A DNA stretch of 64,000 nucleotides, taken from positions 2,294,001-2,358,000 of the forward strand of contig OZ287067.1 in assembly GCA_965645245.1 (NCBI GenBank). Reading direction: 5' to 3'. This DNA comes from Massalongia carnosa. Lineage: Eukaryota. Below the pieces are notes generated by a model that was given only the letters and a program-made list of their open reading frames with translations, was not told the DNA's origin and did not search any database. The stretch's first letter is position 1; each line of letters opens with the position of its first letter. Below are positions 1 through 64,000 of the stretch, in pieces. Both the position numbers and the translations under genes were made by a program.

Positions 1-826
1 TCAGAGTATTTCAGCTAGCGCTGAAGTCTTTCGCTAACATTTAAAGCATCAAACTTTTATGGAGCCACCTTTTAAGTTTCATACTGTATAAATGAATATA
101 AAAAAAATACCTCCTACCCTTTATGTTCTGCACCTGAAGCCTCTCTTTTGTTATCCTACTAGCAGTCCAGCTATTTGATACAAGATAGCTAAACCTTGCT
201 ATCAACAGTACGGAGTATAGAGTAATCCACCACCCAACTTACCACTCCTGTACATTTATACGCTTCTTGTCCCACAATGTTTCAATGTGACGTGCTGAGC
301 TTGTTAATTGACTAAATATTTGACTTCAGCGAGAGATTATTAGCTAAAAATATCTAAATAGTAAAAACGCACCTCTCACCTTATTTCAAATCTTGCATAA
401 AATTTTAGCTTGAAGTGAGAGAGCAAAAAAGAATGATTCGATAGTGTGCGATACAAACTGAAGATCGACATCGGGGTTTTGTGGTCATTGTCTGTTGATT
501 AGTTCGAGGCGAAGTCAGATATTCAGGCAATGAAGATGTTCAACATGGCATAGCCAAGCTTTGTTGTAATGATGGATATTGATGAGTTTTGAACTGTACA
601 CTATTTATTAAAAACTTCAAACTAAATGTTGGTGCCTAAATGACCGGTGGATTACTTACTATTGTACTCAGTTGACATCGTAATGGAGGGTTACCAAATA
701 GTCTTCAAGATAATCAGCAGCAAATAGGCTCTTCCTAAAGGACTTTGAAAACTCGACCTGACACCGAGAAAAATGGCCACACCAGGTGGTTATCATAAAC
801 GGCCTGAACTTGCTGGATACCTTCGA

Positions 827-1702
827 CTAAGGGATATCGCCAAAATATTTATCGCGAAGCCTGTCCATAGCCAACTCCTAAGGGAATGATTCCAGGAATC
901 TCTCGATCTCATTTCGCCAGAACAGGTTCCGAGGGTTGACATTGCAAGCCGTCGCGTATTCCCAATAGTGGGGATACCAGCCCGCCGTCTCCCAATCGAT
1001 AATCCCCACAACATTATCTCCACGCGCAAGGACGTTCAAGCTGCTCAGATCGCCATGCGTAAAGCAAGGAACAGGCCAGATCCCATTGTGCAGAGCAATG
1101 AGCTCATTCACCTCGAGCTTATTGTCAGGACTGGTTTCGACTCCATTACGCAAATACCGATGAAACTCTTGGATCGTCTTGAAAGGTCCGAATCGTTCCA
1201 ACGGACTAGGAAGCCGGCAATCCCAGAGTGTCCCTCCATCCACACTCTCCACACCAATATTATTAGGTCGTGGTATGCTTCGCATCTCCTCCACCATGGT
1301 TTTCAGCTGATGTAATATCCTCGACTTTGAATCCTCCGACCGGCGCGCCCATTGATGACCCAACATCAATCCATCTATTCTCTGCATAACAATGTAGGTG
1401 TCTTTTCCCCGTTTAAAGGAGCAGTGAATCTTGGGTACCGGGATTGACGTATTCTGTGCAATGAATTGGATCGTGGCCGCCTCGGAAAGATCTCGGAAAG
1501 ATCCGTACTTAACACAAAGGTTGCGGGTAAGGAAGAGAACCCCGCCGCAGCGACGAGAACGGTGGCGCCGGAAAAGCTTGATAGCGGCAATGGTAAGCAT
1601 GCGATTGGCCCATGTATTATTGATAGGTTTCGACTCGGAGACTTCCCCCCATGATGAGAAGTTATAACGAGTTACATCGAGAATGACCATGATTTGTTGC
1701 AA
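827..1702 (-). pseudogene. Aminoglycoside phosphotransferase (APH)/kinase-like protein with a premature stop near the C-terminus
   Basis: ORF 878..1702 has FTHGDLSSLNVL and GIIDWETAGWYP motifs and N-lobe EAATIQFIAQNTSIPVPKI. Past the TAG at 878-880 the frame continues ELAMDRLRDKYFGDIP* to 827. True start uncertain. Confidence 0.75.
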
Positions 1703-2682
1703 TTTACGAGTACAATACCAGATGTATAGATTACAGAGCGCACTACCTTAGATTGTATCTGTTTTATCGTATTAACGGAGGATACATACAAATGATACTG
1801 TACTCCCTACAGAGTCAAATACCAATCTACGACACAAGCTTGATGAAAATTTTCCTTTTCCACTCAATCACCTTTAAAGTCTCTCCAGATCAGTCTATCG
1901 TTTTCTATTTCATGATTCCAAGACATTCCCGCTAATATTTAGTCAGAGTCATATTCTTTTCGTGTCGCTGATGGATGATATAATTGTCATGTCGATTTCA
2001 TTAATGGAAATGAAGTATTGCTACTCTGTATAAAGTTTTCCAAGGAATTTTGATGCAGGTTTCCATACATTATTCGAGCTATTTATTGTCTGAAAAGAAG
2101 CCATCCTTCCTTTCCTGGCTAAGATCTTTAAGATTCAAAGTTATTTCTTGAAAATTTTACACTTATGTTCAGAAATATTTGGAAAACTGTAGATAACGCC
2201 ATATTCATGATACTAATGATTATTAGGATCTGAATATCGGCAAGAGACATTCAGACTGGCCCTGGACCTAACCGCAATGCTTGGCTACTAAGTAAATAAG
2301 CAATACAGGGGAAGCGAATTCAACAAGGAACGTTTTCTGTGGGTCGTCGCAGAATCTGTAAATGACAATCTCCTTGTTGTGAGGGCGTATTGGGCCGGGC
2401 TAGGAGAGGAGTGAAACGGTTAAAGCCCAGCGTTCTTACGCCGCCAGGTTGAGGAAAATCTGCTTGAGCTACCCAACAGCTAGGTATTTTCTTCCACGGA
2501 GTTCTTAGTGTACTAGGAGTACCGAATTAGATTGCACTCTGCGTCAATGGAGTAAAACCACCTCCGTTCCCCGTGGCTGGCTTTTCATTGTAAGAATATT
2601 AGTACTAATGTTCACTAGATATCAACACGATCGGAAAATGGGAAATTTTTCAAAACTTCACTAGGAAAGCAACAGAGATCCG

Positions 2683-4179
2683 ATGCGATTATTTGTGATT
2701 CGAAACATGAACACTCAACAACTAAACTCGTTCGCGGTCGCACACGCACAGCAGAGGGATCATCTGCTGTCTAGAATCATGGAGTACCTCACAGAAGTAG
2801 GAGATGGGGGGGAACTGAAGGGGACCGAGGTCCTGAAGGAAGTGAGAGAATTTCTCCTAAATCAAAGGAATATTGACAATGATAACGATAAAACACCGTC
2901 CACCCTGAATAACACCCTAAGAGAAATTCAGCAAAGTCTTGCTCGCATCGAAAGCACAAAGCCAATCACAAAAGCAAACAACTACGCCGCTGCTGCAATT
3001 AGAGGCCAGGCCGTCGAGGCTCCACCGATTCCACGTCGCACTAAACCTACCGCACCCCTAAAACGCAATGAGCTCTCGCCTCAAGAAGTGCGAAAGGCTA
3101 GGGAAATCACCATCATTGTATCTAAAGAAACGGACAAAGACAAACTAAAGAACATGACCACTAAAGATCTCGTAGAGACACTACAAGCAGAGACGGAAGG
3201 GATCCGGGGAGTGTCACGGCTTATCAGTGGAGACCTCAAAATTCACACTGAATCTGCAGAGGCTAAAAAGGTTCTACAAGAGAACTCAGAATGGACCCAA
3301 AAGATAGCCGAATCTGCGGCAATAAAGACACGAACTTACTCTGTCAGAGTAAACGGGGTCAAGGTTGAACACATCAAAACTGCGAACCAATCACTAGCCA
3401 TAGGATACCTGAAGACCGCTAATGCACGCCTGCATCCAGACCTGAATATCAAGAAAATAGCCTGGTCCACTAAAGCTATAAGAGAGAAAAAGACGTACTC
3501 TACGCTACACATGGAAGTCGCAACGGCCGAAACGGCCAACCAGATCATAGCCGAAGGCCTCATTGTCGACTACGAAATCAAGGACTGCGAAAGGTTCACC
3601 AAGGGATGCACTATGATGCAATGCTTCAACTGTCACAAATACGGTCACATTGGTCGCTCATGCCCAAACCCTACCACCTGTGGCTACTGCGCCGGGGGCC
3701 ACCCTAGCGCAGAATGCAACATGGAAACAACGGGTAGATACCGAAGGTGTGCTGCATGCAATGAGAAAGGACATGAAGCATGGTCTACATCTTGCGAAAT
3801 CAGGAAATCAGAAAAACGTAAAGCAGACAAGGCCATGCAAAATCGGGTCCCGTTTTACTCAGTTGTCGCCCTCGCACCAGCCCCGTTCAGATTTCAAGGC
3901 GAAATCATAAACACAAACACAAACAACGCAAGCAGCAAAAAGCGGAAAATCGTATCACCTCCCGATTCGCCTCCCATTCCTCCAAGAATCGGAACAACCT
4001 GGGCTGACACCGGTATCATGAACCCAGAGAACATGGCGAAGGCCCTCGCAAAACCAATCGTAGGTAGGCCACCAACTAAACCCCGAGGTGAATCTACAGC
4101 TCCCATTATCCTCAATGCAAATGCGTCAACTAGCGCCGCCCCCACGACCTCTCAGGTCAACTCCATGGACGTCTTATGA
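2683..4179 (+). CDS. LINE ORF1 gag-like nucleic-acid-binding protein
   Basis: 498-aa ORF with CCHC knuckles (QCFNCHKYGHIGRSC, CGYCAGGHPSAEC, CAACNEKGHEAWSTSC). Its stop overlaps the ORF2 start (ATGA, 4176-4179). Start could be 2707. Confidence 0.9.
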   Translation: MRLFVIRNMNTQQLNSFAVAHAQQRDHLLSRIMEYLTEVGDGGELKGTEVLKEVREFLLNQRNIDNDNDKTPSTLNNTLREIQQSLARIESTKPITKANNYAAAAIRGQAVEAPPIPRRTKPTAPLKRNELSPQEVRKAREITIIVSKETDKDKLKNMTTKDLVETLQAETEGIRGVSRLISGDLKIHTESAEAKKVLQENSEWTQKIAESAAIKTRTYSVRVNGVKVEHIKTANQSLAIGYLKTANARLHPDLNIKKIAWSTKAIREKKTYSTLHMEVATAETANQIIAEGLIVDYEIKDCERFTKGCTMMQCFNCHKYGHIGRSCPNPTTCGYCAGGHPSAECNMETTGRYRRCAACNEKGHEAWSTSCEIRKSEKRKADKAMQNRVPFYSVVALAPAPFRFQGEIINTNTNNASSKKRKIVSPPDSPPIPPRIGTTWADTGIMNPENMAKALAKPIVGRPPTKPRGESTAPIILNANASTSAAPTTSQVNSMDVL

Positions 4180-7100
4180 GGAACACAAACTCTCTCTCCA
4201 TACTACAGTATAACGTCAGAAATGACAGAGTGAGTACTATGTTACCCCTCTTAGCAGACCCGAACACTCAGGATTATGACATTATCGCTATTCAAGAACC
4301 CTGGCGCAATCCCTTTGCTCCTACCACATTAAGCTCTCATCAAAGTGGATTTCACCTATTATATCGTCCAAATGGAGACACAAGAGTATGTTTCTACATC
4401 AATGACTCAATTGATCCCGATAGTTGGGAAGTAGAATTCCCGTCGGCAGACATGTGCACCCTAATAATACGCACAAAAATTGGAGAAACAGCAGAAGTGA
4501 TTCACGTTCATAATGTGTACAATCCTTCCCCCGCTTCCTATTCCTCTATAGACAGTCCGTCAACTTTACCGATTGTAAAACATCAGTTAACGACAGGATC
4601 AAATCACATTTTGTTAGGCGACTTCAACCTACATCATCCCCTTTGGAACGATCCGTCCAGAACAACGCAACATGCGGGCGCAGATCAACTGTTAAACATA
4701 ATTGAAGAGTCCAGTCTATCACTAACGCTACCAAAAGGCACTATCACATGGGAGGCTAGACAATCGTTCAGCACAATCGACCTTGTATTCATGTCGGAGA
4801 ATTTAACTGAAAGATTAGAACACTGCATGTCAAGACCTGAACTCAATCAGTCATCTGCTCACATACCAATCTCGACCCGAATAACACTTGATAGTGAGCC
4901 TCAAACAATCATCGAGCGTAGGGCATGGAAGTTATTGAACATGGAAAAATTGAGGGAAGCTGAAAAACAGGCTCCCCCTATTACTACCCCACGTTCTCAC
5001 GCCGAAATTGACGCGTACACCGTATCGATCCAAAAATTCCTTCAAGAAGTCATAAATGCCGCCGTTCCATGGGCCAGACCCAGCAAGTACGCTAAACCCT
5101 TTTGGAATGATGATTGCAGTGTAATTACGAAAGAAACACGCAGGCTCAGACGAGTCTGGACCAATTCCAGAGACCTCTCAGACTGGCTAACATACACGAA
5201 GTCCAATCACAGAAAACAAAAAGTTATTCAAAAAGCTAAAAGACTATCGTTTCGCAAGGAAATAGAAAAAGCCACTGAATCATCCATGGGATTATGGCGA
5301 CTAGCCAAATGGGCAAAAGACAAAGGTGAAAAGACAAGAGAACTTCCAAAAATGCCTAACCTCATCAAAGACGGCCAAATAGCATCCACATTCGAGGAAA
5401 AAACGGATATGCTTAAACAGAAATTCTTCCCACCCGCCCCTCCTGCTGACCTCAGCGATATAGAGGGCTCTTTCTATCCTAGCCCTCCCCACTGTCCCAT
5501 AATCGTAACCAGATCGGAAGTGACAGAATCGATACGCCGACTCAAACCCGACACGGCCCCTGGTCCGGACGGATAGCCAACAGAATTGTCAAGGCGTGCT
5601 CCGAAAAGCTGTCCGATTTACTAACTCCTTTGTTTCAAGCATGCATAGATCAGGCATATCATCCACGCGCATTCAAGACCGCAAATACAATCACACTGAG
5701 AAAGATAGACAAAGACGACTATACAGCTCCGAACGCCTATCGCCCCATAGCACTTCTGAACACGCTCGGCAAGGTTATGGAATCTATCATGTCCAAGAAA
5801 ATTACTCACCTAGCGCAAACCCACAGACTCCTACCGGACACACAGATAGGGGCCAGAAGAGGAAGATCAACCGAAACTGCTCTGGAATTGTTAACTGAAC
5901 AAATTTACACAGTATGGGGACAAGGCAACGACAAAATAGCTACTCTGTTAAGCATGGACGTAGCAGGAGCGTATGATACAGTGTCACATCGACGTTTAAT
6001 TCATAACCTGCGCAAACGAAAAATCCCAAAATGGATTACTGACTGGGTAGACAGTTTTTTAAACGAAAGAAGCACCACGCTAGCAATAAATAGCCGAGTC
6101 ACCGGCATATTCGAAGTACGAACTGGAATACCACAAGGCTCTCCTACTTCTCCTATCCTTTATCTATTCTATAACCCAGACCTGTTAGACATATGTGAAA
6201 GACCCGGAACAAACACGAGCGCCTTAGGTTTCGTAGACGACATAAACGTACTAGCATATGGGAAAAGCACGGAAGAAAACTGCAAAACGCTGGAGGAAAT
6301 TCACAAGAATTGCGAAAAATGGGCTATTCGACACGGATCAGTTTTTGCACCGAAAAAGTACGAACTGATACACTTGTCAAGAAATCCGAAGAAATTCAAC
6401 ATGTCTACTGTCGTTAGAATAGAAAACAGCATCATAGAACCAAAAACGGACATTAGAATCTTGGGACTTCGAATCGACACAAAAATGAAATGGGGTCCGC
6501 ACGTCAGAAAGATCCAGGAAAAATTGACAAAACAATCCAAGGCACTGACAAAAATTTCTACCTCCACATGGGGCGCCACCTTTCCAAAAGCCCGCCAAGT
6601 ATACACCGCCGTCGTCCGTCCGGCCATGACGTATGGTTCTACCATATGGCACACGCCAAAGGAAATAAAAAAATCGAACGGCATCTCAAACAAGCTAGCT
6701 GTCATACAGAATAAATGCTTACGAACTATAGCTGGGGCATTTAAGGCGACTCCCATACCGGTACTGGAAGCGGAAACGTACATAGCCCCAATTGATATAC
6801 ATCTAGATCAACTTCAGGCTCAGGCTAGATATCGCTTATGTCAGGGAGGTCAAAAGAAATTCATCATCAATGCATGCAACTCCATTGCAAACAAACTCAG
6901 AGGACGGGCTGGACGAAAGCGAGCTCCTGCGAGTACTCCGGGAACGCTGAAATATGCATGGGCCAAGAAAATAACATCGGACACACAAAAAAGCCTGATG
7001 CCGGTAGCGAACCCACCATGGGCCGAAACCCCCCCAAATACAGCTCGAGACATCCAAGAAGCGCGTGCCGTTCAAGGCAAAATAATCGCAAAAATAAAAC

Positions 7101-7534
7101 AACGACATACAGACGCATGGCAGACCTCTTGGAAATCATATCAGAACCTCACATCTACGCCTACTCCAGCACAAGCAGCCCCACTCACAAAAACACGCAT
7201 CAAATTACACGAAACCCTAGCCAAAGCAGAAAGCGCTCTATCAATTCAGATACGCTCAGAAAAGATAGGTCTAGCCGACTTCCTATTTAGACGTCGCGTT
7301 TCCGACGTCTTGACACCGAAGTGTCCATGTGGCTGGCCAAAACAAACCGCGAAACATGTAATCATGTTTTGCAAACTCAACAGTAACAGACGTTCAATGT
7401 TACGCTCCATAAGAACAAATAATTATAGACTCATTACTGACTCATCCAGAGCGATGAATCTAGTTACCGCTTGGTTAATGAAGACCGGCTTACTAACCCA
7501 GGTCTCACTGGCATCACAGCATTTATATCATTGA
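4176..7534 (+). pseudogene. LINE ORF2 (APE endonuclease, reverse transcriptase, C-terminal zinc finger) with one frameshift near 5572
   Basis: IAIQEPW and LLGDFNLHH endonuclease motifs; PQGSP and GFVDD RT motifs; CPCG..TAKHVIMFC. Copy 1 reads GACGGATAGCC where copy 2 reads GACGGAATAGCC (1-nt deletion). Confidence 0.9.
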
Positions 7535-10368
7535 CAATTGGCGATTAAATACGTCAATTCTTTTCTTTAACTTTTCATCGGTCAACTGTTCTTTAGGAAG
7601 ATCTCTCGACGGAGACTCGGAGAGTATTCGTAGAAGTATCGGATTACTTGGTTTTTCTTCCTCAAAAGGTTTTCCATGTATTATATAATCCCATAGACTT
7701 GCCCGCATGGGTCGGCCTTCGGCCGGTACCACATCGGAATAAGAATTATCATCATCATCATCATCATCAACACGATCGGAAAAAGAGCCAGCTCACATTT
7801 ACATCCGTGCAGCAAAAAATATATTCTAGAATTCCACAGGATAAATCGCCAGCAGAATCTGCACAGTTCATATCAGTGATCCCTTGGTAAGCTGCTGATA
7901 AAGCAGGCTTATATGGTACTTTATATTTAGGCCAATAACCATAAGCGGTGCATTAGGGCTTTCCCCGAGTGCTGCAGTTCGGTTCAGCGTATATTTCCGA
8001 GTCGGTGCCAAAATACTCTGGGTTGGAAACAATATCTGGACTCTTTGGATTTTGGGGGCTTTAATGGCTCTTCTGTTGACCGTATGAGGAAGTCGATGTT
8101 GCGACAAAGAAAGTAAGTATAGCGAGAGAGACGAGCATTATGGATTTGCTTGTATGAACCAGGTATGATCTGAGACTATGTTATGAGCGTTGAAATATTG
8201 ACATGCCACACAGTTTGGATATTTTAGGGGTACTAGAATTATTTGTAGACGCCGTTTACGGCTGACCATCTCACAATGTCTCCTCAAGTCATCAACACGA
8301 TGCAACCATGGGGCTTACAATCTTCAACTACCAAACCGTCCAGTCATAATTAAATACTTTTGCGAAGACGGAAAGGACTCCTTCCATGCTCTCGGCATTG
8401 AAGAGTAAAACATCCAAGCTTCACATAACTTGGCTCGAGGTCATCTCCCGCATGTAGAGCATATCGGAATACCTCTCGCAAAGCCAAACTTGGTCTCGCT
8501 ATGCCGTCGCTCACCTCCTAACTCCGAAGCGAGTCGGTCTTTCTGTCCCAAGTTTCTAGATATCCCTGCTGAATGTACCTTCTAATTGAAATTCGAGGTA
8601 GTAGTTAAATGGCTTGAACCATTATGCGCCTAACTCTTGGTGGCCCGTGCCTCGGCGTTGCATCTTTTACGATTTTGGGAATTTCCAGAGCTGTAACGAT
8701 GACAGCTGGGCGAAACTTCCTCATGCTTCACAGTTTGCACTTTACGAAGACTTCGCAGGTCTAGCTTTTTATAACCGGTACTACGATACCTCCATTTCCT
8801 CTTACTATCATAATAAAATTATTAAGAGATACAGAAGGCGTCATGGAATTTTGCTATTTCTAATCGCCAAAAAAGTCGAGAGTCTCACACAGTCCATTTA
8901 AGCGCCTCTTGCTTAATTTAAATTTAACAGCAAGGCAAAACGGTTCGCTGGTCCGTGATTAAGGATCGTCCACATGGCTTCCTCTGGGTTTGCGGAGCAC
9001 GCATTGGACATTAGATAGATACAGCGAGATGCTTAGGGACAGTCCCCCCCCGACCGTCCCCCCCCTTTGTGTAAATCTTTACTAGTAAACAGCCATTTTA
9101 CTACTCATCCAGGGTGCGTACAAGCTAGCAATTACACTACGTATTAATGTTGCTGTTACTGACTAAGTGTATTCAACACTTACAAATCTACCTATTGCGA
9201 TGACTTCAACTCCAAAAACTCGTCAGCCAATTGCGATACATCATCTTTTCTAGGCTTCATGGTTTCAGCCACCTTTCTCGCTTGAGCCCTAGCCTGTTTG
9301 ACTGATTTCTCGACTCTTTGCTGAGATTCCAACTCCAACTGAGCCTTTAATTTCTTCGCCACACCCCGAGACCTTCGCGTTGTTGCAGAGGAAGTAGGGA
9401 GAAGTTGACTGGCGCGCACGTTTTGGCTAAGACTATAAAGAGATGGAGCCGGCGCTGCCTGAGGTAGGGCTTTTTGACTATGCTTGGCAAGCACATCGTC
9501 AATATCTTCGAGCGAATCCGACGAGGCTTCTGATGTAAGAATAACATCATTATCGTCATTCGAAGGAAGCATAAGACCCATAGAACGACCGAGAATGGGC
9601 TGAGTGCTTATATACTGCACCTCGTCATCGTCGTCGGAGACGATAGACGCGTTTTCGATTCTCTCCATAACTAAGTTTTCTCCTAAACCTATTATACCCA
9701 ATATTAGCCGACCCGAGCGCAATAACTTTGCAACATCGTGAGTTTTACCTTCTGTTTCACCTTCAACCTCATCGTCGCCCCCAGCACGCAATCTATTATA
9801 TCTAAGCCTCCTCCCTTGTTCAATAGAGTCCCTTCGCCTAGTACGTCGCTGTTCAGTTTATCTAGCCTCAGCTGCCTCGCGACCAGTGTAGGCACGTCGA
9901 CGACTCCCTCCTTTCTTATACATGAGGTTTTCTTTGAACCGAATTTCGTCGGGGAATGTGATGAAGATGGGAGGTCTTACCAGCTCCTTCTTTTGCCATT
10001 TCTTATTGAACTTTTCAACGATGTGAGCATGCTCGCGAGCGTACTCCTCCCTTAGATGAGAATCTTCTATTGATTGATGCAGATCAATAAATTGATATGC
10101 CACAGAATGTAGCAAATCAAGGCCCCCGCGGCGAATTCTATCCTCAATCAACACGCCTTCTTCGAGCTCGACCTCATCCTTATCCGCCTCAATCTCTCTC
10201 GTCCCTTTGACCTCATCGACGATCTTTTCGACCTCGGGCTCCGAGCTGCGAGCGAGATCGAAGGTCATTTGCCAAGAGACCGCATAAGGTGGGCCATCAA
10301 AAAACCAGCGAGGATGAATGAGGGAAACTGGAATAGGGACCGAGTCGATGATACATTTATACAACCAG

Positions 10369-13035
10369 ACCCTTTTGGAATGATGAATGCAGTGTGATCA
10401 CGAAAGAAACTCGTAGGCTCAGACGTGTCTGGTCCAATTCCAGAGACATTTCTGATTGGATAACATACACAAAATCCAATCACAGAAAACAAAAAATCAT
10501 TCAAAAGGCTAAAAGACTGTCGTTCCGCAAGGAAATAGAAAAAGCCACCGAATCGCCTACTGGTCTCTGGCGACTAGCCAAATGGGCGAAAGACAAAAGT
10601 GACCAGACAAGAGAAATTCCCAAAATGCCCAATCTCGTTCGAGACGACCAAGTAGCAGAGACGTTCGAGGAGAAATCGGACATGCTAAAACAGAAATTCT
10701 TTCCACCCGCCCCTCCGGCCGACCTCAGCGACATAGAGGGTTCATTTTACCCCAGCCCGCCACAATGTCCAATGATCATAACCAAACTAGAGGTGATGGA
10801 AGCCATACGCCGACTCAAGCCCGATACGGCCCCGGGTCCGGACGGAATAGCCAACAGAATTGTAAAGGAATGCTCGGAAAAGCTAATCGAATTACTCACC
10901 CCACTGTTTCAAGCATATGTAGAACAAGCATATCATCCTCGTGCATTCAAAACCGCCAACACAATCACGCTCAAGAAAACAGGCAAGGATGACTATTCGG
11001 CCCCGAACGCCTATCGACCCATAGCACTCCTAAACACGCTTGGAAAAGTAATGGAATCCATCATGTCACAAAAAATAACCCATCTAGCGGAAACCCACCG
11101 ACTCCTGCCCGACACCCAGATGGGCGCCAGACGAGAAAGATCAACCGAATCTGCACTAGAATGTTGACTGAACAATTTTATACAGTGTGGGGCCAAGGCA
11201 CAGACAAAGTAGCCACATTATTGAGCATGGACGTAGCAGGAGCCTATGACACAGTGACACATCGAAGACTGATTCACAATCTTCGCAAAAGGAAAATCCC
11301 AAAATGGATCACTGACTGGGTGAACAGTTTTCTGAATGAAAGAAGCACTACCCTGGCGATTCACAGCCGAGTCACGGGCATATTCGATGTAAAAACCGGA
11401 ATCCCACAAGGCTCCCCTATTTCTCCTATTCTTTATCTGTTCTACAATGCAGACCTACTAGACATATGTGAAAGACCAGGCAGCAACACGAGTGCTCTAG
11501 GCTTCGTAGATGACATCAATGTGCTAGCATACGGAAAAAGCACCGAAGAAAATTGCAAGACGCTAGAGGTAATTCACAAAAAATGTGAAAAATGGGCAAG
11601 TCGACATGGTTCAGTCTTCGCTCCGAAGAAATACAAATTGATACATCTGTCAAGAAATCCGAAGAAATTCAACATGTTCACTGTTATTCAAATAGGAAAT
11701 AACATCATAAAACCAAAGACAGACATCAGAATTCTAGGACTTCAAATCGATTCAAAATTGAAATGGGGTGCTCACACAAGGAAAATCCAGGAAAAAATGA
11801 CAAAACAATCCAGGGCATTGACAAAAATATCCACCTCCACATGGGGCGCCACTCTTCTAAAGGCACGCCAGGTTTACACCGCCGTAGTCCGGCCGGCCAT
11901 GACGTACGGCTCCACCATTTGGCACATGCCAAAAGAAATTCAAAAATCAAACGTCATCTCAAACAAACTGGCTGTCATACAAAACAAATGTCTAAGAAAC
12001 ATAGCCGGAGCCTTCAAAGCAACGCCCATAGCTGTACTAGAAGCAGAGACATTTATAGCCTCAATTGACATACATTTAGATCAACTACAGGCCCAGACCA
12101 GACAACGCCTGTGTCGAAATGGTCAAAAGAGTTTCATCACAAATGCATGCAACAAAATAGCCAATAAACTTCGAGGTCGGGCAGGACGCAAGAGGGCCCC
12201 AGTCATCACTCCAGGAACGCTGAAATACGCCTGGGCCAAGAGAATCACATCGGAGGCACATAACCTTCCAACACCGACACCAAATCCACCATGGGCCGAA
12301 CCCCCCCCCCGAATCTCGCCCGAGAAATAGGGGAGGCACGCGCCGCTCATAACAAAATAACTGCTCAAATAAAAAACCTACACACATTTGCATGGCAGGC
12401 CTCGTGGAGATCATATCAGGAACGCACACCCGTTCCCACCCCGGCACAATCAGGTTCACTCTCCAAAAAACGCATCAAATTGCACGAAACTCTAGCCAAA
12501 GCGGAGAGCGCGCTAGCCATTCAGATACGCTCAGAAAAGATAGGCCTAGCCGCCTTCCTACATAGACACCGAGTCCCAGACGTCTCGTCCCCGAACTGCT
12601 CATGTGGCTGGCACAAACAGACTGCAAAACATGATCACATGTTTTGCAAACTCAACGACAACAGAAAAACTCTGCTAAATACGATAGGCACAAACAACTA
12701 TCGATTAATCACTGAGTCATCTAAAGCAATGAAATTAGTCACAAAGTGGCTAATGAAGACAGGTTTGTTGTCACAATTTTCGCTGACAGCACAGCATCTA
12801 TACTGCTAACAGTAGGCATGCTTTGTTTCATTTTTCATACTTGTCTTAGGTCAAAGGTTTTTTCATGGAGCACACGGCTGGGACCCGGAGGGTCCTCGGC
12901 CGGACACAGGATTGCATGGTTTTTCTTCCTCAAAAGGTTTTCCATGTACTATAAAACTAGATAGACTCGCCCGCATGGGCCGGCCTTCGGCCGGTACCAC
13001 ATCGGAATAAGAATCATCATCATCATCATCATCAT
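10369..13035 (+). mobile_element. 5'-truncated LINE, copy 2 (related subfamily of copy 1)
   Basis: Starts mid-ORF2 (homologous to ~5096 of copy 1). RT in three frames (shifts near 11160 and at poly-C 12301-12310). (CAT)n tail. 15-bp TSD CATTTATACAACCAG at 10354-10368 and 13036-13050. Confidence 0.95.
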
Positions 13036-13369
13036 CATTTATACAACCAGCATTTGCATGAAAAACCGTACCTTAAAGGCAATTCACAATCATAAACACA
13101 GCTTCCACCATCAGGAACAATTGAAAGGATTCGTTCAGCTAATGATTTGGCGGCATCGAGTTCTCTTGAAACGAGGCCAATGGCATGATGCGTAATTTTC
13201 CCAATGAGTAGCGTAAAAGCATTTCTATCTATCAATCTAGGATTGCGTATTCGCTGTTGATTGCACAAAATCTCCTGATCTAATTTTTTTTTCCACACCT
13301 CATCACATATTTTCTGCACCGATTGTCTTATAGAAGTGTTTCTATTGGTCACATTTTTAACCAATGAAC

Positions 13370-13514
13370 GCAGACCTTCTGAACGCTGTGTGCGCCTAAA
13401 TTAAGGAGTTTAGTAGTATATGCATGCACGAATTGAATGCAGACCTTCTGAACGCTGTGTGCTGTGTGCGCCTAAATTAAGGAGTTTAATAGTATATGCA
13501 TGCACGAATTGAAT
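13370..13514. repeat. Tandem ~70-bp duplication inside the MULE transposase
   Basis: GCAGACCTTCTGAACGCTGTGTGC...GCACGAATTGAAT occurs at 13370-13438 and 13439-13514; the first copy lacks 7 nt. Confidence 0.9.
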
Positions 13515-15102
13515 TTCTTGACGTTGATAGAAATTCATGAGATAATCCTGCGAAAGAGGTAGCGTTAGCAGTAGCCCTAACTCGCTTGAAATTTAATTTG
13601 ATATATCACTACTAACCTTTTCTGCGGGATGAAGTTCATTCAGCAACTTTCTTCGTCTCTCATCCAAGTCATCAATAGTGGGGGATTTTCTATAATCCCA
13701 AATCAGAGTCTCCAGCTTTTTGCGCACTTCTTGGGGATATTTTCCTGCCTTGATCAGTCGTTTTTTTATTGCCTCGGCCGCATGCCACGTGCACAGCTGC
13801 AAAGCGCATCTCTCCTCGCCCGCTTTCATCGTTGATTGATTTAGATTTTTGGCGACCTCTCTTGCAATGGTCAATGCAACATCGAGATCAATTGCCGAAG
13901 CTTTAGCTTTTCTTTGCATGGCTACAGTCAACCCAGCTGCAAAATCCCCGAGAAACACCCCAGGCCCGGGGCAATCATCATGAAAAATCAACTCTTTCAT
14001 ACATTCGAAAATAAAAGTGAAACATTCGGCCGATTCGGAAGTTAATAGCAATAAGCGATGGGAAATGAAAGATCAGTGTTAGTGATTCCAACCAAAACGG
14101 ATAAAGGCAAGTTTAATTTATTAGTATTGAACGTTGCATCCGTTTCTAATAAAACCCCACCTACGAAACGTCGAGCCAGCCTAATTTGCTCCGCATTGCA
14201 AAAAAAAAGAAAGTTCTATCACCCGTCTCTCACGCACATTATTCTTAACAATATATTTTTCCTTACACCGTACATAAAAGCCCCTATCTTTCAACGAGCC
14301 CAAGGCAAAAAGAAGCTCTTCTTCAGGCGTGTGAGCTCCCTCCGAATGAGTGAGATTATAATAATCGCTCCTCGACAGACGGAGTCCTTGGATTCCTAAT
14401 ATTCTCGCTGCTTGACCATATTGGGTTGACGATGCACGGAGACTCTTCCCTTGATCTAGGGCATCTGTTCGATCAAGGTCCCTACTATGATGTTCTCTGA
14501 ATACAAAGGGATCAGTGGCCATCTCATGATTGTGCTCAGAGTTAGTAACTATTAGTCTCCATGCATTGTCTTTGTTTTTTTGAGACGGAGGCGATAAGGG
14601 CACTCATTGAACGAAACTTTGGTATTGGCTCGCACCCGGTCTTCCTCCTCTACTTTTCTAGTGTTTCTAACTCTTTTGTGGTGGCGTGTGCAGTCTAATA
14701 CGATTAAATGGTTTTTCTTATCGTGAGTTTCCGTGACCAAGGCGAAGCCTTGTGTGAAGGCATAATCTTGAAGACGAGTCTTTGCCTCCTTCCAAGACGA
14801 AAATAACTCATTCTCTTGCGGAGGGAGGAGGTGAGGTGGGGGTAGAAGGGCAATGGCATGTTGCTTCCGTGCATCCAAAGAAGTGAGATCGAACTCCATC
14901 GAGTAGGGAGAGAAATGACGTGTACTCATTATATTTCGAAATAAGATCTTTACCCACACATGATAGTTGTACAACTCTACTTTTACGATGCAGGTCATCT
15001 TGATGCATACATAGAGCCGCCTATCAGCCTTATATTTAGTGCTGTGCTTATAATTTATTGCCGGAGGGATAAATCGAAGTCATCTCTTGTCAGAAACTCG
15101 TT

Positions 15103-18100
15103 TCAACTGTGTAACCATGATTTCAAAGTATTAACAACCGCAAGTGTGTGAGGATGGCTGGCCCCGATCTTTTGGGTACGTAGATTAACAACACTTTCCA
15201 TTAATTCAATAGCTTCATCGTGACGGCCCTCAAGCTTATAGGTGTATGCCAGGTTGGCCATGCTGGTCAGCGTGTCTGGATGCTCCTCTCCCAGCACCCT
15301 CGTGCTCGTCCTCATCACTTGCACGTCCAGCTCCTCGGCCTCTTTCCATCGTCCTTGATTCCAAAATGTCGACGCCAGGTTGGCCATGCTGGTCAGCGTG
15401 GAAGGATGCTCCTCTCCCAGCACCCTCGTGCTCGTCCTCATCACTTGCACCTCCAGCTCCTCGGCCTCTTTCCATCGTCCTTGATTCCAAAATGTCGATG
15501 CCAGGTTGGCCATGCTGGTCAGCGTGTCTGGATGCTCCTCTCCCAGCACCCTCGTGCTCGTTCTCATCACTTGCACCTCCAGCTCTTCGGCCTCTTTCCA
15601 TCGTCCTTGATTCCTGTATGTCGATGCCAGGTTGGCCATGCTGGTCAGCGTGTCTGGATGCTCCTCTCCCAGCACCCTCGTCCTCGTCCTCATCACTTGC
15701 ACGTCCAGCTCCTCGGCCTCTTTCCATCGTCCTTGATTCCTGTATGTCGATGCCAGGTTGGCCATGCTGGTCAGCGTGGAAGGATGCTCCTCTCCCAGCA
15801 CCCTCGTCCTCGTCCTCATCACTTGCACGTCCAGCTCCTCGGCCTCTTTCCATCGTCCTTGATTCCTGTATGTCGATGCCAGGTTGGCCATGCTGGTCAG
15901 CGTGTCTGGATGCTCCTCTCCCAGTACCCTCGTCCTCGTCCTTATCACTTGCACGTCCAGCTCCTCGGCCTCTTTCCATCGTCCTTGATTCCAAAATGTC
16001 GATGCCAGGTTGGCCATGCTGGTCAGCGTGGAAGGATGCTCCTCTCCCAGCACCCTCGTGCTCGTCCTCATCACTTGCACGTCCAGCTCCTCGGCCTCTT
16101 TCCATCGTCCTTGATTCCTGTATGTCGATGCCAGGTTGGCCATGCTGGTCAGCGTGGAAGGATGCTCCTCTCCCAGCACCCTCGTGCTCGTCCTCATCAC
16201 TTGCACGTCCAGCTCCTCGGCCTCTTTCCATCGTCCTTGATTCCTGTATGTCGATGCCAGGTTGGCCATGCTGGTCAGCGTGGAAGGATGCTCCTCTCCC
16301 AGCACCCTCGTGCTCGTTCTCATCACTTGCACCTCCAGCTCTTCGGCCTCTTTCCATCGTCCTTGATTCCTGTATGTCGATGCCAGGTTGGCCATGCTGG
16401 TCAGCGTGGAAGGATGCTCCTCTCCCAGCACCCTCGTCCTCGTCCTCATCACTTGCACCTCCAGCTCCTCGGCCTCTTTCCATCGTCCTTGATTCCTAAA
16501 TGTCGATGCTAGTAAGCCAAGACTGTTAAGTGTGTCTCTATTTTCTATATCCAGTAATTCTTTCCTAATCTTTATAGCTTCTTGAATCCTAATCTCTGCT
16601 ATTGCATATTTGCCTTGAGCCAAAGCATACCACGCGCTATTATGAAGAATTCCTGCTTGTTGGAGTCGGCAATGCTGAGAAAGGTACTTGTACTTCAGAA
16701 TAATCTCTGCATGTGGTCCAAGAGCTTCACAAATCTTCCAATTGCTATGTTCTCCATTTGGAAACTGGTCTGCCAGTAAACTGAGCACCCCCTCCTTTTG
16801 TTTTTCCATCTGCTCATGCATTTCGAGCCACTTTCTAGTCGCAAGCTGTACAAGCCGATGCATCTCAAAACTATTCTTTTCTTTTTCCTCGACTATAAGT
16901 GAGAATTCAATCAGCGTTCCAATCGAATCTTCGAAGTCTATCGACGACCCGCTGTTGCTTTGATAAAAGAGAAATCCCGGAATGCCTTGTCGATCAAGCA
17001 AGCACATACAAGACAGAAGATCAGCTGCCGCTGTATTCTGATCTTTGATCTGATCAAATGAAATCTGCCATGTTGTCACAACAGAATTAGGAACGTCGGG
17101 ATCCCTTCGTAGATCTCCACCATCTTTGCTCAAGAGAGATATTTGATTGGATTCATTATGGCGGAAAAGTTCTAGATAACCAGAGATTGTCATTCTTGGA
17201 GCCTTGATAGCAATGTAAGCGGACGCTTGAGTAATAGCGAGCGGTATATATTCAAGAACTTTAATCAACTCGCTCTTATCTCTTTGATTGGATTGATCAT
17301 TGGGTAATTTCTTTGCAAGTAACGTATTGGTATCTTCTTCTCCCATTGCACTAATTCTAAAGACACGATTATCTTTGCCTGCAAGACGAATTGCTGTATT
17401 TTTATCTCTTGATGTTATTAAGATCAAGCTCTTTGCGTTTGAAGACAGATAACATGACAAAGATGATATCTCTCCACCTTCTCGAGGCACCTGAGCGGTA
17501 CTTGGATTAAAAAAAATGCTTGTATCGTCGGCATTATCGAGAATCATCAACCAGTCTCTGCTATCATCAGACCCCAGCCACCGGGAGACTAAACCTAATA
17601 TATCGATTTTGGGATCCTCAACTCCTGATAACTTGGCTGTAATTGCAATCTCACGATAACTTTGTTCAAAACGAGCAGCATTACTAGCGTGCACCCATAA
17701 CAGCGAAACTGAAGGAGTACTCAGCCTCAGTCGATATGCATACTCAATCGCGATTTGCGACTTCCTACTCGAGATTAGAGAATCGCAGAATATTCGAGGT
17801 CAATTATTTCATACCCAATACCACCCAAGCCAACTAGAGCTACTCGACGGGTAGATCGCGATTTCGAAAAGCTCTCATCAATCATTTTGATTATATCTTC
17901 ACGTCCAACAAAGTCTTCATCTCGTTCGAACGGCATCACCGTTGTGACTCGTATCTTCACCGATCCTTGACGCTTGAAGTCAGTCATATCAGATAACAGG
18001 GACTTTGCGGGTCATCGCTTGTACCGTCATAATTTCGACGAACCGTTGAGGAGGCATCCATGGTCATTCCTTCAATTACCTTACGAACATTTTGAAAATT

Positions 18101-19113
18101 GGGATCATCGTTTCCAGAGAACTTGTTTAGTCCTGAATGATCGGTAAACAGATACATCATGTCCTTTCCCTCTTGTATTGCTGAACGCTGCTTCACCATC
18201 TAAATTCTCATGTGAGCTAATTCGACGCTCAGATAATATACCTACCTCGATTCTTGCACGCCCATCCATATACTCATTCTGCAATTTCTCGTAAAAACAC
18301 ATTATGCGTAGATCCTTGTATCCGACTGCAAAGTCAAGTGATAATTCATACAGATCTTTATCGCTTGGCTCAAGGACTCCACCAGAGACGGATCGTTCCT
18401 CTTCAGCTTGGCAATAAATGCTGCGTAGTCTGCAATTTCAGTCCCTCCATGAGGTGTCCCCAGAAATATGATACCCGCAGTTGACCGTTTGATATCCTCA
18501 TAATTAGGTCGATTACTCGCGAGCACCAGTGCCTAGCCTCCAAGTCAGAATTATGATACATGATATTTTGACTGTGTGAATACAAGCCTGCTTGATCACC
18601 AATCCACCCATACTATGACCAATGAAAACGATCGGTCGACGAGTAGCCTAAAGACAATAAGCGAGATTGAAATGTATTCACAGAGCATGTTTAATAAGAC
18701 GAACATTAATTTTTTTTCTATCATGCTGTAACGCGCCGAGCAGTTGTTCTCCCAATTCTCGAAGACTTGTTTTGACACCCCTTCGATAGGTGTACCAGTC
18801 TGACAAATAGCTAAACGTAGCAATCCGTGCATTGGGTACACAGTTCGGAAGCAAATCTCTCAGCCACATTACTTGCTTAACCTCTTGATCTTCTATCAAT
18901 ACTTTCTTGACCCAAGTAAAGTATGGACTCGCGCCGAGCCCTTGCACGGCAATGATACTGACCAGTGATCAGCATTAAAGTCAGAATCAGGAGGCCTTGA
19001 TATGTTTACTCGATAGCCTCGTCTGTAGTAGCCTTGCTGTCTTCCCGCCCCGCAAATTCGGAATGCCATACGTAAAGGCCCATGATTGCATCGTCTGACG
19101 GCCGAGAGGTCAT
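15103..19113 (-). CDS. Fungal NLR-like protein: SesB-like alpha/beta-hydrolase + NB-ARC + TPR repeats, multi-exon, apparent 1-nt frameshift near 18370
   Basis: Spliced reading gives DIIAVQGLG, MWLRDLLP, RPIVFIGHSMGGLVIKQAL, GIIFLGTPHGG, then PFERDEDFVGRE, P-loop GLGGIG|KSQIAIEYAY, Walker B WLMILDNADD, IPLAITQA, MHRLVQ and 42-aa TPRs. Start ATG at 19113 inferred. Confidence 0.88.
15248..16510 (-). repeat. Ten near-identical 126-bp tandem units encoding 42-aa TPRs
   Basis: Unit LAST(YR/FW)NQGRWKEAEEL(E/D)VQVMRT(R/S)TRVLGEEHP(S/D)TLTSMAN counted 10 times. Confidence 0.97.
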
Positions 19114-19496
19114 CTTTGCAACATACCTCAACACCTGACGTGGAAGTATAGTCGTCAGATGGAGTATAACTGAAGAGTAGCAGTGCGAGGAGGATGTAGC
19201 CTTGTGCAAATACGGTTACAGACTTGTCTCATTGAAAGGGTCGGATCATATAAAGCTAAGCTTCTTTGCCGCTTAGTGGATAGATACTCGATGCACCTAC
19301 TAATAAATAAAGCCCGTCACGTGAAGTCAAAAGAAGTTCCACATCATAGAACTGTGATAATTAAATCACTAAATTTATACATTGTAAAATTGAGCTTTAT
19401 AGAATTGTTCTTTTAACATCAAGCAGTTTGTATAAAGGTTTTGAAGCAGTAATATTGAAGTGTTATTTTTTGAAAAATCTCTAAAACCTTTGGACA

Positions 19497-19945
19497 TTTG
19501 ACGGTCTCGCTTGGTTTTGTTAAAGGAAAGTACGGCATCTGCCGGCGCACTAACCGCTTCCGTTACTCAACCCTTTTAGCGGTGGATTGGACGGACATAG
19601 GGACCGAAAGCTCCGGGACGCTAAACCTTATTTCCATCTACGGAAACCGTAAGCAATCATAAGGGCAATCAACGGAGGACTGAAAGGACTGAAAGGGACG
19701 CATCGGAACGACAATCTAAGCAAACACAAATAGATGAAAGGAACAAAGGGCAGAAAGACTGTTTGGACAAACTGATCACTTATTGATAGAGACACAAGCA
19801 GCTGGATCGGGCCAAGCGATTATCTATATAGACTCCTAAAGAGGGCACCTTTTTGCTTGTTTCCTTTCTGCATCTTTGATATTTTCTAGTGCATAGCTTC
19901 CCAGTAGATAGTTAGTCAATTCCACATCCTGGTAGAACCATCACA
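19497..19945. mobile_element. Possible solo LTR (~450 bp)
   Basis: Begins TTTGACGG and ends CCATCACA (degenerate TGTGACGG terminal inverted repeat) with an internal TATATA box. A diverged inverted copy of its last ~40 bp lies at 20059-20097. No TSD found. Confidence 0.4.
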
Positions 19946-20110
19946 GGTTTGAAGTGAAACTTTTTTGGCCCCGCGTGCCCGTATTCTAAGCAACAGGTAT
20001 GTTATGCCCTTAGCGGTTAATACATCAAGATTTAGTACGCGTATGAAGATACATGACATGTGACGGCTCAACCAGGATGTAAATTGACTCTATCTACGAA
20101 GTATTACCTT

Positions 20111-20678
20111 GTACAATAGGTTTAGGAGAAAACTTAGTTATGAAGAGAATCGAAAACGCGCCTATCGTCTCCGACGATGATGACGAGGTGCAGTATATAA
20201 GCACTCAGCCCATTCTCGGTCGTTCTATGGGTCCTATGCTTCCTTCGGATGACGATAATGATGTTATTCTTACATCAGAAGCCTCGTCGGATTCGCTCGA
20301 AGATATTGACGATGTGCTTGCCAAGCATAGTCAAAAAGCCCTACCTCAGGCAGCGCCGCCTCCATCTCTTTATAGTCTTAGCCAAAACGTGCGCGCCAGT
20401 CAAATTCTTCCCACTTCCTCTGCAACAACGCGAAGGTCTCGGGGTGTGGCGAAGAAATTAAAGGCTCAGTTGGAGTTGGAATCTCAGCAAAGAGTCGAGA
20501 AATCAGTCAAACAGGCTAGGGCTCAAGCGAGAAAGGAAACGGCGATGAGAAAGGTGGCTAAAACCATGAAGCCTAGAAAAGATGATGTATCGCAATTGGC
20601 TGACGAGTTTTTGGAGTTGAAGTCATCGCAATAGATAGATTTGTAGGTGTTAAATACACTTAGTCAGTAACAGCAACA
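20111..20678 (+). mobile_element. Inverted near-identical duplicate of the MULE last exon and 3' region (9148-9697)
   Basis: ORF 20140..20634 matches ORF 9192..9791 almost residue for residue. The right copy has 6 extra codons (ETAMRK). Confidence 0.92.
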
Positions 20679-20884
20679 CGGGACAATGCCATCTCAGACC
20701 TGAGATGTTTCGAATGAAAAAATCTAATTTACTAGTACTTTTCATTTACTTACTATTTGACTTGCTATTTTTTCATGCGAATCTCAAAATATCTCTGATT
20801 TCTGCTCCGGACCTGCTCCGCTTCGCTCCGCAACGGCCCTGCGTCATTTCCTCCTTGACATTCGTCAAAGCATCTGTCAAAGCA

Positions 20885-21465
20885 TCTTTCAAATAGTCTC
20901 TCAAATAGCCCCCGCTGATTTTTGTAAGACTTCACATCTAACCCCTAAATAGTCTTTCAAATAATCTTCGCTGCTTTTCAAATAGTCTCTCAGATAGCCT
21001 CTCAAAAATCTCCCAAAAAGTCTTTCAAATAGCCTCCCAAATAGCCTTTCAATTATCTCTCAAGTATCTCTCAAATATCTCCCAAATAGCCTTCCAAATA
21101 TCCCCCCAAATAGCTATCAAATAACCTCTCAAATAGTCTCCGCTGCTTTTCAGATAGCCTCTCAAATAGTCTTTCAAATAGTCTCGCATAAAGCCTCTCA
21201 AATAATTTTCACCGCTTTCAAATAGTCTCTCAAATAGTCTTTCAAATAGCCTTCCAGATATTCTGCGTTGCTTTCCAAATAACTCTTCAAATAGTCTTCC
21301 AGATAGCTATCAAATAATCTCCCAAATAGTCTCTCAAATAACTTTCCAATTAGCCTCTCAAATAGTCTCTCAGATAATCTCCGCTGCTTTTCAAATAGCC
21401 TTTCAAATAGTCTCTCAAATAGTTTTCCAAATAGCTATCAGACAGTCTCTTGAATAGCCTCAATA
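20885..21465. repeat. Degenerate ~12-bp minisatellite (consensus near AAATAGTCTCTC) with interspersed CCGCTGCTTTTC units
   Basis: Dozens of variants of AAATAG(T/C)CT(C/T)TC visible in tandem. Confidence 0.85.
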
Positions 21466-21892
21466 TCGATCTCTCCCGTTATCAATTTTCTTTTTCCGCC
21501 GCTTTTCGCATAGCTTCTCTAGCTTTTTGATCTCGTGCATCTTGAATTCGTTCATTTTCTCGAAGCTGTCGATAATGAGGCACTCTAAAAGCGTAAAAAT
21601 AATCGACTCCGTTTTCTCCCTTTCAACCCGATTTTTCTATTACATGTCGTTTGACGTGATTATAAGCTCGTCCGTCTCGAGTCTTATCTATATCATCGGC
21701 AATTTTTTTCGTCAAAATATCTTCCATTAACATTCCTGTATTGAGTTCACGTTGATATTCGGCAAGCGTTTCTCGTGCGAGCGATAAATATTTTATTTTT
21801 GCATTCTGTTGAATAGGTCTATGACTATGGCTATATGACTATGTAAAGATAGGGGCCTGTATGACCATGATGTTAAGGATGCAGAGTTGCTA

Positions 21893-23829
21893 ATCGTGCC
21901 AAAACACTAAACCCCAACCGAGTCAGGGTCTAGTGCCCGACGGTCTACTGACGCATACAGTCTACTGACGCACTTTTCCCATTTTCACTACCATTTCTGC
22001 TACAAATCGAGGACAACAACGGTTATGCAGAAACTGATTGATTATGACGCTGGTAAAATAGCTTCGCTTGTCTGGGTATCGATCTGGCGATTCTTTTATA
22101 CCTTTTGTCCAGGGCAATCTGCTTCTTTTCAGCAGCTAGTGTGGCACGTTCATAGGCCAGTCTGGTCTTTTCCACCTCGTTCTGACAACGTTTCGAGGTT
22201 TTGGCCCGTACATCTCCTACAGTTATGACCCCTCCCTTCTGGGCGACCTTACCATCCAATTTTCTACGGGCCGCCTTCGCGATGGACTGTTGTTGACTGG
22301 CTCGAAGGTCCCGCTTAATAATCTGACGTGCATGCGCATTGGAAATAGAGCCCTTCACAAATCGATTCACATGACAATCCCATTCATTGTCCAGCACGTT
22401 GTATTTCTTCAAACTCATTCGAAGGTGTAAGCCATATTCAACCACCTCTTTAGTCGTACGGGGCGTTCTGGCGAGCAGAGGGGCTGACAAAGGTGGGGGC
22501 GGGGTAGCAGGTCTCCGAGTTTGAATTTCCTCCAGCTTTCGAATTACCACATTGGGGTTATAAGGCACCAGACCCGTGTTTCTGAATGACGATAATATGG
22601 TAGATGAGGTGAATGTTTGATTTCGCATGCGCTGAAAAATGGACAAAAAATCCAGTTTGTCGAAATCTGCCCCTCCGAGTCGCACCATCTCGTCAATGCC
22701 TTCGGAATGATAATGTTTGAACGGCTGAAAACATCCTACATCCAATGGCTGAGTGAGATGTGTTGAATGAGGAGGCAAACGAAACAATTCAATGTGATTT
22801 CGTTTGGCATATGTAAAAAACTCATATGTCATATGAGATCCATACCCGTCCATGATCAACATACGCCAGGCCCCTACCTGACCCTTTCGACTGTGTTTAT
22901 CGAAATGTTTCAACCAATCAATAGCCAAATCATCATTGGAATAGCCGGTAGGACTAGTAGTCAACAAAACATCGTCATTCAGATCGTTTTGTTGTGTCCA
23001 CTTTTCGAGAATCAAAACCCCCGCTATAATCACCATGGGGGGAATGTTTCGCCCCCCAGCACTAATACACTCACACGAGGTGACATATTCTCTATTATCT
23101 GGATCTGTCAATAGCAAGGGCTTTCTGGAGTGAGTTGATATAACCCAATGAGCCCTGTCACAGCCAATTCGAAAGCCCATTTCATCCATGTTCCAAACGT
23201 CCTCGTCCGCTATTCCCCGCGTCTTTCGCGCAGTTCGATATACTTCAAAATACTCGAGCCTGTCCTTTGCATTGTGCGCGTGTTTTCGCTCAGCGGCCAG
23301 AGGTTTGTGTTTTCGCTTGAAAAATTGAGGATGACGATTGAGGAAACGTTTGGTCCAGGCCTCGCTGACGTGAGGGGGGGGGGGTGGAGGCGTCTAAATG
23401 AGCTTCTCTTAGTAGATAATTAGTAGCCCCCCGAACCATTGAAAACCTGGCTGATTGTTCGGCTTGATCGAGCATCACAATATATTCACAAAGGGCCAAT
23501 TCTTGTTCATCAGATAAGGCCTTGTTGGGGCCAGATCGACCGATGCGCGAACCCCCTCCAGCAAGTCGTCTTTGAAGCGTACGAATGTCGACATCGAAAT
23601 CAAATGGCTACTGCGCGTATACTTCGAAATTCACCCGTGTTCCACGCGTTTATAGCATCGACAATTTGATCCTCCTTATTAGAATATGAGTTAGGCATGG
23701 TGGTGGTAGATGAACGACGTGGTGAAAATGGTAGTGAAAATGGGAAAAGTGCGTCAGTAGACTGTATGCGTCAGTAGACCGTCGGGCACTAGACCCTGAC
23801 TCGGTTGGGGTTTAGTGTTTTGGCACGAT
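21893..23829 (-). mobile_element. pogo/Fot1-like (Tc1-mariner superfamily, DDE_1) DNA transposon A
   Basis: Perfect 104-bp TIRs (21893-21996 and 23726-23829) flanked by TA at 21891-21892 and 23830-23831. Confidence 0.95.
22023..23698 (-). pseudogene. pogo/Fot1 transposase with frameshifted N-terminus
   Basis: NMDEMGFRIG, LIMDGYGSH and STHLTQPLDVGCF motifs in ORF 22023..23189. The N-terminal HTH region from ATG 23698 is split over frames, including at a poly-G run near 23373-23384. Confidence 0.88.
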
Positions 23830-24038
23830 TACGGAGTGCAGAGCAATCTGTTCCTTTTATGTTGGCACGTTGGTCACCTCTGCTAAGCGAGATGATAATA
23901 GTTTATCCGAGCCTCTATGCGATTAGATTAGATCTGATATTATCTAATCTATCGGCTAGGCCACAGCGGGTGTCAAAAGTTTTTACCTAATGAGGGTAGG
24001 ATTTTTAAGCGATAATCCCCTTCCTCCCCTAATCAACC

Positions 24039-25268
24039 ATGGCACCATCTACTCCACCACCACAGGCCAAAAAATCCCCTCATGCTGATACCATCAGAAA
24101 AACCTGCTTTTTCATGCTTTTGATCATCGGCCGGAATGTCATCATCAAAGATGTCTGCGAGCAGGAGAGCATCAAGCTCGATCGAGGAAAATATTGGCTG
24201 AAGCAACGCCAGCGTCTTGAAGACGTCGCCTATCGACGACGTTCTCGTAGCGGTCGACCTAAAAAAGTGAGCATTTAGTTGATAAATCAAATGCTGAATT
24301 CACATACAAATAGCGTTCGCGATCAGCCGTACACCGTACAATTGGAGCACTTTCATATAGATGCAACGCAACGTACACTGCAAAGAGGATTCAGTGCTCG
24401 CAAACCTCGTGCTGCTCGATTTAAAAAAGCGAAGGTGAAAACGCTCAGTCAGAAAAACGAGCGAATACGAGTTCTATACGGGAAAGAGCATGAAAATCAT
24501 ACTATTGAGAATTTCTGGCAGTACGTTCATTTCACGGATGAGGCTCATTTCGACCCGGATCAAACGTACCAAGAGCGAGTTCTTCGAGAGGAAGGCACTA
24601 GATACGAGTCAGAAAACATGCAAAAGATGCCGGACATGAAGGGAGTAAAACTGCATTTGGCCGCTTCTATTTCGTGGCATCATAAAGGGCCGCTGACGTT
24701 TTACAATGACGAGCACGACGCGCCTGAAATTCAGGTTCACAAGCCCAGAAAACCACACAAGTCGAAGTATGAAACGGAGCATGATCATCGTCAGCGAATA
24801 GCTGAATGGGAGGCATCTCTACCTCACGATTTAGAAATTAAATCAAAAGGCAATAGCATGACTCAAGCTTACTTTACGGAGCGTCTGCTTCCCGGCTATA
24901 TGACTGAAATTCATGAATGTCGTGTTTTTCATGATCGATTTTGCATCTTTCAAGAAGATAACGATCCTAGTCACGGCACACGATCTACAGACAATATCGT
25001 ACGTAGAATTAAGGCAGCTAGCTGGATTGAAACGTTGAATCATCCTCCGCAATCCCCTGATCTCAATCCAACGGAAGGGGTATGGAATATTCTGAAACAG
25101 CGAGTTAGACGGCGACGGTGCAGCAATGTGAGAGAGTTAAAACGGGTGATTCTAGATGAATGGAACAAAATATCTATAGATGAAACGGGCCCGAATTAAG
25201 GAGATGCCTGATCGATGTAAGAGATTAATAGCGACGGAGGGCAAAGCAATAAAATCCGATCTATGGTA
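24039..25268 (+). pseudogene. Tc1-like DDE_3 transposase with in-frame stop (24276-24278) and frameshift near 25185
   Basis: FTDEAHF, FQEDNDPSHG and HPPQSPDLNPTEGVW motifs. The C-terminus RARIKEMPDRCKRLIATEGKAIKSDLW lies in a shifted frame. Confidence 0.88.
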
Positions 25269-27812
25269 ATCGTCGGCTCGCTTAGCTCCGTGGATCCGAC
25301 TAAAATGCGAAAGCATTTTAGTCGGGGAAAGCGGTGCATCCCGGAAAGCGGTGCATCCCGGAAAGCGGTGCATCCCGGAAAGCGGTGCATCCAGCCAAAA
25401 TCATCAAATTTTCATCTTTTTCACCTTTTACCCTCAATCATCTGAATAACTAGCTTGATTATTGACGATTTAATCACCTCATATTGATAAGTATAGCCTT
25501 CCCAGCATTTATTCCTAAAATAACTAGTTATTTCATCGGATTGTCGCATATTCAGCTTTTCTATACGTCCTCAATCATCCTTTTTATCCATCATTCTTAA
25601 CCCACTCCATGGATAGTAACGCCCCCATTCTCAATCCCATGGAGGAAGCGAAGCAATTTCTGAAGACAAATCCCAAAGAAACCAAGATGACTGCATCCAG
25701 ACTTTTCAACGTCAACGTTAAAACGTTGACTTCTTCCATTCGTCGTTGTTCGGGAGTGAAAAATGGAGGACAAAATCAGATATTGAGAGATCATGAAACA
25801 AAGGCTATCAATGGTTTTATTCAATCTTTGTTGGTGCATGGAATTCCACCTACGCATCAAATCGTTTTTAATGCCATTGTAAGCTTGAAAAAAGCTCATA
25901 ATCCCCTCGATGTAGGGCCGTCAAGACGATGGTTTCGGGATTGGTGGAAGCGTAGCAATTTGCATAAAATCAAGACAAAACCATTGTCCATGATCCGATT
26001 TGAAGCCGCTCAGGAATCGGATGTGACCAGATGGTTTGCTGATTATAGGCATGCATTGAAAACACTGAATATTCGAAAAAGACGAAATATTCTGAATTTT
26101 GATGAAGCTGGCTTCCGCATTGGGTGCATGAGGGGACAGGAAATTCTTGTTCCCATGGAAATTAAACAATTCTACGCGGTCAGCCCGGAAAACCGTAGAT
26201 CGGCGACGATTATCGAGACAATCAATGCTGCCGGCGACTATCCCCCCCCTCCGATGGTCATCATACAAGGTCATGACATCATGGCCATATGGTTTTCGGA
26301 TGATCTGCCACAGGGCACGCATATCGTGCCTTCGGACAGTGGATTTACATCTGATAAGATAGCAGTTGAATATCTGAAACATCTTATCAAGAATTCAGAT
26401 GCAGGACCGAATGCGGATTGGAAATTGTTGCTTATGGATAATCACGGCAGTCATATTACTCCTGAATTTGTTGCTTTGGCCAATGAAAATCACATTCGTC
26501 CTTATCCACTAATTCCGCATTTAACCCACTGTATGCAGCCATTGGATGTGGGTGTATTTCAACCCTATAAGCATTGGCATAATGTGGCTATTCAAGAGAC
26601 TATATCGGAGTCATTTATTGAGTATTCCCTGACGCAATTTCTGAAGGATTTGGTCAAAATCAGGAATAATACCTTCAACCCATCCACTATTCGACATGCC
26701 TTTGAAAAGTCGGGCATGTGGCCTGTTAATCCAAAAGCATGCATTCAACAGCTGAAAACATTCAATCCCAACAATCCAAACAATCTGACTGAGATTCTGA
26801 CCGAGACGAATAATGATAATCAGCTCACATTACCCCCCCTACCTCGTCAAATCCAACCAAGGGAAATAGCCGACATAGAATATGGATTGGATCATCAATG
26901 GGGACCAAAAATTCAGGAATCTATGCAATGGAGTGACCCCATTCGGGCTGAGGAATTTGACTCATTCGTTATCAATGCAAAAGAAGTTATTTCGAACTCG
27001 ATTCTCAAGGAAACGGAGCTGAAAATGTGGCAACAGACACGAATGCAACAGTTAAACAGTAGAAAATTTTCTCGCAAACGACTGAGACCTGAATCAGGAA
27101 AATTGGGACTGACTAAGGAAGATGCGGAGCATGCCTTAACCATGAAGCTACAACACGAAAAAAAGGCTGAAAAGAAACGAGTGGACAATAAGTTTATGAA
27201 GATATGGAGAATGGAAAGAGACGAAATTCACGTCAAGGGAATGGCTGCTCGAAAAGCAGAAAGGGATCGAGTCAAACGATTAAAAGAAATGACCAAAACC
27301 CTCAATCCCATACCAATTGAGTTGTATGAAGCAATTTCTGACCCCGAGGCCTTATGGAAAGCGACGAATGAGGTGTGGATAGCTGAGGAAGCGAAGAAAG
27401 AAGCCAGAAAAAATCCACGTGTCAATGCTACGATTGATGAGGAAGAAACCGCGATTGTAGTAGATGAAGAATCATGGGTGCAGAGAGATTTCGGGGGCTC
27501 CATCGAGATGCAAAGTGATTTCGTATCTTTCATGGATGAAGAGGATGAGGAGAATGCGGGGTATGGGGGGAACCGGAAGAATCGGGGGGATCGAAGGGAT
27601 CAGGGGGGTCGAGGGGATGATTTTGATGATGGTTATGATGATGACACTGTTTTTCAAGCTTTGTATGACGTTAGCTAATGATTAACCCAGATGATTGAGG
27701 GTAAAAGGTGAAAAAGATGAAAATTTGATGATTTTGGCTGGATGCACCGCTTTCCCCGACTAAAATGCTTTCGCATTTTAGTCGGATCCACGGAGCTAAG
27801 CGAGCCGACGAT
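25269..27812 (+). mobile_element. pogo/Fot1-like DNA transposon B, apparently intact
   Basis: TIRs 25269-25444 and 27688-27812, identical apart from three extra 17-bp units on the left; TA TSD at 25267-25268 and 27813-27814. Confidence 0.95.
25609..27678 (+). CDS. pogo/Fot1 DDE_1 transposase (689 aa, uninterrupted)
   Basis: NFDEAGFRIG, LLMDNHGSH and THCMQPLDVGVF catalytic motifs; N-terminal HTH; acidic tail. Confidence 0.93.
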   Translation: MDSNAPILNPMEEAKQFLKTNPKETKMTASRLFNVNVKTLTSSIRRCSGVKNGGQNQILRDHETKAINGFIQSLLVHGIPPTHQIVFNAIVSLKKAHNPLDVGPSRRWFRDWWKRSNLHKIKTKPLSMIRFEAAQESDVTRWFADYRHALKTLNIRKRRNILNFDEAGFRIGCMRGQEILVPMEIKQFYAVSPENRRSATIIETINAAGDYPPPPMVIIQGHDIMAIWFSDDLPQGTHIVPSDSGFTSDKIAVEYLKHLIKNSDAGPNADWKLLLMDNHGSHITPEFVALANENHIRPYPLIPHLTHCMQPLDVGVFQPYKHWHNVAIQETISESFIEYSLTQFLKDLVKIRNNTFNPSTIRHAFEKSGMWPVNPKACIQQLKTFNPNNPNNLTEILTETNNDNQLTLPPLPRQIQPREIADIEYGLDHQWGPKIQESMQWSDPIRAEEFDSFVINAKEVISNSILKETELKMWQQTRMQQLNSRKFSRKRLRPESGKLGLTKEDAEHALTMKLQHEKKAEKKRVDNKFMKIWRMERDEIHVKGMAARKAERDRVKRLKEMTKTLNPIPIELYEAISDPEALWKATNEVWIAEEAKKEARKNPRVNATIDEEETAIVVDEESWVQRDFGGSIEMQSDFVSFMDEEDEENAGYGGNRKNRGDRRDQGGRGDDFDDGYDDDTVFQALYDVS

Positions 27813-28052
27813 TAAATTCTGATGATTTTGGTGAGGTGGCTTGAAAATTTTGGTGAGGGGCCCTGACCCCCATTAGGTAAAAACTTTTGACACCCACGTG
27901 GGCAATGCTGGTAGAAGTTGAACATTCAACACATTCGATAACGCGTCAGCCCGAAATTCGGAAACGATAGAAGAAAAATGGAGAGCGTCTGAAGAAAAAA
28001 AACGGGATCGCGAATGAATAACAGGAGTTTGTTTTTGCACCTAATGAAATAA

Positions 28053-28478
28053 TTAATCAAAACGTCAAAATTCAAATGAGAATTCTTACCCGAAAAACGT
28101 CGTACGGCGAATTGTTTTTATTTTTTATATGTTTGCGGCACCGTTCGATTTGATTTACGGAACGTGCGGAGGTCTGAATAAGAGCAAAAACGTGTTGAGA
28201 CATGAAGAGCTAAAAGAGAAAGAATTATTAACTGGCTGAGATGAAGGGAACTGCGATGAAGATTCTTTACCTGATTGAAATGAAAAAAAGCTGCGGTGAA
28301 AAGAGCTGCGATGATAGATAAACACGAAAAGCATCGTAAACCCAATCGAGTCCGCGCTAAACCTCTTATGAACGATTTCAAAGAAAATCTGATGCTTCGC
28401 GAAGAGACCTCCTCCCCCCACCGCAAACGGGAGAAAATCTCGCGCATTGAAAATCCCGTTTGCTATGTTCCTCTGTGA
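28053..28478 (+). pseudogene. Unidentified stop-riddled coding remnant
   Basis: One frame reads like protein but has six in-frame TGA and one TAA (FK*EFLPEKRR...VET*RAKRERIINWLR*RELR*RFFT*LK*KKAAVKRAAM). Confidence 0.4.
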
Positions 28479-31416
28479 GCAATTAAAGATTTAATCAAAG
28501 TATAGCTGTGCTAGCAGCGCTCTAGGTAGGTGGTGGGAAGAAACTTGTCGAGTGAAGTTAAATCATCAACCTTTCTCTTCTCTCCTCTTTCTTTCCTCGT
28601 TTCCTTATTTTCCATCCGTTCTCGGTCATTTCTTACTTCAAGTATCTGTCTCGTCCCCTATATTGCCCCTAACCCGTAACACTACCTTATATTCTTTCCG
28701 TCCTAAGATCTTGACGAACCCTAGGGCAATATTTTTTCAATCTTAGAATCGGAAACTGTCATCCATCCCTCTATTCTTAGGAATCGTATACGGAGAGAAA
28801 CGTACGAACAAACACAACAATTTTCCGAATGCGCGCTGACCCTGCATGACGGTCCTCTCCATTTCAATCCTCCTCGTCGATGAAGAAAATGAAAGGATTC
28901 TATTCTCTTCTGGTTGGTGGGTGAGAAAGAGGACTGGAGGGAGCGGTAGGTAGAGGTTGAATGATCGCTCACTTTCCGAAAGTCGGAATGGGCAAAAACT
29001 GTCAAGATGCCTATCTATCAACCTACCTACAAGGGGTCGTAGTGGGAGGGTTCGAGCTGAAAGGTGATAGTTTGTGGGAACTTGAGATCAAGGACATATG
29101 AGAAGAAAACCCCCTTTTCTTTGCATTTTATTGGAAGGAGATTGAAGTTTAAAAGAAAGATAACTAAATTAATTCCATCTCGGCAATGTTTCCATCGGTG
29201 CTGATTCCTTTATTGTATCCTTTCTTCGGTTTATGATCTCGTGGATGTGATTTTCAGATACAAGAATCTCCTTGCAAGTCAACGATAGCGGAACCCCACT
29301 TCTAACTGCATTCTTGGTACATCTTGGCGATTATATACTAACGAGCGGCTTTCGTTAGAATTCACTCTGATCGCGGTTGAATTAGGGGTCTATTTAGGAA
29401 TGAACAACAATCGTGTTTTTAAAAAATACAAAAAGGAGATTTTTTTAAAGCGTCACTTTAACGCAAAGAAAAGTTCAAAAATTAGGAGAGATGATCAATT
29501 AATCCCGATGAAAGGAATAAGACCAATATAAATTGAGAGAGAAGAGGATGTGTCGAATAAGAATTTCAGTCTCAAACTCCTGTAATTCCAATAACAAGAT
29601 ACCTTGATGGTCAATCACTATCCAAAGCACTTACATATGATAAAGTATCCTCATATTTCAATTCCTTCTTCGATTCACCATTCTTCAAATATTCTATTCT
29701 TCATACATACACAAGACATCCCGGTCCATTACCTCAACCCTTTTCTTGGATCGACTTCTCCTTGATTCTGTTCCCTCAACCCGAAACCGAGGAACAAGGT
29801 GAAAGGCGGAAGCTTGGGGGGGGGGGAGGGGAACAGGGAGGTAGATGAAAAGGGGATTAAACGAACAGGAAATATTTATAAAGTAGAGAAAGAAAAAAGA
29901 AAAAAAAGGCATGACTACAAAACGATGAGTCTATAACAGAAGTAGATATCTTAAAAGTCTTCAAAGATTAACAGAAAAAATAAAATAAAACTAAAACACC
30001 CCAAAAACCAACTTATTCTCCTCCTCATCCATCCCGTCTGTGAATGAGAATGAGGCCGATTAGCTTAGTTACCTTCCTCCTGATTAGGTAGTCGAAACTC
30101 AATACTTTTGATCGTGCTTGGTTTTCCCGAGGAAAAAACAAAGCCTTTTATAAAAATCAAAAGTTATGTAGCGACCCCCCCCCCTTCTTTCTCATCCCCT
30201 TTCTCTCCTCGCCAGTAATAAAAGCACTGTCCGTCTCCCTGCGCCCCCCCTGCCTACATATACCTAACCTGCCGGCATAAATACCTATTCCCTTTCAACG
30301 CAAAAATTCCTCCACAAAGAAGTAGAGAAAGAAAAAAGAGGTAAAGAATCTACCAATTTCAGTACTCGACTCGGGAACTCCCCTTTCTTCCTCGCCCTCG
30401 CCTTCGCCATTCCATTCCACTACCCCTATCACTAGCAAACTCCCACCCCCCCCCCCCCCCCAAAACAAGAAAGAATCAGACAGATAGACGTCTCCATTCC
30501 TCTCTAGCCAGGGGATGTATGAGAAGAGAGGGACGCAAGGAGATAGGAAGCAAATAGGCTTTTTTTTTTGCCGTGGGGTAGAATGGATGGGTGTATAGGT
30601 ATAAATACCCTACATACAGTTACCATCCCCATAAGTGGACCTACGTGCATGTGCTGCGTGAAAATAATGCTGCATCGCTGAACTGACTAATGCCATTTTT
30701 TCCTTTCTCCAAAAACCATCGGGGGAAAAAAAAATCCTCCAAGCCAACCGATCGATCGATCAACTCATCCATTTTCCCCCCCCCCCCACTCCCCAAATCC
30801 GAAGAGTAGATAGCAAGCCGCAAGGAACGCTTTTAGCGAAGAAAGGAGATGAGAAACCCGTAAACTTGCCCAAGGGTAGGAGGGGGCTACAAAAATCTCT
30901 TAAAGGGGGGAGGGAACTGAAGGGGAAAAGAGCTAGATGGGTTCGAGATCCGACCTAGTCATGGCGTGGGTTATTTGGGGGTTCTGTTGGTAGATTTGTG
31001 GAAGTAAGTAGGTAAGTAAGCGATTAGGATAAGTAGGATAAGTAGTTCGGTCCTTACCAGATCTATCCATGCATCGATTCGCATTTGTTCATATAGGACT
31101 ATCTATCCTATTTCTTATATCTTTCTTTATCGGCTCATTCACCCCCCTTCCCCACTTTTCTCCTGAATCACCCCCCCCCCCCCTTAAAAAGAACGTGTGC
31201 ACGAAACCAAACATACGTACATCTATTCAGCTTTAAGTCAACATCAATCATCAACCATCAACCATCCATGTACTATCCATCTGCTTCACCCAAAAACCCC
31301 CCTTTGATTCTTCCCGCAATTAGCGACGTGCAAACGGCAGTTGCAAAAGACTCCTGCAAGACAAGAGGTTCGAGCATATTACTAATGAAGCAGAAGTCGG
31401 AGAAATTGAAGATGGA

Positions 31417-31466
31417 GAAGAAGAAGAAGAAGAAGAAGAAGAAGAAGAAGAAGAGAAAGAAGAAGA
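31417..31466 (+). repeat. (GAA)n microsatellite
   Basis: About 12 perfect GAA units plus a degenerate tail. Confidence 0.95.
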
Positions 31467-32266
31467 AAAACAAAAGAGAAAGACAAGAAGTACCAAAATT
31501 CGTGAAACAGCACACTCCACATCCTACTTCCCACCCCAAGAGTCTCCCTATCCTACCGTACGCTAGCTTACTATTGGTGTGAAACAGCGGATTCAGAAAG
31601 AGGCTAGTACACATATAGGATTGAGGGGGGGTTTGTTAAAATAAGAGAGACTGAAAGAGTGAAAGGGAGAGAGAAATTATCTGATTAGGTTTTGTTTTTG
31701 TTTGGTCGGCTGGTTTTCTAGTTGGTGGCTGTGGACTTAGGGAATGGAGGATGGGGGATGAAGATAGGAATAAGGAATGAGGAAGAGAAGATGAAACTAT
31801 ATGACATGACAATCAATGGAGAATGAGAGGGGGGTAGATTCACAAGCATGTAACACTCCCGCGACACCGAGACGTAAGAGGGAAAAGGTGCGACACGACA
31901 AAAAAGCGCGGAAGAGAAATGAGTAGATATATGTTAGAAAGAGATGGAGTTCGAAATGCAGTATTGACATGGCTTTTTTTTTGGCGAAGAAGCGATTGAA
32001 GTTACGGTTGCGACGAAAGCAATCATCTCTAGAAACGAGGTCGAGGAGGAACTGGTAAGTAAACGGACGGTGAACAAGTACGTACGATGAAAGGGAGAGG
32101 AGAAAAGGGGAGAGGAAAGGAAACGGGTATGGATTGATACGGAAAGAGGGGAGCGAATCCAGCTCTGAAAGGTATAACGCGTCCTACCGTCTATTGTTTA
32201 AAAAGCCCGATACAAACCATACGATAAACTGCTTTTCGGGGGAGCTAGTGTCCTGCCAAGGTACCA

Positions 32267-33129
32267 TCATACCTCATCACGCACGTCCCGAACCCTTGCC
32301 CAACCCTCCACGCTCCTCCCCGCCCACCGCGCCACCGCCTCCACGGCGCTCTGCACCGCCTCGGCGTCCTCCTCGCTGACCCCCAGCCTCCTCAGGCCCC
32401 GCATGTGCCACATGGTTGGTGCGCGGAGCCCCTGGCACATGATGCACGTGAGGATGACGAGCTCCGACTCCACGGGTGAGAGCACGCGATGGTCGGCGAG
32501 GAACAGGCCGTAGATCAGGGAGCGGTCCAGCCATTCGACTAGGGGGCCGTTGGAGCCAAGGCTGGTGAAGATGGGAGCAAGGTTTTCTTTGTACAGGGTT
32601 TGCATGAAGGCTGTGCCGCGGGCGGTAGTCTCGGGCGTCAGCTCAGGTGGTTGCCTGGGGGGGGGGTGTTAATGATCCAATTAGCAAAGCGGTATCGAAG
32701 TAACCAGTATCTCCCTCCGGCAACGCTCCCGAAGGTAAGCCTTACCATTGTTCAGCTGGACCGCCGTCCGATGCACCGTTGTCCTTTCGTTCCACTTTCG
32801 CCAACGTTGCTGCCGACACGACAATCAAAGGGATCCCCACCAATGTCCACGCCTTTGCAAGCATGTCTTGGAGGCTCTTCGATAGCCCGGTTTTCTCCGT
32901 TTCGGTCAAGGGGCTATCAGGACCGGTGGCATAAAGGTAAAGGGATGAGAGCTCTTCCGGCTTGCCGCATGCGATGAGAGCCGACGCCTATGGTGACGGT
33001 GTCAGTGATGTGGGGCCAATGACGGCTTCCGAAGGTCTAACCCACGGCAATAAGATACCAAGTGCTCGGTGGGAGGGACGACGGAATGCCGGCTGTAACC
33101 GAGCGGAAAAGGGTATCTGCGGAAGACAT
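32267..33129 (-). CDS. AhpD-like / carboxymuconolactone decarboxylase-fold protein, 3 exons
   Basis: Spliced: MSSADTLFRSVTAGIPSSLPPSTWYLIA|ASALIACGKPEELSSLY...KAWTLVGIP...W|...RGTAFMQTLYKENL...IYGLFLADHRVLSPVESELVILTCIMCQGLRAPTMWHMRGLRRLGVS. Canonical GT-AG introns. Confidence 0.8.
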
Positions 33130-34161
33130 TGTTGCACACGTGGGAGGTCAACGCGGAAGCGCTGCAGTGGCTGAAGGCGGAGATTGGCAACAGTAGCCTC
33201 TACGATGAGAGTGTCTGTACTCTGTACAGAGTAGTCGGTACTCGGTATTCTGCCTCCGTAAAGAATGATGCCAGATGCCACCAACGAACTGCCGGATATT
33301 CTTCCTCCCAGCAAATCAATCAGATATCTATGACGATTCGGTCTTGCGGATCAATCAGCGGTAATGATGATTCGTTGATAGGTTGTTACCCAACCCATTC
33401 ACAACAGCGTGGCTTGACTGATCGGGATGCAAAGATGATCAATGTCGCACTGTGAAACTGAGTAATTTGGTTCCTGTGGGCTAACCCTAACCCCAGGTCT
33501 AGTTAGTGGGCTGAGGATCCTGAGCGCAAGGGACGTGAAGCATGAAATCGATCAAAAGAAATATGGCAAAAGAAAGCGAACGAGCGTGGGGGACATTCAG
33601 GTATCTTTTGCCGATGAAGCCTGGTTGGGATACCCATTGAATTGATCATTTTCGTTTTTTTCCCTTTCAGCCTCGACTCGGTTTCTCCTTCTTCTGCTTC
33701 CTCCTCTTTTTCAAACCCAAATTGACAAGTACTTTGGGTAGTTGGTTACGAAGCTCTCTTGAGATACAGAGTAAACTAGTTACCGAGTACAGACCAAGTA
33801 GCGCCTCCGGCTCCACGGTACGAACCAGCCGTACCAGCTAACTAGCCTCCAATAATTAGATCACATGACGGTACCCAGTCCTTGCTCCTCACTTTTAACC
33901 TTCGCCAGGGACAATTTCTTGAGCCCTACAGAGTTCTACGGAAGACGGAGGGAGGTTTCCGTCCCCTGGCTGTCTAAGACCAGAGCTAGGATCGATCATT
34001 TCGGACTTGTTACCCGCGAAATGAAAGTCTTAAAGCCACAAGCTCAAAAGCCTACCGAGACAAAACCCCAACGATCCCTAGCGAAACTGGCTAGGAGAGA
34101 GAATTGGAAAAAAGTGCCACGTGCTTAGCGTCATTGCTTGTGAAACTGGATCAGAGGAAAA

Positions 34162-34240
34162 AGTACACAGTACCTACTCTGTACGCAGTACGCGGTACGC
34201 TGTACGCTGTACTCTGTACTCTGTACGTTGTACAATACTC
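34162..34240. repeat. 7-bp GTAC-core tandem repeat (GTACGCT/GTACTCT)
   Basis: GTACGCA GTACGCG GTACGCT GTACGCT GTACTCT GTACTCT GTACGTT GTAC. Confidence 0.8.
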
Positions 34241-34675
34241 TGCCACATCTGCCTAGGGATCTCAGACAAGCCAGGTCGGTTATCGCTACTCTTTACAGCC
34301 ATATACCTACGTTACTCATTCTAATCTGTACCTACAAAGGAAATGATATCGCCGGATTGATAAGTTGAAAAAGCGTACGTAAACATGTATAGCTAGCTAT
34401 ATATAGACGGGGACCGATGTGTCCTCGGTATCGACCCCGTGGCCTGTTCTTTGTCGCCAATATGGATTCGTGGCGATAACCTACTCTAGACAGAGTTTCC
34501 CCATCATTCAGCCAATGGCTTGCTACGAAACCGACACGGGATGAGCTCAACCTTCTATGCTTTCTTTACCCATTTCATTTCTCGCTCCTCATTTTCCTTT
34601 TTCCTTTTTCACGTTCGTCCACTCGGCCCTTTTACCCACTTTTCTTTTATTTCTTTTCTCCTTTCCCTTCGCTTT

Positions 34676-34886
34676 CCCCACAGCAATCCAAGCGCTCCGG
34701 TGTCTGTGCACCCCCACACTCGTCTCCAAATAGGGCAAAATGCTCCTCTCCTTCTCCGACTCCCCCATCCTTGTTTCCCCGGGCACGCCGGTGTCCCCGG
34801 TCCCCCACCGCTTTTTCTCTGTCGCGCCAAAAAGTAGATCCAGCATGCCAATCCCCGGATCCCCGGTAGCTTTCCCACAACTCCGG
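34676..34886 (-). promoter_or_regulatory. Cluster of nine co-oriented CreA/Mig1 SYGGRG motifs upstream of creA
   Basis: CCCCAC/CCCCGG/CTCCGG on + at 34676, 34695, 34712, 34777, 34795, 34803, 34853, 34861 and 34881. Confidence 0.6.
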
Positions 34887-37060
34887 AATCGAGAAAATCT
34901 TGCATGCTTCCCTGCGTTTCACCTGTACTTACAGAGTCCAGCCTGCGGATCGCAAAGGATACTTGTACACTGTACTCTCGACTCTCATCAAAGACCCTCT
35001 CGGTCTACCGGTATATTCCTGAACTCGTCATCCGTATTCCTCCTCTCTGCAAATCCCAATGACTTCAATCCGCCCGACTGAAAAGCAAACCTTAATTCCA
35101 AGAGGGCAGTTACCCCACACCAACCAATGCAATCGGGAATCCTTCGCCCCTTTCCCCAGGCATCAGCTCACCCTCGGCTCTTTTTTTACGTTCAGCCAGC
35201 GTTATCCTCGACCCAGCGCTGATTGTCGCATTCGGGCATCTTGACGTATCATGAAACTGCCATGCCTTTCCAGCCAGCATATGCGGCCCTCCACGTTTAA
35301 TTTGTAGAATTCCCGAGTACTGATGAGAGATGATACACCTAAGCCAAAGTTAAATCCCGAATCATGCTTCAACCGTGTAACGTAGAGCATGTCTTGGATG
35401 GATAGCTAGCGGTGGAATCGAGTGGCTACGGGAGAGACAAGCCACACACACGCCCTCAAATCTTGGGGCCCATGCAACGATGCGATGCGATGCGATGCGG
35501 TAGCGATGCGATGAGCGGTGGAGAGACACGTATCAAGTGGGAATCGCTCACACGATGATATGAATCATCATCCGGTACGGTGATGATGATGATGATGATA
35601 TGAAGATGAACAAATGCATCATCATGGTTTTACATACATTATCTGAATTGTTTTTCGAATTCATTTCCCCTTTTCTTTCCGGAGACAGCCTCCTTCGGGA
35701 TCTTCTCTAGCATTCCCCCCAGTTCCCACAGCCTCAAGGCCCCATACCTAGTCCACGAGTTCCCACATTACCTCTCCAAGCTCAACCCTCCCCTTTACAA
35801 CGGGCACTTTAGGCTTTCGTCGCTACTCCCGACCTCCCCACCAACTCGTTTCCCCCACCATCCAGACAACTCTAACGTTAAATCCTAACCGAGCGGCCCT
35901 AGCCTTTAACCCAACTCCCCGGAGATCCAGATGGAGCCGATGATACGATAAGCTAATACAAATAAAATATATATTGGTGTCGCATGTAACGAGCACCTCA
36001 TCGGGGGCCTCAGCACCACCTCGCACCACCTTGCACCACTGGGCGCCTCGACGCTCCTCGACTCCCCTCGACTCCCTCGTTTGAAAGACGCCAACCATTG
36101 TCGTCATTCCTAGTCCGGACACTTTGTACTCCTAAGCCCTCCTCCCATCCACCCCATTGGGCGGGTGAGGGAATGTGTGTTGATACCGGGGATCGGGCCA
36201 GGTACGGACATGTATGCGTGGGTGTGGAGAGTTCTCGCCGTACCAAGATTTGACGTCGAGTTGCACGGTGACTGCATTGCTACATCCTATCGCCACCGCT
36301 GTGCCAGGTAACATCTGCCTTCTCCGCGTCTTCATCAAGGATCGCGGGTGTCACTAACAGCAGATATTAAGTGAGACCAGTGAGATCCGTAAGATCCGTG
36401 AGACCCAGTTAGAACCACTCATCCCTTGCGTGCTGCCCCAAAACGAGAAGCGTGAAATCCTCGCTTCCTCGCCAGGCAGCACCGAAGAGCCCGAAAGGGA
36501 ACGAACGAGAAGCATCCAGCGAGAATTGATCCTGACTGTTATACGCACGTCAGATAATCCTAGCGTACTCCGTAACTACTGCGTTGTCTTCGGTCGACCT
36601 GACTCCCTAATTCAAGCAGCCAATTGGAAGGGTAAGACGACGATTCACTTCAATCTTTCCGGTACATCCCCGTCATCCTGCCAAATTCAGTCACCCTACA
36701 GCTCTTCAGCCCTTTTTCGACTCCCAGTGGGGGGGGGAGTTGGTCTTAGACCGGGCACCACTGACCTAGACGCTGATCGTGGTCGATAAAAGCCCCCCGT
36801 GCCCCACATATCCCGGATCTGTCACCGAAGCCCTTATATCTCTTCCCACAGGTTCTATAATATCCTCCCCCCCTCCGCGGGCGTCGTTCAGGGTCGCTGT
36901 CGTCCCTTTTGGGTCAACAACGTCGTGGTGGATCATATCATCTTGACAACCCACTCCTTGCGTTCATCTTTCACGGTTTACCTGACACGGGTCGGCATTT
37001 CATTCAAAAAGCCGTTCCATCCCACTTCCCGCCGCGAAAGACCCTGCAAGAGCCGATCAT

Positions 37061-38335
37061 ATGCAACGAGCATCGTCGGCGGTGGACCTGTCCCATCTAC
37101 TCAGCTCACCGTCGGAACAACATAGTGTGCATCCGCTGCGCTCGCTAGGATATCGGGAGGAGGTGGGCATGGCCGCAGCGACTCGGTTCCCTCCTCTGCT
37201 CAATGGCATTCCCGATGATGGGCGCCAAGATCTCCCTCGCCCGTACAAATGTCCGCTGTGTGAAAAGGCATTTCATCGATTAGAACATCAAACGAGACAT
37301 ATCAGGACACATACGGGGGAGAAGCCGCATGGCTGCTCGTTTCCGGGCTGCACCAAACGCTTCAGCCGGTCGGATGAACTCACTCGACATTCGAGAATAC
37401 ACAACAACCCTAATTCCCGCAGAAGCAACAAGGCACATACCACCGCCGTTGCCGCTACCACTTACGGGCACGAGCATGCCTCCATGATAATGCACCAACC
37501 TCACACAATGTCGCAGTCGGCGCCGACCTCGAAAGTCGGCTCACCGAACGTCTCGCCGCCCAACTCTTATTCCCCTTATCTAACGCATATGCCTTCCATC
37601 CTCGGTCCCTACGGTCGCAGCGGCGGAGGCAGTCCCACCGGGGCGACGCATAGCCCTCTTGACATCAACCTGCTCGTCACGGCAGCATCCCAGGTGGAGC
37701 GAGAAGATCAACGTGCTCATCAGCCCGTGTCTCGGCACCACCATCACCATCATCATCACCATCATCCATATTACATTAGCAGCGCTGGTGCCGGCCAACG
37801 ACTTCCTTCTCTCTCTCAATACGCATACTCGCAGTCCATGTCACGGTCCCACTCCCACGAAGACGAAGACCTATCCCTCCTTCGCATCTCTAGACGCTCC
37901 GGCCCCAGCTCGCCCCTATCCACCGCCCCCTCATCTCCCACCTTTTCCCACGACTCCCTCTCCCCAACTCCCGACCACACCCCTCTTGCTACGCCTGCGC
38001 ATTCGCCCCGGCTGAGGCCGTACGGCGCTCACGAGATGCAACTCCCGGGCATCCGACACCTTTCCTTGGTCCACACGCCAGCGCTCGCTCCTATGGAGCC
38101 CAAAGCCGACGGATCCTCCCCGTATGGCAACTTGACTATGCAGTCGGGCTACGGCGGCGGGCCTCGGATCAGCGAGATTATGAGCCGTGCCGACAGCACG
38201 CACCGAAAGCTTCCGATGCCCCAGGTCCCCAAAGTTGCCGTGCAGGACATGCTGAACCCGGGAGTGGAAACTGGGAGTGGCCATTCCAGCGCTGCGGGCA
38301 GCATGGCTGGTGGAGATTTAGCGGACAGGTATTGA
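37061..38335 (+). CDS. creA: Carbon catabolite repressor CreA/Cre1 (C2H2 zinc finger)
   Basis: [10 protein letters not shown] start; [62 protein letters not shown]; conserved [31 protein letters not shown]. Intronless. Confidence 0.97.
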
Positions 38336-39790
38336 TGATTAGGGAAGAGGTGACGGATTGTTTCTAGCGTCAATCTCAACATAAAGCTCGGAGGAGACTC
38401 AGGGATTTGGACCCGTCTTGGGCACACGGGTGGGGACGGTACACCTCTTTTAGCGGGTAGAAATACGGATGGGATGGAATGGGATGGAATAGGACTCGGT
38501 GGTGAGGGGGCTTTTTTTTTTTGGCAGCGAGGATGATACTCCACTAGACTATTGCTTTTTGTTTCAATTTTTAATTATATGTTCACGTACAACCAAGTCT
38601 ATTTTCTTTCTCAACTCTTTTCTTATTATGGTGGTGATGGTAGTGTTGTATACTTAGAAACCCCATCTAACTTGTAGGAGGAGCGGACTTCCCCTTTTCC
38701 TGTCTTGTCTTCCAGTCTCCTTCCCCTGGCCCCCTGGCCCCATTGTATTTTTTTTTAAACTTGAGATTTAGACATGCTTATTTACTTACCCCCCCCTCCT
38801 ACTTTATCAACCACCCAATATATACATATGCGGACATCTATCTAGGTATCTAGGTATCGTCTATCTATCAGATCCCCCTTTCTCCTGTTCTATCTACCAT
38901 TATCATCATCACCTACCGTATATATACATACGTACATAAATACATACATACATACTTATATATCGATATCTCGGATTTCTTTGCCTCCAATTAGATTGAA
39001 TAGGATCGGATCGTTCACGACTAAGGAGCTAGTCAGGGCCAAAATAAGTGGTATTAGGTATCTATTTATCCATCCATTCATATCCCAGTTCCAAAATCCT
39101 CAATTCCCCCCTCTCTCGACTGGAGGATGTGGAACTAACCCTGATTAAACGTTGGCGTGGTCATCAGAATCTGCTGAGTGAGACATAGAAGGGGGGGGGA
39201 GGTACAGAGTAAGTGAGAAACCCTCTTTCCCTCTTGATTAACTCGTAAACTAGCAGGTATACTGCTCGCCTAATCGTTCACTTGCGCTTCACGTGCACGG
39301 ATAACAGGTAGTTAGATACCCAATTCGTGTCCCCCTTTACTCTGTATCGATCGAGGTACGTACCTCCGATCGGAGGAGGGGGCGCTCGTGCCATGACACC
39401 AACGACCCTGGAAATGGCGTGACGGGCGCTTACTGGGGGGCCGAATATGTGGGGATTGCGGTGGATTTTTTGGGGTGTGGGGTGGCGGGTGTCGGTTAGG
39501 ATGTTATGAATACGGAGTTCTTACTTAAAGGGATAGGGTAGGGGCTGAGCCAGTGACGTCTAGGTGGTTTTTTATTTGGATGCCCTCACTGAGGCTTTGC
39601 GGATTTGTTGGTTAGATACGCAAGAGAACTGCTGCAGGTAACTAAGTACGTCAGTCAGTCGACATGTAGTTACATTGTCTTTACTTCTTGTGACGATGGT
39701 TATAGATAATTGGAAATTTGAGTTAATTTCATTCAGCATATCAAAATAACATGATATATTAATAAGATAAACTCCAAGAAGCCATGAGAA

Positions 39791-39933
39791 GACGACGTGG
39801 CCGAGTGGTTAAGGCGATTGACTAGAACTAATTGGGAAGGATCTTGACAGGATGTTGATCTTAGCAAGTCTGTTAAACCATTACGTACTATCAATTTTCT
39901 TCGGAAGCATAGGTTCAAATCCTGTCGTCGTCG
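39791..39933 (+). tRNA. tRNA-Ser (anticodon AGA) with a 62-nt intron (39828-39889)
   Basis: Acceptor GACGACG/CGTCGTC, A box TGGCCGAGTGG, anticodon stem ATTGA/TCAAT, long variable arm CTTCGGAAG, T-loop GGTTCAAATCC, discriminator G, downstream T6 terminator. Confidence 0.93.
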
Positions 39934-42900
39934 ATCAACTATTTTTTGTACATTTTAATTTTTTTCACGTTAAATTAATTAACTGTTTATTGTTTTTCAA
40001 TACTCTCTCTCCTACTTAAATTATTGACGATGTGGATGGATTTCCTGAAACTGATATTATCATCCACTCATCAATACGAGAAACCAAGCTACTTAATTAA
40101 CTTTATTTGATTGATAACAGATAGACACTTCGATGTTCTGGAAGACCCACGGCAGTCGGGCCTGAAGAATCAATCAGCTAACCTTTCCGCAAACAGGCAT
40201 CGCATAGGTAAAACTAGGTACTCTCCACATCTACTCGTCTATCTATCACTCCATCTATCCCAAAAGTATATACATGAAAGACGAACCCAATCAGCACCTC
40301 TTCTTTCGTTCCCGGCAAACTGCAATGCTTCTTTACATTCCTCTTTAAGTCTCCGTACATACATATATGTAGAGAGCAAAGTTAAAGTCAAAAGTCGACT
40401 TCCCCCCCTCCATCAGATAACGATTTTTCTACCCAATCTTTTCTCTATTCCATTCAGTCATCTATGTAGTTATGTACATCTCTATACGAGCGAAACCAAA
40501 GATCTCTATCTCTTAGCATCTATGCTTCATGTACACGCACAAATAGATTAGGTCTACAAATTACCTAAATAGCGAACCCTATCCCAAGAAAGCCCTTCCT
40601 TATTCAGACAGCAGCGCAAACCCATTCGTTCGTTCGCGCGTTCTCGTCTACAAAGTTTCTTTCTTGCTAGGTTCTCTGTACCTATCTATTGATTATTTAC
40701 TGGGGCTTGAACACCAAAATGGCACTAGCACCCTTGGAAATGGCGTGACGGGCGCCTAAATCCATATCGGGAGGCCTAATAGCCTAGAAGTAGCCTGGTA
40801 GCCTGATAAATAAGCGATCACAGATGACTTATTGGAGGGTTGGGTACCTGGAAAATTATTTACCTAGTAGGGGCTGGGGAGCGGGGAGTGGCGTCGGTGG
40901 TGGAGGACATGCATGTGGGCGATGTACTCTGTACGAAGCTTGGTCGATTCTAACTTTGGTTCCGGGGTTGAAAGGACGGTGAGGATGGTGTTAGGGTAGG
41001 AAGGAGAGAGGAAGCCGGTGGTGGGGATGGGCTGGGACGATTGAGTCAGGCGATGGAGACGGTGATGGGAATGTGGGAAAGTAGAATGCAATAATTGGGA
41101 TCTGTCCGGCGCTCTGGGAATTGCGGGGAAAGTCAGAGGATGGAGAAAAGAGGAAAAGGGAGATAGAGTTTGGGAAAAGTATGGTTGTACGGGTCATTCA
41201 TGCAGGATCTGTCTGTTCTGTCTCTCCGTCTTTGCGTTGATTTCCACGCCTGCCTGCCTGCCTTCATCCACGCTAACTCTTTTTCTTTCTTTCTCGCTCT
41301 TTCTCTCTCGTTTTCGTCTTCGTAACCGTCATCCATTCTTTTGCAAATGTAGGTAAGCATGCATGCAGTTCGTTCAGTCAGTCACCTGCCCCAGAAGACG
41401 GGCTCCCCCAATTCCAGATAGTTAGATCGAGTCTCGTTCGTCATGCATGCCTTGGATACCTCCTTACTTCCTACTATTACTAACTACTATGACGATATAG
41501 AGTACTCGTTCATTCATGTAGATAAAGTATCTCCAACCAACCAAAGAACCAAAACAAACAAACAGACAAAGCAAGCAAGCACTCTGTACGATGACATGAA
41601 TGACCAATCCAGCGACCGACCCCCACCCAAATCGCACCTTTCCCCGGATTTCGACGTTGCACCCCCTCAACCCCGGATATTAGTTAGTAGTTGACGCCAA
41701 GTACTCCGTACTACTTACTTACTACTAACTACTACGTAACCTATCTATTATTATTTATTACCTACAACCAAAGTAGTTATGATTTATTTATTGTATGCTA
41801 GTTACATGCAAATCTACTTACTACCTACCTAACCTATCTAATCTACTTACTTAATTACTCTCTACGTTACGTACATATACATACATTCCTATAAAGCTCA
41901 AGTTCGGTTCTACTGGACTTAATTAGGGGAAGCGCCCGCCGGGGGGGGAGGCGAGAAATGCGAGGGATCGCGCGATCGGGAGTTGTGGAGAGTGTGGGGG
42001 AGAGTGTGTGTGTGGGGTTCCGGATGCGGGGGATGATGATACTAACTCGGGATGGGTAGTTGAATGAACGAATGAATGTATGTATGTATGCACGCGTGAA
42101 TGAATGTGTTCGGTGTCCGACGGAGAAGCGTTTTTGGGTCTGGGTCGATAGGTAGGTAGGTAGGTAGGTAGATGGGGGTTGAGGTTTGTGTGGTTGTGAT
42201 TGTGATGATGACGACGACAGTGAGGATAAGAAGGGACTTATTTAATATCCATGTTACAGAGGGAGTAACGGAGCATGTAGGCCGATAACAGGATTGATTG
42301 ATTGGTAGGCTTTTTGGGTAACTAGCGTGTCTGTCCGTCTGTCTGCTTTGGTTCCGGACGTAATAAGATCCTCCTACCTGGCCTTATTACCTAACCAACC
42401 AATCGCGCATGCGGAGAATATGACGATCCATAGATTGGAGTTACAGCGAGAAAAGAGAGAAACTCTGAAACAAAGGCCTCTCCCCGTGCGTCCAAAGGGG
42501 TGGGTGAGGGTGGGTGTGGTGGTGGGAAGGGAAAAGGGAAGAGGAAGAAAACCAGGTTAGCTACCTAACAGCATAACTACGCCCTTGTTGATGGTGGTGG
42601 TGCTCACTAAAACTAATGTCATGACATCTTACTACTGTGGGCAGAGGACCAGGAAACCCGAAAACGCTGACGTTGGGCACACTAGGTACAGACTACGGAG
42701 TTATGGAGTGACTGATAATTAGGTAAACCGCTTCCGCCAACGGTAGGTATACATACCTTTCACTTAGACTTTTTCCTTGCCTGGAGAGAGAAAGTGGAGG
42801 CGGTCACAGGTGAAAAAGGGTGCATAGGGGTTCAAGGAGGTAACAAGGTAGACGATGATGGGCAGACAGATTCATGCAGGGTGAAAAAGTCTTTTTGTTC

Positions 42901-44656
42901 GTTGACCGGACGATGATGGAAGAGCGAGAAGAGTGGTGACAAACAAACACATGGGATGCGAATCGGATTGATAGGATTGTTTCTTGTCGTCGCTGGCTCT
43001 CCTTGGCTTGTTCCGTCTGGATCCTTCCATTGCCTTATCACAATCTATAACTAATATCTATCCTCCAACAACAAGTCATGGATTCTGGAGGAGGGGGTGA
43101 AATGGAGGTCTGCACCCATAATCAGCTCGTGTGACAGTCCATCATTCGGAATCAGCTCCTGCGAGGCACCCTCTCGGCTGAAAACCCTGCTGTGCTGTAT
43201 GCATGCAAGCGGACATATCATGGTGCAGCCCCACGAATGCCGATCCCCTCACGATCTATTTCCGTCGCAGGCATCCGTGCTGCATGGGAGTCAAATGCGG
43301 TACAACACGTAAAGACTTCATGCGCGACGTAGGCAGTTTAATGGGGAAGTATATGTGACACGCGCTGCAGGTGAGGAAAACATGAGGTGTGGGGTGCAGG
43401 TATGCGGTGAGTGCATAGGGGAAGAGGTCTGGACTTTTGATGCCATGCACGTTTCGGTGCGACCGTGCGATCTTTGACTTTGGCTATGGGTGTGGCGTCT
43501 GGGGATGGAGGGGAGAATATCCAATGCAAAGCGAATGGCTCAATGGAGGAGCGCGGCAGTTTGAGGATTGTGGGCAGAACGTGAGTGCGCTTTGTGGATT
43601 TGTGATCACTGACTTCTTGTTGGTTTCTTTTGAGGTAGTTTTTGCAGCCAAGGTCTGTGCCACGACTGCGTGGGGAGCTCGAGGATCGACTTTGAACTCG
43701 AAAGAAATCAACTGGTGGACGTTACTCCTGCACACACCCGCGTCTTGATGCGATTGTGATAGGTAGGTATCAATCTCGATCGAGAGCGCTATCTCTTATC
43801 CATTGTGATTTTCTGTCGGCCCGATGTCTATTCTCCATGATTGGAGGAATGATTGCCTCAAGTGGCGAATAAATTGACCGGCAGCGGACATGTGGAGGTT
43901 TCTGGGTTTCTACGATTGTTACTCAGCCCACTTGACATGATACTTGGAGCTAGAATGATGGTGCAACGAAGTTGCTAGTCGTCCACCACAACCGATTATT
44001 CATCTCAAAGGGCTCGGTGTAACGTCGATATTGCTATCGCGGGCCAATAAGTTACGACTATACACACGAACGGGGATCTCTTTCAAAAACGTCGCCGGTA
44101 AACCACTAGCAACATACCGATATTCGACTTCTTCAGGCGATATCTTCGCAACTCTTGTTGGCTTTTGCGAGATAATGGAGGCCCAAAATCATATATCAGC
44201 CACTTGTCACATTTTATGTGGTGTGACTGTACGCATAACTTGAGCATGTGCCATTTGCATACGTATGATTCCGGCTTGGTTGAGCACTGCCTTCCGGTCC
44301 ATCTCGTGGCTCTGCAGCCTTCCTGGTGCATTTCTGTTTTCGGTCGAGCTCGGTGGCTTGATAAGAGCTCAGAAACGGACTTTCAACATGCCTGTTAGGC
44401 GATGTTGCTCTACCTTGTTCTATGTGCATGCAACGGTCGAGTATCGGAATTATGTATGTGGATCATGCAACAACGTTATGTCAGATCGATTGGTATTTGA
44501 ACCTCCAAAATCATGATAACTAGTCGGGTGTTAAGGACTTTTTGAGGCCTCCACTGCAAGTGTGCTAGGGATTTGTTTAACCACCAATTGCATGCAATTG
44601 GCCTTGTGGTGACCAATTCTCAAAAGCCACGTAGCAGGCGATCCACATGATTACTC

Positions 44657-46074
44657 TCAAAGATCCTGTACAATCAATGGATTATCATCATCCCCCCCGC
44701 CAAACTCCTCATCAGATCCTACTTCTAGATCCTCAGAGATACTGTCGTCTATCTTGTCTCGTTTGCGTTTTTGTGACTGAACACATAACACAGGGGATAG
44801 ATTTGGAACGGCATTTGCATAATCAAGGTTGACTTCATGCAAACCGTGCTGCTTTCATCAGCGTAAAGACCGTGCAAAAAGTAACACGTACATACCGTTT
44901 CCATCACCAAAGTGACAACTTTACCGATCCCTTCGTATGAGATGCCCCCAGCCTTGAGTACGCCCGCAAATCGTACATCTGGCTGATGCTCTGCTTGGCT
45001 TGGTCTGGCAGAAGTGGATAGCCAGTCTCTAAAGAGTACAATGCGAGCGTTAATGCCGCCATCCCACGCATTCCCGGATACCGCAGGATAAACTATTGCC
45101 CCAGTCTCCATCCTTATCCGCGTCATCACCTGGCTGGTGAGCAAAATGGCAGTATTCTTCGTAACTGCGAGCTTTCCCAATTTGGAAATCAAATCACCCA
45201 TGATAGTCCACCTACGACTTGATGCCCATTGAGCCGAGTCGTTTTTCTTTTGTTTCTCGAGGGTTGGTTTGTCATCGGAGCTATCGGTTACTCTCGGAAA
45301 CGCGGCTACAAACAAGGCAGAGATAGAATCTACTACAATAAGCCCTGTCTCCGGCGGAGGAAATGAGCTTGATTGATGGGTCAACAGCGTTAGCAAATGA
45401 GGCAGCGTCGGTGTAGTAAAGTAGTGGAAATGATCCAGAAAGTCCTCGGATGATTTAGCCGTCGGCAGTGATCCTGGCGAGGTTTGATGTTCAGGCATGC
45501 GGAAACCGGTGAGGACATTCTCTAATCTAGGACCGCTCAGTCCAGATGAGGCAGCTGCAAATGTTTGAGTCCAATCGCTTTTTGAAAAATAGGAGGCCTT
45601 CCAAGTGGCCCGGACAGGATACTAACCCACCCAAACAACAGCGCTTCCTGAGTGAAGCGCACTTGCGGAGACCTGCAATCTATACTCAACTTAGGACTAA
45701 GTTCAACTATGAATCGATGGTAAATGTTTGCCATAGAGGACTACTGTGATAAGGCCAGATCAAGGTACATTACCTACGCGAATGTCGTCTTTCCAACTCC
45801 TGGTGGTCCATATATCTCAGTCACCTGCCCGCGCGACAGGCCCCCTCTCAATTCCTCCTGACAAGGGACGCTTGATTTCCGGCCTTGAAGAATGGCATCA
45901 AGTCTCTTTAGCCCTGAGGAGATTGGCTTCCTGGGCGGGGATGAAAGATTCTGCAAGGCTTGTGATGCTGATAAAGTCGGCAGACGATCTTGAAAACATC
46001 AGCGTCACTGATATAAATGACCAAAAAGGGCTTGTACGAGGAGATGAGGAAAAATTCGATGTTTTCGTGTCCAT
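44657..46074 (-). CDS. rad55: RAD51-paralogue DNA repair protein, Rad55/Rhp55-like, multi-exon
   Basis: HRLPTLSASQALQ, Walker A TEIYGPPGVGKT, PTLPHLLTLL, Walker B LIVVDSIS, LAVTKNTAILLTSQ, acidic C-terminus. Confidence 0.85.
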
Positions 46075-46410
46075 CTTAAATCAAACGTAAGATATCCAAT
46101 GCCCATTGTAGCAGCGTCAGCAAGCATCCATTCCGCTCTGCTATTTGAAACGAATCTTTAAACCCAAAAGTAAGACTGAGCATTGGGATTATGTATGTCA
46201 AGGACTAGCGAGCTAGTCTATTTCCGGCCATTGGCGAAGTTTCCCCTTGACATTTTTGACATTCTGGAGATCGAGCTATTCAAATGTTTATCTCATCTCT
46301 GTATTCCTCTCTACAAATACTTCTAGTCCTATTCGCTTTTCGTTTTCATTTCTTCAGAGAGACAAAACTTCGCAGGCAAATCTGGTTTTACTCCACTGTT
46401 ACCATTCAAT

Positions 46411-47739
46411 ATGACGCAACCGGAGGGACATCTTTTGCAATCAGGCCATTCATCCAAAGTTTACTTCTTGGTATCCATTTTAAGCTTCTTACCGGCTCTT
46501 TTCTCAGCAGTTAGGTATTTCATTCAGGCCCGTAAGAAACGTTCGGAGCCCGTGGGATGTAGTAAGCATGGCATACACACCAAAAGCAATCTCTCGGATG
46601 AACATAATAAGCGATACTTGGAGGGATCACAGCAAAATCGGGATCCCACCGGCGCTGACCTTTGGAGAGTCAAAAGTCTCTGGGTATATCCTATTAAGAG
46701 TTGCAGAGGAGTCGAGTTGGAGCAGGGAACAATTATTACTACAGGAATGCAGTATGACCGTCTCTTTTCCTTCGCCCAACTCCTCGGCAAATTTCCAGCA
46801 GCTTCCGATTCTTCCGATCCGGGGAAATCAGACTACAAATGGAGATTTCTAACTCAGAGAGAACGCCCACTTCTTGCATGCGTAAGGACCGAGATTTGGC
46901 TGCCAGACACTTCATCGCCAAACTACTCCCGGGATCACCCGAATGTTCAAAGCGAAGGAGTTCTGGTTATCAAGTTCCCGCTTGTACATGGATTTTGGGG
47001 ATGGTTTTCTCCAATTTGGGTTCGGCTTGGAGGATCGGAGTTCCAGCAATTATTCCAGGTGCCACTTAACCCCACAGAGGAACAGATCAAGGGAAATGGC
47101 TATACAACCGACAATATGACTATCTGGAAGGACAATCCTGAATCACTCATCATGGCTAGCACGGGTCCATCAGAGAATAACCCAATCCTCAAAGATCTGA
47201 GCAGATTCTTATCAATCTCAAATTCATTTGCTCTCTTTCGAGTACCCAGGACCCCGATTCGAGAAATCTACCGATGCGCACCACGAAAGGAGCAGCTTGG
47301 ATATCAAACCCGGATTGGGTTTCAAGATGCATACCCTTTGCACATTCAAAACCTTGCAAGCATTCGAAACGTTGAAACAAGACTTCTAGGAGGAACCCCC
47401 AAACTCAGTGCCTTACAATTCCGATCTAACATCGTGGTTACTGGACCCGAAGCCTATAATGAGGATAATTGGAAGCTGATCAGGATTGGTGACTTCAAGT
47501 ACCATGTTTGCTGTCGCACGGCCCGATGTATAATTCCAAATACCAACCAGGATACTGGCGTAAAGCATAAAGCGGAACCGTTTACTACCCTGAGGAGTTT
47601 TCGAGCCATCGACCCAGGGGCGGGGAAATCCGCCTGCCTTGGGATGCAAATGGTTCCTGCTTTGCAACATGGCTTAGTCAAGATTGGAGATTCGATCGAA
47701 GTTCTCGAGACTGGTGAGCATTATTATGTCAAGCAGTAG
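46411..47739 (+). CDS. MOSC-domain (mARC-like molybdenum cofactor) protein with N-terminal membrane anchor
   Basis: VKSLWVYPIKSCRG, YDRLFSFA, GFQDAYPLH, FRSNIVVTG..EDNW, CRTARCIIPN, CLGMQMVP. Confidence 0.92.
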   Translation: MTQPEGHLLQSGHSSKVYFLVSILSFLPALFSAVRYFIQARKKRSEPVGCSKHGIHTKSNLSDEHNKRYLEGSQQNRDPTGADLWRVKSLWVYPIKSCRGVELEQGTIITTGMQYDRLFSFAQLLGKFPAASDSSDPGKSDYKWRFLTQRERPLLACVRTEIWLPDTSSPNYSRDHPNVQSEGVLVIKFPLVHGFWGWFSPIWVRLGGSEFQQLFQVPLNPTEEQIKGNGYTTDNMTIWKDNPESLIMASTGPSENNPILKDLSRFLSISNSFALFRVPRTPIREIYRCAPRKEQLGYQTRIGFQDAYPLHIQNLASIRNVETRLLGGTPKLSALQFRSNIVVTGPEAYNEDNWKLIRIGDFKYHVCCRTARCIIPNTNQDTGVKHKAEPFTTLRSFRAIDPGAGKSACLGMQMVPALQHGLVKIGDSIEVLETGEHYYVKQ

Positions 47740-48435
47740 AGCTTGTTGTCAAGGCAAGACTTTGGAAAACACTTATCAGTATTGTACATGCTCAAAATAT
47801 CATAGACTTCTTATACCTAATTACATGACTTGGCGTGTTTATGCCCAAAATAAGATTCCTCTCAAAATCGAATAAGGCATGTTTTATCTAAAAGGCTCTT
47901 AGATCACTCAGCTCTCTAAGGGCTGAACCCGCCTAACACGTTGGAACACAACTCGGCCATCGGATAGCGTTGGTTATGATGCCATGCTTTGCTGCCATTG
48001 AGATTCAGCCGAGACAGATAATAAAAAAGTCTTTCATATCATCACTCTTCATGCCATTCTTCTTCACTATCTTCATATTCATCGTTGTTCTATTCTCTCT
48101 AATTCAGTGGTTTTACTTTCCCTTGACGAGGCCGCCTAACGTCTTCTCGGTTATGCGATCGTCATCTCCATCCCTTATCGTAATCTAGGCGGGAACGATG
48201 CAGCGACGTCACCTGAATCTGCCTAGCCAGAGCATCGATTGGAGGTAAGGATGCAGTACAGCATCTTTCAAATCCCGTAGCAGGTGTGAACGGATCGGCG
48301 CATTGCGACTGCAGCATTACGTCCATCGATACGGAGTACACCAAATCAAACTCCGTCGATGATACTCGAGGTCAAAGAGAGCGCTCTCCATTGTTCATGT
48401 TTTTATTTGCAGCTTTGAATTTGTCCTTGTTGTAG

Positions 48436-48531
48436 CTTATCTAGGAAATTCGAAACTCGGTTACCGCTACAATTGTGCTTTTCAGCCACCGAAGCTGTAT
48501 GAATCTTTCTATCAAAGCTGCTGTAGATAAG
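48436..48531. promoter_or_regulatory. Three GATA motifs (possible AreA/Nit2 sites) upstream of the purine permease
   Basis: CTTATC 48436, CTATCA 48509 and AGATAA 48525, all within ~215 bp of the ATG. Purine permeases are AreA-regulated in Aspergillus nidulans. Confidence 0.4.
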
Positions 48532-48647
48532 GTGTTGGCTTAATATCTTTTAAGAGTGGATTTTAATCCAATTTCCTACAAAGTTTCATAAGTCGCTGTT
48601 TACCTGCAGGTTCCGTAAGACCTAAGCTGTCATATGAGAATTCAGCC

Positions 48648-50502
48648 ATGACAAAATCCGAATACAAAATGGATGATTCACCTGATACAGTTGGCTCATA
48701 TGTGGCACCAAGGAACATCTTTGCTGATAAAGGAAGAGACTTTATGCGAATCTTTACAACCAAGTATGGTTTATGCTCTCATATTTTAGGTCTGACAAGC
48801 TAATTTAATTTTGCGCAGACAAGGCCTCGTTGGGAACTACGACTATGCATTTCTATTCACACCCAACCTTCCCTTCATGAAAAAATCGAGGCGGGCTCCC
48901 CCATTTTTTGGCCTCGATGATCGTATGCCTGTTGTTTTGGCTCTCCTACTAGGCTTTCAGCACGCATTGTCCATGCTGGCTGGGGTCATTACGCCTCCTA
49001 TTATCATCGCAGGCTCAGGCGGAGCAAACCTTAGCGGAGACGACTCGCAGTATCTTGTCTCCACATCTTTGATTGTGTGCGGTATTTTATCCTCGATTCA
49101 GATTACAAGGTTTCACATCTTCAAATCTCCTTACTACATCGGCACAGGCCTGATCTCCGTAGTGGGCACTTCGTTCGCTATCATTCCCATTGCTACAGGC
49201 GCCTTCGCTCAAATGTACGCAACGGAGTTCTGCCCCACCGACGCCAATGGTCTAAAGCTACCATGTCCCCGTGGCTACGGAGCCATTCTCGGCACCGCCT
49301 GTTGCTGCGCTCTTCTTGAAATTGCACTTTCCTTCACCAAGCCTAGTCTGCTGAAGAAGATATTTCCCCCACTTGTCACCGGCCCTACAGTTATGCTCAT
49401 CGGTCTCTCGCTCATTAAAAGTGGATTTCAAGGCTGGGCGGGCGGCTCCGGTAGCCCGGGATGCATAGATCGTCCGACCAACGGACCATTCACGGTTTGC
49501 CCTATGGTCGGCGCTCCTCACGCGCTTCCTTGGGGAAGCGCTGAGTATATCGGCCTCGGGTTCTCTGTCTTCGCAACCATCATCATGTGCGAGCGCTTCG
49601 GCAGCCCAATCATGAAGTCCTGCGCCGTGGTGCTTGGCCTGCTGGTAGGCTGCATCATAGCTGGTGCGACAGGGTACTTCTCCTCCGCCAGTATCACCAC
49701 CGCGCCCGCCGTCTCCTTCATCTGGGTTCGAACGTTCCCGCTCAGCGTCTACGGCCCCATCGTCCTCCCCCTGCTAGCCGTCTACATCGTACTTATGATG
49801 GAAGCCATCGGCGATATTACAGCCACATGCGACGTCTCGCGCCTTCCTGTCTCCGGGCCCCTCTTCGACTCACGCATTCAAGGCGGCGTGCTAGCCGATG
49901 GCCTCAACGGTCTCCTCGCCGCCCTCGCCACCATCACACCCATGTCAACCTTCGCACAGAACAACGGAGTCATTGCTCTGACCCGGTGCGCCAACCGTGC
50001 GGCCGGCTACGCCGCTTGTGCCTTCCTGCTCCTCATGGGTGTCTTCGCCAAATTCGCCGCCGCGCTCGTGGCCATTCCAGCGCCCGTCTTAGGCGGCATG
50101 ACGACCTTTCTCTTCGCCGCGGTCGCGGCGTCGGGCCTGCGCATTATCGCCTCGGTGCAGTTCACGCGGCGCAATCGGTTCGTGCTGACGGCTGCGTTGG
50201 CGCTCGGGTTTGGCGCCACGCTCGTGCCGAACTGGTTCGGCTTCGTGTTTCCCGACGCGGGCGGGAATCGGGCCAAGCAGGGTTTCTTCAACGCCACTGT
50301 GCTAGTCATGGAGACGGGATTTGCGGTCACGGCGTTTGCGGCTATTTTCTTGAACTTGATGTTGGAGGAAGAGGTGGTGGAAGAGGAGGAGGAGGAGGAG
50401 GAGGGGGTTGAGACTACTAGGGCTAATGAAGCGGACGCTGTAGATGCTAGAGAAGAGTGGGCGGGCATGAGTCGGGGAGTGGGGAATGATGGAAAGGTTT
50501 GA
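48648..50502 (+). CDS. Uric acid/xanthine permease (NAT/NCS2 family, UapA/UapC-like), 2 exons (intron 48764-48818)
   Basis: LGFQHALSM, NAT signature FAQNNGVIALTRCANR, VLGGMTTFLF and many TM helices. Confidence 0.95.
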
Positions 50503-51424
50503 GAAAAGGGGGAGGGGGGTTATCACCAAAGCACATGAGAGTGAGGGAAGCGTAAAACGGACGTGTGGTTCCGATACGAGGGTTTAAGCCTGACAGCTTT
50601 ATTGAGTGTTGAGCGGGATTTTCCAAGCACGGTGTTAATCCATCAACTCGTCTTTCCCCGCCCATTTCTCCAAGCCTTCCGTCTGTCTTCCCCCGCTAGC
50701 CGGATGTCCATCATGCGTATCAACCTTCCATTTTATATTTTAATTTTTTTAAAGACGAAAAATCCGGCGAAACGATTAGTTTTCATCGATCCATCATTGA
50801 TTGATTGGATCTGTCGACTTGGTTTCCCTTTCTTTATCCGTGGAGACCGAGAAGAGGTACCTACAGTTCGAATATTTGGTTCATCACAAATGACGACTTG
50901 ACTTGCGAGGATGGACAAATGAATAAATATATCAACTCTCTACCTACTATCTCTTCTCTTATACTCTCCCACCCATCACTCCCTCCTCTAGCGAACGCTC
51001 ACCTTCATTCCTTCCTTCCTCCCTCACTATATATATATATACAGCATCTGTAATCTAATCGATCGCCCCATGTCCAACGTCCAGGACCCTTTCTAGGGCT
51101 AGGTAGGTAGGTACATCATTCATAAACACAGATAGATGACTAAAGACAGGTGAGGGAGGGGGGGGTGGATTTGTGGGCTTCGGGGGGTTGGGATGTGCGC
51201 TGCTGTTGATTAGATGGGGTGTTGTGGGAAAATGGGGAATGTTTTCGAGTGGCTAAATGCATGGGTTTTTGTCTACCAAGGTTCGGTTGGTTGACGGAGA
51301 GATTGAAACGAAACTTTGGAGAGGAGCGATTATATATCAATGATGCATACTCACCCCTTCCTCCCTTCCTTTCCAAGCATTCCATTCTCCCCAATCCCCT
51401 TTCCGAGCATTATGAAAACCCCCC

Positions 51425-52590
51425 TTACGGATACCCCCGAAACGTCTTCTCAACCGCCGAACTCCCAATTGAACCGCTCCGTCGCCTAAGCCCTCAGCCG
51501 GCTAAAATCCCGACACGTGTGGCGCGATCGGAATCAATGTAATTCTGGCCCAGGCTAGCCTAGTAGCGCGTGGGGACGGGCGTGATGTCGCCGTAACATT
51601 GGATCATCTACCGAGGATGAGCGATGAAGTGGTCTGGGGTTTCGGGAAACCTTCAGGATGGGATAGTTGTTTCTAAAAACAGAGGCTAGGGGTGCGAAAT
51701 GGAGAATGAGAGAAAAGAGTGACTGACCGCGATGTATGTCGTCTTGAGCGCCTTCATGCGGAGGATATACATCCGGATAGAATGACTGGCGAAGGTGGTT
51801 CTGGTGTTGAAACGCATGTTAGTTGGGCTTCTGGAGTGATGCTGACCCTCAGCACGATTCTGGGGCTGGCTTCTGGCTATATGGCGTTTCGACCTTACCA
51901 AAAAGTGGAGCGTGTGAAACATGTCAATTCTAGATTGGCCTATTTTTAGTAAAACGTTTTACCCTAGATCCTAAGGACCAAAGAGTAGAGTTATGTTTAC
52001 CCAGCCAGATACCCGCCCCATTGCTCGTCTTCGTAGTCGACATACTCAGGGCCCCAGGCATCAAAGACTTCTTTCTCGGTAAGAAGGAAATAACGCCCTA
52101 TGGTGAAGGTTCAGATATAGAAACATCCTAGAAACGATTTCAGCTGGCATGCTGTCAGTTTATCCCATGCCGTGTCAACCTCTGGACTTAGCTGCCCTAC
52201 ATATCGTGGTGTGCCTGGGTGCTGGGGGTGGTTTTCTTCTCCGTCGGCTGAAAACGACGGACTTCCACCGAATTGGATTTGATGGATGGATATCTCGGAA
52301 CGTGCAGCAGCTATGTAGAAAGATGCAATAGTCAGGGGACATCATTTTTGTGATGCTAGTTTTGGCATGGAATCTATACTTAGATCGATTAGAAAACCGG
52401 TCTCGAAGCTGCCCAAGCTTTTGCTTGACCTGGGATCGAGCGACAGAAACAGTGTCCAGCACGCAAAAACGATAGTCGAGATGATCCAGGACAGTCGAGA
52501 CATAGTAGCTCGATCATTTAATGCGTCGGTCGAGCCACCAAATTCTCCTTTCTCATCAGCTAGCTGCTCTTCAAGGTGGGAATATGTCAA
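51425..52590 (-). pseudogene. UstYa/DUF3328-family oxidase pseudogene 1, multi-exon
   Basis: Spliced by hand: TM WIISTIVFACWTLFL, GSFETGFLIDL|..RYVGQLSPEVDTAWDKL|RYFLLTEKE..WGGYLAG|IDMFHTLHFL|NHLRQSFYPDVY..IHR|DHFIAHPR*MIQCYGDITPVPTRY*..NYIDSDR/HTCRDF. Stops, a frameshift and no ATG at the apparent start. Confidence 0.85.
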
Positions 52591-53777
52591 AGAAGCGTGA
52601 TAGGTCTTTTATACCGAGCAGGCTCGTCAAAGACAGATATGTAGGAAAGCTTCTTTTACGCGCCGGAGAGAGCGCCAAATATCCACATCTCGCGGATTTG
52701 AAGCGCGCTGAAAAGAATAAACCCGCCACGGAAAGCAATGAGCTCTTTTATAACCCAACTTGGAATCGCTCGCAAGACAACAAACATGTCGCGGACAAAG
52801 CCTGAGCAGGGCATGGTCGCGAATAGGCGTCTGAGGTATGCCCGTTCTTTCGTCGTCTCCTAGCTTCGAAGCTAGTCTATATAGATATTGACACTTAGTA
52901 GTAAGTCCTGGTCGTCTGAAAGGCTTCTGGGATATCAGGGTATCGCCACGACCACAGCGAACCTTAAGAAATCCATGTGCCTCAATTTTTGAACTTTCAA
53001 TGCCAGACGGGTGAGATGTCGATCGTAGGATCCCGAAGCCAGCAGCCAGGACGGCGAATTTTAAGACTAGGCAATAGTAGTTTCAATGAACTGGGTCATG
53101 GCTATTGTTACTGTTTCATTCGCATGATAACCATGCTATTATCCGCTCTCCATGTTCTTAGGATCCTAAGTCGTACTGAACCATTGATCTTTTATGCACA
53201 CATCTTAACGCTATGAAACTAGTCGCACTCTAGGGCCGGCGCGTTGACCTGTACGACAAGTAATTAGCAGAGAGCTAGGAGGCTTATCAGAAATGTCACA
53301 TCACTTTTGGATGACGTTCAAGAGTCTTAAAAATTCCAAAAAGCCTTTGTTCTCGCCATTTCCACTATCCTTAACCTTTTCACCTTGGGAGATTACGAAC
53401 GTAGCGAGTTGACAAGGGATGAAGCCTACAAATCGTCATTGTACGAAAAGACTAGTGGAGCTTCATTAAAGACTGAAAGGAAAAAGCCCGAGAGGATATT
53501 CATTATGACCAACGTAATTACGCGCATCTAACTTTCTTGGACTAGTTAACTCGCTGTTGAAAAGAAAAGCCTTGCCAGACAGATGCGAACCTAGGCCTAA
53601 CCTCATAAGCCAGAAACCCTAAATACAGTAAGACGATTGACCGAGCCGTATGGCGGAGGAGGTTCAGATGTGGTGATGTTCAAATCGAGGAACTTCCATC
53701 ATTTGCTTTTAGCTAGTATCCCTTCATTCCACGGTAAAGTCCACAACATCCTGCTCAAGCGGGTCGCAATAAACATC

Positions 53778-54891
53778 ATGATCTCCTCTAGGCAGAGGCT
53801 ACCGTTCTGGCGGCATTACCTCTTATCAGCTAGGAAGCTCCCCGTCCAGAACACTGATCTAGAGAACCTGCTCTCAAAATCAATTATAATTTTCAAAAAG
53901 AGAGATCCGCAATCTCCCGGATTGTGGAAATCTCCCGGATTGTGGAAATCATTCCGCAACCAGAATCCAACAAAGATACTCTATCTGTATGCTAGTGCTC
54001 TTCATCATGATAGCAATGCTATCAAGATGGATATTCACGAACATTGGAACTCGCAAGTATCTCGGTAGATCCGTCCTTCCTCCGAGTAGGTCGGCCGGCG
54101 CTTGAAATCATCTAGGGGTAAAAGTACTGGTATTGTGGCGCGTCGCAGCAAGCCTCGAGAGTTTATCCTTAACGCAGACGATGTGTGCATGAAACCGGCT
54201 TTTCCTGCGTCTGATGCGGCTTGGTCATCTCTGCTACCGTCCGGGGACGGTTTTGGCGTTCTTGAAGACCCGGAACAGCTACGATCTCCCTCTAAGTCTG
54301 CTTCATGAGCATAAAAGGAATCTATATGGTATCGCTTGGACCCATTAATTCCAGCGTCCGGTAGGTTCAGCCTCCCATCGGGATAGTATCCGAAGCTCAG
54401 GTCACCCTAGCAAATGCTACGCTCAGGATTCTGAAAGCTCGAAACGAATAAAGCAAACCGGCTCCTACATAGCCAAGCGGCGATCTATTAAGGTGGACCT
54501 ATATCATCTTGCCCACTACCTTGCCTACCTGCGGCAAACGAATTTGTGCAACATGAACACCACGGTTGAATATCCAACAACTCACACGAAGATAATCTCA
54601 AGGACCACATCAGCGGATAGGACATATCTCACCGATGCAAGTGTGCGTAGTTGTCCATTCTCGCCTTGCGCAAATACTCCTCTGACCACAAACATCTACC
54701 AAGATTGGGACGTTACATATGAGCTTACAAAAGACCCTTCTCCCACTCAAGGTGTTGGGAAGGAGAAATCGTCTGTCTTGAATGACATAACCAATAGCGG
54801 GCGTATGGGTATCCCAATTTTATCCCATCAGCGTCATCAAACAGATGGCGAGTACACAATTAAGGGAGACCCGCGTGGTGGCACTACTTGA
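53778..54891 (+). pseudogene. UstYa/DUF3328-family oxidase pseudogene 2
   Basis: TM segment ICMLVLFIMIAML, SDAAWSSLLPSGDGF, YGIAWTH*FQRP (degenerate HQxHCL), HLAHYLAYLRQTNLCNMNTTVEYP, SG*DISHRCK, DWD. Several frameshifts and stops. Confidence 0.75.
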
Positions 54892-54925
54892 TAGAGCTGG
54901 TCTGTCTAGACCAGTCGGAGATGTA

Positions 54926-56290
54926 TCACTCAAATGATATGCAAGTCGGAGTCTTGTGCCACGTTATGTCTTCGTATCGCTCCATGTCAGGATTTACCCC
55001 TTGTGGGAGGCTTGATAAAATGTGGAGCCGGCCCAAAATAAATTGAATTACTGACTGTATGAGGGCCGAGGTAGGATGATCATCTTGACACTCTGTGTAA
55101 ACAGTGATAACGTTATCCCAATGTTTCTGCAAATTCAATGGCTGAAGTAGGATTAGATAATCATCGGTAGACCCCTCTATCCTTTAGGCCTATGGTTAGC
55201 TAAACGTCGAAAAGTATGCGACCCCTAAAAGAAGTGGAACCTACCGATAACCAATACGTAGTACTTTGTAAGTTACTTTATAAAACTGGCCGAAGCATCT
55301 AGAAATTCAAACTTTGCATTGTTGAGAAGGAGTTTGTTGATCCATGTGTATTGCAGTGGCAAGAAGGTTCAGGTTGTTGATGGCTTTCAAGCGCTTCCAT
55401 GATGTCCTCTTGCACGAATTATGGGTCAGCGACATCTGATCGAGCGGCGACGCCATAGAATCTGATTGCTTGGTTATGCTATACTTAAATACCCTTCAGG
55501 CCATCACTGCTAGGCATAGACGTGCGTTCTTTCCTGGAGATGCCGCCATTGAATGGAATCAACGATCCTTTACTCCGTACGGAATACTCTGTACTCTACA
55601 CATGAGCTCCTGGGCGATTCAGTCTGAAAACTTGGTGAGAATTCTCCTTGGGGAACTAGTGGCCCACGCCAGGTTCTTTGTCTTCTTCGTTCGCTAATTT
55701 GAGCCGAGGCGTTTGTGGCTTGAAACTGTTGGGAAGCACTAAAGATAATAGCGTTGTAGAGACTTTGTACTGTCGTCGATCTCCCGTCCCACGATTTCCG
55801 AGTAATAGGTATTGAAGTGTGCAGTGAATGCTGCAGGGTTTGAGGTTCTTCGTACTTCGTATTTTGCGGAGCATCGTGAATTTGTTGAACTTCGACGTAG
55901 GTTATTAGCTCCATCCCCGCGGACGATGATGAAGCACCGCTATGCTCGGTCTTTTGTATCATTCCAAACTCTTTCCGGAACAATCCGTTCGCGGGAGTTG
56001 TCATGCTGAGTGAGATGCATGAGGAATTACATAAGACCCCTCATTGGAGGATTGAAGAGGAAGAGGAATGCAGGTACCACGCAGGGATAAGGCTTGTCCA
56101 ATAAAACTATCGAATTTATTCCTATCCCGGTAGAAGATTTGTTGGGCCAATCCCAATAAGGTCCACATAAACCCCAACGGATTTTATGCTTCAACAAAAC
56201 ATCATCCTGATGCTGCAAAAAGCTGCTTTCAAGGTACTCTGTAGACCCACGGCTGGAGAACATTGATATCAATGGCAACTTCCAGGCAGC
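54926..56290 (-). pseudogene. Unidentified decayed gene
   Basis: Protein-like segments broken by stops and shifts (EVAIDINVLQPWVYRVP*KQLF; NPLGFMWTLLGLAQQIFYRD; YEVRRTSNPAAFTAHFNTYYSEIVG; IPFNGGISRKE|FYGVAARSDVADP*FVQEDIMEAL; HILSSLPQGVNPDMERYEDITWH). Family not recognised. Confidence 0.45.
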
Positions 56291-56552
56291 AGATAGACGC
56301 TTAAGCTTTCCTCATCCTCCTCCACTCTTTTGACCTCGTCCTAGAAACCATAGATCTTCTCGACCCTTTATATCGCGCACAAATCGGCAAAATTTCCGCC
56401 CCGCCTGGTGGTTTGGTCTAGCTCTAGCGCATCTAAACCGCTCTTCATATTCGAGCTCACTCTCACCTCTTATCTCTTCCATCTTCCTCCATCAACCTTC
56501 GTCCGCTCATTCACCTATCTTCTCTCCTCTCATACGATTTACTCAGCAAGCC

Positions 56553-58050
56553 ATGCCCTCACACCAACCTGCTGCTGGGTACCTGGCCGTGCAGCCCCAG
56601 TTTCTCTCCTCACAGCCTTCACCGTTGGCTAAAACCTCGGAGCCAAACCGAAGCAGATCCTATGACCCAAAGAAGCCCCATATAACCGAGTCTCCCATCA
56701 CCAGGTCAAATTGGTACAAGCATGTTAACTGGCTTAATGTATATCTCATTGTGGGAATTCCTTTGTATGGGTGTGTCCAGGCTTTCTGGGTGCCATTGCA
56801 CTGGAGAACCGCTTTGTTTGCTGTAGTCTACTATTTCATGACCGGTTTGGGGATCACAGCAGGTAATTTGCACGGTTTTTACTTGCCCTTATCAACCGCT
56901 AACTCTCTTTCAAGGTTATCATCGACTATGGGCCCATACATCTTACTCTGCGACTTTCCCTCTTCGAGTCTTTTTGGCTGCCATGGGTGGTGGAGCCGTA
57001 GAAGGATCGGTGAGATGGTGGGCTAGAGACCATCGAGCCCATCATCGTTATACCGACACCGAAAAAGATCCCTATTCCGTCCGCAAGGGTCTTTTGTACT
57101 CCCATTTCGGCTGGATGTTGATGAAGCAGAACCCAAAGCGAATCGGCCGAACCGATATCTCGGATCTAAACGAGGATCCGGTTGTCGTGTGGCAGCATCG
57201 AAATTACCTTAAGGTTGTCTTGTTCATGGGCCTCATCTTTCCAAGTGTGATCTGTGGGCTCGCTTGGGGTGACTGGTTTGGCGGCTTAATCTATGGAGGA
57301 ATTCTGCGTATATTCTTTGTTCAGCAAGCTACTTTCTGCGTCAATTCTCTTGCACATTGGCTGGGAGATCAGCCATTCGATGACCGCAACTCCCCCCGTG
57401 ATCATATTATTACAGCTCTTGTCACTCTTGGGGAGGGCTATCATAATTTTCATCACGAATTCCCCTCAGACTACCGTAACGCCATCGAATGGCATCAATA
57501 TGATCCAACCAAATGGGCTATCTGCATTTGGAAGCAACTTGGACTTGCTTTTGACCTCAAGCAATTCAAGCAGAATGAGATCGAAAAAGGCCGTGTCCAA
57601 CAAATGCAGAAAAAGCTTGACCAGAAGCGTTCGAAGCTGGACTGGGGTGTTCCTCTTGATAGTCTTCCTGTTATAGAATGGGAAGATTTTCAAGACCAAG
57701 CCAAGAACGGCCGAGGGCTTGTTGCTGTGGCTGGTGTTGTGCACGATGTCACTGAATTCATCAAATCGCATCCTGGGGGAAAAGCTATGATCAACTCTGG
57801 CATCGGGAAGGATGCTACCGCAATGTTCAATGGTGGCGTCTATATGCACTCCAATGCTGCTCACAATCTGCTTTCGACGATGCGAGTAGGCGTTATCCGA
57901 GGGGGTTGTGAGGTAGAGATCTGGAAGCGAGCGCAAAAGGAGAACAAGGACATTCAGTACGCCAAAGACGACCAGGGACAGCGAATCATCAGAGCCGGCA
58001 ACCAAGTTACAAAGATTTCTGAGCCTGTCGCCACCGCTGGAGCCGCATAG
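56553..58050 (+). CDS. ole1: Delta-9 acyl-CoA desaturase with C-terminal cytochrome b5, 2 exons (intron 56863-56914)
   Basis: His boxes [14 protein letters not shown] and YHNFHH; b5 motif HPGG. Confidence 0.97.
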
Positions 58051-58841
58051 ACCAGGATATAGTCTATTTTAATAAAGCTACGACGTTATGATGACTCCCA
58101 ACATAGGGTTGGCTTTGACCGCCTTTGTCTGACCGCATTGTATGGCGCTAGGAGTATTCTAGGATTACCAATCGGGAGGATGGTATCGTGGGTGGCATTC
58201 TCATTTCATTGGTCATTAGATCGCGCAGAATTGTACATAAATTAATCCTTTGCTTTCACGGTTTGAAATTCCTATCAGCGACATAGATTGGAGGGGCTTC
58301 GGGGTTTTCCTCTCTTAGCCAACGGCCTTAAGCGCTGCAGATAGAAAATTAGAAAATAGGATAATTTTTCTCGGGCGTCTCCTAGCTATCTATGTAGCTT
58401 CTATTGGATCAGATCATTCCGTTGTGCTAGAAAATAAACGATCTTCCGAGAGGTTTCCTTGAGATTTTCACCTAAAAATATAGACTACTTCATCTTAACG
58501 TTTTGGCGTTGGTAGTACTAACATCGATTCGAAGTTACCCGGGTAGGTGGATCATCTTGTTGCTGTTTGGGAAGGGGAAGTTGAAACTGTGGAGAGTTTT
58601 CTGAGTTTTTTGTTAAAGGAAAATTTTCTCAAAGGGCTCCTGGAGGAAGGGTTGAAGAACCGTGGAAGACACTGGGGTGTGCATGACAATAATGATAGGA
58701 GTACGTGCCTGAAGCGGGTATATTCTGTGGATTGAAGGATTGGCAGGAGTACAAGGTTGTAAAGTAGATTGCCTGGATTAACGCCAACCTCTTACCCCCA
58801 TCCCAAACGGTGGGGATCCTTCAATGCAGAAAAACAGAAAA

Positions 58842-60365
58842 TTAGCTGTGTGGATCTGTTTCGCCTGCTCTCGGCTCCTTGAGAGCGAATTGTAGACTTT
58901 CCTCCACCGGTAGTCCTGCCAAGCCCCGGCCAATCAGCACCAATTTCCCCCGCTGCGTGTCGTCGCCATGTCCCTCCACGTCCACGATCTCAAACACGTC
59001 ACGGACGCCTTGGATCATTTTGGTGGCACCACCGGTTGTCATGACGCGGCCTTTGAGTCTGTGGATTGAAGGGTTGAGTAAGGATGAGGATGTTGGTGGA
59101 AGATTGAATCCCGCAGAGGAGTAAAGCAGTGGAATCGGAAGGGTGGATTCCCATAGAAGGGAGCGGAGCCAGGATTCAAGATTTGACAGCAGGGGTGGGG
59201 AGAGTAAGGGGATGGTGATGGAAATGGTTGAAATGGTCTTTTGAATGTAAAACCTTAGCTCTGAACTTCTGAGAGTGGGATATTGAGGAAAGGGAAAGCA
59301 CTTACAGGATCAAGATGGCTATGCCCCTTACTGACTGTTTCCAAACCGTCCATTCCGTCGTAGGCATGCAGGTCAAGCAAAAACCCCTCAAGGCAGGGTA
59401 CCCGCCCATATTCTGTAATATGAACTTTTGCCAGGCCGTTAATTGCGCACACCCTCGCAGTCACATCCTCCAATTGCTCTGCGGTCACGGAGTCGCTTTT
59501 GTTGATGACAATGACGTCAGCGTGAGAGATTTGCACGTGAGCGGTGGTCATCTGAGGGATTGCCCCTTCTTCGTGAATATTATCTGCAAACTCTATGGGG
59601 TTTTCATTGAGGCTAAGCAGGATGTTCTTAGCATCGACCAGCGTGACAATACCGTCGAGGTATAAGGAGCTTCCAAGGCCCTCGTCAACCCAGAATAAGG
59701 GGGCTAGGTTTCCAGGGTCAGCGAGGCCACTCGTTTCAAGTATTATGTAGTCAAAAGTCCCGCGGCGGGAAATAAGAGATTCAATGGCTGCAACGCCGGA
59801 GTCTCTGCTGATGCATCAACAGGAGATAATATAGGCTAGCTGGTATGTCTAAAGTGTTTCCAGGCTGGGATAGACGTACTTGATTGAACAGCAGATGCAG
59901 CCGTTGGCTAGTTCAAGCCATTCTTCAACTTGCTGGCCATCTTGACTTACTGTAAGGGATTTTTCGATGTCGGCGGCTGGATTAGGTTAGATCAACCCTT
60001 GGCCATTGCTTTCTCCATCAAAAGCTTACAATCACCGAATTCTAGGGAAACTATTAGCACATAATGTAAATATATTGATACTAAGAGTATACAAGCCGTT
60101 CAGAATGACCGCTATCTTCTTTCCATGCTGATCGTTTAAAATATAGTTTACCAGCGTGGTTTTTCCCGCTCCAAGGTAGCCTATGCATGAATAAGTGTTA
60201 TCGAACAGCAAGCTTTATATTTGCTAAGTGTAGAAGACCTGTAATAATAGTCAAAGGAACCTTTGGAAATTCTACATCCTGAAGGCTTGTCGTCTTAGAG
60301 CTGAAAGCTTGTTCATCTTCTTTTGTCTCTCCTGAGCGCACCAGACGTGGGATATGTTCTTCCAT
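58842..60365 (-). CDS. CobW/COG0523 family GTPase (Zng1-like metallochaperone), multi-exon
   Basis: [54 protein letters not shown] and Cob[23 protein letters not shown]. Confidence 0.93.
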
Positions 60366-60708
60366 CCCTCTAAGGGTTCACTGGACCATGTCAGGGAGAA
60401 GGAGGAGTTTCCGAGCCCTACCACCTTTCAGATCAGCGCGATCGGAAAGCTCAACGTCGAAAAAGCAGAATGAACGTGTACAAGCCGGAAAACTATACTG
60501 GGCACTACCGACTGGCTATCGGAGCTCGCGGGTGTCGCAAAGCCCGCTTGATACTGCCGCCGTTGCCGCATCCCAGGTAGATATCTTTAGCGAGCATCAA
60601 ATTGACAACGCTGTCGCAAGTAGTGATTGTTTAAGCTACTCTAGTTCAAATCTAGCAAATCTGCAACGCCTCCTTTTTGCCTCTTCTCCGCACCCTTCTA
60701 CAAAAAAT

Positions 60709-62137
60709 ATGACGTCCAGTTTGGGACCTTTGTCTCCCTCGAGCTCACCACGACTTCCAAGCCCGCCGCCATTTCCCGAGGTTCAGATCGGTCTTAAATC
60801 TCCCACCATGGGAGCTATTTCTCCTGGTCTTTCAAGTACAGGAGTTCCTCTGCCAGATCTGACAGATGCAGCTAAACTAGATAACGGAGCTACGCGTAGG
60901 ATTCGCCCTGGGACCAAAGCTGCGGATATGGCGTCAGGGCCACCTTTAGTGCCCTTAGCTGATGTAAGCTTTTACTTCTCATTCGATACATAGATGATCG
61001 ATCTCATGATTACTTTCATAGCTCGACTCGCCTTTTCAGCTCCAGGAACATCTTATGGCACTTTACTATTACCACACGAAATCCGACCGAGCTAATACTA
61101 CCATGGCTCTTAGCCGCGAGACAGCTCTCATCCTCGCCACACCTCCCGAAGGTGTAGATCGCTCTCTGTGGTTATATGAGCTTTGTCGATTACTCGTGAT
61201 GAAAGCTAATAGCCTTATTGTCGCTTTCTACGATGAAAAACCTCCTTGCTCTTCAGCAACGTGCCCAGAAATGCGAGCTTCAGAATGGCAATATCTCTGC
61301 GCGGTGCATGATCCACCAAAATCTTGTTGTGCGATTGATTATTGCTGTCATACCCTCGATTGGGCTGCCAACGTCTTGACGTCTCAGAAGAATTTTCCAA
61401 GCCGCCTTAAGCTCGGGAGCGAAACTACAGGGGGTTCCCAGCAGGGTCTCCGACAACTAACCAATATTTTCAGGCGCGTTTATCGAATCTTCGCTCACGC
61501 TTGGTTTCAGCACCGACAATCATTTTGGGAAGTCGAAGGGAGAGAGGGGCTCTATATCTTGTTCAAAACAGTCTGTGACGCTTACTCTCTTATCCCCGAA
61601 GAGAATTACACTATTTCTCCAGAAGCGGAAGGCATCATATTAGCATCGGAGGAAGAGAAAGAGGGCAAGGCGATCTTGAAGAAAGTGGAGGAAGAGGACA
61701 TAAAGAGTGATGACTCCGACATCTCGACCACTCTCTCTACAGGCGCCACTACGAGGCGGCACAAACATACCCCATCTACCGGCGCTGCGGTTACGACTAT
61801 TGCTGAGGGTGATGAAGAAGATGCTGGAGTTCCTACTTCTAGTACGGCAGATACTATTGACCTTTCCAGCGCTGCACCTCCACCAGCTGTAGCCCTTCCA
61901 CAGATTGATGTACCTGAGGTTCAGGCCCCACAAACAACGGAACACCCTGTCAAGACCGAGAAGAAAAGTCCAGAAGCGGCACCTGATACCAGTACCGTAG
62001 AGGCAATGCTTGAACAGCTCAAAGTTGAAGATTCGAATGCCATCAACGTTCAGAACCCCGATGGTGCACCAATTCTAGAAGAACAGAAAACACCCGAGGA
62101 GAAACCTGACGAGACAGAATCGAGTCCTACCACTTGA
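60709..62137 (+). CDS. mob-3: Mob1/phocein family protein (STRIPAK component), 2 exons (intron 60964-61021)
   Basis: RRIRPGTKAADM, LDSPFQLQEHL, LWLYELCR, CPEMRASEWQYLCAVHDPPKSCCAIDYCCHTLD, FRRVYRIFAHAWFQH. Confidence 0.93.
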
Positions 62138-62964
62138 ATGATAGCGATATCGTATTCAGAAACTGAAGGAGACGGTGTTGTTGTGATTTTTAGCGTTTGC
62201 ACGATACCCCCTTATGCAGGCGTTAGCACTGGCTGGGTTAGATGGATAAAGTCTTGCGATGATTAGACAATGTGAGAGTGAATGAAGGCTTACAACGATG
62301 TGATGATGGCTACTTACCTTTCCTAAAGGACAGCGAGCTGAAATGTGCGAGAATCACCCCATTGGTGGTCCGCGTACAGTATATAGCAGGCTGTTGCGAT
62401 CTGGGATTAATAGGTTGCATCACTTGCGGCTTGTATTACTTACCGTCCGAACATAAGAAAAAGTTAGTCCTTAGGTGTGTCGAGCTACGGGGTTTACACC
62501 CTCCGCTGACGCTGCCAAGCACGTTGAAGATGTTTCTGCTACTCCTACTCCATCGTATTCAATCTCCTTGATTAACTATTCGTCGCTCTTGATTATGCTT
62601 CTTTAACCAGCACTCCCCCCACCTCCCCCCTGGCCCCCAATGACCTATTCCCGCTCCCTTTCTCTACGGGGACCCATCAACTCTATTACAGCACCGAGAT
62701 TTTCATATACCCGGTTTTTCACTCCCCGTACAGTGCAATTGACATGCATGCATCCATGAAAGTAAAATATGGCTTTGTCAGTAATAGCTCTCTTTCTGTT
62801 TATCTTACAATTGAGACTGTACGGCCCCATGATCGTTTGAAGGGACTTTACGAATGTATGAACGCCTCGCTGATGCACAACCCAAAAGAGCCTAAGCAAA
62901 GTCCCCAGGGCGAGAGCTTCCTGAACACCCTCTCCCACACCAACAATGTCAATAGAATCCCCTA

Positions 62965-64000
62965 TCACCTCCCTACCCCCAAAACACTACCTTCCTTCCC
63001 CCATCCCTTCGTCCGCATGCTCTCCTCAATCCGGTCCCAAAGGCCCTCCACCACCTCGCGATCCCGCCAGCGGCCCGCAACTCCCATATGCGCGTTCCAC
63101 TTCTCCACCTGCGCGCTCGCGACCCCCCTCCCCCATCCCCTTACGGCCACGGGCACCTCCTCGCCGCGCCACCCGACGTACACGCCCAGCACATGCCGGA
63201 ACAGCTCCGGCGGCGCCTGCCACTTGTAGCCGCGAAACTGCCACGTCTGGCCCGTGGTGAAGACGGCGACGACGCGGCCCCAGTAGTCGGGCTTGAACTG
63301 CTCGGGGGTATCGACAAGGATGAAGCGCAAGGGCCGCGAAGGGTCGATGGAAGGGAGCAAGCGCGAGATGTGCAGGATTGTGGCAGTGGCGCCGGAGGAG
63401 CCGGCGAGGGCGCTGTCTGGAGGGATGTAGGTGCCAGATTCGAGGAAAGATTTGATGTTCGACATGCGCAGGAGCGACGAGGCTGATGGCGAGAGTAGAA
63501 TTATGGGGTCGGGACGGCGGGCAGGTTTTTTGGGAAGCGAGACGAGAGATGATGTGCTTGAACTGGCGGACAATGAGGGGGCCAGGGTGCCGCTGCTGGC
63601 GTTGGATGCGGAGGAGGGGTGGGGGCCGGGGCGGGGACGGTTGCGACCTAGGAAGATTTCGGCGGATTTCCGGATATGGGAGAAATCCTAGCGGGGGTGT
63701 TAGTTGAGCTGCTTGCCTAAAGATAGGAAAGCTGTGTATAGTGGGTATTCTTACAGTGGGTTTGATGCCTCGCAGAATGCTATTGCGATCGCCCATTCTT
63801 CGCTCTCCATTGTAAATCTCCTGCAGCCTGGGATCAATCACCTTTCCCATTCGCGCGCCGGCAGCACTGCTCGGAACGGTAGACACCCCTCCTGCTGCCC
63901 ATGAAGCCACTTGCGCTGACCGCGCGGCGGCGACATCCGACTCCAACGCTTTGATGTACTCGCTTTCCTGCGAAGCGCCCTCCAGCCAAGTGATCAGATC
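62965..64000 (-). CDS. cdc73: Paf1 complex subunit Cdc73, 5' part outside the window (intron 63754-63688)
   Basis: DLITWLEGASQESEYIK, LRGIKPT|DFSHIRK, DPIILLSPSASSLLRMSNIKSFL, DYWGRVVAVFTTGQTWQF. Confidence 0.93.

Follow-up and report, generated by a model that had tools for sequence, protein, structure and literature searches.

We found in the window (the whole stretch of 64,000 nt that was analysed) the remains of an orphan gene for a small secreted protein, located in a transposon island. We regard it as likely that this was a single-copy gene of two exons encoding a secreted protein of about 110 residues, that it was killed by premature stop codons, that the LINE now occupying its intron was a later arrival, and that RIP was at most a minor factor. 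The pseudogene yields no protein at present, and we reject the idea that read-through of the stops or editing of the RNA could rescue it, in view of the two TAA codons and the 5.2-kb intron. In kind, this is an ordinary form of gene decay.

The host groups with the lichen-forming Lecanoromycetes. The locus lies within a transposon-rich island of ~45 kb and is surrounded by MULE, DDE, Tc1-type, and LINE remains. At least 69 matches to DUF3435, the Starship captain domain, were found in the genome (60 of 60 candidates scored), and none among these is on contig C1.

Structure of the pseudogene

A recheck of the window reproduced all coordinates of the first-pass annotation: the LINE is antisense in the sole intron, the TSD and splice signals are in place, removal of the element with one TSD leaves a GT-AG intron of 13+18+40 = 71 nt, and two TAA codons interrupt the frame (Table 1). 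The six Cys of exon 1 are at positions 55, 63, 92, 101, 109, and 110, the last two forming the CC pair, with the spacing C-x6-[stop]C-x28-C-x8-C-x7-CC; the protein was probably disulphide-bonded. Hydropathy of 2.0-2.5 over residues 1-15 is compatible with a putative signal peptide, as is the helix at residues 2-16, the sole part above pLDDT 60 in a single-sequence AlphaFold model that otherwise gives no usable fold (mean pLDDT 40.7).

Table 1. Features of the pseudogene, the inserted LINE, and the adjacent sequence (window positions)
Feature	Position	Strand	Remarks
Neighbouring phosphotransferase-family (APH, PF01636) ORF	878..1747	(-)	open in window
Segment missing from run X5 lichen-metagenome contig	1474..7884		3-nt microhomology at joint
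Exon 2	2527..2580	(-)	AAG acceptor: 17 codons + stop; CAG acceptor: 10 codons, other frame
Intron, 3' part	2581..2620	(-)	CTAAT (branch) at 2602; AAG (acceptor) at 2581, with CAG competing at 2577
TSD, left copy	2621..2638	(+)	18 nt, exact
LINE, whole	2639-7765	antisense to pseudogene	18-nt TSD, (TCA)n tail
LINE 5' segment	2639..2701	(+)	63 nt, in this copy only; other 9 copies align from 2702-2704
LINE ORF1	2707..4179	(+)	490 aa, open, Cys/His knuckle motifs; no Pfam match
LINE ORF2	4134..7534	(+)	apurinic-type endonuclease (PF14529, PF03372) + reverse transcriptase (PF00078); frameshift near 5572
LINE 3' UTR and (TCA)n tail	7535..7765	(+)	at least 43 genome matches (best 40 of 469 candidates scored)
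TSD, right copy	7766..7783	(+)	18 nt; first 4 nt also fit TCA tail
Intron, 5' part	7784..7796	(-)	donor GTGAGC at 7796
Exon 1	7797..8138	(-)	114 codons; A at -3 of the ATG; residues 2-13 hydrophobic; linker rich in Pro; six Cys
In-frame TAA, codon 62	7953..7955	(-)	immediately 5' of Cys63; same in run X3
In-frame TAA, codon 26	8061..8063	(-)	same in run X3

The proposed protein of 131 codons stands as to its exon-1 frame and its six Cys with the CC pair; its second exon depends on the choice of acceptor. The AAG/C acceptor is of a minority type (RAG/Y acceptors account for 2.18% of 2022 Fusarium introns; PMC5677156). With the CAG located 4 nt beyond it, the intron would be 75 nt long and exon 2 would code for 10 residues in a different frame, and because of this second acceptor the exon-2 frame, and hence the length of 131 codons, is uncertain. 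Exon 2 contains no Cys in either spliceable frame. With 124-131 codons and six Cys, the protein is short and cysteine-rich.

Contigs of run X3, a second sample under the same organism label, match the window at 1191-2732 and 7780-9050 with 0 differing letters; thus, errors of assembly do not account for the stops or for the LINE junction on the left. Run X4, with a depth of about 2-8 on the gene and no joint listed, carries no evidential weight. The earlier description of a small secreted cysteine-rich protein gene that is now dead is supported by the anatomy, by run X3, and by the coding score given below.

The LINE element

The inserted element has a TSD, a simple 3' tail, dispersed copies, staggered 5' starts, and an ORF for endonuclease and reverse transcriptase (PF14529, E 8e-19; PF00078, E 2e-29), and its clade is presumably Tad. 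Its insertion lengthens the intron from 71 to 5216 nt. Judged by a private divergence of 0.4-0.7% (12/3238 or 17/2378 sites in two comparisons), the copy is young, and this divergence is an upper bound on its age, since some of the changes counted were passed on by a parent element that is not in the sample. A search for TSDs at 5 more copies, or pairs of copies, of the LINE found none. In full-length copies, the 5' leader is built of stacked pieces of ~50-60 nt that come from several loci; these mosaic leaders may be a more interesting lead than the dead gene.

Coding potential and homologue searches

We trained a codon-periodic model on 18 host ORFs; it gives the exon-1 frame a score of -0.016 versus -0.12 to -0.25 for the five other frames. 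This score is at the 6th percentile among 49 coding pieces and above 347 of 348 non-coding pieces, which also trained the background of the model and thereby favour the exon-1 result. A rule demanding a signal, at least six Cys, a CC pair, and at most two stops, fixed after the sequence had been seen, selects 7 frames from 3 Mb of simulated DNA, and an intron-like context was seen at 27 of 1000 sites chosen at random; the joint chance of the frame and the intron context is low. Real sequence (124 kb) holds 4 more frames that satisfy the same rule; therefore, the ORF traits by themselves are not rare here.

Searches of protein databases, metagenome contigs, and the own genome returned no homologue of exon 1. 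All queries were exon 1 alone (114 codons, X at the stops), so that a weak match needing the C-terminus could be missed. A word-index search of 5.8 billion proteins, covering lengths of 62-2000 aa, gave 2 candidates of 62-200 aa and 24 of 201-2000 aa, none at E <= 1. The 3 phmmer matches among 1.84 billion representatives were rejected, as all are long repetitive proteins with domains of bacterial type whose scores add up from 7-9 weak stretches. None of 213 pattern matches in metagenome contigs was confirmed. The DNA search of the own genome found exon 1 itself as the one match, and a second protein match (E 0.29) was rejected as being antisense within an unrelated long ORF. No family in Pfam (E <= 10), PF09044/Kp4 included, and none of 177,635 PDB sequences matched; the Kp4-like loci of the same genome have no similarity to the exon-1 protein (best E 2.6 among 1591 frames). 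A DNA pattern for the Cys spacing, covering contig C1 and part of C2, gave 714 matches, mostly simple repeats, with no non-repeat secreted-protein frame among 30 examined of the first 100 listed.

The epithet 'effector-like' holds for the small size and the cysteine content; since the host is lichen-forming and no homologue was found, 'effector' is a mere analogy. Judging from the anatomy only, the product would have been a small extracellular protein whose target was the surface of the thallus or else partners and microbes. For its former role, an effector-like or antimicrobial function has about an even chance, and a function other than these or that of a hydrophobin is somewhat less probable.

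Evidence on RIP

The first-pass annotation had ascribed both stops to RIP-type CAA>TAA changes. This is not borne out, since neither the LINE nor its nearest relatives have undergone RIP, 31 of the 32 two-kb bins of the window have a negative composite RIP index, and 140 of the 340 private changes of the LINE family are transversions (with 75 AT>GC and 125 C>T). Candidate copies were scored for the best 40 of 469, which creates a bias towards unRIPped ones. The index is -0.44 for the LINE and -0.59 for exon 1. The LINE has a GC content of 0.456 and the lowest 1-kb value in the window is 0.374; RIP calling in Cladonia uses GC <35% (PMC12542154). Only 2 of the 17 private changes of the LINE copy are CpA>TpA, exon 1 retains 22 CA and 21 TG dinucleotides with 3 CAA codons, and the combination of CpA depletion and TpA excess was not found in the gene and the adjacent repeat. 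A substantial part of RIP in the loss of the gene is therefore not supported. Weak RIP-like activity in the genome may exist, because C>T changes of the LINE family occur at CpA mildly above expectation (47 of 125 versus 28% expected, p = 0.016) and the genome has four cytosine-methylase loci, one BAH-bearing and three other C5-methylase loci.

Alternative explanations

Two alternatives concern what the locus was. That there never was a gene, but a chance frame with chance splice signals around a LINE in non-coding DNA, appears very improbable: the absence of a homologue from every search, the low AlphaFold confidence, the minority acceptor, and the 4 further frames passing a post hoc rule would agree with it, but the coding score is specific to the exon-1 frame, frames and intron-like sites of this kind are infrequent in simulated DNA and at random sites, respectively, the frame ends in phase at the donor, and database relatives are often missing for small secreted proteins of fungi (205 of 608 in Xanthoria parietina; 10.1101/2024.08.16.608140). 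The dead gene may instead have been a class I-like hydrophobin (PF01185) minus two of its eight Cys, a doubtful proposal that bears on identity only and is compatible with stops preceding the LINE. Its size and putative signal fit, its Cys spacing would do so given the loss of one doublet and of the final Cys, the second stop adjoins Cys63, where a doublet is expected, lichen hydrophobins are known (10.1101/2022.08.19.504535), and a search of the rest of the genome, without positive control, yielded no PF01185 gene. However, the pseudogene has six Cys and one doublet versus the family-defining eight Cys and two doublets (10.1101/2022.08.19.504535), TAA is not one step from any Cys codon, neither exon-2 frame supplies a Cys, and the Pfam and PDB searches with exon 1 were negative.

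The other two alternatives concern how the gene died. RIP leaking from the inserted LINE might have made both stops, and several observations agree with this: both are TAA, and of the 7 sense codons one step from TAA, CAA is the sole one by a single transition; their distances to the end of the LINE (7765) are 188 and 296 nt; the CpA excess and the methylase loci exist; RIP is reported for Cladonia (PMC12542154) and Xanthoria (10.1101/2024.08.16.608140); and its leakage is reported for Cladosporium fulvum (PMC9453070). Against this, the adjoining LINE is itself unRIPped with ORF1 open, the 43 CA/TG targets in exon 1 are intact, and nearly all bins are negative, so we consider RIP leakage highly unlikely. 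It is also unlikely that the LINE came first and killed a working gene because a 5.2-kb antisense intron was not spliced, with the stops following by neutral decay. The enlarged intron, compared with Fusarium core introns of 42-529 nt (PMC5677156), speaks for such an effect; however, with 5.2% of single changes in exon 1 creating a stop, 0.065-0.125 stops are expected at 0.37-0.71% divergence, an upper bound on age, and the probability of two or more after the insertion is 0.002-0.007, assuming equal neutral rates in the exon and the LINE. The order of events, previously stated to be unknown, can thus be estimated: the stops probably came first and the LINE later, because the LINE is young and two neutral stops after it are improbable.

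In the preferred reading, ordinary point mutations to TAA, the first at codon 26, would have killed the gene; the stops are seen and their timing is inferred. With selection gone, the LINE would have inserted into the short intron through target-primed reverse transcription, which is the established mechanism of LINEs, in agreement with the observed TSD, tail, and endonuclease/reverse transcriptase, and a 63-nt piece would have been added at its 5' joint. In a separate lineage, a microhomology deletion would have taken the 3' part of the gene.

Alleles in other samples

This 6.4-kb deletion, present in run X5 with its joint in one contig, takes everything in the gene from codon 85 on, with the intron and exon 2, and also one third, at the 5' end, of the kinase-like (APH) ORF. 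It cuts the latter at codon 92, past the VK80 motif, and is therefore the derived state. By the listed ends, the resulting fusion of exon 1 and the APH ORF is out of frame, and 17 gap letters elsewhere in the contig may alter the frame; no such fused protein was found in the protein search. An empty-site allele, joining 2638 to 7784, was not among the 15 joints listed (19 more were unlisted).

The two null alleles, one with stops and LINE and the other with the deletion, might have arisen independently in a gene of an undescribed lichen-restricted secreted family whose loss was favoured. In this reading, which we hold to be improbable, the loss would resemble that of avirulence genes in pathogens, except that a mutualist would be reacting to the alga, to a lichenicolous parasite, or to the microbiome. 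Should the two null alleles prove to be independent, and should relatives still have an intact form, the locus would offer a case of possible partner-driven gene loss in lichens that can be put to the test. As it stands, it offers a clean, datable death of a secreted-protein gene in a lichen fungus without RIP, in which the transposon would be a late passenger and not the killer, and it cautions that a TAA beside a repeat need not mean RIP.

Comparison with known systems

The element resembles fungal two-ORF LINEs (Tad/MGL) in the Cys/His knuckles of ORF1, the endonuclease and reverse transcriptase of ORF2, the short-repeat tail, TSDs of 11-18 nt, and foreign pieces fused at the 5' end. Unlike in the MGL chimeras (PMC2104539), the leaders of its full-length family copies consist of several ~50-60-nt pieces and not of one long RNA such as WEIRD.

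The pseudogene is much like copy C of Ecp11-1 in Cladosporium fulvum (PMC9453070), a gene for a small secreted protein that likewise has premature stops and an inserted LINE-like element and lies in a repeat-rich region. There, the element, of 4489 bp, is located towards the 3' end of the gene, which is a duplicate hit by RIP (C:G>T:A in 70 of 93 changes) beside two paralogues that are intact; in contrast, the pseudogene described here is single-copy and without a RIP signature, its LINE is intronic, and its host is a lichen fungus. The encoded protein is not a member of the large Kp4-like group of Xanthoria parietina (10.1101/2024.08.16.608140), having no Kp4 match; it resembles the orphan secreted proteins and putative effectors of that lichen mycobiont in being small and without database match; unlike the pseudogene, those orphans are intact and partly upregulated in the thallus.

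Structure of the disrupted gene

Re-checking the window sequence confirmed all coordinates of the first-pass annotation, which had described a LINE in the only intron of a minus-strand gene (exon 2 at 2580-2527), two TAA stops and a six-cysteine frame. This anatomy stands on the coordinates, the target-site duplication and a second sample with the same organism label, X3, one of four runs compared with the window out of seven listed. X3 contigs matching 1191-2732 and 7780-9050 differ from the window at zero letters, and therefore the stops and the left LINE junction are real.

Coordinates of the disrupted gene, the inserted element and the deletion
Feature	Position	Strand	Details
Exon 1	8138-7797	minus	114-codon frame, TAA at codons 26 and 62
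Intron 3' signals	CTAAT at 2602, AAG at 2581	minus	
Target-site duplication	2621-2638 / 7766-7783		exact, 18 nt, flanks plus-strand element of 5127 nt
Leader, window copy	2639-2706		68 nt, copy-specific
Leader, second full-length copy	L009:1800-2043	minus	244 nt, copy-specific
Leader, third full-length copy	L011:1384-1503	plus	120 nt, copy-specific
X5 deletion	1474-7884		6.4 kb absent, 3-nt microhomology at joint

Exon 1 encodes a hydrophobic stretch (residues 2-13) and cysteines at positions 55, 63, 92, 101, 109 and 110, and its frame is in phase where the donor GTGAGC begins (7796). With the element and one copy of the duplication taken out, the intron is 71 nt long (13+18+40). The 3' end of the gene model (AAG or CAG acceptor) is uncertain, because the AAG/C acceptor type is rare, at 2.18% in Fusarium as reported in PMC5677156, and a competing CAG 4 nt downstream would give an alternative 10-residue protein end.

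Gene or chance frame

Trained on 18 host ORFs, a codon-periodic model gave exon 1 a score of -0.016, and the five remaining frames scored between -0.12 and -0.25. The 5th percentile of coding pieces (n=49) was -0.018, and 347 of 348 non-coding pieces, which had also trained the background, scored below exon 1. Chance was gauged by an ORF rule written after the fact (signal-like start, at least six Cys, a CC pair, at most two stops): seven such frames occurred in 3 Mb of DNA simulated from the flanks, exons included, and an intron-like context was found at 27 of 1000 random sites. Four other such frames in 124 kb of real DNA, three of them in a transposon-rich stretch, count against a gene. A real gene is nevertheless much the likelier reading of exon 1, because the in-phase donor, branch and acceptor combine with the coding score. 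One of the other frames, at 42956-43297 (+), combines a signal-like start with six Cys and a CC pair, is broken by a single stop, shows no further gene sign and is probably due to chance.

Searches with exon 1 as the only query found no relative among 5.8 billion proteins in two length ranges, nor in metagenome contigs, Pfam, PDB or the fungus's own genome; three matches among 1.84 billion representative proteins were spurious repeat matches. The first-pass annotation would have taken the lack of a homologue or predicted signal peptide as refuting its reading; no homologue was found, and support for the gene comes from the splice signals and coding score. Likewise without match are 205 of 608 secreted proteins reported in Xanthoria parietina, whose largest reported effector-like group is Kp4-like (10.1101/2024.08.16.608140). 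A Kp4-like identity was ruled out by comparison with the genome's own six Kp4-like loci (L087-L094; contigs C8, C3, C5, C13 and C1), four of which have an uninterrupted frame and a signal-like start; a TAG interrupts one locus on C1, the window's contig. The cysteine spacing is similar to that of hydrophobins, whose eight-Cys, two-doublet definition (10.1101/2022.08.19.504535) does not fit the gene. The single-sequence structure model was unusable (pLDDT 40.7). With no relative found and known families not matched, the former role is read from anatomy alone: that of an extracellular, probably disulphide-bonded small protein.

The inserted element and its leaders

On its sequence the inserted element is a LINE, with an open ORF1 (490 aa, Cys/His knuckles), an endonuclease (PF14529), a frameshift near 5572 that parts it from a reverse transcriptase (PF00078), and a (TCA)n tail that dispersed copies have in common with it. 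Its first 63 nt are unique in the genome. The L009 and L011 copies belong to a related subfamily and have clear TSDs of 16 and 11 nt; TSDs were sought for five other copies and not found. The two longer leaders have only their last 30 nt in common, and their distal parts are stacked pieces of about 50-58 nt matching unrelated loci (L096-L102, L104, L106, L107) at 94-100%; one piece lies in sense orientation within a GDSL-lipase-like gene, and one has a short overlap at the joint. Template jumping at the LINE 5' joint is already known (PMC2104539; PMC2666801), and the serial stacking, seen in two copies only, suggests serial template jumps, retained and inherited as leaders.

A second, 5'-truncated LINE (10354-13050; 79% identity to the first; 15-nt TSD at 10354 / 13036) lies, apparently as a nested insertion, in a MULE-like element; the end of that element at 9148-9697 is present again in inverted orientation at 20111-20678.

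Origin of the stops and order of events

The first-pass annotation had attributed both stops to CAA>TAA changes of RIP type, which the sequence does not bear out. Divided into two-kb bins, the window has a composite RIP index below zero in 31 of 32; the LINE scores -0.44 and exon 1 -0.59. The lowest 1-kb GC is 0.374, and RIPped DNA of Cladonia rangiformis is reported to have GC below 35% (PMC12542154). Private changes among LINE copies at least 90% identical (n=340, from the best 40 of 469 candidate copies) comprised 140 transversions, 75 AT>GC and 125 C>T. The CpA share of the last, 47/125 vs 28% expected (p = 0.016), is a mild excess that counts against a reading free of RIP but is far from RIP levels. 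In the window copy, CpA>TpA accounts for only 2 of 17 private changes, and exon 1 retains 43 CA/TG dinucleotides. RIP leakage requires a RIPped neighbour, and the adjoining LINE is unRIPped, so leakage as the cause of the stops is unsupported. Leakage is operationally defined in PMC9453070.

Four C5 cytosine-methylase loci (L045-L050; C6, C15, C17, C18) are candidates for RID or DIM-2; one C5-methylase locus has BAH and DUF7893 domains, though the transposons examined are without RIP.

Private differences in the window copy number 12 over 3238 sites, or 17 over 2378 under a looser rule, and set an upper limit to its age. A stop results from 5.2% of single changes to exon 1, which gives 0.065-0.125 stops expected since insertion (P of at least two, 0.002-0.007). 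Under equal neutral rates, so few expected stops imply that both predate the insertion; the stop mutations would have come first, and the LINE would then have landed in an already dead gene.

In X5, a lichen-metagenome run, a single contig of 10,237 nt follows the window from 9051 down to 7885 and then resumes at 1473, with 18 differing letters and 17 gap letters over 7885-9051. On this comparison the deletion is the derived state, because the break cuts the gene at codon 85 and the neighbouring phosphotransferase-family (APH) ORF, 878-1747 (-), at codon 92, beyond its VK80 motif. Across the joint, exon 1 and the APH ORF run in the same direction; by the listed ends their fusion would be out of frame, though not certainly. 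No empty-site joint was present among the 15 joints listed of 34.

Host and genomic setting

The host genome comprises 52 Mb in 25 contigs. Two of the ten CDC73 clusters examined carry species names, Loxospora ochrophaea (best, 78%) and Varicellaria rhodocarpa, both Lecanoromycetes. Judged by these matches and by the presence of the locus in a lichen metagenome, a lichen-forming fungus is the most likely host, rather than a plant pathogen. An island of about 45 kb, rich in transposons and flanked by ordinary core genes, holds the gene together with MULE, DDE, Tc1-type and LINE remains, the kinase-like APH ORF and a TPR-repeat gene.

The last, an 898-aa open frame at 15103-17799 (-) in which ten 126-nt repeats, 95% identical, code for TPRs and which has a DUF7779 domain, resembles a fungal NLR-type gene. 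At 20947-21450 lies a degenerate tandem array with 42 copies of a 12-nt unit, and a 17-nt array forms 100% inverted repeats (25267-25444 / 27688-27814) that flank a DDE_1 transposase ORF. None of the 60 candidates scored for a Starship captain lies on C1; the whole genome has at least 69 DUF3435 matches at roughly 20 loci on at least 16 other contigs, several near-identical in score, and is unusually rich in captain-like genes.

Comparison with known systems

The feature is real and ordinary in kind; the first-pass annotation was right on anatomy and wrong on RIP. Repeated, selected loss of a lichen-specific secreted protein is improbable. A title-level search of the lichen literature found no matching title, and we do not claim that such cases are absent. 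Small secreted genes disrupted by transposons within repeat-rich islands form an already known kind; new here are the sequence, an orphan, and the group to which the host belongs. The closest case found is Cladosporium fulvum Ecp11-1 copy C, with premature stops and a LINE-like insertion, which, unlike this gene, is described as inactivated via RIP on a duplicate (PMC9453070).

Follow-up and report, generated by a model that had tools for sequence, protein, structure and literature searches.

Proteins of the DUF3328/UstYa family, among them CctR, UstYa/UstYb and AprY, combine an N-terminal anchor with DxAW, two HxxH, R..C..D and HxCR motifs, in this order; in CctR, His and Cys substitutions abolished activity. 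In fungi, the neighbourhoods of precursor genes show a strong enrichment in DUF3328 genes (PMC7329392). In the dikaritin clusters for ustiloxin and phomopsin (ustA, ustQ, ustYa and ustYb), the first ustiloxin intermediate is made by ustQ, ustYa and ustYb together, and three DUF3328 genes (CctO/CctP2/CctR) act in the cyclochlorotine NRPS cluster. Among lichens, the RiPP Clan R1 of Parmeliaceae is described as comprising a tyrosinase, an FGE-sulfatase and two DUF3328 genes with an O-methyltransferase between them, and a repeat precursor was not found in it (PMC12048977). The same survey presents lichen RiPP clusters as mostly species-specific singletons. A literature search for DUF3328 pseudogenes and for pseudogenization of lichen clusters, covering few subscription papers, found no locus like the one described here.

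In the 64-kb window analysed here, the whole stretch of 64,000 nucleotides from Massalongia carnosa, two distinct DUF3328 genes lie within 5 kb of sequence that may also include a tyrosinase, a gene set resembling that of the dikaritin clusters and, by description, that of Clan R1, in which a repeat precursor is likewise missing. Unlike in dikaritin clusters, the interval showed no recognisable remains of a precursor, a methyltransferase, a peptidase or a transporter, nor of the O-methyltransferase or the FGE-sulfatase described for Clan R1. Both DUF3328 genes share the family order of anchor and motifs, a likeness to CctR, UstYa and AprY drawn from motif descriptions, and both differ from the family in being broken: the first (gene 1) carries HxxHF twice, whereas most of motif 1 is gone from the second (gene 2).

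The interval, of about 6 kb, is bounded on the left by an intact uric acid-xanthine permease of the UapA/UapC type (48796..50502, plus strand, 48796 being the open-frame start of its main exon; PF00860, E=3.5e-63; PDB 5i6c, E=3.9e-224) and on the right by an intact delta-9 fatty acid desaturase of the ole1/sdeA type (56553..58050, plus strand; PF00487 and PF00173). The permease has one match in the whole genome and is thus single-copy, and the desaturase is present as a single full-length copy. Because, in addition, their Aspergillus nidulans counterparts, uapC (AN6730) and sdeA (AN6731), have consecutive locus tags, the interval looks like an insertion; we consider it quite probable that this DNA entered between two ancestrally adjacent core genes, a synteny that is taken from the Aspergillus locus tags and not from the sequence of a close relative. 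The interval is itself single-copy and has no convincing terminal repeats, which leaves a mobile-element origin unsupported. Repeat-induced point mutation (RIP) was rejected as well, given TpA/ApT ratios of 0.72-0.76 and (CpA+TpG)/(ApC+GpT) ratios of 1.2-1.3, similar to those of the flanking permease. An Rfam search returned no family.

The original prediction that core genes enclose two divergent DUF3328 pseudogenes proved right, firmly for gene 1 and, for gene 2, on a signal that is weak but real; a first genome-wide search with PF11807 had given 36 matches that included neither. Gene 1 is read on the minus strand as six exons (52590-52380, 52310-52149, 52097-52001, 51929-51899, 51800-51728 and 51633-51450), a layout shared with an intact paralog at C6:2306.6-2307.7 kb. 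Of its five introns, the second has a GC donor and the other four are GT..AG. A span of 51425-52590 had been proposed, but the true end of the gene is at 51450, and 51425 is where the frameshifted frame ends. The spliced reading is 45% identical to the intact Sordaria brevicollis protein KAK3400722.1 (P0015), itself a PF11807 member (E=6.7e-38), matches a PF11807 protein with E=8e-66, and scores 97.7 and 153.4 bits on DUF3328 profiles of 16 and 25 sequences, respectively; single exons gave E=0.049 with PF11807. When P0015 was aligned to the raw DNA with an automatic spliced aligner, five introns and a frameshift near 51522 were recovered with a score of 392, compared with a best of 67 in 60 shuffles. 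In a whole-genome tblastn, the same protein matched exon 6 (E=1e-7). No homolog of the N-terminal half was found among 64 candidates, an exact-pattern metagenome scan gave no match, and PDB searches with gene 1 and with P0015 matched no solved structure.

Gene 1 has a TTG at 52590 in place of the expected ATG, the next ATG being at 52503, followed by a hydrophobic segment (52503-52444), the putative anchor, that aligns with the anchors of the homologs and by DxAW at 52176. Its open frame is broken by stops at 51610, 51562 and 51488 and by the frameshift at ~51522. Both HxxHC motifs have become HxxHF (the first at 51916-51902, the second spanning intron 5): all four motif histidines and the other two conserved cysteines are kept, and both motif cysteines are Phe. 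Among the homologs, Cys occupies these two positions in 36 of 38 and 38 of 38 rows, and Phe in none; each change corresponds to a single G-to-T base. That gene 1 is a DUF3328 gene bearing these lesions is, in our judgement, virtually certain.

Gene 2 (53778..54891, plus strand) is far more decayed. Its frames have PF11807 as their sole Pfam hit (E=0.029 and E=0.018), with 14.7-15.3 bits, below the 25-bit cut-off. On the 25-sequence profile it reached 12.4 bits, compared with a best of 4.4 in 2000 shuffles, and its spliced amino-acid score was equalled neither by any of 150 shuffles nor by any of 264 genomic windows; at the codon level, at least 10 of the 264 windows scored above it. In the hand-joined reading, the first 49 residues are one base out of frame, and the stretch that scores lies elsewhere. 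We recognised an 18-bp tandem duplication (53911-53950), a hydrophobic stretch (53977-54036), DxAW at 54213, a ruined motif 1 near 54343-54360 in which one of the H/H/C residues (a His) is kept and a stop has arisen, HxxHY..LRQ..C at 54505-54549 and HxC(K) near 54630-54641. The frame changes at least three times, and two stops lie within the coding pieces. The identity of gene 2 as a DUF3328 relic is highly probable, and it shares almost no detectable similarity with gene 1.

A third dead gene, read on the minus strand at 54926-56290 and put forward as a candidate tailoring enzyme, could be recognised in part. At 56296-56048 a degenerate third CuA-histidine motif, PYWDW at 56161 and a downstream P-x-F-x-F-x-F-x-P occur in the correct order, frame and spacing, although the WHR motif has lost its His. 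This putative type-3 copper tyrosinase fragment (56048..56296, minus strand) ranked first of 1620 tiles, and the joint probability of the flanking motifs around PYWDW is about 1e-4, for a hypothesis chosen after PYWDW had been noticed. The signal derives from C-domain-type paralogs, and a UstQ-type query scored at the null mean on this stretch. Fungal tyrosinases with a C-terminal shielding domain (PF00264 plus PF18132) have the same N-terminal motif trio; in contrast to them, the fragment is without the first ~90 residues, and neither CuB nor the C-terminal domain nor any Pfam hit was detected. On this motif evidence, a 5'-truncated tyrosinase fragment of the cytosolic (C-domain) rather than the UstQ type is the somewhat better-supported reading.

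For the remainder of the stretch (54926..56047, minus strand), a coding origin was not demonstrated. CuB motifs and a C-terminal domain were not detected, the CuB chain ranking 418 and the C-terminal chain 74 of 1620 tiles; the latter resemblance, suggested by eye, thus failed its test. Tyrosinase tests over the whole region were negative or marginal (scores as good in 4 of 80 shuffles and 12 of 236 windows), and a three-sequence tyrosinase HMM placed the third frame outside the top 25 of 2725 sequences. Over 54926-56290, this frame has 13 stops where 24.4 are expected (P=0.12 for the best of the six) and shows no bias in codon use (P=0.56). It had no hit among 1.84 billion proteins, a search made with this one frame, nor in Pfam, PDB or its own genome; the other two minus frames have no paralog in the genome, and the AlphaFold model has a pLDDT of 32.7. 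A single whole gene at this place therefore gained no backing, and the tailoring role retains some support for the tyrosinase fragment.

The absence of a KR-delimited repeat precursor, already noted from the letters of the window, was borne out by scans with positive controls, which found no repeat precursor or repeat relic in the 64-kb window plus 30 kb of flank. The same scans detected precursors (four KR-type and one ER-delimited) at five of the ~18 other DUF3328 loci of this 52-Mb genome, the remaining 13 having none within the ~10 kb examined. With so many other loci, five of them with repeat precursors, a dead DUF3328 pair is ordinary turnover, to be expected in this genome. The spacer between the divergent gene starts (52591..53777) contains no recognisable gene or precursor. 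A weak similarity at a 63-nt lag (52697-52798; P=0.02, uncorrected, with five regions tested) leaves a precursor relic there unproven, and tblastn of the spacer against five small secreted proteins gave no similarity (best E=0.12).

The best overall explanation, to which we assign a probability of roughly 0.7, is an inserted interval that contains two dead DUF3328 genes and, probably, a piece of a dead tyrosinase gene. By analogy with CctR (PMC12435403) and UstYa/UstYb (PMC6514808), each live DUF3328 protein is predicted to have been anchored in the membrane by a single pass and to have dimerised, the two HxxHC motifs providing a dicopper site on the lumenal side, and would have oxidised a peptide in the secretory pathway. 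The likeliest substrate would be a Kex2-cut repeat precursor resembling the five others in the genome, whose gene may have been deleted, may have decayed beyond recognition or may never have been present here. The three relics are unevenly decayed, the third stretch appearing oldest and gene 1 youngest, which suggests that they were lost step by step or arrived separately. It is plausible that a peptide-tailoring module was lost here, and the chance that the relics once worked as one module falls a little short of even; if they did, RiPP rather than NRPS chemistry is the probable one.

The original prediction went further, taking the relics for a single undescribed cluster that relatives may still have in working form; no intact locus orthologous to this one was seen. 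Loss as a unit of a complete dikaritin cluster, with two DUF3328 genes, a tyrosinase and a Kex2-repeat precursor still intact in related lichen fungi, would fit the divergent pair and tyrosinase fragment in the interval, the joint production of the first ustiloxin intermediate by ustQ, ustYa and ustYb, the composition given for Clan R1, and a metagenome contig (L076) on which a relative of the gene 1 clade lies 1 kb from a tyrosinase. We take the latter to be UstQ-like, unlike the C-domain-type signal found here, and we regard the complete cluster as unlikely: five precursors were detected elsewhere and none here, no methyltransferase relic was recognised between the two genes, the position of this enzyme in Clan R1, the relics have decayed very unevenly, and neither gene 2 nor gene 3 had a counterpart in any of 10 metagenome loci of the wider gene 1 clade (7 of the 10 being under 4 kb). 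The opposite view, that orphan DUF3328 genes and debris arrived at different times in a tolerant intergenic site, never cooperating, and that the tyrosinase-like motifs may be due to chance, is doubtful too, if slightly less so. It draws on the near-absence of similarity between genes 1 and 2, on the 45% identity of gene 1 to the Sordaria protein set beside a barely recognisable gene 2, on the 13 DUF3328 loci that have no repeat precursor nearby and on the lack of a significant coding signal in the third frame; nevertheless, a head-to-head family pair 1.2 kb apart is improbable by chance with ~18 loci in 52 Mb, and the enrichment of DUF3328 near precursor genes noted above also speaks against it. 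That the pair tailored a non-ribosomal peptide or another metabolite, as CctO/CctP2/CctR do for cyclochlorotine, would accord with the missing precursor and with the UniRef name of one gene 1 clade relative, 'Cyclochlorotine biosynthesis protein O', but this name is automatic and not a tested function, and the window ORFs showed neither a frame of NRPS size nor an NRPS domain; we consider it improbable.

The state of gene 1 in other material bears on whether it worked until very recently. A low-depth contig from another study repeats the window allele with zero differences over 51497-51900, so the stops are not assembly errors. In a second natural allele, from run X4, two of the gene 1 stops, the frameshift and two motif substitutions are absent, these five positions having the conserved state; runs X6 and X8 yielded no usable coverage of the interval. 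X4 has at least 10 differences in gene 1; of those listed, 8 lie in exon 6, whereas exons 1-5, for which 5.2 would be expected, have none (the regions were chosen post hoc). Such a pattern leaves room for very recent function, conceivably persisting in X4-type strains at a locus that segregates between near-intact and broken alleles; the product would be a variant enzyme, started at the downstream ATG and spliced at the GC donor, that has four His and Phe for both motif Cys. The parallel Cys-to-Phe changes at paired positions, with the four His and the other two Cys retained, could be read in the same way. However, no listed X4 difference touches the HxxHF bases, the TTG at the start, the donor of intron 2 or the stop that stands in place of the last conserved Trp; CctR lost its activity when its motif Cys were substituted, HxxHF is found in 0 of 38 homologs, and each of the two changes needs just one G-to-T base. 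Recent function, like continued function in X4-type strains, is thus very unlikely, and the X4 version of gene 1 is probably dead as well.

Taken alone, the locus yields no product, precursor or new chemistry, and since neither of the two conserved clans of the lichen survey yielded repeat precursors (PMC12048977), the five intact loci with a precursor and DUF3328 genes elsewhere in this genome are better leads. If a relative held an intact module, it would represent a new dikaritin-type pathway, and if the twin Cys-to-Phe form worked, it would put to the test the need for the motif cysteines throughout DUF3328. The locus is a clear case, in a lichen-associated fungus, of genes for peptide tailoring that came to lie between core genes and decayed there. 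Its two alleles differ in how far they have decayed, and the locus illustrates why lichen RiPP clusters are mostly species-specific.

Two relics of the DUF3328/UstYa family (PF11807), gene 1 (52590-51450, minus strand) and gene 2 (53778-54891, plus strand), lie between an intact UapA/UapC-type permease gene on their left (PF00860; PDB 5i6c, E=3.9e-224) and an intact delta-9 desaturase gene on their right, each present as one copy in the genome (G000; 52 Mb, 25 contigs; window at G000:C1:2294001-2358000). In Aspergillus nidulans, uapC is AN6730 (excerpt of PMC1794588) and sdeA is AN6731 (excerpt of PMC12345192). Since these locus tags are consecutive, they suggest that the permease and desaturase were ancestral neighbours and that the intervening 6 kb was inserted. 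A lichen metagenome contig spanned the 49800-57600 interval in one piece with ~99% identity (71 of 7801 bases substituted), which makes a lichen-forming or lichen-associated ascomycete the probable source of the window. Neither a second copy elsewhere in the genome, a RIP signature nor an Rfam match was found for the interval. The 36986-63687 region of the window holds core genes (Rad51-family, MOSC, CobW, Mob1-family, Cdc73 and a C2H2 regulator resembling CreA/Mig1). Other features of the window are a phosphotransferase-like frame (878-1747), a protein with 42-residue TPR repeats (15103-17799) and, named by eye, LINE-like retroelements (2665-7534 and 10352-12809) and DDE transposase frames (22023-27678).

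Gene 1 is a DUF3328 pseudogene, as the original prediction had proposed. Its six exons are arranged as in the intact paralog on contig C6, and its introns comprise four of the GT..AG type and one starting with GC. On a profile built from 16 DUF3328 proteins of the same genome, the spliced reading with X at the breaks reached 97.7 bits (best of 2000 shuffles, 5.6); a 25-sequence profile gave it 153.4 bits. A protein search with pieces of the last exon gave 14 matches among 269 candidates, all 14 annotated as PF11807; a cluster member of the best protein, Sordaria brevicollis KAK3400722.1 (P0015), was 45% identical to gene 1 over 216 residues (E=8e-66). The identity of gene 1 is independent of our splicing by hand, because an automatic aligner comparing P0015 with the raw DNA itself located the five introns and the frameshift (score 392; 60 shuffles, ≤67), and tblastn over the whole genome matched exon 6 (E=1e-7). 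In a 36-row tree, gene 1 clustered with P0015, the homologous proteins P0008, P0009 and P0014 and the loci L076 and L082 (96/89), in a clade without any own-genome paralog.

The lesions of gene 1 include a frameshift near 51522, three stops (51610, 51562, 51488) and a non-GT donor at intron 2. A TTG stands at the expected start position, and an in-frame ATG is found at 52503, directly before the anchor. Phe replaces the Cys of both HxxHC motifs; no Phe occurs there in any of 38 homolog rows, 36 of which retain the first Cys and all of which retain the second. In CctR, changing the motif His and Cys to Ala abolished activity (excerpt of PMC12435403).

The lesions are real, since X5, a low-depth contig from another study, is identical to the window over 51497-51900. 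A further allele, X4, encodes Asp and Leu in place of the window's Ala and Pro, and Gln and Tyr in place of two stops; it also carries an extra base at the frameshift. X4 is the same as the window at both Phe codons, the donor of intron 2, the start codon and the 51488 stop. Of the 10 listed differences within gene 1, eight fall in the last exon (184 bases) and none in exons 1-5, where 5.2 were expected; these regions were picked post hoc, and the list covers 40 of 76 substitutions (up to 52927) and 12 of 13 indels. The plain reading is that gene 1 was already dead when the alleles diverged and that its decay has been uneven from then on. A bolder and improbable reading, in which X4-type strains have a working HxxHF enzyme, would require four leaky lesions simultaneously.

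Gene 2 is very probably a DUF3328 relic as well. Its features stand in the correct order (hydrophobic stretch, DxAW, a ruined first motif, HxxHY, LRQ..C and HxC(K)), although the frame shifts at least three times along them and is twice broken by a stop; with its first motif ruined and its second reading HxxHY, it shares with gene 1 the loss of the intact motifs of the family. PF11807 was the sole Pfam family matched in its three frames (E=0.029) and likewise in its last open frame (E=0.018), both under the 25-bit cut-off. The joined reading scored 12.4 bits (best of 2000 shuffles, 4.4), and the automatic aligner with an amino-acid profile gave 30.7, equalled by 0/150 shuffles and 0/264 genomic windows. 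The codon-level score lay above 150 shuffles; at least 10 of the 264 genomic windows scored higher, several within intact genes, an outcome that we attribute to codon bias. The similarity between genes 1 and 2 is limited to a 16-residue match, so that they are distant paralogs. X4 has one base fewer in gene 2 at 54274, a frame-change site, and lacks 24 bases of the last intron.

A third decayed gene had been proposed at 54926-56290 (minus strand). As a whole gene it was not confirmed: the frame has 13 stops in ~455 codons where 24.4 would be expected, a scarcity matched by the best of six frames in 11.6% of 1000 shuffles, codon usage is unremarkable, the fold model is meaningless (pLDDT 32.7), and no match was found among 1.84 billion proteins, in Pfam, in PDB or in the own genome. 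The sequence PYWDW at 56161, which we take to be a tyrosinase-type motif, led to a post hoc comparison with three own-genome tyrosinases with PF18132. With the chain of three N-terminal motifs, the stretch ranked first of 1620 tiles at 34.8 bits (second-best tile, 26.1; true tyrosinases, 48-76). The anchor motif was unique among 686,666 positions, and the motifs flanking it gave P=0.0013 upstream and P=0.0031 downstream (joint 2/22,218, post hoc). The whole-length aligner result was weak (equalled by 4/80 shuffles and 12/236 windows), the chains for CuB and the C-terminus came in at ranks 418 and 74 of 1620, the three-sequence HMM placed the frame outside the top 25 of 2725, and the other tyrosinase type, queried with L076, scored at the null mean. 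An intact tyrosinase has ~90 residues before this motif, whereas 256 bases are left here to the desaturase ATG; thus, any tyrosinase gene here would be cut at its 5′ end. We give slightly better than even odds that a tyrosinase fragment lies at 56296-56048; no family match was found for the remainder of the stretch (54926-56047).

Searching 406 kb for repeats delimited by KR brought up four precursors, each adjoining a DUF3328 gene other than genes 1 and 2; the window, as originally noted, and its 30-kb flank had none. Scanning for repeats at the DNA level revealed one more, whose start is signal-like and whose units are ER-delimited, and again none in the permease-desaturase interval. In the spacer between genes 1 and 2, a weak 63-base-lag similarity (52697-52798) and a signal-peptide-like frame without ATG (53325-53520) were not significant.

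The genome contains 36 PF11807 matches grouped into 18 loci, genes 1 and 2 not being among them. All five precursors are on the plus strand. The intact one at G000:C6:2308825-2309499 (L047:6825-7499) has a signal peptide and ~six 20-residue repeats whose core contains QMYG, and is separated by 1.1 kb from the closest paralog of gene 1, an intact DUF3328 gene; a second small membrane protein without Pfam match stands on the opposite side. At G000:C2:2284915-2285697 (L052:6915-7697), an intact precursor with 36-residue repeats rich in W, F and Y is located between or beside a DUF3328 gene and a multicopper oxidase. The precursor exon at G000:C6:1020878-1021321 (L054:7378-7821), with seven 16-residue repeats (core YKYGNYAG), has a DUF3328 gene and an S10 carboxypeptidase nearby, while the intact precursor at G000:C16:1079779-1080411 (L058:6279-6911), with 17-residue repeats, adjoins a DUF3328 gene, an S28 peptidase and a transporter-like frame. 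The ER-delimited precursor at G000:C1:446300-447441 (L057:6800-7941) comprises ~29 copies of a 39-base unit, i.e., a 13-residue repeat ending in YER, not KR, without a Kex2 site; it lies behind a signal-like exon, 1.3 kb from a DUF3328 gene. A ~90-kb region, G000:C8:1916000-2003000 (L041-L046, L069-L072), includes a C-domain tyrosinase, a frame resembling the end of a polyketide synthase and two DUF3328 genes, one with several stops and the other with a degenerate second motif. Three near-identical DUF3328 copies near contig ends (C7:36029, C7:2713482 and C1:3536981) suggest subtelomeric duplication.

Scanning metagenomes with the gene-1 clade reduced 62 pattern matches to 10 loci. At L076, a tyrosinase lies 1 kb downstream (PF00264, E=2.8e-38), and no repeat precursor was found in 16.8 kb of the 27-kb contig; L078 has two tandem DUF3328 genes. 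At L079, L080, L083 and L085, a DUF3328 subclade occupies a conserved spot adjoining a ketoacyl synthase (named by eye), where L080 and L083 also have an oligopeptide transporter. L080 and L085 encode a divergent small secreted protein with a single KR site, possibly a single-core precursor. Counterparts of gene 2 or the third stretch were found in none of the 10 loci, seven of which are under 4 kb.

In the ustiloxin pathway, UstQ, UstYa and UstYb jointly make the first intermediate (excerpt of PMC6514808), and DUF3328 genes are on average 3.09 genes from repeat-precursor genes (excerpt of PMC7329392). According to an excerpt of PMC12048977, lichen genomes carry many RiPP clusters, mostly singletons, and lichen Clan R1 combines a tyrosinase and a methyltransferase with two DUF3328 genes. 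The locus looks like what is left of a peptide-tailoring module of these kinds, but no precursor was found and neither gene has the intact motifs. The relics possibly derive from one former cluster. Of the fossil cluster originally proposed, the two DUF3328 pseudogenes stand; their family is a known one, with many live members in this genome.
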